Origin: an uncultured delta proteobacterium
Lineage (GTDB): Bacteria; Desulfobacterota; Binatia; UBA9968
Direction: 5' to 3'
NCBI GenBank assembly: GCA_963771465.1
Contig: CAVYTU010000016.1
Coordinates: 96,001-160,000 of the forward strand
DNA: 64,000 nt
Shown: positions 1 to 64,000 of the stretch, one piece after another
Layout: every line of letters starts with the position of its first letter
How positions within the stretch are numbered: position 1 is the stretch's first letter
Translations under genes and position numbers: made by a program
Notes under the pieces: model-generated
Databases searched by the model: none
The model's input: the letters and a program-made list of their open reading frames with translations, nothing else
What the model was told of the DNA's origin: nothing

Positions 1-477
1 AATGCGCGCGCCACGCGAGAAGGTGACAAAGGCGTTGCAGCTCTCGCTGGCGCGAGCGACGACTTTTTTCACTTCTTCCGACGGGCTTGGACTGTCGATG
101 TTGACCAAGAACGTGGCGCGGTCAAAGCCGCCTTTGCGCGGCGAGTCGGGCCGTGCCACATAGCCTGAAATCTCGCATTCGAGATTGTCCAGTTTGACGT
201 CGGCGAGGGCGGCGCTTTTGACGCACCACACTTGGTGACACATCATGATTCCAGCCAAGAAGTATCGTAACGGCGCGGGTCCGGCATCGGTACCACCGGA
301 AGACTCCCGCTCGTCGGAGATAAAAACATGGCCTTCGACGCTAGCGCGAAACTGCAAATCGTGCAGCGCTTTGGATTTCACCGTCGTCACCGGTCTCTCG
401 GGTCCCGGTGTTCTTTGGCCGCGCTCTTCGAGCTGGCGCTGGACCAGCTGCTTCATATGGGGATCGATCCACAACAT
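1..477 (-). CDS. OsmC/Ohr-family protein (3' end runs off the window; not in the ORF track)
   Basis: Manual translation from ATG at 477, with AGGAGG RBS: MLWIDPHMKQ...FISDERESSGGTDAGPAPLRYFLAGIMMCHQVWC...ESCNAFVTF. It has the OsmC-type DE..GG...GPxP motif and two conserved Cys. Confidence 0.8.
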   Translation of the reverse strand, partial: MLWIDPHMKQLVQRQLEERGQRTPGPERPVTTVKSKALHDLQFRASVEGHVFISDERESSGGTDAGPAPLRYFLAGIMMCHQVWCVKSAALADVKLDNLECEISGYVARPDSPRKGGFDRATFLVNIDSPSPSEEVKKVVARASESCNAFVTFSRGARI

Positions 478-518
478 TGATTGTCCTCCTAATTGTCCAT
501 ACTCGATGCGACGGGCGA

Positions 519-1583
519 TTAAACTTTGATTTCGCCGTTCTCGCAGACAACGATGTTGTCATCGACGATGACGGTGACCCTGGCTATGATTCCTTCCAAT
601 CTTAACGTGCTAAAAACGCGCTTGCTGGGGTCGTCGGTAAACGTGTAGCGATCCGGTCCGGTGCCGATACCGAAGTGCATCGAGCCGTAACGTTTCTTGT
701 CGCTGCGCATGATGCCGGCGCGCGGCGGGCACTTCTTGTTGGTGCCCAGTCCCATCTCGCCGCCGACGGAGTAAGAATCCTCATCGCCGTTCTTTTCCAA
801 ATACGCTTTGATCTGCGCCGCTTCGAGCCCACCGGTGATGTCGACGACACGGCCATTTTTAATCGTGAGTTTCACCGGATCTTTCCAAATCCCGGCGGGA
901 TAATGCGCCGTGGTATCCCAAACCACCGTGCCATTCGCCGTACCTGGAAGCGGCTCGATGTGGATCTCGCCGAAGGGCCAGGTGCCGCCGCCGAGATGGT
1001 CACCCTCGCGTTGAAAAGGAATCTTGGCGGCGCGGTTGAAATGAAAATCTTTGGGATAGCCGGAAATGTCGGCGGTAAAATCGGTGCCATATTCCGACTG
1101 CAGGCGGATTTTCTTACCGCGGTCATAGATCGCGCCGATGCGTTTGTGCAGCTCGACCATTTCTTTAATATCGTCCCAATTCGCCGTGCCGCCGCCTTCG
1201 CTAAGAATTTCCACGGTATTTTCTTCCATCAGCCAGATGGGAATTCGGCCCGCTTTGCGAATCGAGCGCAGGCCGGGCGTGCCGCTATTCATGCACGTCG
1301 TGGTCAGCGCCGCGACCGCGTTGCAGGCTTTGGCTGCCTCAATCGCCGCGGGATGCGGATCGCAGCAATGGTACGGCAACTTGGGAAACATACACAATGC
1401 TGGCGAGCCGCCTTTCGAGTTCACCACCGCCATGAACGTCTGCCATACCAGCGGATCCATGGCATCGTCCGTCATGACAAGAACTTTGTCGCCCTCTTGA
1501 ATCTGCTGCAGCGGCGTCTGCAGATGCTTCATCAAGCCGATGATTTTTGTCGGCGGTATGCCGTATCTTTCAGTCATTACCAT
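519..1583 (-). CDS. Peptidase M29 / NicX (2,5-dihydroxypyridine dioxygenase)-like fold protein
   Basis: Motifs PFGEIHIEPLPGTANGTVVWD, GEMGLGTN and GSMHFGIG; GGAGG RBS. Confidence 0.7.
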   Translation of the reverse strand: MVMTERYGIPPTKIIGLMKHLQTPLQQIQEGDKVLVMTDDAMDPLVWQTFMAVVNSKGGSPALCMFPKLPYHCCDPHPAAIEAAKACNAVAALTTTCMNSGTPGLRSIRKAGRIPIWLMEENTVEILSEGGGTANWDDIKEMVELHKRIGAIYDRGKKIRLQSEYGTDFTADISGYPKDFHFNRAAKIPFQREGDHLGGGTWPFGEIHIEPLPGTANGTVVWDTTAHYPAGIWKDPVKLTIKNGRVVDITGGLEAAQIKAYLEKNGDEDSYSVGGEMGLGTNKKCPPRAGIMRSDKKRYGSMHFGIGTGPDRYTFTDDPSKRVFSTLRLEGIIARVTVIVDDNIVVCENGEIKV

Positions 1584-1613
1584 TTGAGACCTCCTAGGTT
1601 GATTCGAAAATTT

Positions 1614-2642
1614 TCATGTTGAAGAATTTTTTTTCACGTAGCGATATTTCATCGCATCCCATTTTTGCGCGGTCAATTCATCGTAGGCGCGTTTGACAAA
1701 AGAGAAGTCGTAAACCTGATCGAGCGTTACCTCTTTGGTTTTGGCAGGCGCGCCCGACATCTTCATTTGTTCTTTAACCCTGTCGATATTGGTTTGCATC
1801 GCTTCGTCCGTGGCCCGGCCAATCTGAGCGATCTCAGAGGCGCGCCGGGCGCGCTCCTCCCAGATATCTTTGACTTCCGCTTCATCGGAGATCGCCAGGG
1901 CTTCCATTAAGAATTTGATGGTTTCCGGATTGCGATACCAGAACAGTTGTCCTTTCAGGGTTGCGCGCACCACCCGGAAAACTTCGTCCGGCGAGTCTTT
2001 AATTTTCGCATCGGTCGTGCATAGGCTGGCGCTCAGCGATGAGATGTGATCGCCGCTGTAGGCCAACATGTGATAGCCTTTGGCTTGAGCGCGCTTGACC
2101 TGCTCGTAGGACAACATGGTCGCGTCGACGGAGTCGGTCAGCAATGAATTCAAGCGCAAATTGGGCTCGCCGAAAACTCTCAATTTGACTTCGGCGATGG
2201 GCACGCCGGTTCTGGCGAGCAGATCTTTCATGATCAAAAACGCGTTGCCGGAAAAATCCGAGATCGCCACGGTTTTGCCGACAAGTTGTTTAAGGTTGGT
2301 AATCTTGGGCGAACTGACCAAGTACTGCGCCGGCTTGTCGGCATTGTTGAGAATGATTTTCAGTCGCGCGCCACTGAAAACCGCCGGCAGAACCGCTGCG
2401 TTGGTGTAGCCAACACTGCCGCCGATCAGCGCTTGGGTCGCGATCGTGCCGCGGGTGACAACGACTTCGCTCTGCAATCCTTCCTCTCTGTAGAAACCCA
2501 ACCGCTGAGAAATCACGAAGGGCAGCATCGCCTCGCCGCCGCCCTTAGCCGAGAAGATTACTTTCTTCAAGGACTGCGCCTGCGAGCTGGTGTTAAAAGT
2601 GAAAACTACAATCATTGCGATAAAAGCGATTTTAATTTTCAT
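1614..2642 (-). CDS. NMT1/THI5 (SsuA/TauA-like) ABC substrate-binding protein
   Basis: Signal peptide MKIKIAFIAMIVVFTFNTSSQA; GFYREEGL, LVGKTVAIS and YDFSFV motifs. Start reassigned to ATG 2642. Confidence 0.8.
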   Translation of the reverse strand: MKIKIAFIAMIVVFTFNTSSQAQSLKKVIFSAKGGGEAMLPFVISQRLGFYREEGLQSEVVVTRGTIATQALIGGSVGYTNAAVLPAVFSGARLKIILNNADKPAQYLVSSPKITNLKQLVGKTVAISDFSGNAFLIMKDLLARTGVPIAEVKLRVFGEPNLRLNSLLTDSVDATMLSYEQVKRAQAKGYHMLAYSGDHISSLSASLCTTDAKIKDSPDEVFRVVRATLKGQLFWYRNPETIKFLMEALAISDEAEVKDIWEERARRASEIAQIGRATDEAMQTNIDRVKEQMKMSGAPAKTKEVTLDQVYDFSFVKRAYDELTAQKWDAMKYRYVKKNSST

Positions 2643-2714
2643 CAGCCGCTCCGATTGCGGATTCGACCGAAAAACCTGCGCGAGCTTTTTGCCGTTCACT
2701 TTAACCACACTGTT

Positions 2715-2800
2715 GCTTTATTGAATCTCGCGCGCTGTGTCAAAGGCAAAATCTCTCACGCTTTCGGTTGACAGCACATCGCGCAAATCGATATTGCTAG
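2715..2800. promoter_or_regulatory. Divergent sigma70-like promoters
   Basis: TTGACA on - (2743-2738) with TAAAGC 17 bp downstream; TTGACA on + (2768-2773) followed by TATTGCT. Lies between divergent genes. Confidence 0.4.
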
Positions 2801-2865
2801 TTTAGAGCCCGAGAGAATTAAATTTTTTCATAATCTCGCTACCATCGTGCGGGGAGGACCTAGTC

Positions 2866-3597
2866 ATGGCCGTTTGGGAACGCGGTGAACTGTCGATCTA
2901 CTACGAAACTTACGGTTCGGGATTTCCGCTTTTACTGATCGCGCCGGGAGGCATGAACTCGGTGATCGGCTTCTGGAACCGCGCGGCATTCAATCCGATC
3001 GAAATATTCTCGCGGCACTACTGGGTGATCGCCATGGAGCAGCGTAATGCCGGCCGTTCCAAGGGGCCGCTCGAACCGGACGATCCCTGGGGCAGTTACG
3101 CCGAGGATCAGATTGGGCTGATGAGCCACTTGGGTATCGACCGCTTTCACGTGCTCGGTTGTTGTATCGGCTGTTCCTACGCGCTGAGACTCATTCAGCG
3201 CGCGCCGCAACGTGTCGCCGCTGCCGTGATCGAGCAGCCGATCGGAATTTCCGACGAGAATCGCAGTGTGCTGGCGCAGAATCTTTACGGCCGCTGGGCC
3301 GAGGAACTGCCCAAGAAGCGCCCCGAGCTGCAAGCCGATGCGGTGCAAGCCTTTGGCAAAAAAATGTTCACCGGCGACTTTGTTTTCAGTGTGACCAGAG
3401 AATTTGTCAAAAGTTGCGCGACGCCGATGATCGTCATGCCGGGCAACAATCTGGATCATCCGCGCGTGATCGGCAACGAGATCGCGGCGCTGGCGCCGAA
3501 TTCGGAAACCATTCCCGAGTGGCGCCAGCCGCCCGAGTTGGTGCCCCCGGCGGTGGCGCGCATCAGAAAGTTTCTCGCTGCGCATACGCCGGAGTGA
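2866..3597 (+). CDS. Alpha/beta hydrolase fold protein
   Basis: IYYETYGSGFPLLLIAPGG, MEQRNAGRS, nucleophile elbow G-C-C-I-G (Cys in place of Ser), C-terminal DH. Confidence 0.85.
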   Translation: MAVWERGELSIYYETYGSGFPLLLIAPGGMNSVIGFWNRAAFNPIEIFSRHYWVIAMEQRNAGRSKGPLEPDDPWGSYAEDQIGLMSHLGIDRFHVLGCCIGCSYALRLIQRAPQRVAAAVIEQPIGISDENRSVLAQNLYGRWAEELPKKRPELQADAVQAFGKKMFTGDFVFSVTREFVKSCATPMIVMPGNNLDHPRVIGNEIAALAPNSETIPEWRQPPELVPPAVARIRKFLAAHTPE

Positions 3598-3670
3598 GGC
3601 AGGGGGAATTGGATGGAGTGATTGATTTCGCATGTGTCACGCATAAGTTCATTTAGCGAGGTGATTCTGC

Positions 3671-4822
3671 ATGAAGAACGGTTTCAAAGTTTTTGACACT
3701 GACACCCATGTTCGTCCCATGTTGGAGACGCTTGAGCCCTATTACGACGCTAACGTGCGCGCGCGCATGGCTGAGCTGGAAAAGTTCAAACGGGAAAACC
3801 GGCGCGACGTCGAAGGCATGGTGGTCGGGCGTCACTCCTACGCGCTGGGCGAGCGCATCGCTTATTCGAGAATTCTCGGCAAGGCTGACCCGGAACCCGG
3901 CCATTTCGCGCCAAGGTCGAAATTCATGGGCACCCGCCACGCCACGCGCGGCGCCATCGACGACGACGCGCGCGCCCGGCTGCGCGACATGGATGAAGAA
4001 GGCGTCGACGTGCAATTCCTCATCGGCGGCGCATCCAACACCGATTCGCTCAATGACCATGAGCTCGACGTCGGTTTTGTGCGCGCCTACAATCGTTATC
4101 TGCACGATTTTTGCGGCGCCGATCCGCATCGTCTCAAGGCAGCCCCGACGGTGCTGCTTAACGCCGTGGATGAATGCGTCGAAGAGATCAAACGCTGGGG
4201 TAAGGAGCCATGGATGGTCGGTATCCTGCCGCAGTCGCGCAACGACATGCCGCTCGATCATCCTGACATGGAGCCGGTCTGGAAAGCTTGCGCCGACATG
4301 AACATCGCCGTCGTTTATCATAGCCACTACGCTGGACCGCCGTACTTTCCCGGCTGCCGCGACTTGTGGGCGAACGCTTTCCTCGGCCGCTCGGCGGCCC
4401 ACCCATGGGGCGCGATGCGCGCCATCGGCTCGTTCATCGGCGCCGGCATCATGGAACGCTATAAGTCGCTGCGCTTCGGCATTCTCGAAAGCGGCTGCGG
4501 CTGGCTGCCTTACTGGAGCCGGCGGCTCGATGACCAGGCCGAGTACGTGCTCGGCAGCGTCCCCGAGATGGAGCACAAGATCAGCGAGTACCTGACCGGC
4601 GGCAGATTTTTCTCCAGCATCGAAATGTCGGAAGGGCAGGACATGATCGAAATGGTGATCCAATTTCTCGGCGAAGATGTTTTAATGTACGCCTCCGATT
4701 ACCCGCATTTCGAATGCCGGTTCCCCAATTCGGTGGATTATTTCTTCGATTGGCAACTGGGCGACCCACTGCGGCGCAAAATGCTGTGGGAAAATCCGGT
4801 GCGGTTTTACGGCGAGCCGTAG
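3671..4822 (+). CDS. Amidohydrolase family 2 protein
   Basis: DTDTH, DMDEEGVD, AYNRYL, LESGCGW, ASDYPH and ENP..FY motifs. Confidence 0.9.
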   Translation: MKNGFKVFDTDTHVRPMLETLEPYYDANVRARMAELEKFKRENRRDVEGMVVGRHSYALGERIAYSRILGKADPEPGHFAPRSKFMGTRHATRGAIDDDARARLRDMDEEGVDVQFLIGGASNTDSLNDHELDVGFVRAYNRYLHDFCGADPHRLKAAPTVLLNAVDECVEEIKRWGKEPWMVGILPQSRNDMPLDHPDMEPVWKACADMNIAVVYHSHYAGPPYFPGCRDLWANAFLGRSAAHPWGAMRAIGSFIGAGIMERYKSLRFGILESGCGWLPYWSRRLDDQAEYVLGSVPEMEHKISEYLTGGRFFSSIEMSEGQDMIEMVIQFLGEDVLMYASDYPHFECRFPNSVDYFFDWQLGDPLRRKMLWENPVRFYGEP

Positions 4823-4920
4823 GAGAGGATTTACCGTGCCCGCCCTAGGACGGAAGACCGGATCAAATGGCCGCAAAGAACGCAAAGGGCGCAAAAATTA
4901 AATAGCTTCGGAGAACCATC

Positions 4921-6261
4921 ATGGGAAAAACTGAAACGACACTGGCGCAATTCGCGCTAAACTATCCGACCCAAGATATTCCGGCGGATGTCATGCATTT
5001 GGCTAAACGCTGCGTGATGAATTCCTGTGGCGTGGCGCTGTTCGCGACGCTCGATCCGGCGATCAATATACTGCTCGACTTTTTGCGCGTTGAGGGCTGC
5101 GCGCCGCAGGCGACGGTGATCGGCAGTGGACTTCGCACCTCGCCACAGAACGCGGCGTTGGCGAACGGCTTCCTGGGCCATTTCGAAGACTACGACGACA
5201 CCCATACGACCGTGATTCATCCGACCGCGCCGATCATGCCCGCAGTGTTAGCGTTGAGCGAGCAGCATAGGGTGAGTGGCAAGGACTTTCTCGGCGCGTT
5301 CGCGATCGGTGTCGATGTCGCCTGTCGCATCGGTTTGGTGATTTACAAAAAATTCCGCGACGGCGCGGCGCATTGGCACATCACGAATACCTGCGGCGTG
5401 CTTGGCGCTGCGGCGGCAGCGGGCCGCTTGCTCAAGCTCAGCGAGCAACAAATGGTTTATGCCTTTGCCATTGCCGGTACGCAGGCCAGCGGCGTGCGCG
5501 AAGTGTTCGGTTCCATGTGCAAGCCGTTTCACGCCGGTAAAGCAGCGCAAAACGGTTTGGTTGCGGCCCTGCTGGCGCAGCGCGGTTTCACCGGCACCGA
5601 CGGCATCTTCGAAGGGGAGCGCGGTTTGGTCGGCATTATGGCCAAGGGTCACGATATCAATGAAGCGACTCAAGATCTCGGTGGACGTTGGGAGCTGCGC
5701 CAAAATGGACTCAAACCTTACGCCTGCGGCCAGGCGAACCACGGCTTGCTCGATGCCGTGCTTGCTCTCAGAAAAAAGCCGGGCGTGTCGCCGGACACGA
5801 TCAAACATATGCAAGGCAGCGTGCAGGAATTCGCGCCGGCGCTGGTCCGACGGCGCCATCCGCGCAGCGGCCTCGAGTCGAAGTTTTGTTATTATCATTC
5901 CATGGCCGCGGCGATGATCGACGGCCAGGCGCTGGCGGCGCAGTTCACCGACGCGCGCGCCGCCGATGCTGCGGTTGTGGCATTGCGCGATCGCATCGAT
6001 TTTCACGAAGATCCGTCGCTGTCGCGCCGCGCCGCGATGGTCACACTGGAATTGAATGACGGCACGACCTACACGGAGAGAATCGAGCATCCGACCGGCA
6101 CGCCCGGCAACCCGATGAGCGATGGCATGGTGCAGGAAAAGTTTAGCGGTCTGGCGACAACCGCGGTTGGCGCTGAGCAAGCCGCAAAGGCGCGCCACGC
6201 GCTGTGGAATATCGATCAGCTTTCAGACATGCGCGAGCTGGTGCCGGTTTTGACCAAGTGA
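4921..6261 (+). CDS. MmgE/PrpD family protein
   Basis: AALANGFLGHFEDYDDTH, HP, CKPFHAG, KPYAC and GTPGNPMS motifs. Confidence 0.92.
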   Translation: MGKTETTLAQFALNYPTQDIPADVMHLAKRCVMNSCGVALFATLDPAINILLDFLRVEGCAPQATVIGSGLRTSPQNAALANGFLGHFEDYDDTHTTVIHPTAPIMPAVLALSEQHRVSGKDFLGAFAIGVDVACRIGLVIYKKFRDGAAHWHITNTCGVLGAAAAAGRLLKLSEQQMVYAFAIAGTQASGVREVFGSMCKPFHAGKAAQNGLVAALLAQRGFTGTDGIFEGERGLVGIMAKGHDINEATQDLGGRWELRQNGLKPYACGQANHGLLDAVLALRKKPGVSPDTIKHMQGSVQEFAPALVRRRHPRSGLESKFCYYHSMAAAMIDGQALAAQFTDARAADAAVVALRDRIDFHEDPSLSRRAAMVTLELNDGTTYTERIEHPTGTPGNPMSDGMVQEKFSGLATTAVGAEQAAKARHALWNIDQLSDMRELVPVLTK

Positions 6262-6348
6262 GTCTGGACGCATCTCCATATTGCAGCGGGCAATCAATTG
6301 CTTTACCGTTTGCGAAAGTCTTAATCATAAAGGAATTGCCGCTGCATC

Positions 6349-6687
6349 ATGAAATGTCCAAAGTGCCAAAGCGAAACTCTGGTCGGTCATATAATCGAAG
6401 ACGTGGGAGTCGATCGTTGCTCCGCCTGCGACGGAGTTTGGTTCGACGCACAGGAGCTAAGCCAGCTGCTGGCCGAAGACGCCAAGCAAGTTGCGTCGTT
6501 GCGCCGCGGCAGCGTGCGTGAAGAGCTGGCCGGAAAAAAAGGCAATTGCCCACGCGACGACGGTGAGTTGCTGCGGGTCTACAGCGCGATTGAGAAAACC
6601 GTGATTATCGACGCCTGCCCGGATTGCCGCGGCATCTGGCTCGACGGCGGCGAGTTTGCAAAGCTGTTCGCGGCGCGGCGACTGTAA
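6349..6687 (+). CDS. Tandem TFIIB-type zinc-ribbon protein
   Basis: Two repeats of CPxC/D...D.CxxCxG(V/I)W(F/L)DxxE. Confidence 0.85.
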   Translation: MKCPKCQSETLVGHIIEDVGVDRCSACDGVWFDAQELSQLLAEDAKQVASLRRGSVREELAGKKGNCPRDDGELLRVYSAIEKTVIIDACPDCRGIWLDGGEFAKLFAARRL

Positions 6688-6853
6688 AGAGATAACGCCG
6701 ATTTGAACTTCGCAGTATCCTACCGACGCTAATTTTCACAGAATCATTTTGGTCGTTGCGATACCCGCTTGCCATTGTTAGCGAACCAGCGGCCATGTTA
6801 GAAGGTCGAGCTGCAGCCAATAGATCTCCGAGCATAACGACTCTGAGAATGAG

Positions 6854-7849
6854 ATGAGCCTCAAAACATCCGCTTTCGTTAGATCGCTCGCCAGGGCGTC
6901 GCTGCTTTCCCTGTTCATTTTCCTGTCGCTTGCGCGGTCAACAACGATGGCGGCCCAGGCGGCTCGCGAGTTGAAGGAAATCAAAGTCGCTTACCCGCCG
7001 TCGATGGCGTCGGTGACTTTGATGACCGGCATCAAACAGAAATTTTTTGATGAGCAAGGGTTGCGGCCGATTCTGTTAGTCATCACCAGCGATCTCGCTC
7101 TGAAGAGCCAGGTGGTCGGCGAGATCGATTATACGCTTTTCGGCGGCGGCTCCGGCATGCTTGCGGCGGCGCAGGGCTTGCCGATTAAGAACGTCCACCT
7201 GCCGCACAAGTTTGCCGACCTGACCTTGGTGGCGCGACCCGAGTTCAAGACCGTCGCGCAGCTGCGCGGCAAGAAGATCGGCGTTAGCAGTTTTTCCGGC
7301 AGCGTGTATTCTTCGACGCGCGCCATGTTGTCGGCGGGCGGCCTCGATCCCGACAAGGATGTCGTGATCATCCCGATGGGGCGGGAGCCGATCCGGCTGC
7401 AAGCGCTGTTTTCCGGCAGCATCGATGCCACGCCGCTGCCCGTGCCGTTGCACGCCGTGGCAGAAGAAAAAGGTTTTAGCTTGCTCGCCGACATCGAAGG
7501 AAAATTCGAAGTGCCGTTCAGCGGCGTCACGGTGACCGATAGGAAGCTGAAAGAAAATCCCGACGAGGTGAAGCGCGTGATCCGAGCGATGGTCAAAGCC
7601 GGTTTGTTTTTCCTGAACCACCGTGCCGAATCGGTGGCGTTGTACATGGACTGGTTGAAACTTTCAAAAAACATCGCCGAGAAGGCTTATGCGCGCTCGA
7701 TAAAGACCGTCAGCCCAGACGGATTGGGCAAGGATAGCGCGATCAAGAATCAGCTCGGGCTGATCAAGCAGACCACCGGCAAGGACGTAAAGCCGGAGGA
7801 CGTGATCGACTTTACCCTGCTGCGACAGGTGTTGGCCGAGTTGAAATGA
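6854..7849 (+). CDS. NMT1/THI5-type ABC substrate-binding protein
   Basis: Signal peptide; FFDEQGL, LRGKKIGVS, GLDPDKDV and IDFTLL motifs. Confidence 0.85.
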   Translation: MSLKTSAFVRSLARASLLSLFIFLSLARSTTMAAQAARELKEIKVAYPPSMASVTLMTGIKQKFFDEQGLRPILLVITSDLALKSQVVGEIDYTLFGGGSGMLAAAQGLPIKNVHLPHKFADLTLVARPEFKTVAQLRGKKIGVSSFSGSVYSSTRAMLSAGGLDPDKDVVIIPMGREPIRLQALFSGSIDATPLPVPLHAVAEEKGFSLLADIEGKFEVPFSGVTVTDRKLKENPDEVKRVIRAMVKAGLFFLNHRAESVALYMDWLKLSKNIAEKAYARSIKTVSPDGLGKDSAIKNQLGLIKQTTGKDVKPEDVIDFTLLRQVLAELK

Positions 7850-8898
7850 TGACGAATGCGAGCGACGAAAAAGGGCCGCGCATAAGAAAATTCTCATTGG
7901 ATAAATCGGCGGCTATTCTGCTGCTCGCGATGATGTTCCCATGGGCCGGTCGAGCTGGGGCGCAATCGGCCTCGATCAAGCCGGAAAAGAAAAGTTTGGA
8001 GATCGCCGTGGCGGCGTTCGCGCATACGACGATGCCGCTGTTGATTGCGCATGAGGCGGGCTACTTCGCAAAACATGGGCTGACCGTGAACATCAGCGCG
8101 GTGAGCGCGGGTGTTGCGGTGCAGGGGCTGATTTCCGCAAAGATCGATATCTATCAGGGCGGGTCGGCGGCGATGATGGCGACGCTGGCCGGCGCGGATA
8201 TCATTTATGTCGGCGCCGGCGTCGACAAAAGCTCGCTAATGTTGTTCGGCCAAAAGGGGGTTACGAGTTTCGAAGCCCTGCGCGGTAAGACGGTGGCGAC
8301 CACGTCGCCCGGCGCTTTCGGCGAGATCGCCATGCGCATGACGGCTAGAAAAAACGGCATGGAGATTCCCAAGGACATCAAGTTGATGTTTCACGGCACG
8401 CCGGCGCAGGCGTTTTCGACTTTTACCTTGGGCAACGCCGATGGCATGATCAATACGCCGCCGCAAAGCGACATGGCCAAGCAGAAAGGCTTTCCGGTGA
8501 TTATCGATTTTTATAAAGAAGGATTGAAAATCATAGGTCCCGGCACCGCGGTGACGCGCGAGTTCAGCCAGAAAAATCCCAACACCATCAAAGCGTTTTT
8601 GATGGGACTCTTGGACGGGGTGAAACGAGCCATCGATGACGAAGAGTACGCTAGCAAGCTCGAATCGAAATATTCCAAAGTCACGGACGCCAAAATCCTC
8701 GCTGATAATTACCAACAAGGTTTACGCGTTTGGAACAAGGATATGACCATCGATCCGGCGGCGATCCGCGTTGTCCTTGATGACTCGCCGGATGGCAAGG
8801 GCAAAGGCGTCGATCCCAAACGATTCTACGACAATAGTTTCATCCAGGCGGTCAACCGCGATCACGCGTCGAAGCTGTTTCCGGGGGAAGTGAAGTAG
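7846..8898 (+). CDS. NMT1/THI5-type ABC substrate-binding protein
   Basis: Signal peptide; GYFAKHGL, LRGKTVA and FYDNSF motifs. ATGA overlap with the upstream SBP. Confidence 0.85.
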   Translation: MMTNASDEKGPRIRKFSLDKSAAILLLAMMFPWAGRAGAQSASIKPEKKSLEIAVAAFAHTTMPLLIAHEAGYFAKHGLTVNISAVSAGVAVQGLISAKIDIYQGGSAAMMATLAGADIIYVGAGVDKSSLMLFGQKGVTSFEALRGKTVATTSPGAFGEIAMRMTARKNGMEIPKDIKLMFHGTPAQAFSTFTLGNADGMINTPPQSDMAKQKGFPVIIDFYKEGLKIIGPGTAVTREFSQKNPNTIKAFLMGLLDGVKRAIDDEEYASKLESKYSKVTDAKILADNYQQGLRVWNKDMTIDPAAIRVVLDDSPDGKGKGVDPKRFYDNSFIQAVNRDHASKLFPGEVK

Positions 8899-8907
8899 GA
8901 CGGAAGA

Positions 8908-8998
8908 AATCAGAGGTCGGATGTCGGAAGTCAGAAATCAGAAGTCAGAAGATCGATGCCGTTCGCGTACGATTCCACATTTCAAATTCCAGATTCCA
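8908..8998 (+). repeat. Two heptamer tandem arrays
   Basis: AATCAGA GGTCGGA TGTCGGA AGTCAGA AATCAGA AGTCAGA (8908-8949), then GATTCCA CATTTCA AATTCCA GATTCCA (8971-8998). Confidence 0.8.
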
Positions 8999-9040
8999 AA
9001 AAGCGGCGGTTCTCGCCGCGTGTTGAAATAATTTGCCGGT

Positions 9041-9706
9041 CTAGTGGTGGCCGGGGCTTTCCCATACGCTCATGGCGGCGCGGCAGCACAGCGCGTCTTG
9101 CTCGGGCCGGCTCGAGCCGGCGACGCCGATGGCGCCGACGATGGTGACGCCGTTGAGAATGGGCACTGCGCCGGCCATCGGCAGAATCTTTCCACGATGG
9201 GAAATCAGCAGGCTTCTGAGTGACGGCTGGCGCGCTTGCGGCACCAGCGTCGCCGTCGCGACGTGAAACGCCGCGGCGGTATAAGCTTTGTCGAACGCGA
9301 GCTCGGCGCTGCGCGCCTCGGCTTTATCCATTTTCCCCACCGCTATCGGCGCGCCGGCTTCGTCGACGACCACGGCGGTGACCGCGACGCCGACCATCTG
9401 CGCATATTCGTGCGCCGATTGGATCATCGCCCAGGCGGTATCGAAGGGTACCGGGCCGATGGCCGCTTTGTTCTGACGAAAAAAAGCGGCGTTGACTTCG
9501 ATTGAGCCAGCGTGCTCGGCGGGTATGTCGACGTCCTTGAAGATCGCATCCACCGGGCAAACGATCTCGCACTGCTCACAGTCGATACAAACTTCCGGAT
9601 CGACGTAAAATTGCGGCGCGCCGGGCTTGGTGTGGATGCAAGCGACAGGGCAGACTTCGACGCAAGCGCCGTCGTTGGTGCACAGGCTAGTGATGATGTA
9701 AGGCAT
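9041..9706 (-). CDS. Fusion of a dicluster (FdxA-like) ferredoxin and a GlcG/HbpS heme-binding domain
   Basis: N-terminal MPYIITSLCTNDGACVEVCPVACI...CIDCEQCEIVCP; C-terminal VAVTAVVVDEAG...A.DKAYTA...GAVPI...IVGAIGVAG...QDALC. Confidence 0.85.
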   Translation of the reverse strand: MPYIITSLCTNDGACVEVCPVACIHTKPGAPQFYVDPEVCIDCEQCEIVCPVDAIFKDVDIPAEHAGSIEVNAAFFRQNKAAIGPVPFDTAWAMIQSAHEYAQMVGVAVTAVVVDEAGAPIAVGKMDKAEARSAELAFDKAYTAAAFHVATATLVPQARQPSLRSLLISHRGKILPMAGAVPILNGVTIVGAIGVAGSSRPEQDALCCRAAMSVWESPGHH

Positions 9707-9725
9707 GGGTCCTCGCCTCGCTTGG

Positions 9726-9760
9726 AATTTCAAATCTCAAATTGCAGATTTCATATCGCA
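9726..9760 (+). repeat. Heptamer tandem array
   Basis: AATTTCA AATCTCA AATTGCA GATTTCA TATCGCA. Confidence 0.75.
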
Positions 9761-9765
9761 AAAAC

Positions 9766-10671
9766 TCATATCCCGCTACCGGTGCGCTTTAGCCTTGGAT
9801 CGAGCAGGTCGCGCAGTGCGTCGCCGAGCAGGTTGATGCCGAGCACGGTGATAAATATGCACAAGCCTGGAAAGAGCGGCAACCACCAGGCGGTGCTGAT
9901 GTAAATGCGCGCGTCGGCGAGCATGGTGCCCCAGGTGGGAATTTCCGGTGGCACGCCGACGCCGAGGAAACTCAGGCTCGCCTCAGCGATGATCGAGGAT
10001 GCCATGGCGAAGGTGCCGATGACAAGCGAGGTCTGGATGAGATTGGGAATGATGTGACGCGCGATGATTGTGAAATTGCCCGAACCCAGCGACTGCGCCG
10101 CGGTGACGAAGTCGCGCGAACGGAGCGACAGCGTTTGGGCGCGCACCACGCGGCAGTAGGGAATCCAGCGCTGCGCAACCAGCGCGAGGATCAAATTGAA
10201 AAGCCCTTGGCCGAGAAACGCCATAATCGTGATGCCGAGCAGAAGCGGCGGAAAGGCCCAGATGACTTCGACCAGTTTTTGGATGAGGAAATCGACTTTG
10301 CCGCCGAAGTAGCCGGAGATCGCGCCGAGGCTGATGCCGATCAAGCCGGAAACGAAAACGACGGCGAAGGCGACCATCAGCGAAACCCGCGAGCCGTGAA
10401 TCACCCGGCTGAAAATATCCCGGCCTAAATTGTCGGTGCCGAGCACGTGCAGCGTGCCGATGCCCTCGGGCGCTTTCATCATGGCGGTGAGCTCTTGTTT
10501 GTTCGGGTCGTGGGGCGCAAAAGCCGGTCCTAGGACGCCGACGAGGATGAAAGCGATCACGATCATGCCGCCGGTGCACGCTTTGACGTGGAGGCGCGGC
10601 AAAATCTGCGCCAGCGCGCTAGGACTTTTCTCAGTAACGGATTCGAGGGTCAACGACTGCATAAAGTCCAT
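9766..10671 (-). CDS. Peptide/nickel ABC transporter permease (DppC/OppC-like)
   Basis: LGTDNLGRDIFSR, EAA-like loop DFVTAAQSLG, EASLSFLG, NLLGDALRDLLDP. Confidence 0.92.
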   Translation of the reverse strand: MDFMQSLTLESVTEKSPSALAQILPRLHVKACTGGMIVIAFILVGVLGPAFAPHDPNKQELTAMMKAPEGIGTLHVLGTDNLGRDIFSRVIHGSRVSLMVAFAVVFVSGLIGISLGAISGYFGGKVDFLIQKLVEVIWAFPPLLLGITIMAFLGQGLFNLILALVAQRWIPYCRVVRAQTLSLRSRDFVTAAQSLGSGNFTIIARHIIPNLIQTSLVIGTFAMASSIIAEASLSFLGVGVPPEIPTWGTMLADARIYISTAWWLPLFPGLCIFITVLGINLLGDALRDLLDPRLKRTGSGI

Positions 10672-11632
10672 CGATAATTAAGTTTATCACGACAAACGCC
10701 GTGGTGTAGGTCATGACCAACCCGGTGACGAGCGGATAATCGCGCGCATTGAGCGCGGTAATGAGCAAGCTGCCGCCGCCCGGCCAGGCAAAGACAGTTT
10801 CGACGATGATCGAACCGCTGAGCAGTGTGCCGAGCTCCAAGCCGACGACCGTAATGACCGGGATGAGCGCGTTGCTCGCGACGTGGCGCCAGACGACTTT
10901 TTTTTCGCGCAGGCCTTTGGCACGTGCAGTGCGCACGTAGTCTTCGCTCATCACCTCCAAGATCGACGAGCGGGTGACGCGCATCAAGATACCGAGCATG
11001 TTGACGCCGAGCGCGAGGGCCGGCAGAAACAGGTGAGTCAACGCGTCCCAGACAGCCGGCCAGTTTTTTTGCATAACGCTGTCGAAAATGTAGAAACCGG
11101 TTTGTTCCGGCCCGGCGATGCCATAGGTGCTGCGACCGGAGGTTGGCAAGATATTCAAGACGCCGGCGAGCAGCAGGATCAACATGATCGCCAGCCAAAA
11201 ACTCGGCATGCTGATGCCGAACAAACCACAAGTGGTGCCGAGATTGTCGATCCACGAGTTGGGCCGAGCTCCGGCCCAAACACCTAGCGGAATCGCTAGC
11301 AGCGTCGCGATGCATATCGCGAAGATCGCCAGCTCAATGGTTGCCGGCAGACGGGTGCGAATGACATGGGTGACGGGTTCGGCATATTTGAAAGATTTAC
11401 CGAAATCTCCGGCGGCGACAGATTTCAAAAATTTCCAATACTGCACATAAAGCGGTTGGTCCAAACCCCAGCGCTCTTTGGCTTTGGCGACTTCCGCTGC
11501 ATTGGTCTCCTCGCCCAAAAGCATCAAAGTGGGATCTCCGGGAGCCGCGTGAATCAAAAGAAATACCAGCAGGCTGATAAGAAGAAGAACGGGAATAGTT
11601 CCGGCGAGCCGTTGAAGGAGATAGCTGGCCAT
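10631..11632 (-). CDS. Peptide/nickel ABC transporter permease (DppB/OppB-like)
   Basis: PGDP, GLDQPLYVQY, DYVRTARAKG, ETVFAWPG, DPRIR. Confidence 0.92.
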   Translation of the reverse strand: MASYLLQRLAGTIPVLLLISLLVFLLIHAAPGDPTLMLLGEETNAAEVAKAKERWGLDQPLYVQYWKFLKSVAAGDFGKSFKYAEPVTHVIRTRLPATIELAIFAICIATLLAIPLGVWAGARPNSWIDNLGTTCGLFGISMPSFWLAIMLILLLAGVLNILPTSGRSTYGIAGPEQTGFYIFDSVMQKNWPAVWDALTHLFLPALALGVNMLGILMRVTRSSILEVMSEDYVRTARAKGLREKKVVWRHVASNALIPVITVVGLELGTLLSGSIIVETVFAWPGGGSLLITALNARDYPLVTGLVMTYTTAFVVINLIIDGLYAVVDPRIRY

Positions 11633-11657
11633 GGCGAAGTTTTGGTTCAATCTCAGC

Positions 11658-11716
11658 TGGAGTAATGGAATGTTGGAGTATTGGATCTGTTCATCACTCC
11701 ATCACTCCAATCTCCA
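11658..11716. repeat. Inverted octamer arrays (hairpin)
   Basis: TGGAGTAA TGGAATGT TGGAGTAT TGGA, then TTCATCAC TCCATCAC TCCAATC TCCA. Lies between the SBP and permease genes. Confidence 0.75.
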
Positions 11717-11722
11717 CGTCTG

Positions 11723-13249
11723 TCAGCGCCGCACCGCCATCTCGATCGCATACACTCGGGAATCCGGCAGTGGCGCGTAGTCGACTTTTTTATTCAAACC
11801 CCAGAGCAGCTTGTGGCGCCACATGAAACAGGCCGGCGCGTCCTCAGTGAGGATGCTCATCGCCTGGGACAGATATTGGCGGCGTTTCTTGGGATCGAAC
11901 TCCTGTTGTTCTTTGTCGAGGATCTCATCGAGCTTAGGATTGGAGTAGCCGATGCGCGGCGTTTCGCCGCTGTGAAAATATTGGTGTAACGCTGCGCTCG
12001 GGTCCTGCACCGAGCCGCGGCCCATATAATAGAAGGGGATCGTGCCCTTTTGCACGCTAGCCCAAAGCGTCGCCCATTCCGGCGTGAGCAATTTGGCGCG
12101 GAAGCCGGCGCTATTGAGCATCGGCACGATGGCTTCGGATATCTGCTTATCTAAAGTGTAGCGGCCCACCGGGGTTTGCAGTTCGATATCGACACCGCCG
12201 GCGAAACCCGCCTGGGCGAGGAGCTTTTTCGATTTCTCCGGATCGTAGTTTAACTTCGGTTTCAAATTCGGGTCGTAACCGTATTGTCCGGGGCCCAGCG
12301 GGCCATCGAGTCGGCTGGCGAAACCTTCGAGCAGAGTGGCGATGATCTGATCGCGATTGATCGCGTGGCAAACTGCCTGGCGCACCTCTTTCTTGTCGAA
12401 TGGCGGCTTGGGTTGCATCGCCAGAAACATGATCTCGACGGAGTCTACCGGGTTTATTTTGAGATTGTTATTTTTCTCGACTCGCTGGCGCATATGCGGC
12501 GGCACGAATTGGCCGATCTGGATCTCGTCATTCAATAACGCCGTCACGCGCTGTTCCGGTTCGCGCATGACCCGATAGACGACTTCATCGGGCGCGCGCG
12601 GATTTTTTTTCGCCTCGGGGTGGTTGGGATTTTTCGCGATGACGAGGCGCTGTCCTGGGATCAGCTCCTTTAAGCGGTAAGGACCGGCCCCAAGCATATG
12701 TTCCTTGTCGGCTACGTCGCGGCCGTATTTATCGAACACCGCCTTGCTGGTAATGATCAAACGGTCGCACAGAAACGATAGCAGCGGCGCCGTGGGTTTG
12801 TCCGTCGTAATCTTGACCGTGAACTTGTCGACGGCTTCGGCGTTGACCACCGACGGCGCGACGGAAGCTTTCTGTTTCGATTGCGGGTCCTTGATGACTC
12901 GGGTCATGATCGAATGAACCACGTCCTCGGCGCTCACGGCGGAGCCGTCGTTAAACTTGTAATTCTTATTCAAATAGAAAAGCCAAGTAGTCGGGTTCTC
13001 GGTTTTCCATTTTTCCGCAAGCCGGCCTTCGAAGTCTCCTTTGGTGTAATTGTAGGTGCAGAACGGCCCGGTGACCTCGCTCCAGATGCCGTACAGGAGC
13101 GAAACGCTGTCGCCGTAGGGATTATGGGTCTCGATAGTTTCGGTGACGCCGACAGTGATGCGGGTCTGGGAGCTGGCGACGTTGACGCTGCCTGCGAACA
13201 TAGCAAGTGCTAAAAAACCGAGCAACGATATTTTCACTCGGTAGAACAT
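11723..13249 (-). CDS. ABC substrate-binding protein family 5 (DppA/OppA-like)
   Basis: LAEKW, FNDGSAVSAEDV, GAGPYRL, PFDKKEVRQAV and YDPEKSKKLL motifs; ATG 13249 with GGAGG RBS. Confidence 0.9.
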   Translation of the reverse strand: MFYRVKISLLGFLALAMFAGSVNVASSQTRITVGVTETIETHNPYGDSVSLLYGIWSEVTGPFCTYNYTKGDFEGRLAEKWKTENPTTWLFYLNKNYKFNDGSAVSAEDVVHSIMTRVIKDPQSKQKASVAPSVVNAEAVDKFTVKITTDKPTAPLLSFLCDRLIITSKAVFDKYGRDVADKEHMLGAGPYRLKELIPGQRLVIAKNPNHPEAKKNPRAPDEVVYRVMREPEQRVTALLNDEIQIGQFVPPHMRQRVEKNNNLKINPVDSVEIMFLAMQPKPPFDKKEVRQAVCHAINRDQIIATLLEGFASRLDGPLGPGQYGYDPNLKPKLNYDPEKSKKLLAQAGFAGGVDIELQTPVGRYTLDKQISEAIVPMLNSAGFRAKLLTPEWATLWASVQKGTIPFYYMGRGSVQDPSAALHQYFHSGETPRIGYSNPKLDEILDKEQQEFDPKKRRQYLSQAMSILTEDAPACFMWRHKLLWGLNKKVDYAPLPDSRVYAIEMAVRR

Positions 13250-13442
13250 GTGATCCTCCGAAATTGTGATTGGGTTTACGCCATTCGCTGCGAAATCTTT
13301 TACAGCTCCAATCTGTCTTGTCAAGGCGAAGTTTTTGTGTTGAAAGTGCGTGGGCACTGATGCTAATCGTTACTCTGCGAAGGCCGATGAGCGACGATTA
13401 GCCGAGGGCCGCACCGGCGGCTGAGCCGAAGGAGAGCAAGCG

Positions 13443-14594
13443 ATGGCGAGAGACGGATTCAAGATTCTCGATAGCGACATGCATGTGTTCGAGCCCCATG
13501 ATCTCTATTTAAATTACATGAATCCGAAATGGGGCGGGCGCATTCCGCGCGGCCAACCGCGCAAAAAGCATGGTCAGATCAAGTTTACGCTTGCCGACGG
13601 CAAGCCGCTGCGACCGTCTGGTACGCAAGCACTGGCAAACACTTCGCCCAAACCTCATGTTGATGAAAGCTCGCCGGGCGAATCCCAAGTCGCCAACCGT
13701 TACGCCAAGCCGCTGCAACGTGATTACGACGCGATCTCACAATTGGCGGCGATGGACGAAGAAGGTTTGGACGTAGCGGTTTTGTTTCGCACCTTTCCGC
13801 TGCACTGCGACGATAGTTTGGAGCCGGAATATGCCAACGATCTTTGCCGCGCCTGGAATAACTGGATGGCGGATTTCTGCAAGGCCGATCCAAAGCGGCT
13901 ACGACCGTCGGCGCTGATCACGCTGCATGATGTCGATCTGGCTGTGGACGAGACGCGGCGCGCGATCACCGACTTAGGCGCCATTGGTTTGTGCTTGGTC
14001 CCCGAGCCGGCCAATGGCCGGCATATTCACGATCGCTACTACGATCCGGTCTGGCGCGAAGCGGAAACACTCGGCGTGCCGATCTGTTTTCATCCGGCGG
14101 CGAGTCCGAACACCGAGCAAGTGGTGCACCGTTTCAAAGGACACAGTAACGAGGCGGTGTTGATCAATGCCTTTCGCAATCCCATCGAGCTCATGCTCGC
14201 CGTCGGCAGTTTCTGCGCCGGCGGGGTGCTCGAGCGATTTCCCAAACTACGCGTGGCTTTTCTCGAAGGCAACTGCGGCTGGCTGCCCTGGGCGCTGTAT
14301 CGTTTAGACGAACGCTGGGAGATGCGCAAAGATTATTGCAACGAGCCGATGAGCTTACGGCCGAGCGATTATTTCTTGCGTCAGTGTTTCATCTCAGTGG
14401 ATGTCGAAGAAGATTTGGTCGGCGATGTTGTTAAACGAATCGGTGACAATAACGTCGTCATTTCCACTGACTATCCCCACGCGGACTCGCACTGGCCGGA
14501 CGCGGTCAATCATTTTATGGTGATGGAGATGCCGACCGGCGCGCGCAAGAAAATCCTTTGGGACAACTGCGCGCGGCTGTATGGCGTGGAATAA
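13443..14594 (+). CDS. Amidohydrolase family 2 protein
   Basis: DSDMHVFEP, MDEEGLD, ICFHP, LEGNCGW and STDYPH motifs. Confidence 0.9.
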   Translation: MARDGFKILDSDMHVFEPHDLYLNYMNPKWGGRIPRGQPRKKHGQIKFTLADGKPLRPSGTQALANTSPKPHVDESSPGESQVANRYAKPLQRDYDAISQLAAMDEEGLDVAVLFRTFPLHCDDSLEPEYANDLCRAWNNWMADFCKADPKRLRPSALITLHDVDLAVDETRRAITDLGAIGLCLVPEPANGRHIHDRYYDPVWREAETLGVPICFHPAASPNTEQVVHRFKGHSNEAVLINAFRNPIELMLAVGSFCAGGVLERFPKLRVAFLEGNCGWLPWALYRLDERWEMRKDYCNEPMSLRPSDYFLRQCFISVDVEEDLVGDVVKRIGDNNVVISTDYPHADSHWPDAVNHFMVMEMPTGARKKILWDNCARLYGVE

Positions 14595-14689
14595 AAAGTT
14601 CACATAGACAAATCACTCGATCATCGGTCTCCAAATCTTTACGTTGTGCTCTTTGTAGTTAATCGAATCTTAGAAGGAGCAAAGACATC

Positions 14690-15619
14690 ATGGCGACTCA
14701 TTTACCCTGCGGCATCGAACTGCCGCAGGTTTTTTTCGACGGGCCGACGGATATGGAGCATATCCGCAAGTTTGCTACGCGAGCGGAGACGCTCGGTTTC
14801 GATAGTCTTTGGCTGCAAGAGCGGATCATTGGCGACTTCATCATGCTCGAGCCGGTGACGCTGCTCAGTTATGTCGCGGCGATTACGACCAAAATAAAAT
14901 TGGGCACGTCGGTGATTCTTTTGCCGCTGCGCAATCCACTTCAATTGGCTAAAGCGTATTCCACGCTCGACGTGATGAGCGGCGGTCGCGCGATCATGGG
15001 CGTCGGTCTCGGCGGCGGCCATCTCGGTTCGCACGAGGAAGTCTTTGGCTACACGCGCGCAGGGCGGGTGACGCGCTTTAGCGAAGCGGTGCAGATCATG
15101 AAACTTTTGTGGACTGAGCCGAAAGCGCGTTTTCACGGGCGTTATTGGGATTTCGATAACGTCGCGATGGAGCCCAAGCCGATGCAGAAGCCACATTTGC
15201 CGATCATCTTTGGCGGTCATCATGAGAATGCCCTGCGCCGCGCCGTGAAATACGCCGATGGCTGGATGGGCGCGGGCTCGTCGTCTGCGGCATCGTTCGC
15301 TCGCGAGTCGGCGCGGATTCGCGACATGCTCACGGAAGCGAAACGCGATCCGGCGACGTTCCATTTCGCCAAACGGGTTTACATGGCGGTCGACAACGAC
15401 GAAGCGCGCGGCGAACGGCGTATACGCGAATGGTTCGGTGGCCGCTACAAAAACGCTGATCTGGGTCCCAAAGTTTCGATCTGGGGCAGCGTCGCCAAGT
15501 GTACGGAGCAAATTCAAGCGATCGTCAAAGCCGGCGCGCAGCAGGTCGTCTTCAATCCGATGTTCGACGAAGCCGAGCATGTGGAAATCTGTGCCAAGGA
15601 GATCATGCCGCATTTGTGA
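14690..15619 (+). CDS. LLM-class flavin/F420-dependent oxidoreductase
   Basis: AETLGFDSLW, IKLGTSV, LDVMSGGR, PKPMQKPH and ADGW motifs. Confidence 0.9.
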   Translation: MATHLPCGIELPQVFFDGPTDMEHIRKFATRAETLGFDSLWLQERIIGDFIMLEPVTLLSYVAAITTKIKLGTSVILLPLRNPLQLAKAYSTLDVMSGGRAIMGVGLGGGHLGSHEEVFGYTRAGRVTRFSEAVQIMKLLWTEPKARFHGRYWDFDNVAMEPKPMQKPHLPIIFGGHHENALRRAVKYADGWMGAGSSSAASFARESARIRDMLTEAKRDPATFHFAKRVYMAVDNDEARGERRIREWFGGRYKNADLGPKVSIWGSVAKCTEQIQAIVKAGAQQVVFNPMFDEAEHVEICAKEIMPHL

Positions 15620-15689
15620 TGGGTTTAAGCGTGCAGGCTGAACACGGGCAAGTCGCGTTTCAATGTCTCGTCACAGAAAGGCGAGAGAG

Positions 15690-15816
15690 TTTCGAACTGC
15701 CGGACCGTCGTGAAGCTTTACGAAGAGCGATGCGGCAGAATGTTTTGGGTGACGGCCCCGACGGGCCGTTTACACTTCAGGCTAAAGCGTGGGCGGTGCG
15801 CGGAGTTGTACCCTAA
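15690..15816 (+). pseudogene. Probable C-terminal remnant of a SAM-dependent methyltransferase
   Basis: Frame ends ...REALRRAMRQNVLGDGPDGPFTLQAKAWAVRGVVP*, which resembles the DGxxxLxARAWAVRG tail of type-11 methyltransferases. No N-terminal part is present. Confidence 0.45.
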
Positions 15817-15870
15817 ATTTAGAACCTTACCGCCTCAATTTGATTTGTCTGGGCGTGAGGAGAATTGCCA

Positions 15871-16710
15871 ATGACTGATGAAGGGAACCGAAAGCGCGAA
15901 GAAAGCCTGCGCGTATTCAGCCAAGCTGCCACCATTTATGACCGGATCGGGCCGGGAATATTCTCTCACTTCGGTCAACGGCTTGTGGAAGTTGGCGAAA
16001 TTATCGCCGGAACCAATGTGCTCGACGTAGCGGCAGGGAGAGGCGCGTTGCTATTTCCGGCGGCAGCGAAAGTCGGAGCTAATGGTTACGTTACAGGTAT
16101 CGACTTTTCACCGGATATGGTGCGGGAGACGGCTAAAGATATCGAGAGCCGGAAGCTGAATCACGCTGAAATCCGCCAGATGGATGCGGAACAAATGAAC
16201 TTTGCCGATGCGTCCTTTGACTGGGTCCTGTGTGGCTTTGCGCTTTGGATGTTCGCCGATCCTGTGCGGGTTCTGCAAGGATTTCACCGCGTGCTCAAGG
16301 GCGGCGGGCGCGTTGCGCTTAGCACCTGGGCCGCGGACAATCCGTCCCAAACTTGGTGTAATGAAGTGCTTCGACCCTTTGTGTTTGCACCGGCGGCAAA
16401 GAACTTGCCTGCGAAAATCGATGTTAGATTTGACACGCCGTTGCAGATCGAAACCGCGCTACAACAAGCTGGTTTTAAGCACGTCCGAATCACCGTCGAA
16501 GAAAAAGAATTCATCTACGCCGATGAGGAACAGTATTGGTCGTCCCTATGGTCAGCTGGATTCCGCCGGCAACTGGAGAAAATCACACCGGAACTCCTCG
16601 AACAGGCAAAGAGTGAAGTGTTTCGAGAATTACAAACGGTGAAAAAGCCCGATGGATTTCACAAAGTGAATCGCGCTCTATTAGCATTCGGTGCAAAGCC
16701 GATTTTGTGA
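15871..16710 (+). CDS. Class I SAM-dependent methyltransferase (UbiE-like)
   Basis: VLDVAAGRG, GIDFSPDM, DAEQMNFADASFD and RVLKGGG motifs; GAGGAG RBS. Confidence 0.88.
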   Translation: MTDEGNRKREESLRVFSQAATIYDRIGPGIFSHFGQRLVEVGEIIAGTNVLDVAAGRGALLFPAAAKVGANGYVTGIDFSPDMVRETAKDIESRKLNHAEIRQMDAEQMNFADASFDWVLCGFALWMFADPVRVLQGFHRVLKGGGRVALSTWAADNPSQTWCNEVLRPFVFAPAAKNLPAKIDVRFDTPLQIETALQQAGFKHVRITVEEKEFIYADEEQYWSSLWSAGFRRQLEKITPELLEQAKSEVFRELQTVKKPDGFHKVNRALLAFGAKPIL

Positions 16711-16822
16711 CGTGATGCGGTGTCTTTACTCAGTCTTGTTTGGCATGAATGTGGTGGAGACGGTTTCGCGTGTCTTCGAGAAGCGCAGACACGCCTGGCC
16801 GGAGCAATTGAGAGGTTAACCC

Positions 16823-17773
16823 GTGAAAGAAACTTTACAGGCGTTAGCGATGGTTTTTCTACTTCACCCAACACTCCATGCGGCGGACAAGATTAGGATC
16901 GGGTTTCCGGAATTTAACTCTTCGACATTTACTCTGCCCTTGGCGCAGATCAAAGGTTTTTTTCACGAAGAAGGGTTGCAAGCGGAGCTGATCAGGATTC
17001 GTTCGGCGGTGGCGCTGCCGGCGCTGACTAGCGGGGAAATCGACTATCACACTGTCGTCAGTCCCGCAGTCAACGCGGCGCTGCGCGGTATTCCGGTCAG
17101 GGTCGTTGCTTGTTTCACACCGGGACTTACCACCGCGATCATCGCACGCCCCGAGATTAAGTCGATTCAGGAACTCCGAGGCAAGACCATAGGGCTCAAC
17201 AGCATCGGCGGCGGGCTCGAAAGCACGGTACGCATGATGTTGAAGCACTATGGACTCGATCCCGACAAGGATGTCAAATTTCTCGCCACGGGAGGAGTCG
17301 AGACGCGCTTTGCTGCGTTAAAACAAGGATTGACAGTCGCGACGGCGGGATCGACTCCGGTCGACTATCTCGGCAAGAAATTTGGTTACGTGGTGCTTGC
17401 CCGAGCTTACGATCTGTTCAGTTATCCGAACACCGGGCTGGTGGCGAGCGTGAAAAAAATCAAAGAAACCCCCGATCAGCTCAAGCGCGTGATCAGAGCC
17501 GGCATCAAGGCCAATCGCTACCTGCTGCAGAATCGCGACGGAACTATTCAAGTCATGATGCAGTGGATGAGAATCGACAAGGACACAGCGACGGCCACCT
17601 ACGACGGCTCGGTGAAATCATTCAATGACGATGGCAGCGTGTCCGAAGCGGGTCTGCGCATCGCCATCGACGAAGCGCGCAAGGCCGCGAATATCAGCCG
17701 CGAGGTTGCGGTCAACGAAGTCGCGGATTTTTCGATGCTTCGTGAAGCGCAGCGGGAGTTGGGAGTGAAGTGA
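16823..17773 (+). CDS. NMT1/THI5-type ABC substrate-binding protein
   Basis: Signal peptide ending AADKIRIG; GFFHEEGL, GLDPDKDV and ADFSML motifs. Confidence 0.85.
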   Translation: MKETLQALAMVFLLHPTLHAADKIRIGFPEFNSSTFTLPLAQIKGFFHEEGLQAELIRIRSAVALPALTSGEIDYHTVVSPAVNAALRGIPVRVVACFTPGLTTAIIARPEIKSIQELRGKTIGLNSIGGGLESTVRMMLKHYGLDPDKDVKFLATGGVETRFAALKQGLTVATAGSTPVDYLGKKFGYVVLARAYDLFSYPNTGLVASVKKIKETPDQLKRVIRAGIKANRYLLQNRDGTIQVMMQWMRIDKDTATATYDGSVKSFNDDGSVSEAGLRIAIDEARKAANISREVAVNEVADFSMLREAQRELGVK

Positions 17774-17891
17774 GTTTGGATTGTCACTTTTTCGATTCCG
17801 CTCGCGGCAAGTTTTGGATGGGATCGAAGAGTGCCAGGTTAACGTTCACTTGAGTCAGAAGAATTACAGTCGGTAAAAAAGGGAGGGACGT

Positions 17892-19034
17892 ATGGTGAGG
17901 AAAGTTTTTGCCGCGGTGTTGGTCGGCAATGAAGTCCTCGGGTTAAGACTCGGTTTCGCGATGAGCGTCGTATTCGGACTGTTGTTCAGCGCCGGCTGTG
18001 TCGTCCAGCAATCTGGCAAGGCGTCATCCGCGGGACGATTCGAATTCGCGGTCATCGGCGATCAACAGTACACGGCGGAAGATGAAAGGAAGTTTCCCGC
18101 GTTGATGAGCGCCCTAAATGACGCCAACCTGGCCTTCGTCGTGCACGTCGGGGATTTTCAGGGAGATTACAACGGATACACGGAAGGTGACGGCAACCCG
18201 CCGTGCACGGATGAAACCATGGCTCACTTGAAACGAATGTTTCAAACCTCCAAGCAGCCTTTCATCGTCACGCCCGGCGATAATGATTGGACTGATTGTC
18301 ACAAGCGAAAAGTGAAACCATTCGATCCGCTGGAACGGCTCGCCAAAGTTCGGGAAGTATTCTTTTCAAACGACGAGAGCTTGGGCCAGCGAACCATGAC
18401 TCTGACACAGCAGAGCAAAGACCCGAAATATGCCAAGTACCGTGAAAACGCCCGCTGGATCTACGACGACGTATTGTTCGTGACCCTCCATGTCGTTGGC
18501 AGCAACAACAATCTCGGCCGCACGCGGGAGATGGACGCGGAATACGCTGAGCGTAATGAGGCAAATTTGGCTTGGCTGAAAGAAGCCTTCGAAATGGCTA
18601 AGCTTAACGGCAACAAAGGGCTGGTAATTCTTACTCAAGCAAATCCTTTGTTCGAAAGCGTTTGGGCGCCAAGACGGCTGGGCCTTTATTTGTATGTGTT
18701 TCGAGATCAACTTTTGAAAACAACTCCGGACCAGCTCGCCGAGATTAGAAAACAATCTGGCTTTACCGATTTGTTGCGTGCGCTTGAAACGGAGGTTGTG
18801 GAGTTCGCCAAGCCCGTTCTGTTTGTGCATGGCGACACTCATATTTTTCGCATCGATAAACCATTGTTCAACACTAAGAACCGCCGAGGTGTTGAAAATT
18901 TCACCAGGGTTGAAGTATTCGGCACTCCCGATGTCCACTGGGTCAGGATCGTTGTCGATCCGGGCAAGCCGGGATTGTTCACCATCACCCCCGAAACGGT
19001 GGAAAAGAATGTGGTCAATCACTTGGGGAAGTAG
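17892..19034 (+). CDS. Calcineurin-like metallophosphoesterase, probable lipoprotein
   Basis: IGDQQY, HVGDF, PGDNDW and HGDTH motifs; lipobox-like SAGC. Confidence 0.8.
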   Translation: MVRKVFAAVLVGNEVLGLRLGFAMSVVFGLLFSAGCVVQQSGKASSAGRFEFAVIGDQQYTAEDERKFPALMSALNDANLAFVVHVGDFQGDYNGYTEGDGNPPCTDETMAHLKRMFQTSKQPFIVTPGDNDWTDCHKRKVKPFDPLERLAKVREVFFSNDESLGQRTMTLTQQSKDPKYAKYRENARWIYDDVLFVTLHVVGSNNNLGRTREMDAEYAERNEANLAWLKEAFEMAKLNGNKGLVILTQANPLFESVWAPRRLGLYLYVFRDQLLKTTPDQLAEIRKQSGFTDLLRALETEVVEFAKPVLFVHGDTHIFRIDKPLFNTKNRRGVENFTRVEVFGTPDVHWVRIVVDPGKPGLFTITPETVEKNVVNHLGK

Positions 19035-19190
19035 CAAATTCTGTCATGTCGCCAATCGCTTGCAAGGCTGAGTGGCGTAAGAAGGAATTGCCGATTAAAT
19101 AATTTTGGATTTTCGATTGTCGCTCGAATGGCGGCAGAAAACGAAAATATGAAAGTATTTTAACTTTGCGCCGTGCTGCTGAGGAGGATT

Positions 19191-20146
19191 ATGATTAAGA
19201 TGTTCATCGGTGTGCTCGCGTTCTTTTTTCTCGATGCGCCGGCTCAGGCGGCCGATAAAATCAGAATCTCCATGACTGGCTTCGCCGGCCAATTCATGAC
19301 TTTTCCTTTGGCGCAGAAGCGCGGCTTTCTAAAAGAAGAAGGGATCGAGGCTGAGATCATTCGCATTTCGGCTGCGGCGGGTCGAGCTGCGTTGACCGAT
19401 GGCGAAGTGGATTATTCGACCGGTATCGGCGGGACGGCGATAGGCGGCGCGTTGTCAGCGGGATTCCGATCCGTGTTGTCGCCTGCTTTGTGCCCGCACC
19501 GGTGCTCGGCATTGGTGGCGCGGCCGGAATATCAAAACTGTTCAGTCGCTCAAAGGCAAGACTATCGCGATTCTTATCCCGGCGGCGTCGCGCATTTCGC
19601 CGCCCGGGCGATCGCTGGCATTTCGGTCTCGATGCCGAAAAGGAAATAAAGTATCTCGCCGTCGGCCCGCCCGATGCCCGCTATGCCGCGCTGACTCAAG
19701 GCTTGGTCGAAGCGGCGGTGCTCGGGCCGCCGCTGGATTTCGAGGCGCGCAAGCAGGGTTTCAATATTCTTGCTCGAGCCAACGAAATAATGGTGCTTCC
19801 GGAGACCGGTTTGGTCGCCAGCGTAAAGAAAATTCACGAGAAACCTGACGAGATCAAGCGAGTCATTCGCGCCGGCATAAAAGCCAATCGCTACATTCGC
19901 GCCAACCGCGACGGCACGATTCAGTTCTTGACCGAGTGGCTCAAGCTCAATCGCGAATCTGCCACGGCGACCTACGACAGCGTCGTGCGGGTCTACGATG
20001 AAGACGTCAACGTATGTGACAAAGGGCTGCGTCTGATGATCGACGAAACCAAGAAAACCATAAAGCTTAGCCGCGACATACCTTACGATGAAATTGCCGA
20101 CCTGTCGATTCTCCGCGAGGCGCAGAGGGAGCTGGCTAGCAAGTAG
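19191..20146 (+). pseudogene. NMT1/THI5-type SBP with several frameshifts (assembly error or pseudogene)
   Basis: ORFs 19173-19649 and 19490-20146 plus intervening frames join into a paralog of 16823-17773 (GIPIRVVACF, KRVIRAGIKANRY). Indels cluster at about 19455-19620. Confidence 0.75.
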
Positions 20147-20213
20147 CGGAATATTTCAATGACCAAGGCGACGAACGACCAAATTCCATGGTGACGCAAG
20201 AGGGGGACGATCG

Positions 20214-21082
20214 ATGAAGAACTTGCCGAGCATAGCGGCGAAGATGAAAGTTCGTGCGATGAACTCAAAAACGTGATTAGAATATTGGCCGTCGGCGGTT
20301 TGCTCTTGTTGTTGTTGGTCGCCAAACCGTTCGTGATCGTGCGCGCGGGCACGGTCGGAGTGGTTTACAGTTTCGGTTCGATTGTCGGTCAGGTGGACGA
20401 GGGGTTTCATCTGATTTGGCCTTGGTGGTTCATAACCCACACGGATATCAAGGTGCAGAGAGCCGTGTTGGATAAACTGCCATCCTTTAGCGCGGAGACG
20501 CAAGATGTCTTCGTCAGAGCCAGCCTCAACTATCAGGTGTCACCCAAAGCAGTGCAGACATTGTTTCGCACGGTCGGACCGGACTATTTTCATGTTTTGA
20601 TCGAGCCGCGCGTGGCGCAGAATTTCAAGGACGAAACGGTCAAGTATAAGAGCGTCGACATCGCGCCTAACCGTGAGAAGATAAGGCAGGCGGTCAGGCA
20701 ACGACTCGAAGCTGAACTGTCGCCGTACTCGATCCATATTATCGACTTGCTGTTGGACAACGTGGATTTTAGCGCAGCCTTCAAACAATCCATTGAAAAC
20801 AAGCAAATCGCAACGCAGAAGGCCCTCGAGCAAGAGCAGCTCGTCTCCGCGGCAAAATTTTCCGCGCAGCAGCGAGTCGAAACGGAAAAGGGCGAAGGCG
20901 AGGCCAAGTTGGCCCGGGCAGAAAAAGAAGCACTCGCCAACCAAAGATTATCGGCATCGCTAACACCCTTGCTGGTCCAGCACGAGATGATCGACAAGTT
21001 GTCCGAAAAAATCCAAATCATGGTGGTGCCGCAAGGATCGAACTTTCTAATGCAGCTACCGAATATAGCGGCGCAGAAATGA
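20214..21082 (+). CDS. SPFH/prohibitin (band 7) family protein
   Basis: FVIVRAGTVGVV, EGFHLIWPW, FSAAFKQSIENKQ. The ORF track start is GTG 20273; ATG 20214 joins in frame if one A is added to the A5 run at about 20267. Confidence 0.85.
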
Positions 21083-21177
21083 TTGGATTGAGGACCGGTT
21101 GTGTGACCATGGATGGCGGCGTGGTGCGCGGGATTTGACGATAGAAGCATTGACGGCAAGCGAGATAGGAGACGACC

Positions 21178-21624
21178 ATGAGAGACAAAGCGATCGTCTT
21201 CGCGGCCGGCGAGGGCAAATTGCTCAGCGCTCGCGGCAGCGCGATGTTTTTCAAGGCGACTCACGCCAGCACCAACGGCGCGTTCTCTTTCATGGAACGG
21301 ACGCTGCCACCGGGCGGTAGAAAGCCGCCGCCGCATATTCACACCGATTGCGAAGAAGCATTTTATGTTCTCGCAGGTGAGATTGAATTTTTTCTTGGCG
21401 CCGATACGGTCATCGGCCGGCCCGGTTCATTCGTGCATGTGCCGGGCGGTGTCTCGCACACGTTTGGGAATGCCGCAACTGTGCCCTCGCGTCTGCTGAT
21501 CATTCACGCGCCGGCGATGGATTCGTACTTTGAAGAGTTGCAGGACCTCTGGTCCGGGCAAGTCCCGCCGAGCCCGGACGATGAAAGAGCGTTGATGAAA
21601 CGGCACGGCATGGAGCCGGGGTGA
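21178..21624 (+). CDS. Cupin domain protein
   Basis: PPHIHTDCEEAFYVLAG...PGGVSHTF motif. Confidence 0.88.
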   Translation: MRDKAIVFAAGEGKLLSARGSAMFFKATHASTNGAFSFMERTLPPGGRKPPPHIHTDCEEAFYVLAGEIEFFLGADTVIGRPGSFVHVPGGVSHTFGNAATVPSRLLIIHAPAMDSYFEELQDLWSGQVPPSPDDERALMKRHGMEPG

Positions 21625-21794
21625 ATCAATGAGTCATAGCTGGATTCATAAGATCTCACGCAAGGCGTAATGGGAAGCAGCTGACTTTCGTGCATCATAG
21701 GAAAACTTGTTTCAGTCCGTTGACACACGTTGTGATGCCGGTTAATTCCAGAGATTAAAACACCAAGAAACCACACTGCTAAAGGAATGACACA

Positions 21795-22835
21795 ATGCTA
21801 GACGAAAAACTTCGGATCTCACCGACTTGCTATCACGTGCTTCATCTTGTGCCGGTCATGACGGCGCATGAGATGAATTTTTTCTACGATGAGGGATTGC
21901 GCACCGCGGACGGGTCACTAGCCTACGAGATCTCGACCAACTCCATGGTGCCCTTTGGCTTGGAAAAGTTGGGCATATCTCAGGCGATGAAGGAAAAATC
22001 GGTCGACATCGCGCTCGACGTGCAGACGCGCACGGTTTTTTACCAGCGCTCGCGGGGTGCTGATCTCTACATCATCGCCGGTTGGCGTAACCAGCATATC
22101 CACGTCTGGGTGAGCCCGCCGCACATCAAATCACTGCAAGAACTGAAAGGCAAAAAAGTCGGCATCAGCGATTTCGGCAGCAACCGCCATTGGGGCATCA
22201 CCATCTGGCTGCACAAGGCGGGTCTCGATCCTAACCATGACGTCGAGTTCGTGCGCGGAATTTATCACCCGGTCAATATCGACGCATTGCGCTCAGGCAA
22301 AGTTGACTGCGCGCCGGTGGCGGTGTGGGAAGCCGAAGAGCTTAAGAAAGAAGGTTTCAATGCGCTGGTAACTCTGCAGCAGCAGTATCCCAACGGCCGT
22401 CCGGAGCGCATCATTGCCGCCACCGGCCGCATTCTCGAAGAAAAGCCGGAAATGGTAAAAGGGTTTCTGAGAGCGATGATTCGCTCTTACTGGTTCATGC
22501 GCGATATGCCGAAAAATTTTGAATATCTCCACAATCTGGAAAGACGGCTGCGTTGCGCCAGTCCGGACCCCGAGGAAAGACATATTAAGTTCGCCGGCGA
22601 ATCGCCGCAACATCTTGAGGCAATGCCATTTCCAATCGATGGTCTAGCGACCGGCTTTGAGGATTTACTGCGCGAAGAGAAGGAGATCGGCGATTTGAAC
22701 TACGACGTGCCGCCGATCAAAGACGTGTCGGCTCAAGATTTGGTAACCGCGGCTTACAACGAGCTGCGGGCGCGGCCGGAGCTGCAAGAAGAGTTTGCCC
22801 GGGTCAGCGCCGCGGCGAAGCGCTGGGGTTATTAG
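21795..22835 (+). CDS. NMT1/THI5-fold protein without a signal peptide
   Basis: FFYDEGL, LKGKKVGIS and GLDPNHDV motifs. It starts directly at the first beta-strand, with AAAGGA RBS. Confidence 0.8.
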   Translation: MLDEKLRISPTCYHVLHLVPVMTAHEMNFFYDEGLRTADGSLAYEISTNSMVPFGLEKLGISQAMKEKSVDIALDVQTRTVFYQRSRGADLYIIAGWRNQHIHVWVSPPHIKSLQELKGKKVGISDFGSNRHWGITIWLHKAGLDPNHDVEFVRGIYHPVNIDALRSGKVDCAPVAVWEAEELKKEGFNALVTLQQQYPNGRPERIIAATGRILEEKPEMVKGFLRAMIRSYWFMRDMPKNFEYLHNLERRLRCASPDPEERHIKFAGESPQHLEAMPFPIDGLATGFEDLLREEKEIGDLNYDVPPIKDVSAQDLVTAAYNELRARPELQEEFARVSAAAKRWGY

Positions 22836-22860
22836 AAATCCTTTTCGGAAAACCGATATC

Positions 22861-22915
22861 TCACCACGAAGGACAGGAAGATCACGAAGATGTCGTAGGG
22901 TGCGCCGCGCGCACC
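22861..22915 (+). repeat. 9-bp periodic half-element plus GTAG-type REP
   Basis: TCACCACGAAG GACAGGAAG ATCACGAAG matches the left arm of 36079-36165. It is followed by GTAG-GGTGCGC-cgc-GCGCACC (22895-22915). Confidence 0.7.
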
Positions 22916-22940
22916 GGTCCGCCTCGCGAAAGCCGGACGA

Positions 22941-23621
22941 TCAGGGCTGAACGCTTCGCGCGCCGGCCGGAGCGACTGCCGCATGAATCGTTGCGGTTGT
23001 CGGTTGCAGCGTGATCATTTCGGATTGCGTCATCGTGACGTTGTAACGGTAACCGAAACCCCGGTAGAGCGAAAAAGACAGGAGGGTTTCCGTTTCGTCC
23101 TTTGCTGCGGTGCAGTCCATCGGCATGTAGACGTAATAATCGCGAATGCTGAACCCCGTCACCGCGCACTGCACGCAGCCGCGCGACGCGACTCCTGTCA
23201 CGATGACCCGGCCGTCGCCTGGGCGAATGTCGAGCCGCTGTAACCACTCTTTCATGTCGGTTTGGTAGAAACAGTCGTGGGTATGTTTAACCACTACCGG
23301 CTCGTCCGGAGCCGGTTTTAGGGCGTCGATAAACTCCGCGTCCCACGTTCCCTCAACTTTACGCACGACGTTTTCGAATACGGTAAATTCCAAAGCGTCG
23401 CGTTTGCGCACCGATTGGGTGTGCAGCACGCGTCCGCCGCTCGATCGCACGTAGTCTCTCAGCCGCACGATGCGCGGAATGATTTTTTCCACTGGCTCGC
23501 CCATGTACTGCGGACCATTGGGATGAGCCGAGCAGTTCTCCATGTCGACGATTACCAGGAGAGTTTTTTTAGCATCTAGATCGACCGGCACAGGATCGGG
23601 ATATTTAATGTCCACCAGCAT
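22941..23621 (-). CDS. Isochorismatase-family cysteine hydrolase
   Basis: Triad D (VDMEN), K (KHTHDCF) and C (GVASRGCV); GGAGG RBS before ATG 23621. Confidence 0.88.
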   Translation of the reverse strand: MLVDIKYPDPVPVDLDAKKTLLVIVDMENCSAHPNGPQYMGEPVEKIIPRIVRLRDYVRSSGGRVLHTQSVRKRDALEFTVFENVVRKVEGTWDAEFIDALKPAPDEPVVVKHTHDCFYQTDMKEWLQRLDIRPGDGRVIVTGVASRGCVQCAVTGFSIRDYYVYMPMDCTAAKDETETLLSFSLYRGFGYRYNVTMTQSEMITLQPTTATIHAAVAPAGARSVQP

Positions 23622-23650
23622 GGATCGTTCCTCCAATCAGAGATGGTCAG

Positions 23651-24727
23651 TTACCGAATACCGAAAATTTGATTGAACTGGTCGATGAGTTGTTTGGTAT
23701 TGGCGCCGTAGGATGCGGGATTTACAAAGGTAAAGTCCTTGACGAACAAATCCTGTAGCGAACCCCGCTGTTTGATCCCTTTGCGGATACTCAGTCGCGG
23801 GATTTCGGCGAGTTTGGTTTGCCCCTCCTGTGACAATATCCAATCGGCGAACAGAATCGCCGCGTGTGGATGGGGCGTGCGCGCCGCGATCGATAGCGAG
23901 TTGGGCTCGCCCGCGTAAGGTTCGAAGATGCGAAAATCGATCGGTGCGCCTTGTGCTTTGAATTCGACAACGCGCCGCCCGCGCGCCGCCAGAGATATCC
24001 CTGATTCGCCAGCCAACATCAATTGAACTCTCATGCGGCTGCTCGCTCCCGGCATATGCAGCTCTTGCTTGGCGAGCCCGCGCATGAACGCCAGACCTTT
24101 TTCCTGCCCCATAGAATCGAGCATGACGCTAAACCAGTCATAATCTTCCGTGCCGAGATTCATCTTGCCCTTATATTTTGGCTGGAGAAGATCTTGATAG
24201 CTGTTCGGGATGTCGGGGCCTTTAATCAACTTGGTTTGGAAGGCCACGACGATCGGCGTGACTTCAAAGCCCGACCAATAGCCTTCCGGATCGTAAGATC
24301 CCTTTGGCATCGCCTGCAGTTCCGGCGACAGATAGGCAGTTGATAATTTTGACTGCTTCAACTGCCACATTTCTGAGGGCGCGGTTGCGACGATATCCAC
24401 CGCGAAACGGCCGGCCCGGGCTTCAGTGGAAGCCTTGAGCAGCGCGCTTCTCGGCGTGCCGCGATAAACTTCCGTCTTGACGAAGGGATAACTTTTTTCA
24501 AACGCGGCCATCACCTTCGGGTTATCCTGATCGCTGAGCGAGGTGTAGATGACGAATTGCCCCTCTTTGCGGGCGCCGTCTTCGATGGTTTTTTTTCTTT
24601 GCGCCGGTGACTGCGTCGAAATTGTCTTGATGACTTCCTGGACCGTCGCCGCGAAACATGGACTCGATAAGATGGTGCCGAGAAAAATACCGACCAACGG
24701 AACCAAACTAGATAGCCGCGCTTTCAA
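23651..24727 (-). CDS. AfuA/FbpA-type extracellular solute-binding protein
   Basis: Signal peptide; ARKEGQFVIYTS, SYQDLLQPKYKG and PHPHAAILFADWILS motifs. Confidence 0.85.
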   Translation of the reverse strand: MKARLSSLVPLVGIFLGTILSSPCFAATVQEVIKTISTQSPAQRKKTIEDGARKEGQFVIYTSLSDQDNPKVMAAFEKSYPFVKTEVYRGTPRSALLKASTEARAGRFAVDIVATAPSEMWQLKQSKLSTAYLSPELQAMPKGSYDPEGYWSGFEVTPIVVAFQTKLIKGPDIPNSYQDLLQPKYKGKMNLGTEDYDWFSVMLDSMGQEKGLAFMRGLAKQELHMPGASSRMRVQLMLAGESGISLAARGRRVVEFKAQGAPIDFRIFEPYAGEPNSLSIAARTPHPHAAILFADWILSQEGQTKLAEIPRLSIRKGIKQRGSLQDLFVKDFTFVNPASYGANTKQLIDQFNQIFGIR

Positions 24728-24772
24728 AGTGATCTCCTTTTCTGTTCTCCGTGGCTCTGAACGCTCGAATAG

Positions 24773-25681
24773 TTACAACACGCAAAATGGCAGCGGCGGA
24801 GTACCGGGCTTGCCAAGCTGAGTTACCAGCAACGTTGTTTCGCTGACCGCGGCGGTCGGTGAGTATGGCGCACCCGCAGGGAAAAACATGCAGGAAACCG
24901 GTTTGTAGTTTTCGCCGTCGTACTCTACTTCACCCTCGAGAACTAACCGTACCTGTTGGAAATCAACTTTGCCGGCGGGCGTTTGCGCGCCTTTCTCCAT
25001 GCGCATCATCTTGATGTTGGGACCGGTTTCATTGAAGTAGCCGAGATGTTTCACGCTCACACCGGGCGCGCCTTCGAGCGGCACCCATGAATAATTGGCA
25101 TGGCGCATGATGATGTAACTGCGATAGCGCGGCTGAGGATAGTCGAGCTTGTGGCCGACGATATATTCCTGGACCGCTTCGAAGCCATCTTGTTTTTTGC
25201 CCTCGGGGGAAATGAACAGTCCCTTCTCAAACTGGCCGACTTGTTTCTCGCGCATTTCTTTCTGCGCCGCCATTACCTCTGACCACACCGGCGTCGGAAA
25301 TCCTGACGGACCCGGAAAATGGAGCGAGATGCGCACGTTGTGATCGCATTTTTCGGCGGTCTTCGTCGGCCCGTAATAGACTCCTTCGGGCACGTAAACG
25401 CAGTCGCCTTCTTCCATAACGTCTTTGCCGTAACATTCGGCACCGCGGTAATAAAAACGCACGGCCTCGTCCGTGTGGCGATGGCGTGGATTGTAGCGCT
25501 CTGGCGTGTAGGTGGTGATTCCTGCTCTCATTCTAATCCCATGCTCCGGGTCGAAGAAGCCATAGATCTCGCTCTGTCTCCCGCCACCTCGGTGCGTGCC
25601 AGCTTGTTCATCGCCTTCCTCTTGGCGCACGACGACTGGCCGTGTGATAGGACCTTTCAATGGATCGACTTTTTCCAACAT
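24773..25681 (-). CDS. Bicupin-like protein of unknown function
   Basis: PRHRHTDEAVRFYYRG...YVPEGVYYGP motif, then a second cupin-like half. Confidence 0.65.
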   Translation of the reverse strand: MLEKVDPLKGPITRPVVVRQEEGDEQAGTHRGGGRQSEIYGFFDPEHGIRMRAGITTYTPERYNPRHRHTDEAVRFYYRGAECYGKDVMEEGDCVYVPEGVYYGPTKTAEKCDHNVRISLHFPGPSGFPTPVWSEVMAAQKEMREKQVGQFEKGLFISPEGKKQDGFEAVQEYIVGHKLDYPQPRYRSYIIMRHANYSWVPLEGAPGVSVKHLGYFNETGPNIKMMRMEKGAQTPAGKVDFQQVRLVLEGEVEYDGENYKPVSCMFFPAGAPYSPTAAVSETTLLVTQLGKPGTPPLPFCVL

Positions 25682-25737
25682 GCTTTCCTCCAAAACTTGT
25701 AGTAATCAGTAAACGGTTATCATTTCGAATGTTTCAC

Positions 25738-25895
25738 TGTCAAGGTAACTTGGCATTCCTCGTAGTCGCAGCGTGAATCTGACAGGGCTTAACGGCAACA
25801 TTAATATGTCAGGGTGAAGAGATGACAACCCTGACGATGAAAGAAGAGAAACGGCTAGACGCAAATTCAACGACTGTATCGTAGCGAGTTGACTA
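25738..25895 (+). mobile_element. Remnant of an ISNCY/IS1202-like element (left end and transposase N-terminus)
   Basis: ATG 25822 gives MTTLTMKEEKRLDA-(shift)-IQRLYRSELT, resembling ISNCY transposase N-termini as I recall them. There is an upstream TGT-starting putative end and a GTCAGGGT...ACCCTGAC hairpin over the start codon. Confidence 0.55.
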
Positions 25896-25942
25896 GGGGG
25901 TACTCGGAATCAGCGAGCGGTCTGCGAGAATGATTATCGCAG

Positions 25943-26191
25943 TTATTTTTTACCGATAAAATAATCAGCGTTGATCTTGGTGTACTCTTTCCATTTATCC
26001 GGCACTTCGTTGTCGACGAAAATCGCGTCGACCGGGCAGGCCGGAATGCAGCCGCCGCAGTCGATGCATTCGTCCGGATCGATGTAGAGCATCGAGTCAG
26101 CGTCGGTCCCGTGGATGCAGTCCATGGGACAAACATCGATGCAGCCTTTGTCTTTAACTCCTATGCAGGGTTGTGTGATCACGTAGGTCAT
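25943..26191 (-). CDS. Dicluster (7Fe/8Fe FdxA-like) ferredoxin
   Basis: MTYVITQPCIGVKDKGCIDVCPMDCI...CIDCGGCIPACP. Confidence 0.93.
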   Translation of the reverse strand: MTYVITQPCIGVKDKGCIDVCPMDCIHGTDADSMLYIDPDECIDCGGCIPACPVDAIFVDNEVPDKWKEYTKINADYFIGKK

Positions 26192-26255
26192 TGTTTTTTC
26201 AACACTCCAAGCGCACCGGGCCGGTGTTTATGATCCATCGAAAAATTGGTTCCAG

Positions 26256-27452
26256 CTATCCAATATGCAATTTCTTGTGCTGTAATTTTGCATGCTTCGC
26301 GGTGCAACCGGGAATGGTGCAGTACACCGGTTCGGGTGCGTTGTCGTAGCCGAGCCACTTCATGTGTTTCCAAGGCCGCTTGCCCCAGATGAGATCGTCG
26401 ATCCAGAGTAACGGCTTGACGACCAGGACTCGAAGCTTACGCGGGGTCACCTTAACCGACCACATCGCCAAATCATGGTACCAAGTATCGGCTTTGTTGT
26501 AACAGCAAGAAGAAACGCAGACGACGCAATTGGTCCATTCCCCACGGCCGGCGAGCTTGTATTTGTAACAACTCTCGACGTTGATGGCGTATTTCTCCAC
26601 GCCATTCACCACGGTCTTGTCGCCGAACGGGATGCTGTGCGACGGACAAGTGCGCGCGCACTTCTTACAATACTTGCAAAATTCCTCGACGCCGATATCC
26701 ACAGGTTGGTCCACCGTCAGCGGTATGTCGCAGGTAACCACCGTCAAATGCAGACGCGAACCGTACTTTTCATGAATCAGCATGCCGTGGCGCCCAAGCT
26801 CGCCCAGTCCGGCGTTGATCGCCAACGGTATCGGATTAACCGAGGAGCGGCCATGATGGTGCGCCGTAGCGGGATAACCCATTTCTCGAATGTAGGAGGC
26901 CAACTGGAAGGTTGGCACGATGGCGTGGTTGTTGCCGAACTGATACTCGGAGTCGGAGATTTTGCTGTTATTGCTCATGTAACGTTCGTAGGAGCTTTCG
27001 AAACCGAGACAGATGGCATAGCGATGCGGCAGGTTGATCGGGTCGCCAGCCTTCTCGCCCATGGCGGGGTTGCCGCGAGCCCGATGGGAATAGACATAGA
27101 GCGGATCGAGTTCGCAGATACCGACCACGGTGGCGCCGAGGTATTGGGCGACGCCTTTGATTTGCTTTGCCATCTCAGCCGGATCGTCCACCGGGATCTT
27201 ATTAGGATTGACCTTTCCCTCGGGCGCCTGCTTCATGATTTGCTGCAGCGTGTTGTTCGGATCGCCTTCGCCGCCGCCGCCGAAGAGACGCCGGAAAGGA
27301 TCGCTGCCAACGCGATTCTTCCTCCAGTCGCGCAGCCGAGTGCCGAACTCGCCACGGTCGACTTTGGGATGCGGCGTTTCGCGCTCGTCGAGTTGCCGCT
27401 GTGGACCAACGATACGGTAGCTTCTCGGGGTATTTTGTTTTGATTCCAGCAT
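26256..27452 (-). CDS. Reductive dehalogenase-like cobalamin/2x[4Fe-4S] protein with no TAT leader
   Basis: IKGVAQYLGATVVGI, QLASYIREMGYPA, AINAGLGELGRHG, YGSRLHL.VVTCDIPL..D.P, FCKYCKKCARTCP and NCVVCVSSCCYN motifs; AAGGAG RBS. Confidence 0.85.
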   Translation of the reverse strand: MLESKQNTPRSYRIVGPQRQLDERETPHPKVDRGEFGTRLRDWRKNRVGSDPFRRLFGGGGEGDPNNTLQQIMKQAPEGKVNPNKIPVDDPAEMAKQIKGVAQYLGATVVGICELDPLYVYSHRARGNPAMGEKAGDPINLPHRYAICLGFESSYERYMSNNSKISDSEYQFGNNHAIVPTFQLASYIREMGYPATAHHHGRSSVNPIPLAINAGLGELGRHGMLIHEKYGSRLHLTVVTCDIPLTVDQPVDIGVEEFCKYCKKCARTCPSHSIPFGDKTVVNGVEKYAINVESCYKYKLAGRGEWTNCVVCVSSCCYNKADTWYHDLAMWSVKVTPRKLRVLVVKPLLWIDDLIWGKRPWKHMKWLGYDNAPEPVYCTIPGCTAKHAKLQHKKLHIG

Positions 27453-27648
27453 GGGAATATCTCCTTACCGCTGCTCTTAAGAGTGAATAGGGCCTATGGC
27501 GCGGAATATACGCCCGCTCGACCAACAACGTCAAGGCCAGCTCGGCCGAGCGAGAATCCCGCTTGACAGTTGCGCGCGGGGAGGATTAGAACTCCCGCAG
27601 TTCATGGCAGGCGTCGAATTTGGTGCACGAAACCAGGAGAATTGTATT

Positions 27649-28728
27649 ATGCGCGTCATCAATAGCCATTGCGGTCCGATTTTGTCGTCGTTGTTGGCGC
27701 TATTGCTCTACGCGCAGCCTGTCACCGCACAGACCGAAGAGAAAGTACTAGAAGAAATCAATCAGTTGCCCGAAGCGGAGCGCCAAGCTCGCTTGATTGC
27801 CGGCGCGAAAAAGGAAGGCGCGGTTACCTGGTACGTGGCGATGAACCGGGCTTTCGCCCAGGATTTGATCAACGGATTCGAAGCGCAATATCCGTTTCTA
27901 AAAGTCAACGCCCTAACCGGAGGCGGTGGGATGTTGCTGAACAAAGTTTTAACCGAGCACCGCGCCAAATCCCACATCTACGACGTTTTCAACACCCGCA
28001 GTATGACGGTGAACACGCTTAGAAAGGCCGGCGCCATCGCGCGCTACCGTAGTCCGCTGCGGGCGTCGTTACGCGATGGTTTCGCCGATAAGGAAGGTTT
28101 CGTTAACGGCATTTTCGCCACACCGCTGGTCTATATTTACAATTCTAAACTGGTCAATCGGAAAGAGATGCCGACTAGCGTCGAGGAACTCACCCAGCCC
28201 AAGTGGCTCGGCAAGATGGCCGTCGATGACGAGTCCTACGATTGGCTTGCGGCGCTGATGGATTACTACGGCGAAGCGAAAGGTTTGGAGCTTGCCGCCA
28301 AAGTCGGCCAGCAGCAGCTGCAACCGCGGCGCGGCTCGACCTTGATCACCCAACTCATTGCCGCCGGAGAATTCCTTCTGGAAATAGACGGCCATCATCA
28401 GGAAGCGATCGCCAAGAAAAAAGCCGGCGCACCCATCGACTATGTTTTTCCGCAGCCATTTGTGCCGGTGAAATCTATGGTACCGATTTATCTATCGTCG
28501 CGCCCGCCTCATCCACATGCGGCGGCGCTGATGGCCGATTTTCTCATGTCCAAACGCGGTCAAGATATCATGTATGGTCACGGCCGTTGGGTCGGCCACA
28601 AAAGCATCATCGGCAAAGGACCAGATGACATCGGCGATCGCAAAGTGGTCATCCCTTCGCCGGAAAAATGGGGCGACAGGTATCAGGAGCTGATCGGCAA
28701 CTTCAATAAATTGATTCTACGCAAGTGA
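27649..28728 (+). CDS. AfuA/FbpA-type extracellular solute-binding protein
   Basis: Signal peptide; AKKEGAVTWY, ELTQPKWLG and PHPHAAALMADFLMS motifs; AGGAG RBS. Confidence 0.85.
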   Translation: MRVINSHCGPILSSLLALLLYAQPVTAQTEEKVLEEINQLPEAERQARLIAGAKKEGAVTWYVAMNRAFAQDLINGFEAQYPFLKVNALTGGGGMLLNKVLTEHRAKSHIYDVFNTRSMTVNTLRKAGAIARYRSPLRASLRDGFADKEGFVNGIFATPLVYIYNSKLVNRKEMPTSVEELTQPKWLGKMAVDDESYDWLAALMDYYGEAKGLELAAKVGQQQLQPRRGSTLITQLIAAGEFLLEIDGHHQEAIAKKKAGAPIDYVFPQPFVPVKSMVPIYLSSRPPHPHAAALMADFLMSKRGQDIMYGHGRWVGHKSIIGKGPDDIGDRKVVIPSPEKWGDRYQELIGNFNKLILRK

Positions 28729-28762
28729 AGTAGACTGACGAAAACCCGAAAGGCACAGACGG

Positions 28763-29236
28763 TCAGCTTTTCAACCGGCCACCGCGTACAGTGGCGCCGA
28801 CGACGATCCCGGCGCTCACCAAGACCAGATTTTTGATGATGTATTGTCCTTCGAGTGTCGGGGCATAGGGAAGCTGGCTAAAAACTTCCTGCGGGAAAAT
28901 AAACAGCGGCGTAATCGTTCCCGCCATCTGTAGCCAGAGGAGCAATAGCGTGGCGCGCAAATAGACTCCCAAGATCAAACCCAGCCCGACGGCGCATTCC
29001 CAAACGGCGAGTAGGGTCAATGCCATTGGCGGCGGTACCCAGCCAAAACTGAGCACTTGTATCGTTCGCGCCGCCAAATCTTCCGCCGGACTCAAGCCGG
29101 GAAAGAATTTCAGAAAGCCGAACCAGAGAAAGATTATACCGACGCTCAGGCGCAGCAACGTAATGCCGTGGCGCGCCATATGGGCGGTTAGATTCTTGTC
29201 GAGCCGGTCTAAACGAGTCATCAGGGTGTTCACCAA
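28763..29236 (-). CDS. DoxX/DUF417-like membrane protein
   Basis: LLRLSVGIIFLWFGFLKFFPGLSPAE...TLEGQYIIKNLVL. Confidence 0.85.
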   Translation of the reverse strand: MVNTLMTRLDRLDKNLTAHMARHGITLLRLSVGIIFLWFGFLKFFPGLSPAEDLAARTIQVLSFGWVPPPMALTLLAVWECAVGLGLILGVYLRATLLLLWLQMAGTITPLFIFPQEVFSQLPYAPTLEGQYIIKNLVLVSAGIVVGATVRGGRLKS

Positions 29237-29432
29237 AGCTCCTTCGCCAAGTCTCTAATCAAAGCAAATCTCTTGATCCATGCAATAGGCGTCGGCGAAT
29301 AGGAACGGGCTTCCCCATGCTTCTGGTCATCGTGCGATTCTTGGCAAGCCGTGAAGCTTGTTATACAGTCCGGCCTAGTTCGCGGAACATTTTTTCCGCG
29401 CACGGCGCAACAGCCAGGGCAGGGGGATTCGT

Positions 29433-30464
29433 ATGGAAGTAAAGTCGGTCAAGGAACGGAACACCGAATTGATGATGCATAGCGTCAAGTTCGCCAAAGA
29501 CGAACAGGCGCGGCGCAAGGGGCAGGAGATTCTTTTCAAATGGCCGGATATCGAGAAGCAACTGGGCGAGCATAAACATATTTACGTCGTCGACGCGCGG
29601 CTCGGTTCGAACAATCACACCCATCGCCTTTGGTACGATGTCATTCCGCCGCACACGGAGGAAGGCCAGGAATGGCGCACCCTCGGCCATCGCCACACAG
29701 TAGAAGCGATCATTTATTTTCTTAAAGGCCACGGCCACAGCATCATCGACGGCGTACGCTACGACTGGGGACCGGGCGATTTGTTGAGCGTGCCGATGTT
29801 TTCTTGGCACCGCCATGTCAACGACGGCGATGAGCCGGTGCTGCGCATCGCGTCGACCACAGGACCGTTGTCATTGGGCTTGGGTCAAGCGGTTTACGAA
29901 GACGAACGCTATCCTGAGTTCTGGGTTTATGCTCAGGAAGGCGAGGACGCGCGCAAAACATTGATCCCAGGCGGCGGATCGGCCGAAACCGGCAAGGTGG
30001 CCAACAACCGCGCCGCGGAAATGTACGCCGAGCAGGTCGGTTTCGCCATGCACGAAGAACAGCTCAGGCGGAACAGCAAAGTTTTGGTGAAACAGAAAGA
30101 CCTGGTTTTCGAGCCGACAGCCATGGGCAACGTCGCTTACGTCGTCGATCCGCGCATCGGTTTTCACAGCAAGGCTCTTGGCGTGGTCATGGCGGAAATA
30201 CCTCCCGGCAAACGCTCCGGCGCCCATCGGCATCTTTACGATGAAATCGATTTGATCGTCGGCGGCAAGGGCAAAGTGATCGTCGAAGACAAGTCGTTCG
30301 ATTTCGACACCCTGGACGTGCTGTCGATTCCCGTCTTTCAGTGGCATCAATATTTCAACACCGGCACCGAGCCACTGCGCATTCTCGGTATCAACACGCG
30401 GCTAGCGATGGACAATCTCGGTTTGTCGTTGACGCACCAGGGCGAGAAGGCGGATTATGTCTGA
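29433..30464 (+). CDS. Bicupin (gentisate 1,2-dioxygenase-like fold)
   Basis: HRHTVE...PMFSWHRH and HRHLYDE...PVFQWHQY motifs. Confidence 0.8.
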   Translation: MEVKSVKERNTELMMHSVKFAKDEQARRKGQEILFKWPDIEKQLGEHKHIYVVDARLGSNNHTHRLWYDVIPPHTEEGQEWRTLGHRHTVEAIIYFLKGHGHSIIDGVRYDWGPGDLLSVPMFSWHRHVNDGDEPVLRIASTTGPLSLGLGQAVYEDERYPEFWVYAQEGEDARKTLIPGGGSAETGKVANNRAAEMYAEQVGFAMHEEQLRRNSKVLVKQKDLVFEPTAMGNVAYVVDPRIGFHSKALGVVMAEIPPGKRSGAHRHLYDEIDLIVGGKGKVIVEDKSFDFDTLDVLSIPVFQWHQYFNTGTEPLRILGINTRLAMDNLGLSLTHQGEKADYV

Positions 30465-30556
30465 GTTGGGCTGCGATTAGATGATAAAACGAAACCTGTT
30501 CACAGCGTTCAAAATGTTCACGTCGATCAAAACGTTTTAAGCTAGGGGAGACTCCG

Positions 30557-31708
30557 GTGGAAGTTAAATTTGGTTTGTTTAGTTGCGATTCCCACGCGCA
30601 GTTGGACCGTGACGCGTGGACCAAGCGGATGTCGAAGGACAAGTGGGGCGATCGGATTCCGCAGATCGTCGAGGTTAACGAGGACGGCAAGACCGTGGAC
30701 CGATGGATCGTCAACGGCAAGGTGCGCACTGAATGGGTGTGCAACTGTCCGGCGGCGATGGAAGGCGGCGTGGCGCGCGGTTATTATCCGCGGCGCTGGG
30801 AAGAGGTGCCGAAGATCGTTTACGATCCGGCCCAGCGCTTGAAAGCGTTGGATGACGATCGCGTCGACGGCGAGGTGCTTTATCCCAACGGCCCGGTGTC
30901 GAATTTTGCCTTTCTCCAAGCCGACGCCGAGTTCGAGCTGGCTTGTGTGCGAGCGTACAACGACGCGCTGGCCGAGTGGCGCGAAGTGAGCGACCGCTAT
31001 GTTCCCATGGCGATTATTCCCTACATGAACGAGATTGACGTAGTTGTCGCCGAAGTCGAGCACGCGGTTAAGCGCGGCCATCGCGGCGTGGTCATGCTCG
31101 CCGAGCCGGCTTTCACCAAGAAAGGCTTGAAGCGCATGAACGATCCCTACTGGGAACCGCTCTGGGCCTGTTGCCAAGACTTGGGCATTCCCATGCACTG
31201 GCATGGTTCGTCCGGCTTGACTCAGCAGCTGTCTTTGCCGAAGTGGGATGGCTTCTCAAAAAAGGAAATGCATACGGTTTCCACTTCGCGCCTGTGCGCG
31301 ACGCCGGCGCAGCTGATTCCAAACTTGATCTTCTCCGGAATCCTCGACCGCTATCCGCGCCTCAATTGGGCCTGCGCCGAGACCGGGTTCGGTTGGGTTA
31401 GTTACGTGCTCGAGGCGAGCGATCACGAGTGGGAGCAGCGTCAGCTGTGGAAGGAAGGGGTCAAGACAAAACCGAGCGAAGTATTTCGCCGGCAGATCTA
31501 CGTCGACTTCTGGTATGAGAAGGCGGGTATCGAACTGCGCGAGCTAGTCGGCGTCGACAATATTATGTGGGAGTCGGACTATCCGCATATCGCCGCGACC
31601 TATCCCAAGTCTTGGAGTTTCGTCGAAGACTCGCTCGTCGGCGTGCCGGAAGACGAGCGCAAGAAGTTGTGTTATGGCAACGCGATGAGGCTCTACGGGC
31701 TTACGTAG
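30557..31708 (+). CDS. Amidohydrolase family 2 protein
   Basis: SCDSH, EVLYP, AYNDAL, HWH, ETGFGW and ESDYPH motifs. Confidence 0.9.
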   Translation: MEVKFGLFSCDSHAQLDRDAWTKRMSKDKWGDRIPQIVEVNEDGKTVDRWIVNGKVRTEWVCNCPAAMEGGVARGYYPRRWEEVPKIVYDPAQRLKALDDDRVDGEVLYPNGPVSNFAFLQADAEFELACVRAYNDALAEWREVSDRYVPMAIIPYMNEIDVVVAEVEHAVKRGHRGVVMLAEPAFTKKGLKRMNDPYWEPLWACCQDLGIPMHWHGSSGLTQQLSLPKWDGFSKKEMHTVSTSRLCATPAQLIPNLIFSGILDRYPRLNWACAETGFGWVSYVLEASDHEWEQRQLWKEGVKTKPSEVFRRQIYVDFWYEKAGIELRELVGVDNIMWESDYPHIAATYPKSWSFVEDSLVGVPEDERKKLCYGNAMRLYGLT

Positions 31709-31770
31709 AATCACCATGGTGCAACAATCACTAAAGCCGAGCATGACAACCAAAGAGAAGTAACATCACA

Positions 31771-32910
31771 ATGAACAATAGTTTTATCAGCGTCGATGAA
31801 CATGTCCAGGAACATCCCGAGGTCTGGATCAAAAGAATGTCGCGGGCCAAGTGGGGTGAGCGGATTCCGCATGTTGAGCACAGTTCAAACGGCGTCGAGA
31901 GTTGGGTCGTCGACGGTCGGAAGATCGATCTAGCCGGCGTCGCCGATTGCGGCGCGGCGATGGCGGATCGGACGCAAAACCCGCAGCGTTGGGCCGACGT
32001 GCCGGCGGCGGTCTATGATCCGAAGGAACGATTGAAGGCGATGGATGCGGCCGGCATCGATTACGCGGTGCTTTATCCGACCGTCGCCGGCGTCGGCGGA
32101 CAATCGTTTGGGCGTATGGAAGATCGAGAGTTAGAGCTCGCCTGCGTGCAAGCGTACAACGACTGGCTGCTCGAAGAGTGGGGCGGCGCGAGTGAACGAT
32201 TTGTTTCGCAGTGCATCACACCGCTCGGTCCGGTTGACGCCGTCGTCAAAGAAATTCGCCGCTGTGTGGCCAAGGGTCATCGCGGCGTGATTTATCCATC
32301 GATCCCCATGGAGCTGCGCGACGTGCCGCATATCAACGATTCGACCTATGATCCGATCTGGGCGACTTGCCAGGAATTGGCCGTGCCGATCTGTTTTCAT
32401 GCCGGCGCTTCGAGCCAGATACAGATTCCCGCTTACGAAGGCTATTCACCGGCGTTGGCGGCGGCGGTTCAGTCGATCACCCGGCCGGCGAGCTCGGTGT
32501 CGGTGTTGGTGAATCTTTTGATCTCGAAAATTCTCATGCGCTTTCCGCAATTGAAAGTCGTACTCGCCGAGAGCGGTCTGGGCTGGGGCGCATACTTGTT
32601 GGAGTACACCGATTTTCAAGCCACCGGCGATCAGTTGCCGCAAAACGGCTACGATCTCATGCCGTCGGAGTTGTTCAAGCGGCAGTGTTACCTGGTCGGC
32701 TGGTACGATAAAGCTAGTTTGCGTGTGCGCCGTTACGTCGGCACGGAAAATATTCTCTGGTCGAGCCAGTTTCCACAGGCGACGTCGACGTGGCCGAAGA
32801 CTCAGGAAAGTTTAGCGCAAAGTTTCGAAGGCGTGGATGAAGGCGACAAGCAAAAGATCCTTTGGGAAAACGCGGCGAAGTTATATAAGATTGCCAAGCG
32901 TAGAATTTGA
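31771..32910 (+). CDS. Amidohydrolase family 2 protein with a degenerate C-terminal metal motif
   Basis: VDEH, AVLYP, ICFH and ESGLGW are present, but SSQFPQ replaces SDYPH. Confidence 0.85.
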   Translation: MNNSFISVDEHVQEHPEVWIKRMSRAKWGERIPHVEHSSNGVESWVVDGRKIDLAGVADCGAAMADRTQNPQRWADVPAAVYDPKERLKAMDAAGIDYAVLYPTVAGVGGQSFGRMEDRELELACVQAYNDWLLEEWGGASERFVSQCITPLGPVDAVVKEIRRCVAKGHRGVIYPSIPMELRDVPHINDSTYDPIWATCQELAVPICFHAGASSQIQIPAYEGYSPALAAAVQSITRPASSVSVLVNLLISKILMRFPQLKVVLAESGLGWGAYLLEYTDFQATGDQLPQNGYDLMPSELFKRQCYLVGWYDKASLRVRRYVGTENILWSSQFPQATSTWPKTQESLAQSFEGVDEGDKQKILWENAAKLYKIAKRRI

Positions 32911-32922
32911 GTTGGAGCGATC

Positions 32923-33603
32923 ATGTCTCATTGGCCTAAAATACGTCCGACCATCGATGCAATGGTCAACCAGCAGTTCGACACGCCGGAATTCAAAAAA
33001 CTCTTCGCGGTGCCGCTGACGGCGCAACGGATCAAAGTCTATCAAAACCACATGACTTTCTATGCCAACAACCGGCGCGATTGTTGGGCGTTTGTCGCCG
33101 GCAAGGCGCCGCTCGACGTCAAGCGCGCCATCTGGGCGCATGAGAAAGACGAGTTGATCCACGACGAGCGCATGGGGCGCGCGCATGTGACGGAGGATGA
33201 CTTGCAGGCCGGCGATGAGTCTTTGTTGGCTCCCGGCGCCAAGGCGGCATACTATGCCTGGCTATATTGCGCACGTGAAAAGCCTTGGCTCGAAGGGCTC
33301 GTCTATTCGCATATTCTCGAGCGGCGCAACAACAACGCCATCGTCAAAGGCGGCGGATTGGTCGAGCGCTGGAAGCGCAAGCAACGGGCCGAGCTGGGTG
33401 AAAAAACCGCCGCGAGGGATTTCCAAACCGAAGTGCACGCCATCGCCGACGAAGATCACTCGGATATCTTCGAGCCGATCTTTGTGCGCCATATCGATAG
33501 CGAAGCGGCCGCGCAGGCGGTGCTGGCGGCAACGCGGGACGGTCTGGTGATCGACCGCGCATTGCGCGGCGCACTGGCGGATGCGATGTTGGCGGTGGAG
33601 TGA
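32923..33603 (+). CDS. Heme-oxygenase-like diiron (TenA/PqqC/CADD-like) redox protein
   Basis: Candidate ligands HEKDE...H, E (ILERR) and HAIADEDH (HxxxDxxH). Confidence 0.72.
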   Translation: MSHWPKIRPTIDAMVNQQFDTPEFKKLFAVPLTAQRIKVYQNHMTFYANNRRDCWAFVAGKAPLDVKRAIWAHEKDELIHDERMGRAHVTEDDLQAGDESLLAPGAKAAYYAWLYCAREKPWLEGLVYSHILERRNNNAIVKGGGLVERWKRKQRAELGEKTAARDFQTEVHAIADEDHSDIFEPIFVRHIDSEAAAQAVLAATRDGLVIDRALRGALADAMLAVE

Positions 33604-33753
33604 TTTTTTATGATGGCATTTGCATTCGAGGTGTTCGATTCCTTTGCCTGGACGGGGAAAGCATCGGATTCGGATGGAGAAGAATGAGATTCGCGTCGTT
33701 AAACAATTCGTCAGTAACTCAAATAGCACAGCAAAATGAGGAGGAGACTAATC

Positions 33754-34846
33754 ATGGCAGACACACCGGTTAATGCCGAGCAAGAAGTAAAAGAAAGAGT
33801 TGCGTACAAGTCGCCCTACGAGCAGTGGAAGGAAGTCGGAAGGATTGCAGACCTATCGCGGCTTGGCGATCAAAAATCTCTATGAGCTTGAATTGTCGCC
33901 GTGGAAGTCGAGCGGCGCGGGCTCGGCGGCATTCTTGAATTTGGAAGGCACAGGCGGATTCAACGACTCCTACGTCGCGGAAATTCCTCCCGGCAAATCG
34001 CTCAAATCGCATCGGCATTTGTTCGAGGAAACGATTTACATTCTTAAAGGCCAAGGCGCGACTTCGGTTTGGATCGATCCGGCCAAGAAAGAGACCTTCG
34101 AGTGGCAGGAGGGAAGTTATTTTTCGATTCCGATGAACGCTTGGCATGAGCATCATAATGCTTCGGGCTTGGACTCCGCGCGCTACATCGCCATGACCAG
34201 CGCGCCGCGGGTGATCGATACGTTCAACAACTACGAATTCGTTTTCGACAACCCGTTCGTTTTCAAAGACCGCTACAACTCGGAGGAAGGCTACTTCAAA
34301 CAAAAAGCGCCGGCACAGCAGTGGTCGACTAACTTCGTCGCCGACGTGCGCGTGTGCCAGACTTACTCCGGCGGCTTTGACCGCGGCGGCGGCGCCAAGA
34401 GCACGGTGTTTCGCATGGTCAATCAGACGGTCAAGTCGCATGTCTCGCTCTGGGGCGTGGGCGCGTACAAGAAGGCGCACCGCCACGGTCCCGGCATTCA
34501 TGTTCTGATCATCCGAGGCCACGGCTATTCGATCATGTGGAATGAAGGCAAACCGTGGGAGCGTGTCGAGTGGGGACCGGGCAGCGTGTTCGTGCCGCCG
34601 GAAATGTGGTTCCATCAGCATTTCAACGGCAGCGCCGAGCCGGTGTTTTTCCTCGCCATCGGTTGGGGCAGCGACAAGCCGAAAGCGGGCGGCAAGGCGT
34701 ACATTTATAAGAGCGTCAAAGAAGGCGGCGATCAGATCGAGTACGAGGACGAAGACCCGAAAATGCATGCCGAGTTCGAAGTCGCGATGAAGCAAGCCGG
34801 CGCGCGCTGCAAGATGGATTATCATCCTCACTGCACGATGAAGTGA
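33754..34846 (+). CDS. Bicupin protein (one frameshift near 33830)
   Basis: GAGGAGGAG RBS and ATG 33754 (MADTPVNAEQ...SPYEQWK) join the 33800 frame, which has HRHLFEE...WHEH and HRHGPG...WFHQH. Confidence 0.8.
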
Positions 34847-34905
34847 TTTTTCAGTCGATGATCGAAGATCGATGAATCGAGGATGGCTGATGACGCATCA
34901 AGAGA

Positions 34906-35984
34906 TTGCGGTCTCAATTGCGGTTACCGCTGTTGTTCGTTGACGTGCGTGGCATGTTGTCAGTCGCACAATCGGCGTCCATCGAAGCGCTTTTCAGCGA
35001 GATCAACAAGCTGCCGGCGCCGCAGCGCCAGAAGCGGCTCGAAGACGGCGCGCGCAAAGAGGGCGCGTTTAAATTTTACGGCATCTCCAATGCCGCTCTG
35101 CTCGACGCCTACTACCGCCGGTTTCATGCAAACGATATCCGTTCATTAAAGCTGAGTTCTGGCGCGGCAGCGGCAACAAGTTGGTGTTTCGCACATTGAC
35201 CGAACATCGCGCCGGTCAGTTGGATACCGACGCGGTGTTGGTCGGCACGGAAAACGTTATGACGCTCAAGCGCTCGGGCATCTGGGCGCGCTACCATTCG
35301 CCGGAGTCGGTAAATTTCGCCAAAGAGTTCACGGATAAGGACGGCTACTGGCATGCCGATAGTTTGGGCGTATCGACGCTCGCTTACAATACCAAGCTGG
35401 TCAGGAAAGAAGAGGCGCCGAAGGGATACGACGATCTCTTCGAGCCAAGTGGAAGGGCAGCTCTTTCCATCGACATGGAACCCGAGCGGGCGTTGATGGG
35501 CTGGTTGACCGCCTGGGGCGAGCAGAAAACTCGCGCCTTTGTCGAGAGATTGATTAAACATGGCGCCGTCGTACGGCGCGGCCACACTTTGCAAGCGCAA
35601 CTGATGTGTGCCGGCGAGTTCAAAGTCGCCGTGGAGATATATCCCGACGGGATTTTGCGCATGAAGCAAGACGGCTGTCCGGCGGCGATCTGGTTTTTCC
35701 CAACCCGACGCCGGCGCATATCAGCGGCGCCATCGGCATCTACGTCAACACCTCGCGTCCCCACGCCGCGGCGCTTATTCATCGACTTCATGAAGTCGGC
35801 CGAAGGCGCGAAAATACTCGCGTCGACCGGCCGACTCTCAGGCCGCAAAGGCGTCAAGTCGTTGTATGACGATCTCAATAATCTCGAAGAACGCGGCATT
35901 CCGCTGCTGGTCGTCGGACCCGAGCAGTCCGAGCTGGTGGCGAAGCCAATGGAACGAATCATGAAAGATATTCTCGTACCGTAG
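34906..35984 (+). pseudogene. AfuA-type solute-binding protein with several frameshifts
   Basis: Fragments RLEDGARKEG..., YNTKLV.KEEAPKGYDDL and PHAAAL lie in different frames; paralog of 23651 and 27649. Start uncertain. Confidence 0.7.
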
Positions 35985-36078
35985 CTCGTGTCGTGTCCGT
36001 GACTCGTGGTCGTCGGATCACGAGGTTTGTGCAAAGGCGCGGAGAACGCCAAGTGACCAATTAGCCAACTTTATGTGA

Positions 36079-36165
36079 TTTTCACCACGAAGGACACGAA
36101 GAGCACGAAGTGCGGAAAATAATTATCCGAACCCTTCGTGTCCTTCGTGCTCTTCGTGGTGAAAA
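36079..36165. repeat. Inverted 9-bp periodic palindromic element
   Basis: TTTTCAC CACGAAG ga CACGAAG ag CACGAAG - spacer containing CGGA...TCCG - CTTCGTG tc CTTCGTG ct CTTCGTG GTGAAAA. Confidence 0.9.
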
Positions 36166-36204
36166 ATCGATCTGCGCTAAGACGATCGAGGAGGAACCGT
36201 TTCG

Positions 36205-37368
36205 ATGTCCCGTCGGTACGCTTATTTTTCCGCTGACAGCCACTTCGAACGGCTACCGGAAACGTGGACGCACCGGGTGCCCGCGAAGTATCGCGACCGC
36301 GCGCCGCGACGGATCAAGCTTGCCGACGGGCGAGACGCCATTATCGAGGAGGGCCAGCCGCTCGAATATCGCGGGACCAATTTGTTTGCCGGAAAAGGCG
36401 CCGAGAATTTCAATCCGACGCATCTCGACTTTGAAAACGCGGTCGGCGCCGGCTCGCCGCAACAACGATTGCAGGAACAAGATGCCGACGGCATCGACGG
36501 CGAGCTATTGTTCGCCAGCGAGGCGCGCAACACCAAGATCAAAGACCGGGACGCGTTTATGGCCATCGTTCAGGCTTTCAACGATTACTTCATCGAGGAA
36601 TATTGCGCCGTCGATCGCGACCGGTTGATCGGCGTGGCGGTTATGCCTGACATCGGCGCGGAGGAAAACGTCGCCGAAATGAAACGCTGCAAGGAAAAAG
36701 GTTTCAAAGCGGTGCGCCTGCATACTTTTCCCAGCGGCAAGAGTTTTCCGACGCCGGAAGATGACAACTTCTGGGCCGCGGCGCTCGAACTCGACATGCC
36801 CGTGACGATCCACACGTCGTTTCCGCGCCGGACCGATGAGCGCGACGTTTACTTGATGAAATATCCGAAAGATCCCCAGGGTGAAGACCGGCCATTCGAT
36901 TTTCTCCAGCGCCTGGCGCGCCAAGGCATCTATCATTGCGGCGCGGTGGAAGCGACACAGTTGATCTTCACCGGTGTGTTCGACCGCTTTCCCAAGCTGC
37001 AAGTCTTTTGGGCGGAGAACAACATCGGTTGGATTCCTTACTTCTACCAGCAGATCGATCAGACCTATAAAGTGAACCGCCATTGGGCCGACAAGCTGCT
37101 CGGCCTGCCCAAACTCAAGAAACTGCCGAGCGAATATTTGCGCGAGCATGCTCACTGGGGGGTCTTCGACGATCCCATCGGCATCGAACTGCGCCATAGG
37201 GTCGGCGTCGACCGAGTCATGTGGTCGACCGACTTCCCGCACATCGTCACGCGCTGGCCAAAATCTCTGGAACTGATGGAAGAACAGTTCGCCGGCGTGC
37301 CTGAGAATGAGAAACAGGCGATGGTGGCGGGAAACGCGGTGAAGTTTTTTCATCTCGACGCCGCGTAA
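36205..37368 (+). CDS. Amidohydrolase family 2 protein
   Basis: SADSH, QDADGID, TIH, ENNIGW and STDFPH motifs. Confidence 0.9.
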   Translation: MSRRYAYFSADSHFERLPETWTHRVPAKYRDRAPRRIKLADGRDAIIEEGQPLEYRGTNLFAGKGAENFNPTHLDFENAVGAGSPQQRLQEQDADGIDGELLFASEARNTKIKDRDAFMAIVQAFNDYFIEEYCAVDRDRLIGVAVMPDIGAEENVAEMKRCKEKGFKAVRLHTFPSGKSFPTPEDDNFWAAALELDMPVTIHTSFPRRTDERDVYLMKYPKDPQGEDRPFDFLQRLARQGIYHCGAVEATQLIFTGVFDRFPKLQVFWAENNIGWIPYFYQQIDQTYKVNRHWADKLLGLPKLKKLPSEYLREHAHWGVFDDPIGIELRHRVGVDRVMWSTDFPHIVTRWPKSLELMEEQFAGVPENEKQAMVAGNAVKFFHLDAA

Positions 37369-37451
37369 GAGTTTCGGAATGTCTCGCGCAAAGGCGCAAC
37401 GCAGCCAAGTTCGCCAGCAGTTTTCCCTCCATGTGATGGATAATTAACATC

Positions 37452-38414
37452 GTGAATCTGGCACCGGCAATTTTGCTCTTCCTTCTTGTGTTTGTCTCAA
37501 CCGTCGACGCGCGTAAGGTTTCCGTCGGCGTGCCGGTGCTCGATGTCACCATGAGCCCGTTGTTCATTGCCAAGGATCGCGGCTATTTCCAGAAGGAAGG
37601 GCTCGAAGTCGATCTCGTGCTCATGCGCGGCGGCGTGAGCAATCAGGCGCTGATTGCGGGTGGAGTCGAGTTTTCCACGGTGCCGACGGCCGGTCTGCAG
37701 GCGGCGCTGCAAGGCGCTCCGCTCAAGGTTATCTTCAGCGCATACCTCAAGCCGATATTTTGGCTCTATGCCCGTCCCGAAGTGCGCAATGTGAAGGATC
37801 TCACTGGCAAGAAAGTGGCGGTATCGAGTCTCGGCGCGGCAGGCGACGCGGCGTTGCGCGAGCTGTTTAAGAAAAACGGCATGGACGAAAATCGCGATGT
37901 GGCGATCCTTGCCATCGGCACCACGGCGACGCGACTGAGCGCACTGTCAAGCAACGTCGTCGACGCGGCGATGATGACATTCCCGCACAATATCACCGCC
38001 GCGGAGCAGGGCTTTCGCGAGCTGGTGTCATTCATCGCGTCGGACATCATTCAGCTTCAAGGCACTATCGTGGCGCGCGATCAGTTGCTGCAAAACGATC
38101 CTGTCCTGGTTGATAAATTCTTGCGCGCGACGATCAAAGGGTTCATTTCATACACGGCCAATCGCGGCGGCGCGGTGTCGGTGCTGGCGAGGAATGTAAA
38201 AACTACTGAAGAGCTGGCGGCGAGGATCTACGATCTGGTGCGGCCGGCGGTCGCGCCTGAAGGTCTATTGAGTGAAGATTTGCAAAAACGGGTGATGATG
38301 CCGCTGTTGGAACGCATTGGGCGCAAGGAATTGCCGGCGCTGAACCGCTATTTCGACTTCAGCATGACGCGAAAAATCAATGCGGAGCTGAAGACGGAGG
38401 GATGGAGGCCGTGA
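37452..38414 (+). CDS. NMT1/THI5-type ABC substrate-binding protein
   Basis: Signal peptide; GYFQKEGL, LTGKKVAVS and FDFS motifs. Confidence 0.85.
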   Translation: MNLAPAILLFLLVFVSTVDARKVSVGVPVLDVTMSPLFIAKDRGYFQKEGLEVDLVLMRGGVSNQALIAGGVEFSTVPTAGLQAALQGAPLKVIFSAYLKPIFWLYARPEVRNVKDLTGKKVAVSSLGAAGDAALRELFKKNGMDENRDVAILAIGTTATRLSALSSNVVDAAMMTFPHNITAAEQGFRELVSFIASDIIQLQGTIVARDQLLQNDPVLVDKFLRATIKGFISYTANRGGAVSVLARNVKTTEELAARIYDLVRPAVAPEGLLSEDLQKRVMMPLLERIGRKELPALNRYFDFSMTRKINAELKTEGWRP

Positions 38415-38488
38415 ATTAGGAGTTCAAATCGTTCAAGCAGTTCAATTTCGATCTCCTCGCCCGCTCGCGGGAGTGGGCAGGATGAAGG

Positions 38489-39772
38489 TCAGTGCTGCGA
38501 AGCCAATAGCTTCTCTTTCCAGTAACTCTGCCAGTCCGACCGGTCGGTGATCACTTCGGAAACCACCGTCAAATGAGGAAAGCGATTCGCTGCTTCATTG
38601 CGGATCGTATGCGGCGCTTCTTTGCCGGCTTCGACGTCGCGTATCGCGCGCAGCACTTGGCGGCGTGCGGCGATGATGGCGCGGTCGCTCGAACCTAAGA
38701 ATTCTTGACTGCGGTCGGCGATCTCGCCGCAGCCTTCGACGATCGCGGTGTCTTGCACGTTAAAAATTCGCCCCATGCCCGAGAAACTCCAGCTCTTCAT
38801 CGATTCGCGGTCTTGCAGGTAACGATTCGCCTTGTTGCGCTTGGGCCTGTGGTCGGGTGTCAGCTCGTCGAGGATTTCCTGGTTGCGGCGAATGTCCTTT
38901 TCTTCCATCGGCGCGCTGCGGCGAAAAACGACGTCATAGCGCCAGTGGTGCGTGTCATCGATGGGTACGTGGCAATAAAGATTGTAGCCGTCGCCGGACA
39001 TGGGCCCTGGGATCGTCGCCATGTTGGGCAAGATGAAATTGGTGACCCGGAAAAAGATTTGACCTTCCTCAGTATTCCGAAGCGAAAAAATACGCACGCC
39101 GTAATCCGTCTCTTCGGCTTCGATCTCCGGTGCGACGTCGACTTCATAAAGCGCCAGCGGCAGTTTGCCGTCGCTGCCTTTGACCGTGCGTTTCAAATTC
39201 TCTGGCACATTGGCTTGGCGGTGCAGATAAGAGACGTGGCTCGGATCGAGATTGCCCTCGTTGCCCTGGAAGTAATTGCACTCGTGAAAAATCTTCGTCA
39301 CCAGCACGTGGCCGGCCGGCGCGAGGAACGGTTCGTAGTTGGGAAAAAGCGGCGGTTCGCCCGGTCCCAAGTAAGCGAAGATAATTCCGGCGTGCTCCTG
39401 ACAAGGATAAGCCGGATGGCGAACTTTCTCGCAAAAGCTTTTACCGGGCGCTTCGCAAGGTTGTTCGAGGCAGTTGCCGTGCCGGTCGTAAAGCCAGCCA
39501 TGGTAGAGGCAGCGCAAACCGCCATTCTCAACTCGGCCATAACTTAGATCGGCGCGCCGGTGCGAACAGTGTAGACCGAGCAAGCCAAGCTGGCCTTGGC
39601 CGTCGCGAAACAAGACGAGTTCTTCGCTCAAGATGCGTACCGGCAGCGGCGCGCCGTTGTCTGGCAACTCTTCAGCAAGCGCCACTGGCTGCCAGTAGCG
39701 GCGCAGCAAATTTCCGCCCGGTGTGCCCGGGCCGGTACGGGTGATCAGATCGTTTTCTTCTCGGGATAGCAT
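38489..39772 (-). CDS. Rieske non-heme iron oxygenase alpha subunit (phthalate 4,5-dioxygenase/LigX-like)
   Basis: CSHRRADL...CLYHGW Rieske motif; EGNLDPSHVSYLH mononuclear iron motif; distal QD. Confidence 0.92.
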   Translation of the reverse strand: MLSREENDLITRTGPGTPGGNLLRRYWQPVALAEELPDNGAPLPVRILSEELVLFRDGQGQLGLLGLHCSHRRADLSYGRVENGGLRCLYHGWLYDRHGNCLEQPCEAPGKSFCEKVRHPAYPCQEHAGIIFAYLGPGEPPLFPNYEPFLAPAGHVLVTKIFHECNYFQGNEGNLDPSHVSYLHRQANVPENLKRTVKGSDGKLPLALYEVDVAPEIEAEETDYGVRIFSLRNTEEGQIFFRVTNFILPNMATIPGPMSGDGYNLYCHVPIDDTHHWRYDVVFRRSAPMEEKDIRRNQEILDELTPDHRPKRNKANRYLQDRESMKSWSFSGMGRIFNVQDTAIVEGCGEIADRSQEFLGSSDRAIIAARRQVLRAIRDVEAGKEAPHTIRNEAANRFPHLTVVSEVITDRSDWQSYWKEKLLASQH

Positions 39773-39976
39773 CTTACAATTTTGGATTGTGCCAGCGGCG
39801 CCGCCTTTGGATTGTCGTCCTAGTTTTATCATCTTCAGTCCGCGGTCGGCAATCGATGCTTACGAGACTCGGCCAATTTGACCGCAAAGAACTCAAAGGA
39901 GGCAAAGTCAGCGGCGGGGTTGCGAATCTGCGACAACTTCATCTATAGAGTGGGTCGAGTACGGTGGAGGTGAGCA

Positions 39977-40688
39977 ATGGCCAGCAGTTGGGAAAGTGTC
40001 AACGTCGATAACAGCAAAATGCCGCTCCATGTGAGCATACCGGAGACTGATCGAACGGTGCCCGGCCTCGTCGTCGTGCATGGAAAATCTGGTTTAGAAA
40101 ATTTTATCAAGGATACGACGCGTCTGTTCGCGCAGCTCGGTTACGCCGCGGTGGCGCCAAATCTCTATCACCGCGACGGTTCGGACTGTAAGGACGATGA
40201 GCGACATGCGCAAATCGCGTTTGCGCGATCCATCGATCATTAGAGATATCGAAGGCGCGGTCGGCTATCTCAAAAATCACAAACAAGTCGACAGCGGTAA
40301 GTTAGGCATCGTCGGCTTCTGCATGGGCGGTCGCATCGTCTATATGATGTCGGCGGCGAGCAAGGATTTGAAAGCGGGAGTGATCTTTTACGGCGGCGGC
40401 ACGATGGTACCGTTCGGTGAAGGGCCATCGCCGTTCGATCGCACGCGTGAGATCAATTGCCCGATCCAAGGCCACTTCGGCGCCGATGATCAGAATCCAT
40501 CACCGGCGGATGTGCGCAAGCTCGACGGGGAGCTGACGAAATTCGGCAAAGTGCATGAGTTCCACAGCTACGCCGGCGCTGCACACGCATTTGTGAATAC
40601 GGGGTCGAGCAATTACCGGCCGCATGCCGCGGCGTCATCATGGCCAAAAGCAATGGAGTTTTTTAGCAGACATTTGGTCGGGGAGTAG
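39977..40688 (+). CDS. Dienelactone hydrolase family protein (frameshift near 40195)
   Basis: N-part GLVVVH...GYAAVAPNLY; C-part GFCMGG, FGADD and YAGAAHAF. Confidence 0.82.
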
Positions 40689-40801
40689 GAGAACGTTCAA
40701 TTTAAATACGGCACCAGAAATAGACCAATCGACCTATTTTCTCGGGTTGACATCATCAAACTAGTTGGCGCAAATAGGGCGCATAACACAAGGAGGTTTC
40801 T

Positions 40802-41240
40802 ATGGGACAGTTAAAAATTGAAGGCGTTACGCACTGGTCGATACCGGTGAACAATTTGGACGAGTCGGAGAAGTTTTATGGCGATCTGCTCGGGTTGAAG
40901 CATCTTGGGCGGCTCGGCAACTCCGGCATGTCTTGCTTCAACGTCGGCGATCACAACATTTTACTCTGTCAGCGGTCGGCTGAGCGTGGATAAGTCGCAT
41001 GTTGAAGATGCGAACGTGCACCATTCCTTCACGGTAACGCCAGACACTCTAGTGCAGGCATGCAAGGTTTTTTCCGAGAAGAAAATTCCCATCGACCGGC
41101 TTTATTACCGCGCCAAGGGATTTTTTACGGGGAGAGAACTTTATTTCTTCGATCCGAGCGGCAACCGTTTAGAATTGCGCGATCCAACTTGGAAGGCGGG
41201 CATGCCGGAGCAGACGTTCGAGGAGCTGGCGAAGTCTTAA
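40802..41240 (+). CDS. VOC/glyoxalase protein (frameshift near 40980)
   Basis: THWSIPVNNLDESEKFYGDLLG joined to HHSF...LYFFDPSGNRLEL; AGGAGG RBS. Confidence 0.82.
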
Positions 41241-41252
41241 ATCCTGCCTTGC

Positions 41253-41310
41253 TTGAAACGAATGGAGCGGCTTGAACGATTTGAACCGTTGGAACGGCCA
41301 AATCGTTCAA
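41253..41310. repeat. 9-bp periodic TTGAAC/GTTCAA array
   Basis: TGGAGCGGC TTGAACGAT TTGAACCGT TGGAACGG...CGTTCAA. Related arrays at about 30497-30535 and 38422-38447. Confidence 0.65.
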
Positions 41311-41339
41311 GCCTATTTCATTGGAAAGATTTGCTGCGG

Positions 41340-42179
41340 CTATTTTTTTAGCACCGGAACGCCCGGTAGTTTGGTTTTCTCGTCGTAGTACTCTTGAGAA
41401 AACTCCGGTTTACGGCGCTCGGCGAATGCTGCCGATCCTTCGTCGTAGGCTTTGCTGCTGCGCAGGTGGGCGTAAAATTCACGGTGAATTTCGAAGCCTT
41501 TTTCCCAGCCCTGAATCCCGTAGAGCAGCTTGTCTTCGACGAACTCCATTGTGTGCTCGGCAATCAGCCTGCCGTTGCGATTGATCGTCGTGGCGAGCTC
41601 GATGCAATCGTCAAGTAACTTGTCTGGTGCGCAGATCTTTTGCACAAGTCCTAAGCGAAAGGCGGTGTCAGCGTCGCAGAATTGGCCGGTGAGCGCGAAC
41701 CAATAGCCCCATCCCGTGGGAATCTGGCATATATAACTCGGCCAGGCTGCTAAGTGCGACCAGCGCACTTCGCCGCAGCCAAATTTCGCCGCCGGCACGC
41801 AATAACGGATATGGCAGGCGAGCGCCAAGCCAAAACCACCGCCGACGGCGTAACCGTTGATTGCGGCGATGATCGGCTTGTGCATCTGCAGCGAGCGCGT
41901 GTTCGAATAGGGCCGTGGGCCGGAGCGTGGGCCGGTCATTTCACCGCGGGCGAAGGCGATGTTTTCTTTCAAGTCGCCGCCGGAGCAGAATGCGTCGGCA
42001 GTGCCGGTGAGGATGATCGTCCAAACGTCATCGTCATCCTTGGCTTTGTGCCACGCTTCGTCGAGCGCCCAGTAGAGATCGCGGCTGATCGAGTTTTTCT
42101 TCTCCGGCCGATTGAGCCGGATGATCGCGATATGCGGATCGCGTTTTTCGTATACGCACAGGGGTCCTGGTTCTGCCAT
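41340..42179 (-). CDS. Enoyl-CoA hydratase/isomerase family protein
   Basis: LNRPEKKNSI, AFCSGGDL, KPIIAAINGYAVGGGF and EGSAAFAERRKP motifs. Confidence 0.9.
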   Translation of the reverse strand: MAEPGPLCVYEKRDPHIAIIRLNRPEKKNSISRDLYWALDEAWHKAKDDDDVWTIILTGTADAFCSGGDLKENIAFARGEMTGPRSGPRPYSNTRSLQMHKPIIAAINGYAVGGGFGLALACHIRYCVPAAKFGCGEVRWSHLAAWPSYICQIPTGWGYWFALTGQFCDADTAFRLGLVQKICAPDKLLDDCIELATTINRNGRLIAEHTMEFVEDKLLYGIQGWEKGFEIHREFYAHLRSSKAYDEGSAAFAERRKPEFSQEYYDEKTKLPGVPVLKK

Positions 42180-42194
42180 TGTTCCTCCTCCTAG

Positions 42195-42290
42195 AAATGG
42201 AAAATTGAAAATGGAAAATTGAAAATGTTAGAACCCAATTCGGCGTAGATTTCTTTAATTATCAATTCTCAATTTTCATTTTTCAATTAT
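42195..42290. repeat. Inverted AT-rich heptamer arrays
   Basis: AAATGGA AAATTGA AAATGGA AAATTGA AAATG ... TAATTAT CAATTCT CAATTTT CATTTTT CAATTAT. Confidence 0.85.
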
Positions 42291-43498
42291 TAATAAAGCA
42301 CTTTCTCTTCATCCAACTTTTTGATCTCTTCATTACTTAGGCCGAGCAAGTTGCGCGCGATCTCATGGGTGTGCTCGCCCATGAGCGGCGCAACGCCGCG
42401 CACTTTGCCGGGCGTCAATGACATGCGCATCGGCACGTTCTCCGTGACCATGTCGCCGCCTTCGGGCTCGTTCATATGCACCAGAAAACCGGTGGCGGCG
42501 TACTGCTTGTCGTTTTTAAACTGGTCTTCAACGTCCTGCACGACAGCGGCGCAAACATCGACGCCTTGGACCAACTCCATCACTTCGTACGGATCGTGCT
42601 CGATCGTCCAGCTCGTCACCCATTTGTCCAACGCTTCTTTGTGACGCACGCGCCCGAGATGCGTGGCGAACTTTGCGTCGCGCTTGGAGCCTGATTTTTC
42701 AACTAACGTGGCGAAGCGCTCCCACTCCTCGTCGTTGTAGACCGCGATCACACACCAGCGGTCGTCGCCTTTGCATTGATACGGGCCGTAGGGCGCGGCG
42801 ATGAGGCTGCGATTGCCTTCGGGTTTGGGTTCACGCTTGTTGACGTTGTATTCAAGATACTTTGGGCCGAGGATCGATGCGCCGATTTCTTGTTGCGCGC
42901 TGTCGATCCACTGGCCGCGGCCGGTTTTTTTACGCTCCATCAACGCCAGCACGACGCCGAACGCGCCGGTCACGCCGCCCATGAAATCGGGGTGCTGCGT
43001 GCGCGGCTCGGCGGTGGCCGTAGTGGCGCCGGGATAATTCCATAAATAAGTCGTCGCCATGGTGTTGCCGACGTTGGGACCGTAGGTGAGATCGGCGGCG
43101 TGCGGACCGGTGCAGCCCATGCCTTTGACGCGGATCAAAATGATTCGCGGATTGATCAATTGCAGATCGGGCCAGTCGAGGCCCCATTTTTCTAAAATGC
43201 CCAAGCCAAAGTTTTCCACCAGCACGTCGGATTTTTTTGCCAGCTCTTTTACCAGTTCGCGGCCCTTCGGTGTTTGCATGTTGACCGTGAACGATTTTTT
43301 GCCGCGCTGGAGTTTCATGAAGTCAGGCTTTTTGTTCCACAGCTTGGGATCCTCGCCGCGATGGCCGTCACCGCGCAGACGAGTCTCGCAACGAATCACT
43401 TCGGCGCCAAACTCACACAACACGCGCGCCACGGTCGGTCCGGCGGCGCCGGTGGTAAGCTCGATAACGCGAATGCCTTCAAGGGGTAGCTTGCTCAT
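42290..43498 (-). CDS. Class III CoA-transferase (CaiB/BaiF; BbsF-like, catalytic Asp retained)
   Basis: LEGIRVIE, FGAEVI, DVLVENF, HPDFMGG and APLMGEHT motifs. Confidence 0.9.
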   Translation of the reverse strand: MSKLPLEGIRVIELTTGAAGPTVARVLCEFGAEVIRCETRLRGDGHRGEDPKLWNKKPDFMKLQRGKKSFTVNMQTPKGRELVKELAKKSDVLVENFGLGILEKWGLDWPDLQLINPRIILIRVKGMGCTGPHAADLTYGPNVGNTMATTYLWNYPGATTATAEPRTQHPDFMGGVTGAFGVVLALMERKKTGRGQWIDSAQQEIGASILGPKYLEYNVNKREPKPEGNRSLIAAPYGPYQCKGDDRWCVIAVYNDEEWERFATLVEKSGSKRDAKFATHLGRVRHKEALDKWVTSWTIEHDPYEVMELVQGVDVCAAVVQDVEDQFKNDKQYAATGFLVHMNEPEGGDMVTENVPMRMSLTPGKVRGVAPLMGEHTHEIARNLLGLSNEEIKKLDEEKVLY

Positions 43499-43590
43499 AT
43501 GAATTCTTTCCTACTTTGTTTTACCTTTAAGTATTGCAGTGAAGGAGTGTCGGGAATAGCTATTCCGCGGTATTCCATCACTCATTCTTC

Positions 43591-44796
43591 TCAGATCACT
43601 CCTTCGGCGCGCAGCGCGACGAGATCGTCGTTGTTCATGCCGAGATCGCCGATGAAAACTTCTTGGTTATGCTCACCGAGCAGCGGCGCGGCGCGGTGGA
43701 TGGCGCCGGGAGTTTCCATCAGGCGCGGCACGACGCCGAACTGTTTATACTTGCCGATCACCGGATGCTCCATATCGACAAACAGCCCGCGCGCTTTGGT
43801 TTGCTCCATCTCGATAAATTCGCCGGCCGTATTAATTGGCGTAACGGCGATACGGCGCTTTTGGCCTTGTTCGTAAAGTTCTTCTTTGGTGTGGCGCGCG
43901 CAGAACTCGGCGATGGCGCCGACGACGATTTCCGGATGCTTGCGCCGGAACGCCATCTTTTCGAACTCCGGCCCGGCGATGGATGCCGGCTTGCCCATCC
44001 AGTCGACCAGGCGGCGCCACTGTTCGATGGGGATGATGAAGATGCGCGCGTAGCCGTTCTTGGTTTGATACGGGTCGTAGAGGTCGGTCTCTTCGCCTTT
44101 GCGTGACGCGCGCGCCGGCTTTTCGCCGGTGTATCCGAAGTTGGGGATAAAATAGCCGGCGATGTGGCCGCCACATTCGTGCATCGACACGTCGATGTGT
44201 TGGCCTTTGCCGCTTTCCAGCCGGTGATAAAGCGCGACGGCGATGCCGAACGCTCCGTAAGTCGATGCCATGCCGTAAGCGATTTCTCCAGGCGGTTGCA
44301 GCGGCGGCTCGCCCGGTTCGCCGGCGAGATAGAGCAGGTTGCCCAGTGCGATGCCCGCCATGTCGTTGGCTTTGTAATCTTTCCACGGACCGCTCTGGCC
44401 GAAGGGCGTGATCGAGGCGACAATCAGCGCCGGATTGACGGCGCTCAAGTCTTGATAGGTAAGCCGCAACTCTTGCGCCCGCGACGGTCGATACGTTTCG
44501 ATGACGACATCCGCTTTCTTACACAACTCGAGCAAGATCGCGCGGCCGTCGGGTTTTTCCACATCGAGGGTAATGCCACGCTTGTTGGTGTTGAAGTGAA
44601 GGAAGTAGAGACTTTTCTCCGGGTGCGGCGCGTCGTCTTTGAACGGCGGGATGCGGCGCGATTCGTCGCCTGACGGCGCTTCGACTTTGATCACGTCGGC
44701 GCCCATGTCGGCGAGCAGTTTGGTGCAGTGCAAGCTCAGCGGCCCGCCGAGATCGAGCACGCGGTAGCCGGTTAACGGTCCTGATGGAGTTGGCAT
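43591..44796 (-). CDS. Class III CoA-transferase (BbsE-like, catalytic Asp apparently absent)
   Basis: LADMGADVIKVE, NTNKRGITLD, SITPFGQSGP and APLLGEHN motifs; EIAYGMAS at the Asp position. Confidence 0.9.
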   Translation of the reverse strand: MPTPSGPLTGYRVLDLGGPLSLHCTKLLADMGADVIKVEAPSGDESRRIPPFKDDAPHPEKSLYFLHFNTNKRGITLDVEKPDGRAILLELCKKADVVIETYRPSRAQELRLTYQDLSAVNPALIVASITPFGQSGPWKDYKANDMAGIALGNLLYLAGEPGEPPLQPPGEIAYGMASTYGAFGIAVALYHRLESGKGQHIDVSMHECGGHIAGYFIPNFGYTGEKPARASRKGEETDLYDPYQTKNGYARIFIIPIEQWRRLVDWMGKPASIAGPEFEKMAFRRKHPEIVVGAIAEFCARHTKEELYEQGQKRRIAVTPINTAGEFIEMEQTKARGLFVDMEHPVIGKYKQFGVVPRLMETPGAIHRAAPLLGEHNQEVFIGDLGMNNDDLVALRAEGVI

Positions 44797-44943
44797 GAAA
44801 TTCCTCGACTGAAATTGACAATGTATTCGACGAGATTCTTACTTGGATAAAAGATTTGTGTCAAGGCACGTGCACGCAGTGTTGCGTTTTGGGTCTCCAG
44901 ATTTGCGTTTGGACTTTGGTGCGCGGTAAGGACGCAAACAAAC

Positions 44944-44973
44944 TGTCGCGGCGACCGGCCGGTCGTCGTTACA
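44944..44973. repeat. REP-like palindrome
   Basis: TGTCGCGGCGACCGG|CCGGTCGTCGTTACA, a near-perfect palindrome in an intergenic region. Confidence 0.65.
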
Positions 44974-45141
44974 AATCGCGCCTTTAATTAACGATTATCT
45001 ACCGTGATGAAATTTTCAATTTACAAGCGGGCGCAATCTTAGTAAGTATCGGAGCGGTGAACGATCGGCGCCGCTCGAAGGGCACAGTCTCTTCGTACTC
45101 GGTGACGATCACCTGCTAACCTCAAGCTTGGACGCCAATAT

Positions 45142-46206
45142 ATGCTCACGTTAAGGCGATCGCGCCTTCTGCACGGACCGGCAACAGTTATATTTGCGCT
45201 TTTGTTGTTGATAGAAAGTCCAACTCTTTTCGCGCAGACATCGTTCTTTGAAGGCAAAACCGTCAGAATCATCGTCGGTTACCCGGCTGGAACCACGCAC
45301 GATGCCTGGGCGAGGCTTATAGCCCTGTACATGAAGAAGCACATAGCGGGCAACCCTGATTTCATCGTTCAGTCGATGCCGGGCGCGGGCTCCTTAGTGG
45401 CGGCCAACTATATTTATGGCATCGCGAAACCGGACGGGCTCACGCTTGCTACCTTCAATGCGGCGCTCTATTTCGAGCAACTGATCGGGCGCAAGGAGGC
45501 ACAATTCGATTGGCCGAAAATGACGTGGATCGGCAGCTCCACACCGGCGACCCGATTGTTTTACATTCGCGCCGACTCGCCCTACGCGGCTATCCCGGAG
45601 CTGCGCAAAGCGGCCGATCCGCCCAAGTGCGGCACCGCGGGACGCGGCACCACCGGTTATATTTTGCCGAAACTGTTTGAGGAATCGCTGGGGCTGAAAC
45701 TTGCCATCGTCAGCGGTTATCCGGGCGGAGTAGAAGTCGATTTAGCCATTGAGAAGGGCGAGATCCAGTGCAATTCAACTTCGTTGTCGGTGTTTTTCGG
45801 ACGCGAGCCATTTCACACTTGGCGCAAGAAAAACTTTGTTCGCGTGCTGATTCAAACCGGCCGCAGGCGCGATAGCCGGTTGCCCGAGGTGCCGACGATT
45901 TTCGAGCTGATGGACCAATACAAGACACTGGAAGAAAGCCGCCGTTTAACCAACGTGTTCCTCGATGCCGGCCGATTCGGCTCTTGGCCGATTGTCGCTT
46001 CCCCCGGGGTTGCTGCCGATCGCGTGAAAACACTCCGCGACGCTTTCGCGAAGGCCGCCAACGATCCTGCGTTGCTGGCCGAAGCTAACAAGAAACAGTT
46101 GGAAGTCGAACCGATTCGGGGCGAGGAGCTTGACCTGCTGGCGAAGGAAGTCATGGCCCAGCCAAAGGAAGTGATCGAGCGGATGAAAGAGCTGTTAGGT
46201 AATTAA
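45142..46206 (+). CDS. Tripartite tricarboxylate transporter (Bug/TctC-like) substrate-binding protein
   Basis: FFEGKTVRIIVG, MPGAGS, KPDGLT, GYPGG, LPEVPT motifs. Confidence 0.85.
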   Translation: MLTLRRSRLLHGPATVIFALLLLIESPTLFAQTSFFEGKTVRIIVGYPAGTTHDAWARLIALYMKKHIAGNPDFIVQSMPGAGSLVAANYIYGIAKPDGLTLATFNAALYFEQLIGRKEAQFDWPKMTWIGSSTPATRLFYIRADSPYAAIPELRKAADPPKCGTAGRGTTGYILPKLFEESLGLKLAIVSGYPGGVEVDLAIEKGEIQCNSTSLSVFFGREPFHTWRKKNFVRVLIQTGRRRDSRLPEVPTIFELMDQYKTLEESRRLTNVFLDAGRFGSWPIVASPGVAADRVKTLRDAFAKAANDPALLAEANKKQLEVEPIRGEELDLLAKEVMAQPKEVIERMKELLGN

Positions 46207-46315
46207 AGACGACGCCATAGTCTCAAAAGTTTGTTATAGGGTCGACAAACGTGTAACCGCCGCCCAGGAATGAAAGTTGGCTTCGAGACGCCAGCCTATG
46301 GCCGCCTGAAAATTT

Positions 46316-47308
46316 ATGCAAAACGCTCTTGCCCGCGCATTGGTTGTCACGGCAATTCTGTTCACTGTATCTCGCGGATCGGTTTGTGCCGCCGACAAGT
46401 TGCGTGTCGCCTACGTCAGTCCGAGCGTCTCTTTGTCGCTGCCGTGGGTCGCTAAGGAGCTGGGGATTTAGCGAAGCATGATTTGTTTGCCGAGATTCTT
46501 CTCATCACCGGCAGCCCGCGTTTGGTTCAGTCTTTGATCGCCGGCGACGTCGATGTCGTATTCGCCGGCGTCACCGCGATCACTCGCGCACGGCTGCGCG
46601 GCGCGGAGGTTTCGATCCTCGGCGCCGCGGCCAATCTTTCCAGTCAGAAGTTGATGGTGAGCAGGAACTCGAAAATACGCCGGCTCGAGGAGGTGAAAGG
46701 CGCGGCCGTCGGCGTGTCGCAATTTGGCTCCGAAGCCGACACCTTTACACGCAACGCGCTGGCGACGGTCGGACTGCGACCGGATCGGGACGTAACGTTT
46801 CTGCAACTCGGCGGCCATCCGCAGGTCGCCGCCGCCATGGCCGCGGGGAAACTGGAAGTCGGCGCCCTCGCTGGACTGGTGGCGCTCACTGCTGAGCGCG
46901 CCGGCGGGCGGCTGCTGACCAGCGCGGTCCAGCTGAAGATTCTATCGCCCTCCGGGACTTTCGCGACTACGCGCGGTTATATTCAGCGCAAAAGAAGCGT
47001 TGTCGATCGGCTGATGCGCTCCTTCGCCGAAGCCGTGCATTATCTCAAAACCAACCGCAGCGGCTCGATCCGCTTTGCTGCAAAAATATTTTGGCGGCTT
47101 GAACGCGGAAGAGGCTGCGTATCTGTATGACGAACAAGTCGATCTTTTAGAACGAGTGCCCGCGCCGAATGAAAAGGCGCTTCAAGCCGTGCTCGAGCGC
47201 GAGAACGATGCGAAATTGAAAACCATGTCACCGGCGGATTTCATCGACGCGAGCTTTTTTCGTGAGATTGAAAAGAGCGGCTTGATTGAGCAACTGTATC
47301 GGAAGTAG
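46316..47308 (+). CDS. NMT1/THI5-type SBP with two frameshifts (near 46468 and 47075)
   Basis: ATG 46316 MQNALARALVV...AADKLRVAY...AKELGI joins ORF 46483-47130 and then ORF 47075-47308 (FIDASFFREIEKSG). Confidence 0.75.
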
Positions 47309-47427
47309 AGTTGGCGATGGAGCGTCGGGCACAAAGACGATGAACCAACGATTATCTCGCGCAAAGGCGTAAAGGTAGAAGCATCGTCGAACAGTAACCG
47401 GGCTTTGAAACAGAAGGGAGAAAAACA

Positions 47428-47790
47428 ATGGCACGCATTCGACACATCGCATTGCTGACAAAGGATACCGAAAAACTGGCCGGGTTTTATAAGGCGTCTT
47501 TCGGTCTCGGTGAGGTCGCTCGCAGCGGTGAAGCCAGCGAGCATGGCCAGGCGATTTATCTGTCCGACGGCCATATCAATTTGGCGATTCTTCCGGCGCA
47601 CAACCGGCGCGAGGGGATCTACCATTTCGGCATGGAAGTAGAAAACGTCAAAGGTGCGACGGAAATCGCGCTCGCCGCAGGCGCCACCGGCGGCACCGCC
47701 AATCTCCCCCGTGATGGACGTTTCGCCGAAACGTTTGTGCTCGATCCGGTGGGCACCCGTGTCGATCTATCGCTGGGATGGAAGGTGTAA
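47428..47790 (+). CDS. VOC/glyoxalase protein
   Basis: IRHIAL...FY, LSDGHINLAIL, HFGMEV and DPVG.RVDL motifs. Confidence 0.85.
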   Translation: MARIRHIALLTKDTEKLAGFYKASFGLGEVARSGEASEHGQAIYLSDGHINLAILPAHNRREGIYHFGMEVENVKGATEIALAAGATGGTANLPRDGRFAETFVLDPVGTRVDLSLGWKV

Positions 47791-47909
47791 AGCGATCATC
47801 AAGATTCTCCTTACCAACGGCGCTGTACGTGCGCGCGAGCTGGCAGTTTGTCGCACAACAATTTTGCGCGGATCGCAGCTTATCCGTTGACTGCTTATAA
47901 GGAGGGATT

Positions 47910-48275
47910 ATGTCGATCAAGCTGAATCACACAATTGTGCCGGCCAAGGACAAAGATGCTGCGGCGCGATTCTTCGCCAAGATTTTTGGCCTCAAATACG
48001 ATGGACCGATGGGTCATTTTGCGCCGGTGCGGGTCAACGAAGAGCTGACGCTCGACTTCGATGACGCCGAGTCCTTCGAGTCGCATCATTATGCGTTTCA
48101 CGTTAGCGATGACGAATTCGATGCGATCTTCCAGCGTATCCAGGAAGCCGGCATTACCTGGGGCAGCGAGCCTCGGAGTCCGACGAACGGCCAATTGAAT
48201 ACGCGCAAGGGCGGCCGCGGCGTCTACTTTCACGGTCCCGACGGTCACTTGCTCGAACTGCTCACACGCGCTTGA
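47910..48275 (+). CDS. VOC/glyoxalase protein
   Basis: LNHTIVPA, HYAFHV and GRGVYF.GPDGHLLEL motifs. Confidence 0.9.
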   Translation: MSIKLNHTIVPAKDKDAAARFFAKIFGLKYDGPMGHFAPVRVNEELTLDFDDAESFESHHYAFHVSDDEFDAIFQRIQEAGITWGSEPRSPTNGQLNTRKGGRGVYFHGPDGHLLELLTRA

Positions 48276-48517
48276 GCGAACCGAATAATCAAACTCGCAT
48301 CCCTCGAAGAAGTTGGCTCTCCGCTTCGCGTTTTCGAGCAATCGTTTCACACCGAGCTGAACATCACTGTCTTAGTAACGGCGGTGCCAACATGGATTTT
48401 TGACTTACCTATCTGATTGGGCCCTTTACAAATCAAGCCGAGGCGATAGACTTCACGCTTTCCACATTCGGATTTTGCTTTGCCGTGCTCCGGGTTTTGT
48501 TTCTCAAGGAGGACGTT

Positions 48518-49381
48518 ATGACGAAAGCGAAATTAACGCTTAGCCTGTTGCTGGCGACGTTGATTCTTGGCGGCACGGTCTTGGGGCAGGAATTGGACGG
48601 GACGCTGAAGAAGATTAAAACGTCGGGCACACTTAACCTTGGCTATCGCGAGGCGGCGCCGCCATTTTCTTTCCCGGGACCAGACCGGCAGCCGGTAGGC
48701 TATTCCGTTGACCTCTGTACGCATGTCGCGGGCGCGATTCAAAAACAACTCGGAGTCAGTCTCAAACTCAATTGGGTGCCGGTCACGGCCGAGAATCGAA
48801 TTGATATGGTGGCGCAGGGGAAAGTCGATATCGAATGCGGCACGACCACCGCTAGCCTTTCGCGTCAGGAGCGAGTGGACTTCAGCCTGATGACTTTTGT
48901 CGACGGCGGCGGCTTGCTGACCAAGTCGGACTTGAATCTCCGCGCCATGGCCGATCTTGCCGACAAGCGCGTCGCGGTGATCCCCGGGACGACCACGGAG
49001 ACTGCGCTGACAAAGTTTTTAAAAGAGGAGTTCGTTACGGTTCAGTTGGTCCGCGTCAAAGACCATTTGGAGGGGCGCGGCGCCGTCGAGAAGGGCTTGG
49101 CCGAAGCTTTCGCGTCCGACAGGGGAATCTTGATCGGGCTCGTCATAACGGCGAAGGAACCGTCGAGCTTTACCATACCGAATATTCTGTTCTCATTTGA
49201 GCCTTATGGATTCATGGTGCCGCGCAACGACGCGGCGTTCCGCCTCGCTGTCAATCGGGCGCTGGCCGAGCTCTATCGCTCAGGTGGCGTATTGCAGCTC
49301 TACGAGCGCTGGTTTGGCGCACTCGGCAAGCCGAGCCCGGCACTTCAGGCCATGTATCTTCTCAATGCGCTGCCCGAATAA
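48518..49381 (+). CDS. Amino-acid ABC substrate-binding protein, family 3 (GltI-like)
   Basis: GTLKKIK, GYSVDLC, DIECGTT, RQERVDFS and EPYG motifs; AGGAGG RBS. Confidence 0.9.
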   Translation: MTKAKLTLSLLLATLILGGTVLGQELDGTLKKIKTSGTLNLGYREAAPPFSFPGPDRQPVGYSVDLCTHVAGAIQKQLGVSLKLNWVPVTAENRIDMVAQGKVDIECGTTTASLSRQERVDFSLMTFVDGGGLLTKSDLNLRAMADLADKRVAVIPGTTTETALTKFLKEEFVTVQLVRVKDHLEGRGAVEKGLAEAFASDRGILIGLVITAKEPSSFTIPNILFSFEPYGFMVPRNDAAFRLAVNRALAELYRSGGVLQLYERWFGALGKPSPALQAMYLLNALPE

Positions 49382-49428
49382 GGAATGGCGCTCTCGGCAA
49401 AATTTTTTGAAGCAAAAGGCAAAATCCT

Positions 49429-50343
49429 ATGAGCTGGCAATCGGCTGAAGAGCCTGAAGCAAAGACTCCAACGGGCTGCAAGGCGTTGGAGACCGTCATC
49501 GTGCCGCGTCCCCGCGACATCGGCGGGTTTGAAGTTCGCCGCGTGCTGCCGTCTGCGGAGCGGCGCAGCGTCGGGCCGTTTGTATTCTTCGACCAGATGG
49601 GACCTGCCGAGCTCGCGCCCGGCGCCGGCATCGACGTGCGGCCTCATCCGCACATCGGTCTTGCAACGGTGACCTATTTGTTTGCCGGCTCGATCGTTCA
49701 TCGCGACAGTCTGGGCAGCGTGCAGACTATCGAGCCCGGCGCGGTCAATTGGATGACCGCTGGGCGCGGCATCGTTCACTCCGAACGTTCCGACACGGAA
49801 CTCAGAAAACAACGGCAAGAACTCTACGGCATACAGATCTGGGTGGCGCTCCCTAAGCGGCACGAGGAAACCGATCCCGACTTCGCGCATTACGCCGCCG
49901 CATCATTGCCTGTGATCGAGGGCGAAGAAAAAACAGTCCGCCTCATCGCCGGTTCGCTCTACGGCAAGGCGTCGCCGGTGAAAACTTTGTCGGCGCTGTT
50001 TTATGCCGACGCGACGTTACGACCGGGCGCATCGCTTGCGCTGGATAACGAGCACGATGAACGAGCGATTTATCTTCTCGAAGGAACGGTCGAGATCGCC
50101 GGGCAGGCTTTCGAGCCAGGACGGCTTTTAGTTTTTTCGTCCGGCGATTCGATCACAATCAAAGCAACTTCGGCGACTCGGTTGCTATTGCTGGGCGGCG
50201 AGCCGCTCGACGGTCGGCGCTATCTCTGGTGGAACTTTGTTTCAAGCTCGCGCGAGCGCATCGAGCAGGCCAAGGCCGACTGGAAAGCCGGACGCTTCGC
50301 GCCGGTCCCCGGCGAAGTCGAGTTTATTCCGCTGCCGGAATAA
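49429..50343 (+). CDS. Pirin family protein
   Basis: [31 protein letters not shown] and WWNFV motifs. Confidence 0.93.
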
Positions 50344-51223
50344 CCGAGATGCTGTGTCAGGCTATATTGGCTTTGGTCAATTCCGATTAGCGGTGAAGAA
50401 CTTTGTCTGATTTAGACCTCAGTCAAAACGTGTCCCGATCAGATGGCGGAATCTCGCCGAATTAGCCTTGTTACCCACGCCTAACAATTTTCCTACGTTG
50501 ACTTGAAGGATTCGCCGGCATAGAAAGAGTTCGATGTGTTTCTCTAGAAACACAAAATGGCGCGCCATGCCGATTATTCTTCAAGAAGCTATTTCTGCGT
50601 CTATTGGTCAGGCGCTGCAGCCCCGAGTTTTCGATCCATTCGAAGATCGTCTTCCCATAAAAGCCAGTAAATTGGTGGCGTTTGCAGATCTAATTCCGGG
50701 GGCTGCATTTCACCGCGGTTTTAAGTCGTTCAGAATGAAACGGTTGGGATTTTCCTGGAAAAATTTACCAGCCTATTGATCTGCAGGGCGTATCCATTAT
50801 CGATCGCCAGCAAACTCAGGTTCCTTATCAGCGTCCTGTAGATGCTGCTCGTTTGATCCGTGCTCCGCCCCTTTTATAGCTCGTCTAAATTCCAGAATTT
50901 CGCGATTTGATCGACGCGAATTCACCAACCGACTTACCGCCCAACGAAGCTATTGGCAGGGACCGAATCAAAACCCTTTCGCTGTCGCGACTGTGTTAGG
51001 CCGCGGGGCCGTACGGGTTTCAGGAGCGAAGATGTTTGGAATATCGTCGGATGTGTAGATCGTGGTTTTTTTCGCGGCTGTCTTCGCGGGTATCATCATC
51101 TGGGTTAATTGGATGTGACCTTATTTTGGACTTCCCACGGGCTGCGACCGACCCAAGGACAGTCCGTCAAGTGAGCGCCGAAAAAATCACTGGATCGTCT
51201 ACGTAGCTAACAGGAGAGAGCCG

Positions 51224-51544
51224 ATGGCTATATTTGATGTGGCGCAGATAACGCGTCGGGGGATCGATTTTATCATCGTGCCTCTGCACGCCAATTTTGA
51301 GTTTAAATCGCAGCAGGAGAAATATGCGACGGTCGCTAGACTTCATTCGGCCGCAGACTACGGAGGATTGCGCGGGATCGTCGTTCCGGTCTGGGCATCA
51401 CGGAGCGGCAAGATGAAGAGTCTCGCGCAAGCTCCATACCGCGCTATTCTCCGCAGCATCGATCTTGAATTTGTTTCCCATAACATCAACCAAGAGATCG
51501 ATGTTGGGGAGGTTCCAGCCTCCATCGAACATTCAGCTTCGTAG
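51224..51544 (+). CDS. Hypothetical protein
   Basis: AGGAG RBS; 106-aa ORF with globular composition (IIVPL...GL.G.VVPVW...G.M...NIN.E). Confidence 0.7.
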   Translation: MAIFDVAQITRRGIDFIIVPLHANFEFKSQQEKYATVARLHSAADYGGLRGIVVPVWASRSGKMKSLAQAPYRAILRSIDLEFVSHNINQEIDVGEVPASIEHSAS

Positions 51545-51653
51545 AATTGCTGGCTGGGGTTGGCGTGATGGGCGCATTCTGAACTGTTCCTTGGTGGGAC
51601 GGTGTGTGATAAATACCGGAAGCATATCGGGTCGTGGAATCACGGGATAAACT

Positions 51654-52388
51654 ATGGTTTCACCGTCAATATGTTTCGCTCTCGCGCCGACGGGCAAGCT
51701 GCGCGTCGGTATCAACTACGGCAATCCAGTATTGGCGACGCGCGATGGCGCTAGCGGTGAGCTGCGCGGCGTTGCGGTGGATTTGGCGCATGAGCTCGGC
51801 CGTAGAACCGAGTTGCCGGTCGACATCGTCTCGTTCGAATCCGCCGGCAAGATGTTCGATGCGGCGAAATCCGGCGCTTGGGACGTGGCGTTTCTCGCCG
51901 TCGACCCCGGGCGCGCCAATGAAATCGATTTCACCGCGCCCTACGTCGAAATCGAGGGAACCTATCTGATTCCCGCCGGCGCGCCGTTTCACACCGTTGC
52001 CGATGTCGATCACGACGGCGTGCGCGTCGGCGTGTCGGGCAAGAGCGCGTACGATTTGTTTTTGACCCGCAATTTGCAGCGCGCTCAAATCGTTCGGGCA
52101 CAGAGTCCTGAGTCGGCGCTCGATTTGATTCTTTCAGCCAAAGTGGATGTGCTCGCCGGCGTGAGGCAAACTTTAGTCGCGCATTCAGCCAAGCTTCCCG
52201 GATCGCGCGTTTTCGAAGATCGTTTCATGGCGATCGGTCAGGCGCTCGGCATCGTCAAAGGCCGCGGCGAAGCTGTGAAATATTTGCGCGAGTTCATCGA
52301 AGATGTGAAAGCATCCGGCTTCGTTGCGCGCGCGCTTGAAAAGAGCGGCGTGCGCGGCGTCTCGATCCCGGTGATGGTAATAGACTGA
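51654..52388 (+). CDS. Family 3 amino-acid-binding protein with no evident signal peptide
   Basis: LAPTGKLRVGINYGN, WDVAFLAVDPGRA, IDFTAPYVEIEG and SAYDLFL motifs. Confidence 0.85.
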   Translation: MVSPSICFALAPTGKLRVGINYGNPVLATRDGASGELRGVAVDLAHELGRRTELPVDIVSFESAGKMFDAAKSGAWDVAFLAVDPGRANEIDFTAPYVEIEGTYLIPAGAPFHTVADVDHDGVRVGVSGKSAYDLFLTRNLQRAQIVRAQSPESALDLILSAKVDVLAGVRQTLVAHSAKLPGSRVFEDRFMAIGQALGIVKGRGEAVKYLREFIEDVKASGFVARALEKSGVRGVSIPVMVID

Positions 52389-52973
52389 GTGCGGGTTCGG
52401 CGGCGGCGCGTCCCGCCGTCCGCTGCCAGCGGTTGTTAGGTGGCAACGGGCAGATGCATGCGGCTGCGATCACTCCGCTGGCTAAGTGCCGTGAAGTTTT
52501 CTCAGTGATCTTTGTTGCTGCGGGTGGGTTGGTGGATCATTTCTTTCTTCAACTCATTGCGAACGCGATCCAGCCTTTTTTGAAACCATGAATCGGTCAC
52601 TGGTCGAAAGACTCGGGCAACGAGATCCTTCTCGTCATACAAACCACCATTGACCGTGGTTTGTTCGAAGATCCGACGCCAGTCCATAATGTGTTCTCCT
52701 TATCTCTCTACTCTTGACTCTATGGGAACTCTTTACTACCGATGGCATTTCGAAATTAAGCGAGTTGAGAGTGACCGGCGAAACGCGATGGGTAGGCTTT
52801 CTTATAAGGACCGCCCTATGTTTGTCAAACTCGGCAAGACAGTGAAACTACCTCGATCGAACACGGCCAATTGGAGTTCTGCGAGATGATCGATGCGGGT
52901 CCCGGCGAGTCACGGATAAAAACCACCGGCGCGAGAACTTACCCGTCATACATCAGTAGATAAGGACGCAGTC

Positions 52974-53975
52974 ATGGCAATCCGGCGTTTAATGATTTAC
53001 GGGGGAGTTTTGCTTGCCCTCGGTGGTTCATCGGCAATCATGGCCCAAGAGAAAAAACTCGATCGCATTCGTGTCGGCGGCGGCTCGGCCTCGGCGGCGC
53101 AAATGTCGATCTGGTTCGCCAAGGAAGGAAACTACTATGACAAGCATGGCTTGAATGTCGAGGTGATCAGCATTCCCGGCAGTTCGCTGGCGATTCAAGC
53201 GATGCTATCCGGCGAGCTGCCGATCATTCAAGCCGGCGGCGCGGGACCCATCCAAGCCGCGCTTTCAGGGACCGATACGGTGATTCTCGCGACCATCGTG
53301 AAAAAATTTAACTGGTGGATTTTCGGCCAAGCGGGCATTGCCCGCATGGAAGACCTGAAAGGCAAGGTTTTCGGCACGACGCGCTTTGGCACACAGTCCG
53401 ACCTCGCTTCGCGTATCGCGCTGCGCAAGGCGGGCCTTGAACCGGATCGCGACGTGACCATGATTCAGACCGGCGGACCGGCGGAAACGGTGATGGCGAT
53501 GGCGACGGGCAAGGTGCATGCGGCGGCGATCAGTCCGCCGGCGACGCTGCAAGCGAAACGCTTCAAGCTCAAGGAGCTGATGGATTTGACCACGCTCGAT
53601 GTCGAGTATCACGTCAACGGCGTGGTGACGACGCGGCGCTATTTGAAGTCCAACGAGGACATCGTGCGGCGCTTTTTGCGCGCCTATATCGAAGGTGCGG
53701 TGCGCGCTATGAGGGATCGCGCGTTCGCGATCAAGACCATGGGCAAATATTTTCGCACCGACGACAAAGAGGTGCTCGACGAAACCTACGAGCTGAGCAT
53801 CAAGAGCGGCTTTACCGTGCCGCCCTATCCAGCGGGAATTCCGGCGTTACTGCAAGATCTAGAAAGAACGATGCCTAAGGCCAAAGGCGCGAAGCCGGAC
53901 GACTTCATCGACAACCGTCTGGTGCGTGAGCTGGATCAGAGTGGATTTGTAAAAGCCTTGCTGGCTGGCAAATAG
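52974..53975 (+). CDS. NMT1/THI5-type ABC substrate-binding protein
   Basis: Signal peptide; YYDKHGL, LKGKVFG, GLEPDRDV and FIDNRLVREL motifs. Confidence 0.87.
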   Translation: MAIRRLMIYGGVLLALGGSSAIMAQEKKLDRIRVGGGSASAAQMSIWFAKEGNYYDKHGLNVEVISIPGSSLAIQAMLSGELPIIQAGGAGPIQAALSGTDTVILATIVKKFNWWIFGQAGIARMEDLKGKVFGTTRFGTQSDLASRIALRKAGLEPDRDVTMIQTGGPAETVMAMATGKVHAAAISPPATLQAKRFKLKELMDLTTLDVEYHVNGVVTTRRYLKSNEDIVRRFLRAYIEGAVRAMRDRAFAIKTMGKYFRTDDKEVLDETYELSIKSGFTVPPYPAGIPALLQDLERTMPKAKGAKPDDFIDNRLVRELDQSGFVKALLAGK

Positions 53976-54302
53976 TTGCGAAGTCGAGAAGACTATTCGC
54001 GATCTCGCTCTTGTCAATTGTGAATTGCCGAGCTTCCGATAAAAATTATTGGTCACTTTAGAGCTGCCAGGCAGTTTCATTGACAATAAATCCCAGGGAA
54101 ACAGACGATCCGAATGTGATAATCGACACATAGATAATGAAGCGAATCGAGTAGAGCGGGTTCATTAAGGCTGTTTATAAGAAGTGACGGTGGATCGAGC
54201 CGATCATTGCTCCCGTTATTTGATCGGCCGAGGCGGCTCGCGGCGAATTTTCATCCGCGTTGATGCGCGGTTCGCATAGATTCCATTGACACTAAACTGC
54301 GA

Positions 54303-55343
54303 GTGATAACGGCAAGGAGTTTATTTCGTTTGGCATCGCTTTATGTTTCAGATTTTCGTTTTCTTGGATTTTTCAGCGCTTCATGCTTGTTTTGCAGCAG
54401 TCATGTTTACGCGGCGGCGCGGCTTGAGCCGTTGACCGTCGGTTATTCCAATATCACTGCGACTTATGCGCCGCTTTGGCTCGCCGTCGACGAACACGTC
54501 GGCATCAAGCACGGCTTGGAGCTGAAGGCGATTTACGCCGGCCGGGTGCGGCCGCAACAGTTGCTCGCCACCGGCGAGGTGCCGATCGTGGTGGCCTCAG
54601 GAACCGGCACCATGACGTCGCACATCGTCGGGATCAAAGATCAGGTATTGGTGGCGACGATCACAAGCAAAATCGGCACGTCGCTATTCGCCAAGGCGGA
54701 GGTCAAGAGCGTCGAAGACTTGAAGGGCAAAACCATTGCTACAGGGCGGCCGGCGGCATTCTTGGACGCGACGGTGCGCTATGTGTTGCGCAGCAAGTTC
54801 AATCTGGTTCCCGACCGCGATGTGAAGTTGCTGCCCACCGGCGAACCGTATTTGGGATTGCAGGCGTTGGAGCGGGGCGTGGTCGATGCGGCGGCTATGT
54901 CGATCCCGCACTTGTTCATTGCACGCAAGGCTGGTTTCAAGGAGTTGGTCAGTTTCGACAAGCTCGGCCTTGAATATCCCTACACCAGCGTGGTGGTGCT
55001 GCGCCAAACCATTGCCAAGAATCCCGAGCTGGTGGAAAAATTTGTCAAATGTCTGGTCGAAGGCATTTACATTTTCAAAACCAACAAAGCCAAAGCGCTG
55101 ATGGCTTTGCGCCGTTACATGAAAGGCGCCGACGAAGACATTCTTGAAGAATCGTATCAGCACACGCGCGCCACCATCGACGAGGCGCCGCATCCTTCGC
55201 TGCAAGTGGTCAAGGTTGGTTTGGAAATGCTATCGCTGCAATATCCGCAGGCGAAGCAAACCGATGCGAACCTGATTATCGAGCCATCGTTCATGAAAAA
55301 GATCGACGACAGCGGCTTTATCCGGGCGCTGTATAAGAAGTGA
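54303..55343 (+). CDS. NMT1/THI5-type ABC substrate-binding protein
   Basis: LTVGYS, KHGLEL, LKGKTIA, LVPDRDV and SGFIRALY motifs. Start codon uncertain. Confidence 0.83.
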   Translation: MITARSLFRLASLYVSDFRFLGFFSASCLFCSSHVYAAARLEPLTVGYSNITATYAPLWLAVDEHVGIKHGLELKAIYAGRVRPQQLLATGEVPIVVASGTGTMTSHIVGIKDQVLVATITSKIGTSLFAKAEVKSVEDLKGKTIATGRPAAFLDATVRYVLRSKFNLVPDRDVKLLPTGEPYLGLQALERGVVDAAAMSIPHLFIARKAGFKELVSFDKLGLEYPYTSVVVLRQTIAKNPELVEKFVKCLVEGIYIFKTNKAKALMALRRYMKGADEDILEESYQHTRATIDEAPHPSLQVVKVGLEMLSLQYPQAKQTDANLIIEPSFMKKIDDSGFIRALYKK

Positions 55344-55435
55344 CGGGTGCAAGTGGTGATGCAAAGTGCGATCGAGAGCGAAAATTCTTAGAGGAGTTTC
55401 GTAGCTATTTGGGTAAATAGGGCGAGGGTGAAAAA

Positions 55436-55829
55436 ATGGCCAAAGCAACCGACCAATCCAAAACGGGATACGTGACCATCGCCACAGTGCGGCGTCGCGC
55501 CGAGGCGAGTCAAATCGTCAACAAGCTGCAATCGGCGGGCATCGAGAGCTTGGTGACCGCGGAGCGCGCGTCGGAATCAGCGTCGGCTAAATATCGTTGG
55601 TTCTACGGCGTAAAAGTCCAGGTGAGCCGTTCGGATGTGTCGCGCGCTTTGCAAACATTGCAGTTGTCGCGAGCAGAGCAGGATCAAAGCGCGCCACAGC
55701 CAGCGCAAGAGCGAGAATGCAGCGGGCATCTCGCATTTCCAATTAAAGCTTGATAGCTGGCAGGAAGCGGCGATCGCAATCGGCGTCATCATTGCGGTTG
55801 CAGCTTTTCTAGCTCTATGGCTATTTTAA
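55436..55829 (+). CDS. DUF2007-like (PII-like) protein with a C-terminal TM helix (probable frameshift near 55715)
   Basis: EASQIVNKLQSAGIES...GVKVQV.RSD..RA; the hydrophobic tail AIAIGVIIAVAAFLALWLF is in the next frame. Confidence 0.6.
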
Positions 55830-55875
55830 ACGATTAAGATTAATTCAACGGAGTTCCGAAGAAAGGGGAGACGAC

Positions 55876-56915
55876 ATGCTAGACGGTAAATTGAGGATCG
55901 CGCCGACTTGTTATCACATGCTGCACCAAGTGCCGGTGCGGGCGGCGCATGAGATGAATTATTTTTACGACGAGGGGCTCAAGACCGCTGACGGTAGTTT
56001 GGCGTATGAGCTGCTCACCGATTCCATGGTGCCTTTCGGTTTGGAGAAGCTCGGCATCTCGCAAGCGATGAAAGAAAAATCGGTGGATATCGCGCTCGAC
56101 GTGCAGTCGCGGACGATTTTCTACCAGCGCGCCCGCGGCGCCGATCTTTACATCATCGCCGGCTGGCGCAATCAGCACACCAACGTTTGGGTCGGCCCGC
56201 CGCATATCAAGTCGTTGCAGGACCTCAAAGGCAAGCGCGTCGGCATCAGCGACTTTAACAGCATTCGCCACTGGGCGATCCAGATCCAACTGGTTAAAGC
56301 CGGCTTAAATCTGGAGAAGGACGTCGAATGGGTGCGCCTCGGCGTCAATTCGCAGCTCCACAAAGACGCGATCCGCGCCGGCCGCGTTGAATGCGCGCCG
56401 GTACCGCCCTGGTATGCCGAAGATTTGATCGCGGAAGGGTGCAATGTGTTGGTATCGCCGGCCGATCAATATCCCGATGGCCGGCCGGAAAGAGTCATCG
56501 TTTCTACCGGGCGTATCCTCGAGGAGCGGCCGGATATGGTCAAAGCATTTCTAAGAGGTTTGGTCCGCTCTTACTGGTTCGTGCGCGATGTGCCGAAGAA
56601 TTACGAATATCTCGTCAATCTGGAAAAACGCGTTCGCTTGACCAGTCCGGACCCAGAAGAACGTAAAGTCCAAGCACCGCGCTCGCTACGCGATCTGGAA
56701 GCGATGCCGTTTCCCCTCGACGGTAGAGCGAGCGGTTTTGAAGACATGCTCAAAGAAGAAGAAAAGCTCGGCGAGCTTAACTACGAGGTCCCGCCAATCA
56801 AGGACGTGGTCGCGCAGGATTTGGTCGACGAGGCGTTTAAAGAATTGCGTTCGCGCAAAGAGCTCGACGAAGAGTTTCAGCGCTGAAGAAAGCCGAGGCG
56901 CGCTGGGGATATTAG
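55876..56915 (+). CDS. NMT1/THI5-fold protein without a signal peptide (paralog of 21795-22835; 1-nt deletion near 56884)
   Basis: Long identical stretches shared with 21795. Restoring one base gives ...QRxKKAEARWGY*, matching the paralog's ...KRWGY*. Confidence 0.8.
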
Positions 56916-56953
56916 TCGGCGCTGATGCGCGGGTTTTGACAAAGGAAAAGACG

Positions 56954-57994
56954 ATGAAGAAAATCGCCTTCGCACATTTGTTCTTCTTGGTATTTCTCGG
57001 CGGGCTGCTGGCGGCTTCGTCGCTATACGCTCAGGCAGGGAAAGATTTCTTCGAGGGCAAGACGATGTCGTATCTGGTCGGTTCGACGGCTGGTGGCGGC
57101 AGTGATGTCACCGCCCGGCTCGTTGGCCGCCATTTGGAACGGCATATTCCGGGCAAGCCGCGCATCGATATAATCAATAAGCCCGGTGCCGGAGGATTGA
57201 TCGCGGCCAATGAGCTGTACAATTTGCGCAAGCCTGACGGTTTGAGCTTTGTCGCCGTCAATGTAAGCGCGCTCTTCGCGATTGCGAGCGGGAACGATGC
57301 GATCAAATTCGATTTGACGAAGTTTATCTGGATCGGCCAAGCCTTCGACGACACTCAAACACTGTTAATGCGAACATCGACGCCCTACACCAGCTTCGAG
57401 GCGATCCGCAAAGCGAACAAGGAAGGCAAGCTGCCGAAGATGGGCGCGCAATCGCTCGATCACACGAGCAACGTCGTGGTCAAGATCGTCGGCCATATTC
57501 TCGGCTTGGACTTTCTCGTTATCCCTGGATACCCCGGCACGCCGCAAATCTTGCTCGATATCGAACGCGGTGCCCTCGATGGCCGGGCATTCAGTACGGG
57601 TTCGTTTTTCGCTACCAGACGCGAGTGGCTAAAGACCGGCTTCATCAAACCCCTGGTTACCTCAGGGAAGGAGCGCGATAAGCGTTTGCCCGGCGTACCG
57701 AGCATCGAAGAGATCGCGCCGGCCGGCAGCAAGGGGTTGCTCTCGGCGCTCTATTCATCGCAGGATTTATCGCGCTCGCTGGCTTTGCCGCCGGGTACGC
57801 CGCCGGACCGAGTGAAGGTTTTGCGCGATGCTTTCGTCAGGATGACCAAAGATGAGATGTTCCTCAAAGAAGCCGATAAAATGGGCTTGGAGATAAGTTT
57901 GATTCGCGGCGAAGACATGAACCGAGACATCGAGGCTACCGTGCGCGACAAGCGGCTCATGGAAATGTATAAGACGATTACCGAGGTGAAGTAG
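56954..57994 (+). CDS. TTT (Bug/TctC-like) substrate-binding protein
   Basis: ATG 56954 signal peptide MKKIAFAH...; FFEGKT, KPGAGG, KPDGLS and GYPGT motifs. Confidence 0.85.
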   Translation: MKKIAFAHLFFLVFLGGLLAASSLYAQAGKDFFEGKTMSYLVGSTAGGGSDVTARLVGRHLERHIPGKPRIDIINKPGAGGLIAANELYNLRKPDGLSFVAVNVSALFAIASGNDAIKFDLTKFIWIGQAFDDTQTLLMRTSTPYTSFEAIRKANKEGKLPKMGAQSLDHTSNVVVKIVGHILGLDFLVIPGYPGTPQILLDIERGALDGRAFSTGSFFATRREWLKTGFIKPLVTSGKERDKRLPGVPSIEEIAPAGSKGLLSALYSSQDLSRSLALPPGTPPDRVKVLRDAFVRMTKDEMFLKEADKMGLEISLIRGEDMNRDIEATVRDKRLMEMYKTITEVK

Positions 57995-58069
57995 CAACGA
58001 GATAGAGGTCGGAAGTCGGTTGTCGCGCAGGGGTTGTCGTTGAACGCGGTGGGAAAGGATTAGATTTTG

Positions 58070-59116
58070 ATGAGAGTTAGTTTTTTGCCAAAGAGTTATA
58101 ACTGGGTTGTTGCGTTCTTCAGTGTTTTGCTCGGCGCTGCGCCGGTCCAGGCCCAGGGAGCGAAAAATTTCTACGAGGGGAAGGTTATTTCCTACTACGT
58201 CGGGTCAACCGCCGGCGGCGGCAACGACATTACGTCCAGGCATATAGCGCGCCACTTTGAGCGCTATATACCTGGTAAGCCGCGTATCGATATCATCAAC
58301 AAGCCGGGGGCCGGCGGTTTGATCGCCATGAATGAACTTTACAATTTACGCAAGCCCGACGGCCTCAGCATGGTCTCGGTCAATCCTAGCAGCCTATTTG
58401 CGTCGGCCGGAGGGGACGAAGCGATTAAATTTCAATTACAGAAATTCATCTGGGTGGGGCAAGCGTTTGACGACGCCCAGACCCTTTTTGTTCGATCAGC
58501 GACGCCCTACACTAGTTTTGATGCGATCAGAAAGGCCAACAAGGAAGGCAAGCAGCCGAAGATGGGCGCACAGTCACTCGACCATCCGAGCAGCGTCGTC
58601 GTCAGGATGGTCGGCTACATCCTCGGCTTGGACTTCCACGTGATTCCCGGTTATCCAGGCACGCCGCAGATATTGCTCGAGATCGAACGCGGCGCGTTGG
58701 ACGGACGGGCGTTTAGCACGGGGTCGCTGTTCGCAACCAAGCGCGATTGGCTTAAATCCGGTTACATTAAAACCCTCGTAACCTCGAAGAAAGTTCGCGA
58801 TACGCGTTTGCCAGATGTGCCGAGCATTGACGAGATTGCACCGGCTGGCAGCAAGGGTTTGCTCGCCGCGATGTACGCGTCGCAGAATCTTTCCCGCTCC
58901 GTGGCGATGAATCCCGGAGTGCCGGCGGACCGGGTGAATATAATGCGCGATGCCTTTGCGGCGATGACCAAGGATGAGCAATTCATTAAAGAGTCTGAGA
59001 AAATGGGTCTGGAGATCGGCATGATTCGCGGCGAAGAGATGAACCGGGACATCGAAGCGACCATGCGCGACAAGCGGTTGATGGACATGTATAAACAAAT
59101 TACGACAGTGAAATAA
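58070..59116 (+). CDS. TTT (Bug/TctC-like) substrate-binding protein, tandem paralog
   Basis: Same motifs as the upstream gene and long identical blocks shared with it. Confidence 0.85.
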   Translation: MRVSFLPKSYNWVVAFFSVLLGAAPVQAQGAKNFYEGKVISYYVGSTAGGGNDITSRHIARHFERYIPGKPRIDIINKPGAGGLIAMNELYNLRKPDGLSMVSVNPSSLFASAGGDEAIKFQLQKFIWVGQAFDDAQTLFVRSATPYTSFDAIRKANKEGKQPKMGAQSLDHPSSVVVRMVGYILGLDFHVIPGYPGTPQILLEIERGALDGRAFSTGSLFATKRDWLKSGYIKTLVTSKKVRDTRLPDVPSIDEIAPAGSKGLLAAMYASQNLSRSVAMNPGVPADRVNIMRDAFAAMTKDEQFIKESEKMGLEIGMIRGEEMNRDIEATMRDKRLMDMYKQITTVK

Positions 59117-59117
59117 G

Positions 59118-59219
59118 AAATTTAAAACTGAAAAGGAAAAAATTAAGAATTCAAAATTCAATTTGCAGCGGAGGTCACCCCTGACTGTCGGCAATTTTCA
59201 CTTTGAATTTTTAACTTGG
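59118..59219. repeat. Degenerate inverted AT-rich heptamer arrays
   Basis: AAATTTA AAACTGA AAAGGAA AAAATTA AGAATTC AAAATTC ... CAATTTT CACTTTG AATTTTT AACTTGG. Confidence 0.6.
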
Positions 59220-59220
59220 A

Positions 59221-60666
59221 ATGAACAACGTGGATTCTCTCGCCATTCTGATCGATTTCGGCAGCACCTTTACCAAAGTTACAGCGGTCGATTTGTCCAA
59301 TGCGCAAGTCCTGGGCCGCAGTCAAGCGCCGTCCACCGTGCTGACGGACGTGCGCGAAGGATTGCTGCAAGGGTTACAAAGCTTGCATGAACGCCATTCG
59401 GTGTTTCGCACCGTGCCCAAAGACCTGAGCGTGCTCGACGGCCACGTCGTGCTCGCCTCGAGCAGCGCGGCGGGCGGATTGCGCATCGTCGTCGTCGGCA
59501 ATGTGCCCGGTTTGACGGTGGAAGCGGCAAATCAAGCCGCGCTCGGCGCGGGCGCGAAAATCGTCGGCTCGTCGTCGTTTAAATTAACCGACGCCAAGAG
59601 CAAGGAAGTTGAAACGCTGCGGCCCGATATGATTCTCCTCACCGGCGGCGTCGATGGCGGCGACTCGGAGACCATTCTCCACAACGCGCGCACTCTGGCA
59701 CATTCGCCTCTCGACGTGCCCATCGTCGTCGGCGGCAATCGTGCCGCGGTGGACGAAGTCGTCGGTGTTCTCAAACAAGCCGGTAAGGAAGTTCGCCTCG
59801 TCGACAACGTCATGCCCAAGGCCGGCACCCTCGCGGTGGAATCAGCGCGCGAAGCGATCCGCGAACTTTTTATGGAACGCATTACCCACGCCAAGGGACT
59901 CGACGCGCTTCAGGGGACCGTCCCGGTGGTGTTGCCGACGCCGATGGCGGTGATTCAAGGCGTGCGCCTCGGCGCCGATGGCACGGCAGCTGAAAAAGGT
60001 TGGGGCGACATGTTGCTTGTCGACGTCGGCGGCGCGACGACCGACGTTCATTCCATCGGCTACGGGCATCCGGCCGGCGAGAACGTCATCGCGCAGGGAT
60101 TGGCCGAGCCCTACGCCAAGCGCACAGTGGAAGGCGATCTTGGCATTCGCTTCAATGCGGCGACGATCGTCGCCCGCGTGGGTTTGGAAAAGCTCACTGA
60201 AGATTTGCGCCGTGATTTTCGCAACGTCGCAGTGGAGAGCGAACAGCTTGGCGCCTACATTGAATTAATCGGTAGTGAGACCGGTACCGTGCCGCAAGAG
60301 CCGTGGCATCTTGCGGCTGACGCGGTATTGGCGCGCACCGCAGTCGATCTCGCGGTGGACCGACACGTCGGTCGGCGTGAAAGAATCGTCGCCCGCGAGG
60401 GCGAAACGTGGGTGCACTCGGGCAAGGACATGCGCGACACGCACACGTTGATCGGCACCGGCGGCGTGTTCGTACACAATCCTCATGCCACCTATATTCT
60501 TACGCAGCAGCCGAACCCCGATGATCGCGTCCAACCGCTGCGGCCGCGCGATCCAAATAGATTTTTGGATGCTACTTATCAACTGTACGCCGTCGGCTTG
60601 CTCTCCGAGAGCCGTCCCGACGTGGCGTTCAAGTTGTTTCAGCGCTACGTCACTCCGGTGGGTTGA
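59221..60666 (+). CDS. glmL: Glutamate mutase L (GlmL)-family ASKHA ATPase, putative B12-enzyme reactivase
   Basis: IDFGSTFTK, SSSAAGGL, LLTGGVDGG, PTPMAV, DVGGATTDVHS, KRTVEGDLG and IGTGG motifs. Confidence 0.85.
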   Translation: MNNVDSLAILIDFGSTFTKVTAVDLSNAQVLGRSQAPSTVLTDVREGLLQGLQSLHERHSVFRTVPKDLSVLDGHVVLASSSAAGGLRIVVVGNVPGLTVEAANQAALGAGAKIVGSSSFKLTDAKSKEVETLRPDMILLTGGVDGGDSETILHNARTLAHSPLDVPIVVGGNRAAVDEVVGVLKQAGKEVRLVDNVMPKAGTLAVESAREAIRELFMERITHAKGLDALQGTVPVVLPTPMAVIQGVRLGADGTAAEKGWGDMLLVDVGGATTDVHSIGYGHPAGENVIAQGLAEPYAKRTVEGDLGIRFNAATIVARVGLEKLTEDLRRDFRNVAVESEQLGAYIELIGSETGTVPQEPWHLAADAVLARTAVDLAVDRHVGRRERIVAREGETWVHSGKDMRDTHTLIGTGGVFVHNPHATYILTQQPNPDDRVQPLRPRDPNRFLDATYQLYAVGLLSESRPDVAFKLFQRYVTPVG

Positions 60667-60731
60667 CTGCGAATTCGTAGCGCCAGTGAATTTGGCTTTT
60701 CCGGCGCAACTCTTCGCGGCTGCCTTTCGCC

Positions 60732-61607
60732 TTAACTGACCCGCGCCGCGACTTCCGCTAACCGTTCCAGTTGATCCAGATCTTCGGCGCACGGACGCAG
60801 GATGAATTCATTGACGCCCATGCCGGCTTGGCGTTTGATCGATTCCTGCACCGCTTCTGGGGAAGCTGGCAGCGACAGCAAACGCTTCGCGGCGAGTTCC
60901 GGATTGTAACCGTAATTGTGGTTAATGTATTTGGCGGCTTGATCTTGCGCATTTGGCCCAAGGGCGAAATAACTGGCACCGACCCAGCGTGGTTGGCCTT
61001 GGCGCTGGTTGTCTTGCCACGATTGTAAGATGTCGCGCCACATTTTTTGCATCGCTTGCGGCTCGCCGCCTCCCGGCGCCATGTAGCCGTCGCCCCATTT
61101 GCCAATACGCGTTGCGATCGCCGGCACGTAGCCGCCGATAAGCATTTCCGGACCGCCATGCCGGAATGCCGGAGGTCCGATCGGACCGGTGTTGTTCGAC
61201 AACGCTTCTCCACCCCACAGACGGCGCAGCAGGGCGAACTGTTCTTCCGAACGCCGGCCGCGTCGATGAAAATTCTCGCCGGCGGCGAGGTAGTCATTTT
61301 TACGCACACCGATGCCGACACCAAGGGTCAGCCGTCCCGCGGAGAGCGTGTCGACGGTCGCGGCTTGTCTGGCGAGCAGCGTCGTTTCTCTAGTCGGTCC
61401 GATGATGACGCTGGTCATCAGTCTTATCCGACTAGTCGCGCCCGCCGCCATGGCGAGCAGCGCAAGCGGCTCGAGCGCTTGCGAAACGACTCGGTCGGTA
61501 ACGACGAGACTAGAAAACGGACCTCGTTCGGCGCGGGTGATCCATTCGAGCATTAACTCGCTGGTCGCTGACGCGATCCGGCTGGGTAATCCAAGTGCGA
61601 TTCGCAT
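60732..61607 (-). CDS. LLM-class flavin/F420-dependent oxidoreductase
   Basis: AERGPFSSL.VTDRVV, RIRLMTSV, VDTLSAGRLTLGVGIG; ATG 61607 with GGAGG RBS. Confidence 0.88.
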   Translation of the reverse strand: MRIALGLPSRIASATSELMLEWITRAERGPFSSLVVTDRVVSQALEPLALLAMAAGATSRIRLMTSVIIGPTRETTLLARQAATVDTLSAGRLTLGVGIGVRKNDYLAAGENFHRRGRRSEEQFALLRRLWGGEALSNNTGPIGPPAFRHGGPEMLIGGYVPAIATRIGKWGDGYMAPGGGEPQAMQKMWRDILQSWQDNQRQGQPRWVGASYFALGPNAQDQAAKYINHNYGYNPELAAKRLLSLPASPEAVQESIKRQAGMGVNEFILRPCAEDLDQLERLAEVAARVS

Positions 61608-61712
61608 GAAGCCTCCGATATTTTTAACGGTGCGCCGACCTGAAGCGATTTTCAATCTCTATGGTAGATTTCCCACAGCTCGTTGCGTTAAGTGAATTGC
61701 CTATCCGAAGTC

Positions 61713-61790
61713 CGTCATTCCCGCATGCTTTAAGCGGGAATCCAGGCGGGGCCGGATCTGGACCGCCGATAAAAACATTCGGGGGTGACG
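61713..61790. repeat. Bipartite REP/RPE-like palindromic element
   Basis: CGTC-ATTCCCGC-atgctttaa-GCGGGAAT-CCAG ... CTGG-ACCGCCGA-taaaaacat-TCGGGGGT-GACG: two hairpins inside CGTC/GACG and CCAG/CTGG brackets. Confidence 0.8.
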
Positions 61791-61916
61791 CCTTTAAGAA
61801 AGTCTCATCGCTGATATCGCGTAGCTTGCTGCGGCGTTGTTCATCTGCGCGACGTCGTCAATTATCTTGCCACGAATGGCCGAATCCTATAAAGAACATG
61901 GCTTCTGGAGATTACA

Positions 61917-62891
61917 ATGAATCGTCGCTACTTGGGTTTCATCATATCGGCATTTTTTCAACGGCTTTCTTTACCGGGGCTGCTGTTCGGCTCGCTGTTG
62001 TTGGCCAATCTTCTGCTGGGCGACGGCGCGCTCGCGCAGGTGGGAAGCAAGAGTGATTCGCGCGCCATCGTATTAGGGCTGATTTCCGAGGTCAATCAGT
62101 CGGCCCTCGAAGCACAGTTTCGCGACTTCGTCCGCTACGTTGCCCGCCGGCTAGCGATGGGACCGGAAAGCGACGCCAAAGTGATCATTGCCCCGACGGC
62201 TTTCGAGCTGGTTAAACATTTGGAGCAGCGGCGCGTCGACTTTTACATGGAGAGCGCTTATCCGACGTACACGATTAACTATGTCCACAACGCCGGCAAA
62301 ACATTGCTCCGGCGTTGGAAGGGCGGCGTAGCTGAGTACCAAAGCCTGATCATCACCAAACGCGACAGCGGCGTGAAGGGGCTCGCCGACTTGCGCGGTA
62401 AGACGATGATCTTCGAAGATCCCGGCTCGACTTCTGGGTATCTCATGCCGAAACTATTCCTCGCGCGCAACGGCTTTAAACTCGCCGAGAAGCGCGGCTT
62501 CGACGCCAACGCGTCGCCGGCGGATATCACCTATACGTTTGCAAATTCTCGACGCAAGCTGCTTGAGTCGGTACTCAACAAACAAGTCGCCGCCGGCGCC
62601 ATCAGCGACGACGACTACGCTAGACTCGATGGCGCGAGCAAGTCCGACATCGCGGTGCTGGCGCAGACCGAAAGGTTGCCGCGCCATCTGGTGTCGGTGC
62701 GCGCCGATCTATCACAGCAAACCGTGGCTCGGCTGCATGATATTTTGATCGCGATACACGACGACCCGGAAGGGCAAAAGATTCTCAAAAAAACCGATCA
62801 GACGACGAAGTTTGACCGGCTACCCGGAGGCGAAGAAGCCTTACGCAAGCGGCTGTTGGATAGTTTTTTCTCCCCTGAACGGGCGAAGTAA
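61917..62891 (+). CDS. PhnD-like phosphate/phosphonate substrate-binding protein
   Basis: YQSLII, DLRGKT and DPGSTSGYLMP motifs; signal peptide. Confidence 0.88.
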   Translation: MNRRYLGFIISAFFQRLSLPGLLFGSLLLANLLLGDGALAQVGSKSDSRAIVLGLISEVNQSALEAQFRDFVRYVARRLAMGPESDAKVIIAPTAFELVKHLEQRRVDFYMESAYPTYTINYVHNAGKTLLRRWKGGVAEYQSLIITKRDSGVKGLADLRGKTMIFEDPGSTSGYLMPKLFLARNGFKLAEKRGFDANASPADITYTFANSRRKLLESVLNKQVAAGAISDDDYARLDGASKSDIAVLAQTERLPRHLVSVRADLSQQTVARLHDILIAIHDDPEGQKILKKTDQTTKFDRLPGGEEALRKRLLDSFFSPERAK

Positions 62892-62948
62892 TCCCCCACC
62901 GGCCAATAAAACGGCAAAGGTGGCGCGCATCCCGATTGAATGGATCGC

Positions 62949-63137
62949 TTAGGGGACCAGCGCGAGGGCTAACTCAAGAACATTCCGGGCGTGGAGGATG
63001 CCTTTGCGAAAGCGTTCTTTGGCGGCCTTTTCGCTGTTGTCATCGCCGTGGGCCATGGTGAATTCGTTAAAGAAAACTTTATACAGCGTTTCCACGGTGT
63101 CGCCGTGAGCGCGCTTGATCAGATCCTGTTCGCTCAT
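62949..63137 (-). CDS. Small hypothetical protein (62 aa, probably helical)
   Basis: Strong AAGGAGG RBS; co-oriented downstream of the Rieske gene. Confidence 0.6.
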   Translation of the reverse strand: MSEQDLIKRAHGDTVETLYKVFFNEFTMAHGDDNSEKAAKERFRKGILHARNVLELALALVP

Positions 63138-63198
63138 CTGTTCTTCCTCCTTCTTTGGCTATTTGGGTGCGCGAAAGTGCGCATCGATCGCTTATCGT

Positions 63199-63999
63199 TC
63201 AACCCAGCGCGTCGATCTCCGCCATGCTGGCGTCGAAAGTGATCCGTTCATTCTGCTCCGGCTGGCGCAGCGTCCAGAAGGGATCTTTGCCGGCGCGCAC
63301 GGCTTCTATCGATTCCAAAATTAAATTGCGCAGCAAGATGACGCCTTCGTCGGCGGCGCCGAGGTGTTCTTTGCTGCGGTCGTAGATGTCGCCTTGGCTT
63401 TCCTGGGCGACGCGGTCTTGATCATGCGAGGCGATGCCCCACCAGCCGTCGTCAACGCGCGTATAAACTCCCGGCTTGTCGTCTTCGAAGCCGATGGTTT
63501 TTTGCACCAGCGGGTTGCCTCGCTCGGCTTCCGTGTAGGGTGTGAAGCGCAGCCAAAATGTCGTCGTCTTGGTGTCGTCCGTCGGCACGCGAAAACGAAT
63601 CGCATGATCGGGGATGCGCCCTTTGCGCGCGGTGGTGTGGCGCGTGTGCGAGGGAAAGACCCAGTGCGAATGTTTCGGCTTGGACACCCCCGGCACGTGC
63701 ATAGTGATCTTGGCGCCGTAGGCGGTTTTCTCCCAGCCGATCTCCGGCCGCTTGAGCGCCATATGCGGATATTCCGGCGCGTGCAGGGCGACCAGGTGAG
63801 TTTGGTCTACCGAGTTCTCCGCGCGCTGAAGCCAATTGCAATATTCCGTGCCGGCACCGATGACGCGTTCGCCGTTTTCTTCAAGCAGCAAATCATAGCG
63901 CGGCATGAGCGGCGCGGGATCGGGGCCGATGTAAGCGAAGATGAAACCGCCGAGTTCTTGAACTTTGTACGCCGGGTGTTTGATGCGGTCCTTGAACGT
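63199..63999 (-). CDS. Rieske oxygenase alpha subunit (5' part outside the window)
   Basis: Frame is open to the window edge: HPAYKVQELGGFIFAYIGP..., CNWLQRAENSVDQTHLVALH, QDRVAQESQG and EHLG..DEG. Confidence 0.88.
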   Translation of the reverse strand, partial: TFKDRIKHPAYKVQELGGFIFAYIGPDPAPLMPRYDLLLEENGERVIGAGTEYCNWLQRAENSVDQTHLVALHAPEYPHMALKRPEIGWEKTAYGAKITMHVPGVSKPKHSHWVFPSHTRHTTARKGRIPDHAIRFRVPTDDTKTTTFWLRFTPYTEAERGNPLVQKTIGFEDDKPGVYTRVDDGWWGIASHDQDRVAQESQGDIYDRSKEHLGAADEGVILLRNLILESIEAVRAGKDPFWTLRQPEQNERITFDASMAEIDALG

Positions 64000-64000
64000 G

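Follow-up and report, generated by a model that had tools for sequence, protein, structure and literature searches.

The NMT1/SsuA/THI5 type-II binding-protein fold is found in substrate-binding proteins such as SsuA, TauA, ThiY and CmpA and in enzymes such as THI5 and DszB. The HMP-P synthase THI5 is defined by a PLP-binding lysine and a substrate histidine in lobe 1 together with a cysteine-cluster motif, while the catalytic cysteine of DszB lies near or just after the first strand and has histidine and arginine partners. To our knowledge, it has never been shown what GlmL/MutL does beside glutamate mutase, and no functional study of the protein was found in the literature on GlmL and glutamate mutase. 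We likewise know of no solved or described complex of a binding-protein-fold protein with a GlmL-type ATPase, and nothing on such a pair, or on the family described here, was found in the literature on GlmL/MutL, Binatia, NMT1 and dihydroxyphthalate decarboxylase.

That family, called T in the following, consists of leaderless proteins of the NMT1/SsuA fold. Two copies, both of type A, are encoded in the window, that is, the whole 64,000-nucleotide stretch of DNA that was analysed. The conserved partner of the family is, by its sequence, an actin-fold (ASKHA) ATPase paralogous to GlmL/MutL, and because of this partner the T proteins are probably part of an undescribed ATP-dependent system.

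Leaderless proteins of the NMT1/THI5-like fold

The two open reading frames and the features that bear on their starts and ends are as follows.

21782..21786, + strand: Shine-Dalgarno-like AAGGA, 8 nt before the ATG of copy 1 (direct reading)
21795..22835, + strand: copy 1 of T (type A), 346 aa, C-terminus ...RWGY (ORF list; Pfam NMT1, 68.9 bits)
21828..21845, + strand: codons Cys12-Tyr13-His14-Val15-Leu16-His17, from strand 1 (residues 6-10) to the first turn of helix 1 (residues 15-26) (ORF; secondary structure of the model)
55436..55753, + strand: small gene upstream of copy 2, DUF2007-type in relatives, with a hydrophobic C-terminal tail in another frame up to about 55828 (ORF list; comparison with locus L048)
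55876..56886, + strand: copy 2 of T as assembled, 336 aa, member of the GlmL-linked orthologue group (ORF list; alignment to copy 1)
56884..56915, + strand: 1-nt deletion (TT to T), followed in the shifted frame by the displaced codons for the last 10 residues (...ALKKAEARWGY) and the stop at 56913-56915 (comparison with L048)

Copies 1 and 2 were found to be 70% identical over 337 residues. Both scored above the gathering cut-off of 20.5 bits for the Pfam family NMT1/THI5-like (PF09084; 68.9 and 59.2 bits), the match spanning residues 58-240 only, with the N-terminal motif region outside it, and both remained below the curated cut-off of 163.5 bits for SsuA_fam (TIGR01728; 46.9 and 56.7 bits). 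The closest orthologue of copy 1 (L021) is 91% identical to it, copy 2 is 98% identical to its counterpart in L048, and identities of 68-90% were obtained for the best 120 of 452 homologues. Public sources call these homologues 'ABC transporter substrate-binding protein', and a protein-cluster search returned NMT1-named clusters only. The genome holds 17 family members (7 + 1 + 9), among them seven type-A paralogues including copy 1. Members share the motifs [C/H/N]-[Y/W]-H-x-x-H, GWRN, GRPxR and a C-terminal GY, and T has only three cysteines, scattered at positions 12, 172 and 254 and forming no cluster. Two broad alignments (A1 and A3) contained no conserved stretch of 7-10 columns; related loci were gathered with the narrower alignments A2 and A4.

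A preliminary description of this DNA had both frames beginning at strand 1 behind good ribosome-binding sites and with no leader, and this agrees with the Shine-Dalgarno-like sequences that precede both ATGs (for copy 2, GGGGAG at 55865-55870). The PTCYHxLH motif that it had proposed is present in both copies, as PTCYHVLH and PTCYHMLH. Among the blocks reported as shared, SMVPFGLEKLGISQAMKEKSVDIALDVQ, YIIAGWRNQH, YPxGRPER and LEAMPFP are identical in the two proteins, but RWGY is obtained in copy 2 only upon a change of frame. For the same reason the end that had been assigned to copy 2, 56915, had to be revised: the frame as assembled stops at 56886, and 56915 is reached only across the 1-nt deletion. 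Compared with L048, the window lacks one thymine at about 56884 (CGCTTGAAG -> CGCTGAAG), which creates a TGA and thereby removes the last 10 residues. A contig from an RNA library (run X16) reads ...CAGCGCT before 56884, the undeleted TT form; the contigs are short and none bridges 56884, and the deletion may lie in this organism or in the assembly. Runs X15 and X16 also yielded contigs that overlap copy 2 in part; as such libraries can hold DNA, these were not taken as expression. Apparent 1-nt indels of the assembly were seen in copy 2, in the small upstream gene and in an NMT1 gene split at 19173-20146, with frame breaks around 56884, 55750 and 19490-19650.

No signal peptide could be recovered upstream of copy 1, as had been anticipated: an in-frame TAA is located at 21780-21782, five codons before the ATG, and none of the upstream frames encodes a leader. 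A hydrophobic stretch upstream of copy 2 was considered as its leader and rejected, as it lies in a different frame and in L048 codes for the membrane tail at the C-terminus of the small DUF2007-type protein encoded just before. N-termini were then compared across the genome by tblastn over NMT1-type open frames of at least 250 aa, employing a rule of our own rather than SignalP (Kyte-Doolittle mean of at least 2.0 over 11 residues within the first 60). A hydrophobic N-terminus was found in 0 of 17 family members versus 181 of 230 other NMT1-type frames, which confirms that the T proteins are unlike the other NMT1-type proteins of this organism. The identical methionine start occurs in 48 of 66 anchored orthologue frames, and a leader is absent from all 17 paralogues. 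The T proteins are therefore cytoplasmic, as the preliminary description had suggested. Its remark that the other binding proteins are divergent also held, the three leader-bearing NMT1 proteins of the window being 27-31% identical to one another. Both genes thus encode cytoplasmic proteins that belong to type A, a distinct branch of the NMT1/SsuA/THI5 type-II binding-protein fold with strong conservation.

The AF2 model of T (pLDDT 94.4) places the motif in the loop between strand 1 and helix 1. From the topology of the fold we infer that this loop points into the cleft between the lobes, which would be lined throughout the family by His14 and His17 of the strand1-helix1 turn and by Trp97-Arg98 of the hinge strand; in type A, Cys12, Asp75, Asn99, Asp126 and Arg202/205 would be added. 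Conservation was evaluated in 70 type-A, 9 type-B and 63 distant sequences. His14 is kept in 69/70, 9/9 and 62/63 of these and His17 in 70/70, 9/9 and 55/63, and the same residue is found in at least 80% of each of the three sets at H14, H17, W97, R98, P203, R230, R253, E261, P280, G283 and other positions. Cys12 is invariant in types A and B (70/70 and 9/9), but in the 63 distant members the position holds H (32), N (20) or G (4), with cysteine outside the three commonest residues. The conservation claimed for the motif therefore holds across the wider family for its histidines and not for its cysteine. In addition, 4 of 30 non-window sequences of alignment A1 (P0135, P0173, P0217 and P0218) combine hydrophobic or lipoprotein-type leaders with an H-x-H-x-x-H-like motif, as judged by eye, so the motif is compatible with plain binding outside the cytoplasm. 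A DszB-like nucleophile, as had been envisaged, is accordingly not a feature of the family, since Cys12 is fixed in two subfamilies only and a few motif-bearing distant members have signal peptides.

The GlmL-type ATPase and other neighbours

Copy 2 is followed on the same strand by two solute receptors and the ATPase gene, and copy 1 faces a hydrolase gene.

56954..57994, + strand: the first of the two TctC (Bug) family solute receptors that lie between copy 2 and GlmL (Pfam PF03401)
58067..59116, + strand: second TctC family solute receptor (Pfam PF03401)
59221..60666, + strand: GlmL/MutL-family ASKHA ATPase, 481 aa, proposed partner of T (PF13941, 489.5 bits; NF040745)
22941..23636, - strand: isochorismatase-family hydrolase, convergent with copy 1, a neighbour conserved in the copy-1 clade (Pfam PF00857)

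The ATPase exceeds the equivalog cut-off of the GlmL family (NF040745; 495.7 versus 475 bits) and is the only GlmL of the genome. It is not encoded with the glutamate mutase components GlmS and GlmE; in fact, glutamate mutase E (Met_asp_mut_E, PF06368) had no match in the genome, which is 99.4% complete. Only weak, partial MAAL_C matches (at most 29 bits) were obtained for methylaspartate ammonia-lyase, and there is thus no sign of the methylaspartate pathway.

GlmL was present in the fetched flank beside T in 31 of 78 related loci (31 of 49 assemblies), or 20 of the 43 loci with full 6-kb flanks, counts that come almost wholly from one family of Binatia and from loci that are not independent. 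Among 121 sampled genomes of the class, type A (at least 62% identity) occurred in 5, all of which carried GlmL within 2.6 kb on the same strand. The sole T gene adjoins GlmL in genomes G011 and G105, and in genome G002, which carries a second GlmL gene, one copy belongs to a canonical GlmL-GlmS-GlmE operon and the other adjoins T. In the tree of T, GlmL-linked rows make up 25 of the 37 rows of the copy-2 clade and also fill the basal branches. No GlmL was encoded near copy 1 and five other paralogues or near the nine type-B copies, and tblastn with the GlmL of the window gave no match at the 59 metagenome loci of the distant, HYH-type members, whose contigs are mostly short (26 longer than 5 kb). 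The family as a whole is therefore not GlmL-dependent.

The natural T and GlmL pair of L048 was modelled as a complex with our own alignments in three runs, along with three controls. The pair reached an ipSAE of 0.63 (median of the three runs; best control 0.01), past the mark, which 116 of 157 complexes of known structure attain, as do 2 of 215 mismatched pairs; these counts apply only roughly when own alignments are used. The runs agreed in at least 78% of contacts with a partner pLDDT of at least 86, and PDB sequence relatives of GlmL at E <=0.01 were not found. Measured as identity to L048, conservation at the predicted contacts of T versus elsewhere on T was 0.94 versus 0.79 in GlmL-linked type A and 0.88 versus 0.71 in unlinked type A, compared with 0.21 versus 0.32 in type B and 0.36 versus 0.31 in distant members. 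On the GlmL side, all 27 T-linked copies have V96, P97, G98, L99, T100, F121, K122 and T152. Five or six of these eight differ in the one mutase-linked paralogue compared, V96, P97 and T100 being the same, and in one GlmL of another context all but V96 differ. Lys122 of GlmL is predicted to lie opposite the Glu216/Glu217 region of T. On T and on GlmL alike, the residues of the predicted contact show specific conservation, by a test that is tied to the predictor, which itself favours surfaces that are conserved. Each of the seven type-A paralogues of the genome, including copy 1, retains the residues of the predicted contact. Probably all of them use the single GlmL and are distinguished by the ligand that they bind.

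The remaining neighbours varied between loci. The small gene before copy 2 is found intact in L048, as a 142-aa form that includes the tail; the DUF2007 match was obtained on the representative of its cluster, members of which stand immediately upstream at 5 of 6 loci. The TctC cluster was found in 40 of 78 loci and directly downstream on the same strand in 25. The isochorismatase gene has the same arrangement in L021, and such genes also lie near T in L022, L074 and L075. Neighbours of the paralogues include catabolic genes, namely Rieske/LigXa, cupin, isochorismatase, UbiD, amidohydrolase_2 and CoA-transferases. Genes for a NitT/TauT-type permease and ATPase were absent from the two loci of the window, and a TauBC/NitT-type permease was found neither among the recurrent clusters nor among the directly adjacent neighbours of the 78 loci, as the preliminary description had expected; fused 575-aa permeases in 10 loci accompany SBP_bac_6/8 genes. 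As far as gene content can tell, the T proteins are not components of a transporter.

Readings of the T-GlmL pair

We tentatively place T in an ATP-dependent two-component system with the GlmL-type ATPase, as a cytoplasmic subunit that binds a ligand and possibly catalyses a reaction, and assign this a probability of roughly 0.45. The reading draws its support from the absence of a leader, the fold, the pattern of conservation, the synteny and the modelled complex. A small, probably anionic, organic acid, brought in by co-encoded TctC or other solute receptors, would bind in the cleft of T. Lobe 1 and the C-terminal helices of T would dock onto the nucleotide-cleft side of the ATPase, and ATP hydrolysis would then activate the bound ligand, for example by phosphorylation, or drive T itself. 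As the predicted interface excludes the cleft, the path of ATP to the ligand is not explained by the model.

It is less probable, and on balance doubtful, that T is an autonomous cytoplasmic enzyme in which Cys12, His14 and His17 would make up a site in the cleft for catalysis or metal binding, acting alone as in DszB, THI5 or MqnA, with the adjacency to GlmL explained at the level of a pathway. Such an enzyme would be in keeping with the lack of a leader, with conservation unusually high beside that of the exported NMT1 neighbours, with the 79/79 occurrence of Cys12 in types A and B and with the placement of paralogues among catabolic genes. Relatives by fold also include enzymes: the VIA Z-scores of the T model were 20.0-19.6 for Thi5 and, more distantly, 16.1 for DszB, 16.0 for MqnD and 13.7 for 4,5-dihydroxyphthalate decarboxylase, and enzyme use of the NMT1/THI5 fold is documented (PMC9672406). 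The model is, however, equally near to pure binding proteins (3qsl 21.0, CmpA 20.8, SsuA 20.0 for 3uif, ThiY 19.4, and PqqT also within 21.0-19.3). Moreover, Cys12 gives way to His, Asn or Gly in distant members, the motif is kept in members with signal peptides, no single enzyme-type neighbour is conserved across paralogues, and the predicted GlmL-facing surface of type A exceeds the remainder of the protein in conservation, unlinked paralogues included. The enzyme interpretation of the preliminary description is supported in part, by its leaderless proteins, missing permeases and conserved histidine pair, and weakened by the variable cysteine, the exported motif-bearing members and the ambiguous fold.

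Equally improbable is a non-catalytic cytoplasmic solute sensor or carrier that, like a free-standing NrtC/CmpC domain, reports or buffers a metabolite and modulates GlmL or a transporter. The cytoplasmic CmpC/NrtC regulatory domains were the second-best PDB matches of the family profile (E 2.4e-17 to 1.6e-15; VIA Z 18.8-18.9), the expansion to 7 + 1 + 9 copies resembles that of solute receptors, with which, TctC among them, T is often co-encoded, and exported relatives keep the motif. Against this, T is neither fused nor adjacent to an NrtC-type ABC ATPase, and its conservation far exceeds that of the receptor families in this genome. Nor do the proposed cleft residues vary between paralogues, a pattern that one shared chemistry would fit better than many sensed ligands.

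Much less credible is a new cofactor- or metal-dependent enzyme on the solute-binding fold, in which the [C/H/N]-x-His-x-x-His turn would ligate the cofactor and the duplicated glutamate-mutase GlmL would serve as its dedicated ATP-dependent activase or reactivase. B12-binding domains carry a D-x-H-x-x-G motif, at what we take to be the place of the motif turn after strand 1 of T. If true, this would give a first functional handle on GlmL-type proteins. Finally, the public names and the 1-nt indels might suggest an exported ABC substrate-binding protein of the usual kind that has lost its start or leader through an error of annotation or assembly. This reading is effectively refuted by the in-frame stop and leader-free frames upstream of copy 1, the start shared by 48 of 66 orthologues from other assemblies and by all 17 paralogues, the low SsuA_fam scores and the absence of a NitT/TauT permease nearby.

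Pipelines label hundreds of T proteins as ABC transporter substrate-binding proteins although they are cytoplasmic and transporter-less, which inflates estimates of the transport capacity of soil Binatia and hides another function. A GlmL paralogue that occurs with no mutase but with a small, soluble and well-modelled partner offers a simple system of two proteins for direct tests of ATPase function, of binding and of the ligand. If the T-GlmL pair is an ATP-dependent enzyme, T would be a new type of partner for hydantoinase- and carboxylase-like ATPases and a further example of a binding protein recruited into catalysis.

Comparison with described systems

With the binding proteins SsuA, TauA, ThiY and CmpA, T shares the two-lobe type-II fold, the C-terminal helical extension and membership of Pfam NMT1, but it has no signal peptide, no cognate permease or ATPase genes, at most 18% identity and motifs of its own. 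The closest structure, 3qsl, is an uncharacterised exported protein of Bordetella. THI5/THI13 are likewise cytoplasmic and of the same fold and Pfam family, yet they are 16-17% identical to T and have no ATPase partner, and T lacks their Cys cluster. DszB, the 2'-hydroxybiphenyl-2-sulfinate desulfinase, is a cytoplasmic enzyme on the same fold but a more distant match with 14% identity; its catalytic cysteine lies in what we presume, by approximate position, to be the region of Cys12, a residue that the wider T family does not keep. The C-terminal regulatory domain of NrtC/CmpC is, like T, a cytoplasmic NMT1/NrtA-like solute-binding module, but it is fused to an ABC ATPase, whereas T is a free-standing frame of 346 aa; a search for proteins of 607-2000 aa matching T at E <=1e-10 returned none, and hence no fusion with GlmL among longer proteins, which is weak evidence.

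The likeness of the partner to the GlmL/MutL of glutamate mutase lies in its passing the GlmL equivalog cut-off. From its model, of mediocre confidence (pLDDT 71.1), the partner appears to resemble by fold the ATP-hydrolysing subunits of N-methylhydantoinase (9h03), acetone and acetophenone carboxylases (5m45_B and Apc 5l9w_B) and caprolactamase (6yra_A), the best Foldseek matches at E 3e-6 to 5e-4 and low TM (0.29-0.44). In these systems, too, an ASKHA ATPase is encoded beside a second protein. The T-linked GlmL differs in that its neighbour is a protein of the binding-protein fold rather than a B12 mutase or a HyuB-type subunit, and in having invariant surface residues of its own.

Leaderless NMT1-type genes of the window and its genome

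T, a family of leaderless NMT1/SsuA-fold proteins, is represented twice in the window. Both genes are real open frames, copy 2 as assembled, and are 70% identical:

21795..22835, + strand: copy 1 of T, 346 aa
55876..56886, + strand: copy 2 of T, 336 aa

Copies 1 and 2 scored 68.9 and 59.2 bits against the Pfam NMT1/THI5-like model (cut-off 20.5) and fell far short of the NCBI SsuA-family cut-off of 163.5 bits (46.9 and 56.7 bits, respectively). The ATG of copy 1 is preceded by AAGGA 8 nt upstream and by an in-frame TAA five codons ahead, and no leader was encoded in any of the three frames of its upstream region. GGGGAG precedes the ATG of copy 2. A hydrophobic stretch upstream of copy 2, in a different frame, was ruled out as a leader by comparison with L048, a related locus with a T gene 98% identical to copy 2, where it is encoded by the small DUF2007-type gene ahead of T, as a C-terminal membrane tail. 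This gene (55436-55828 (+) in the window, 801-1229 in L048) encodes a protein with a C-terminal membrane helix, and the tail of the window copy is out of frame. The same comparison located a single missing T nucleotide at about 56884 of the window, at the cost of the last 10 residues of copy 2. The end at 56915 and the shared 'RWGY' given for copy 2 in the preliminary description hold after a change of frame, not in the frame as assembled. A gene for a signal-peptide-bearing NMT1-type binding protein (19173-20146 (+)) is also split, into overlapping ORFs 19173..19649 and 19490..20146. There are thus three apparent frame breaks within 64 kb (this gene, copy 2 and the small gene at 55436-55828), which suggests indel errors of the assembly.

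The genome (6.9 Mb, 99.4% complete) carries a very large NMT1 expansion, with 247 NMT1-type open frames of at least 250 aa in a tblastn scan. A hydrophobic N-terminal window was found in 181 of the 230 ordinary frames versus 0 of the 17 T relatives, which bears out the earlier observation that the T proteins are without a leader, unlike other NMT1-type proteins. That T is a mis-called exported binding protein is effectively excluded. All 17 relatives start at strand 1 and 16 end in Gly-Tyr, which copy 2 reaches in the shifted frame. They fall into three groups: type A (seven copies, 68-100% identical to copy 1, motif PTCYHxLH), a single 44% paralogue (PACYHALH) and type B (nine copies, 30-33% identity, GN[GA]CWHxxH). 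Seven of the type-B copies, four in tandem, lie within 25 kb of contig 15 (G000 C15:579720-604835; L017, L018). Other NMT1-type frames without a hydrophobic N-terminus (for example C19 near 74661 and near 176621, C13 near 367363, C17 near 708253 (-)) start with a different motif, ...S-x-S-H-x-P-L-W..., which points to at least one further leaderless NMT1 subfamily in this genome.

Among 71 orthologue ORFs from other assemblies, the anchored position held C-x-H-x-x-H in 65 and C-x-D-x-x-H in one; five lacked the anchor. Exactly the same start methionine was found in 48 of the 66 anchored ORFs. The remaining 18 carried upstream extensions from alternative start codons, of which only one (L043) contained a hydrophobic stretch, judged by eye.

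The Cys/His motif and the fold of T

A search of protein-universe representatives returned 1734 matches at E <=0.001, 58 of them at <=1e-30. His14 and His17, but not Cys12, were at least 90% conserved in 32 aligned full-length members. A further comparison covered 70 sequences of type A, 9 of type B and 63 from distant members.

Conservation of the motif positions
Position; type A; type B; distant
His14; 69/70; 9/9; 62/63
His17; 70/70; 9/9; 55/63
Position 12; Cys 70/70; Cys 9/9; His 32, Asn 20, Gly 4 of 63

Other family-wide residues are Trp97-Arg98, Pro203, Arg230, Arg253, Glu261 and Pro280-x-x-Gly283. Judged by eye, 4 of the 30 non-window aligned sequences have leaders, hydrophobic or lipoprotein-type, and these four keep an H-x-H-x-x-H-like turn. 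As position 12 is variable and leader-bearing members keep the turn, the alignments identify the histidine pair as the family signature and the cysteine as a subfamily trait, with the motif not confined to cytoplasmic members. The conserved Cys-x-His-x-x-His motif proposed earlier therefore stands family-wide for His14 and His17, and for Cys12 in types A and B only.

The AF2 model of T was confident (pLDDT 94.4, pTM 0.92), with strand 1 at residues 6-10 and helix 1 at 15-26, so that the motif is predicted just after strand 1, in the loop and the opening turn of helix 1. In type-II binding proteins, strands of both lobes point their C-terminal ends towards the ligand cleft. PMC9672406 describes this arrangement for MqnA, and by analogy the motif would be located at the cleft. 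A free-standing Cys/His enzyme, as first proposed with Cys12/His14/His17 as a catalytic or metal site, is unlikely. The fold matches, ranked by VIA Z and in agreement with Foldseek, were 3qsl (21.0), CmpA (20.8), Thi5 and SsuA (20.0 each), ThiY (19.4), PqqT (19.3), the CmpC regulatory domain (18.9), DszB (16.1), MqnD (16.0) and 4,5-dihydroxyphthalate decarboxylase (13.7). The modelled T is no nearer to enzymes than to binders. That T acts purely as a sensor or carrier is also unlikely.

Gene neighbourhoods and the link to GlmL

Contexts of the T paralogues vary within the genome. Copy 1 lies with a cupin, an isochorismatase-type hydrolase and SBP_bac_6, another paralogue beside a molybdenum hydroxylase with TctCAB, and type-B paralogues with Rieske/LigXa oxygenases, cupins and an SDR (bicupins, an isochorismatase-type hydrolase and SBP_bac_6 genes also occur in the contig 15 cluster). 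The 44% paralogue follows the sole ComA-like (PF02679, phosphosulfolactate-synthase family) gene of the genome by 4 nt (G000 C17:443128-445161; L016 6957-9026). ComA-like genes likewise flank T in L060, L070 and L071, and one is clustered with GlmL and T in L027. The check for neighbouring TauBC-type permeases suggested earlier was negative: no NitT/TauT permease or ATPase was found in the T loci of this genome, nor, in 78 related loci (from 49 assemblies, nearly all of them Binatia MAGs), among the recurrent clusters or the singletons directly adjoining.

Window regions 48485-62891 and 13443-30461 show an extreme density of orphan solute receptors (NMT1, TctC, SBP_bac_3, SBP_bac_6 and phosphonate-type), most of which have no permease beside them. 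At 3.4 kb from copy 1 lies a gene that may encode a cytoplasmic, catabolic-type dehalogenase, adjoined by a ferredoxin gene:

26256-27452, - strand: leaderless reductive-dehalogenase-family gene (TIGR02486 163.0 bits, cut-off 160.35)
25943-26191, - strand: small 2x[4Fe-4S] ferredoxin

Across the 78 loci a module recurs in which T is often followed by one or two TctC genes and then by a PF13941 'MutL' gene, GlmL, encoding an ASKHA ATPase. TctC was present in 40 loci, in 25 of them directly downstream of T, and GlmL in 31 (31 of 49 assemblies; 20 of the 43 loci with full flanks). In 17 loci, genes for two family-III CoA-transferases and an enoyl-CoA hydratase diverge from the module on its upstream side, and in at least five the DUF2007-type gene directly precedes a GlmL-linked T gene. 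The copy 2 locus has the same arrangement (T, TctC, TctC, GlmL):

59221-60666: GlmL (495.7 bits; NCBI equivalog cut-off 475), the only PF13941 gene of the genome

No glutamate mutase E subunit was found in this genome. Distant family members adjoin exported NMT1 and SBP_bac_1 proteins, LigB, cupin and VOC dioxygenases; in the 59 loci covered, GlmL was not once among their neighbours.

Of 121 sampled genomes of the class, 13 carried GlmL, 8 carried T (E <=1e-25) and 5 carried type A, these five all within the window's family. In all five type-A genomes a GlmL gene shares the strand of T and is no more than 2.6 kb away, and the sole T gene of G011 and of G105 is the one adjoining it. G002, also of this family, carries GlmL twice, once within a canonical GlmL-B12-binding-MutE (GlmL-GlmS-GlmE) operon (C44; L160 4082-7409) and once beside T (C23:12004-14617). 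A third context for the ATPase family is found in G118 (C1; L159 6306-10601), where the gene for a 605-aa GlmL-family protein, extended at its C-terminus, precedes an unassigned 388-aa ORF and the gene for a DUF6754 protein. When 78 type-A rows were placed on a tree with the 44% paralogue as root, a rooting that depends on one long branch, GlmL-linked rows made up 25 of 37 in the copy-2 clade and also held the basal branches. The linkage thus looks ancestral, and unlinked paralogues including copy 1 derived.

The predicted T-GlmL complex

The natural T and GlmL of L048 were modelled as a pair from alignments built for this analysis. The pair gave a median ipSAE of 0.63 versus 0.01 for the best of three controls; among solved complexes 116 of 157 attain this mark, among mismatched pairs 2 of 215, a calibration that holds only roughly for such alignments. 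At least 78% of contacts agreed between runs and partner pLDDT was at least 86. The model supports binding of T to GlmL. As GlmL has no PDB sequence relatives at E <=0.01, it is by that test unlikely that the predictor was reproducing a similar complex seen in training. Predicted contacts on T (residues 59-63, 84-92, 212-219, 309-315) map to lobe 1 and the C-terminal helices, outside the cleft, and those on GlmL (95-100, 120-122, 143-152, 199-203, 291-295, 386-402) take in the conserved TGGxDGGD loop.

Identity to the T of L048
Group; contacts; elsewhere
Type A, GlmL-linked; 0.94; 0.79
Type A, unlinked; 0.88; 0.71
Type B; 0.21; 0.32
Distant members; 0.36; 0.31

The predicted contact positions are extra-conserved in type A, with GlmL adjacent or not, and not in type B or distant members. 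On GlmL, V96, P97, G98, L99, T100, F121, K122 and T152 are invariant in 27/27 T-linked copies; the single mutase-linked paralogue compared differs at six of these eight, and one GlmL from another context at all except V96. Neither conservation test is independent of the predictor.

The most economical account, to which we assign a probability of roughly 0.45, is that T would be a cytoplasmic ligand-binding, possibly catalytic, module, which in type A would form a complex with a recruited ATPase of the GlmL type and act on an organic acid that has been imported, one ATPase being shared by the paralogues.

A review (PMC5597319) places glutamate mutase, by which the MutL family is meant, with diol dehydratase reactivase and EutA in the actin superfamily. 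The reactivase ranked 12th in the Foldseek list of GlmL, below the best matches. That T is a cofactor-bearing client of a reactivase-like GlmL is highly improbable. For the ATPase of the favoured T-GlmL complex, the AF2 model was mediocre (pLDDT 71.1) and its best matches (E 3e-6 to 5e-4, TM 0.29-0.44) were to N-methylhydantoinase, acetone carboxylase, acetophenone carboxylase and caprolactamase, in each case to the subunit that hydrolyses ATP. All of these work as ATPase-plus-partner enzymes.
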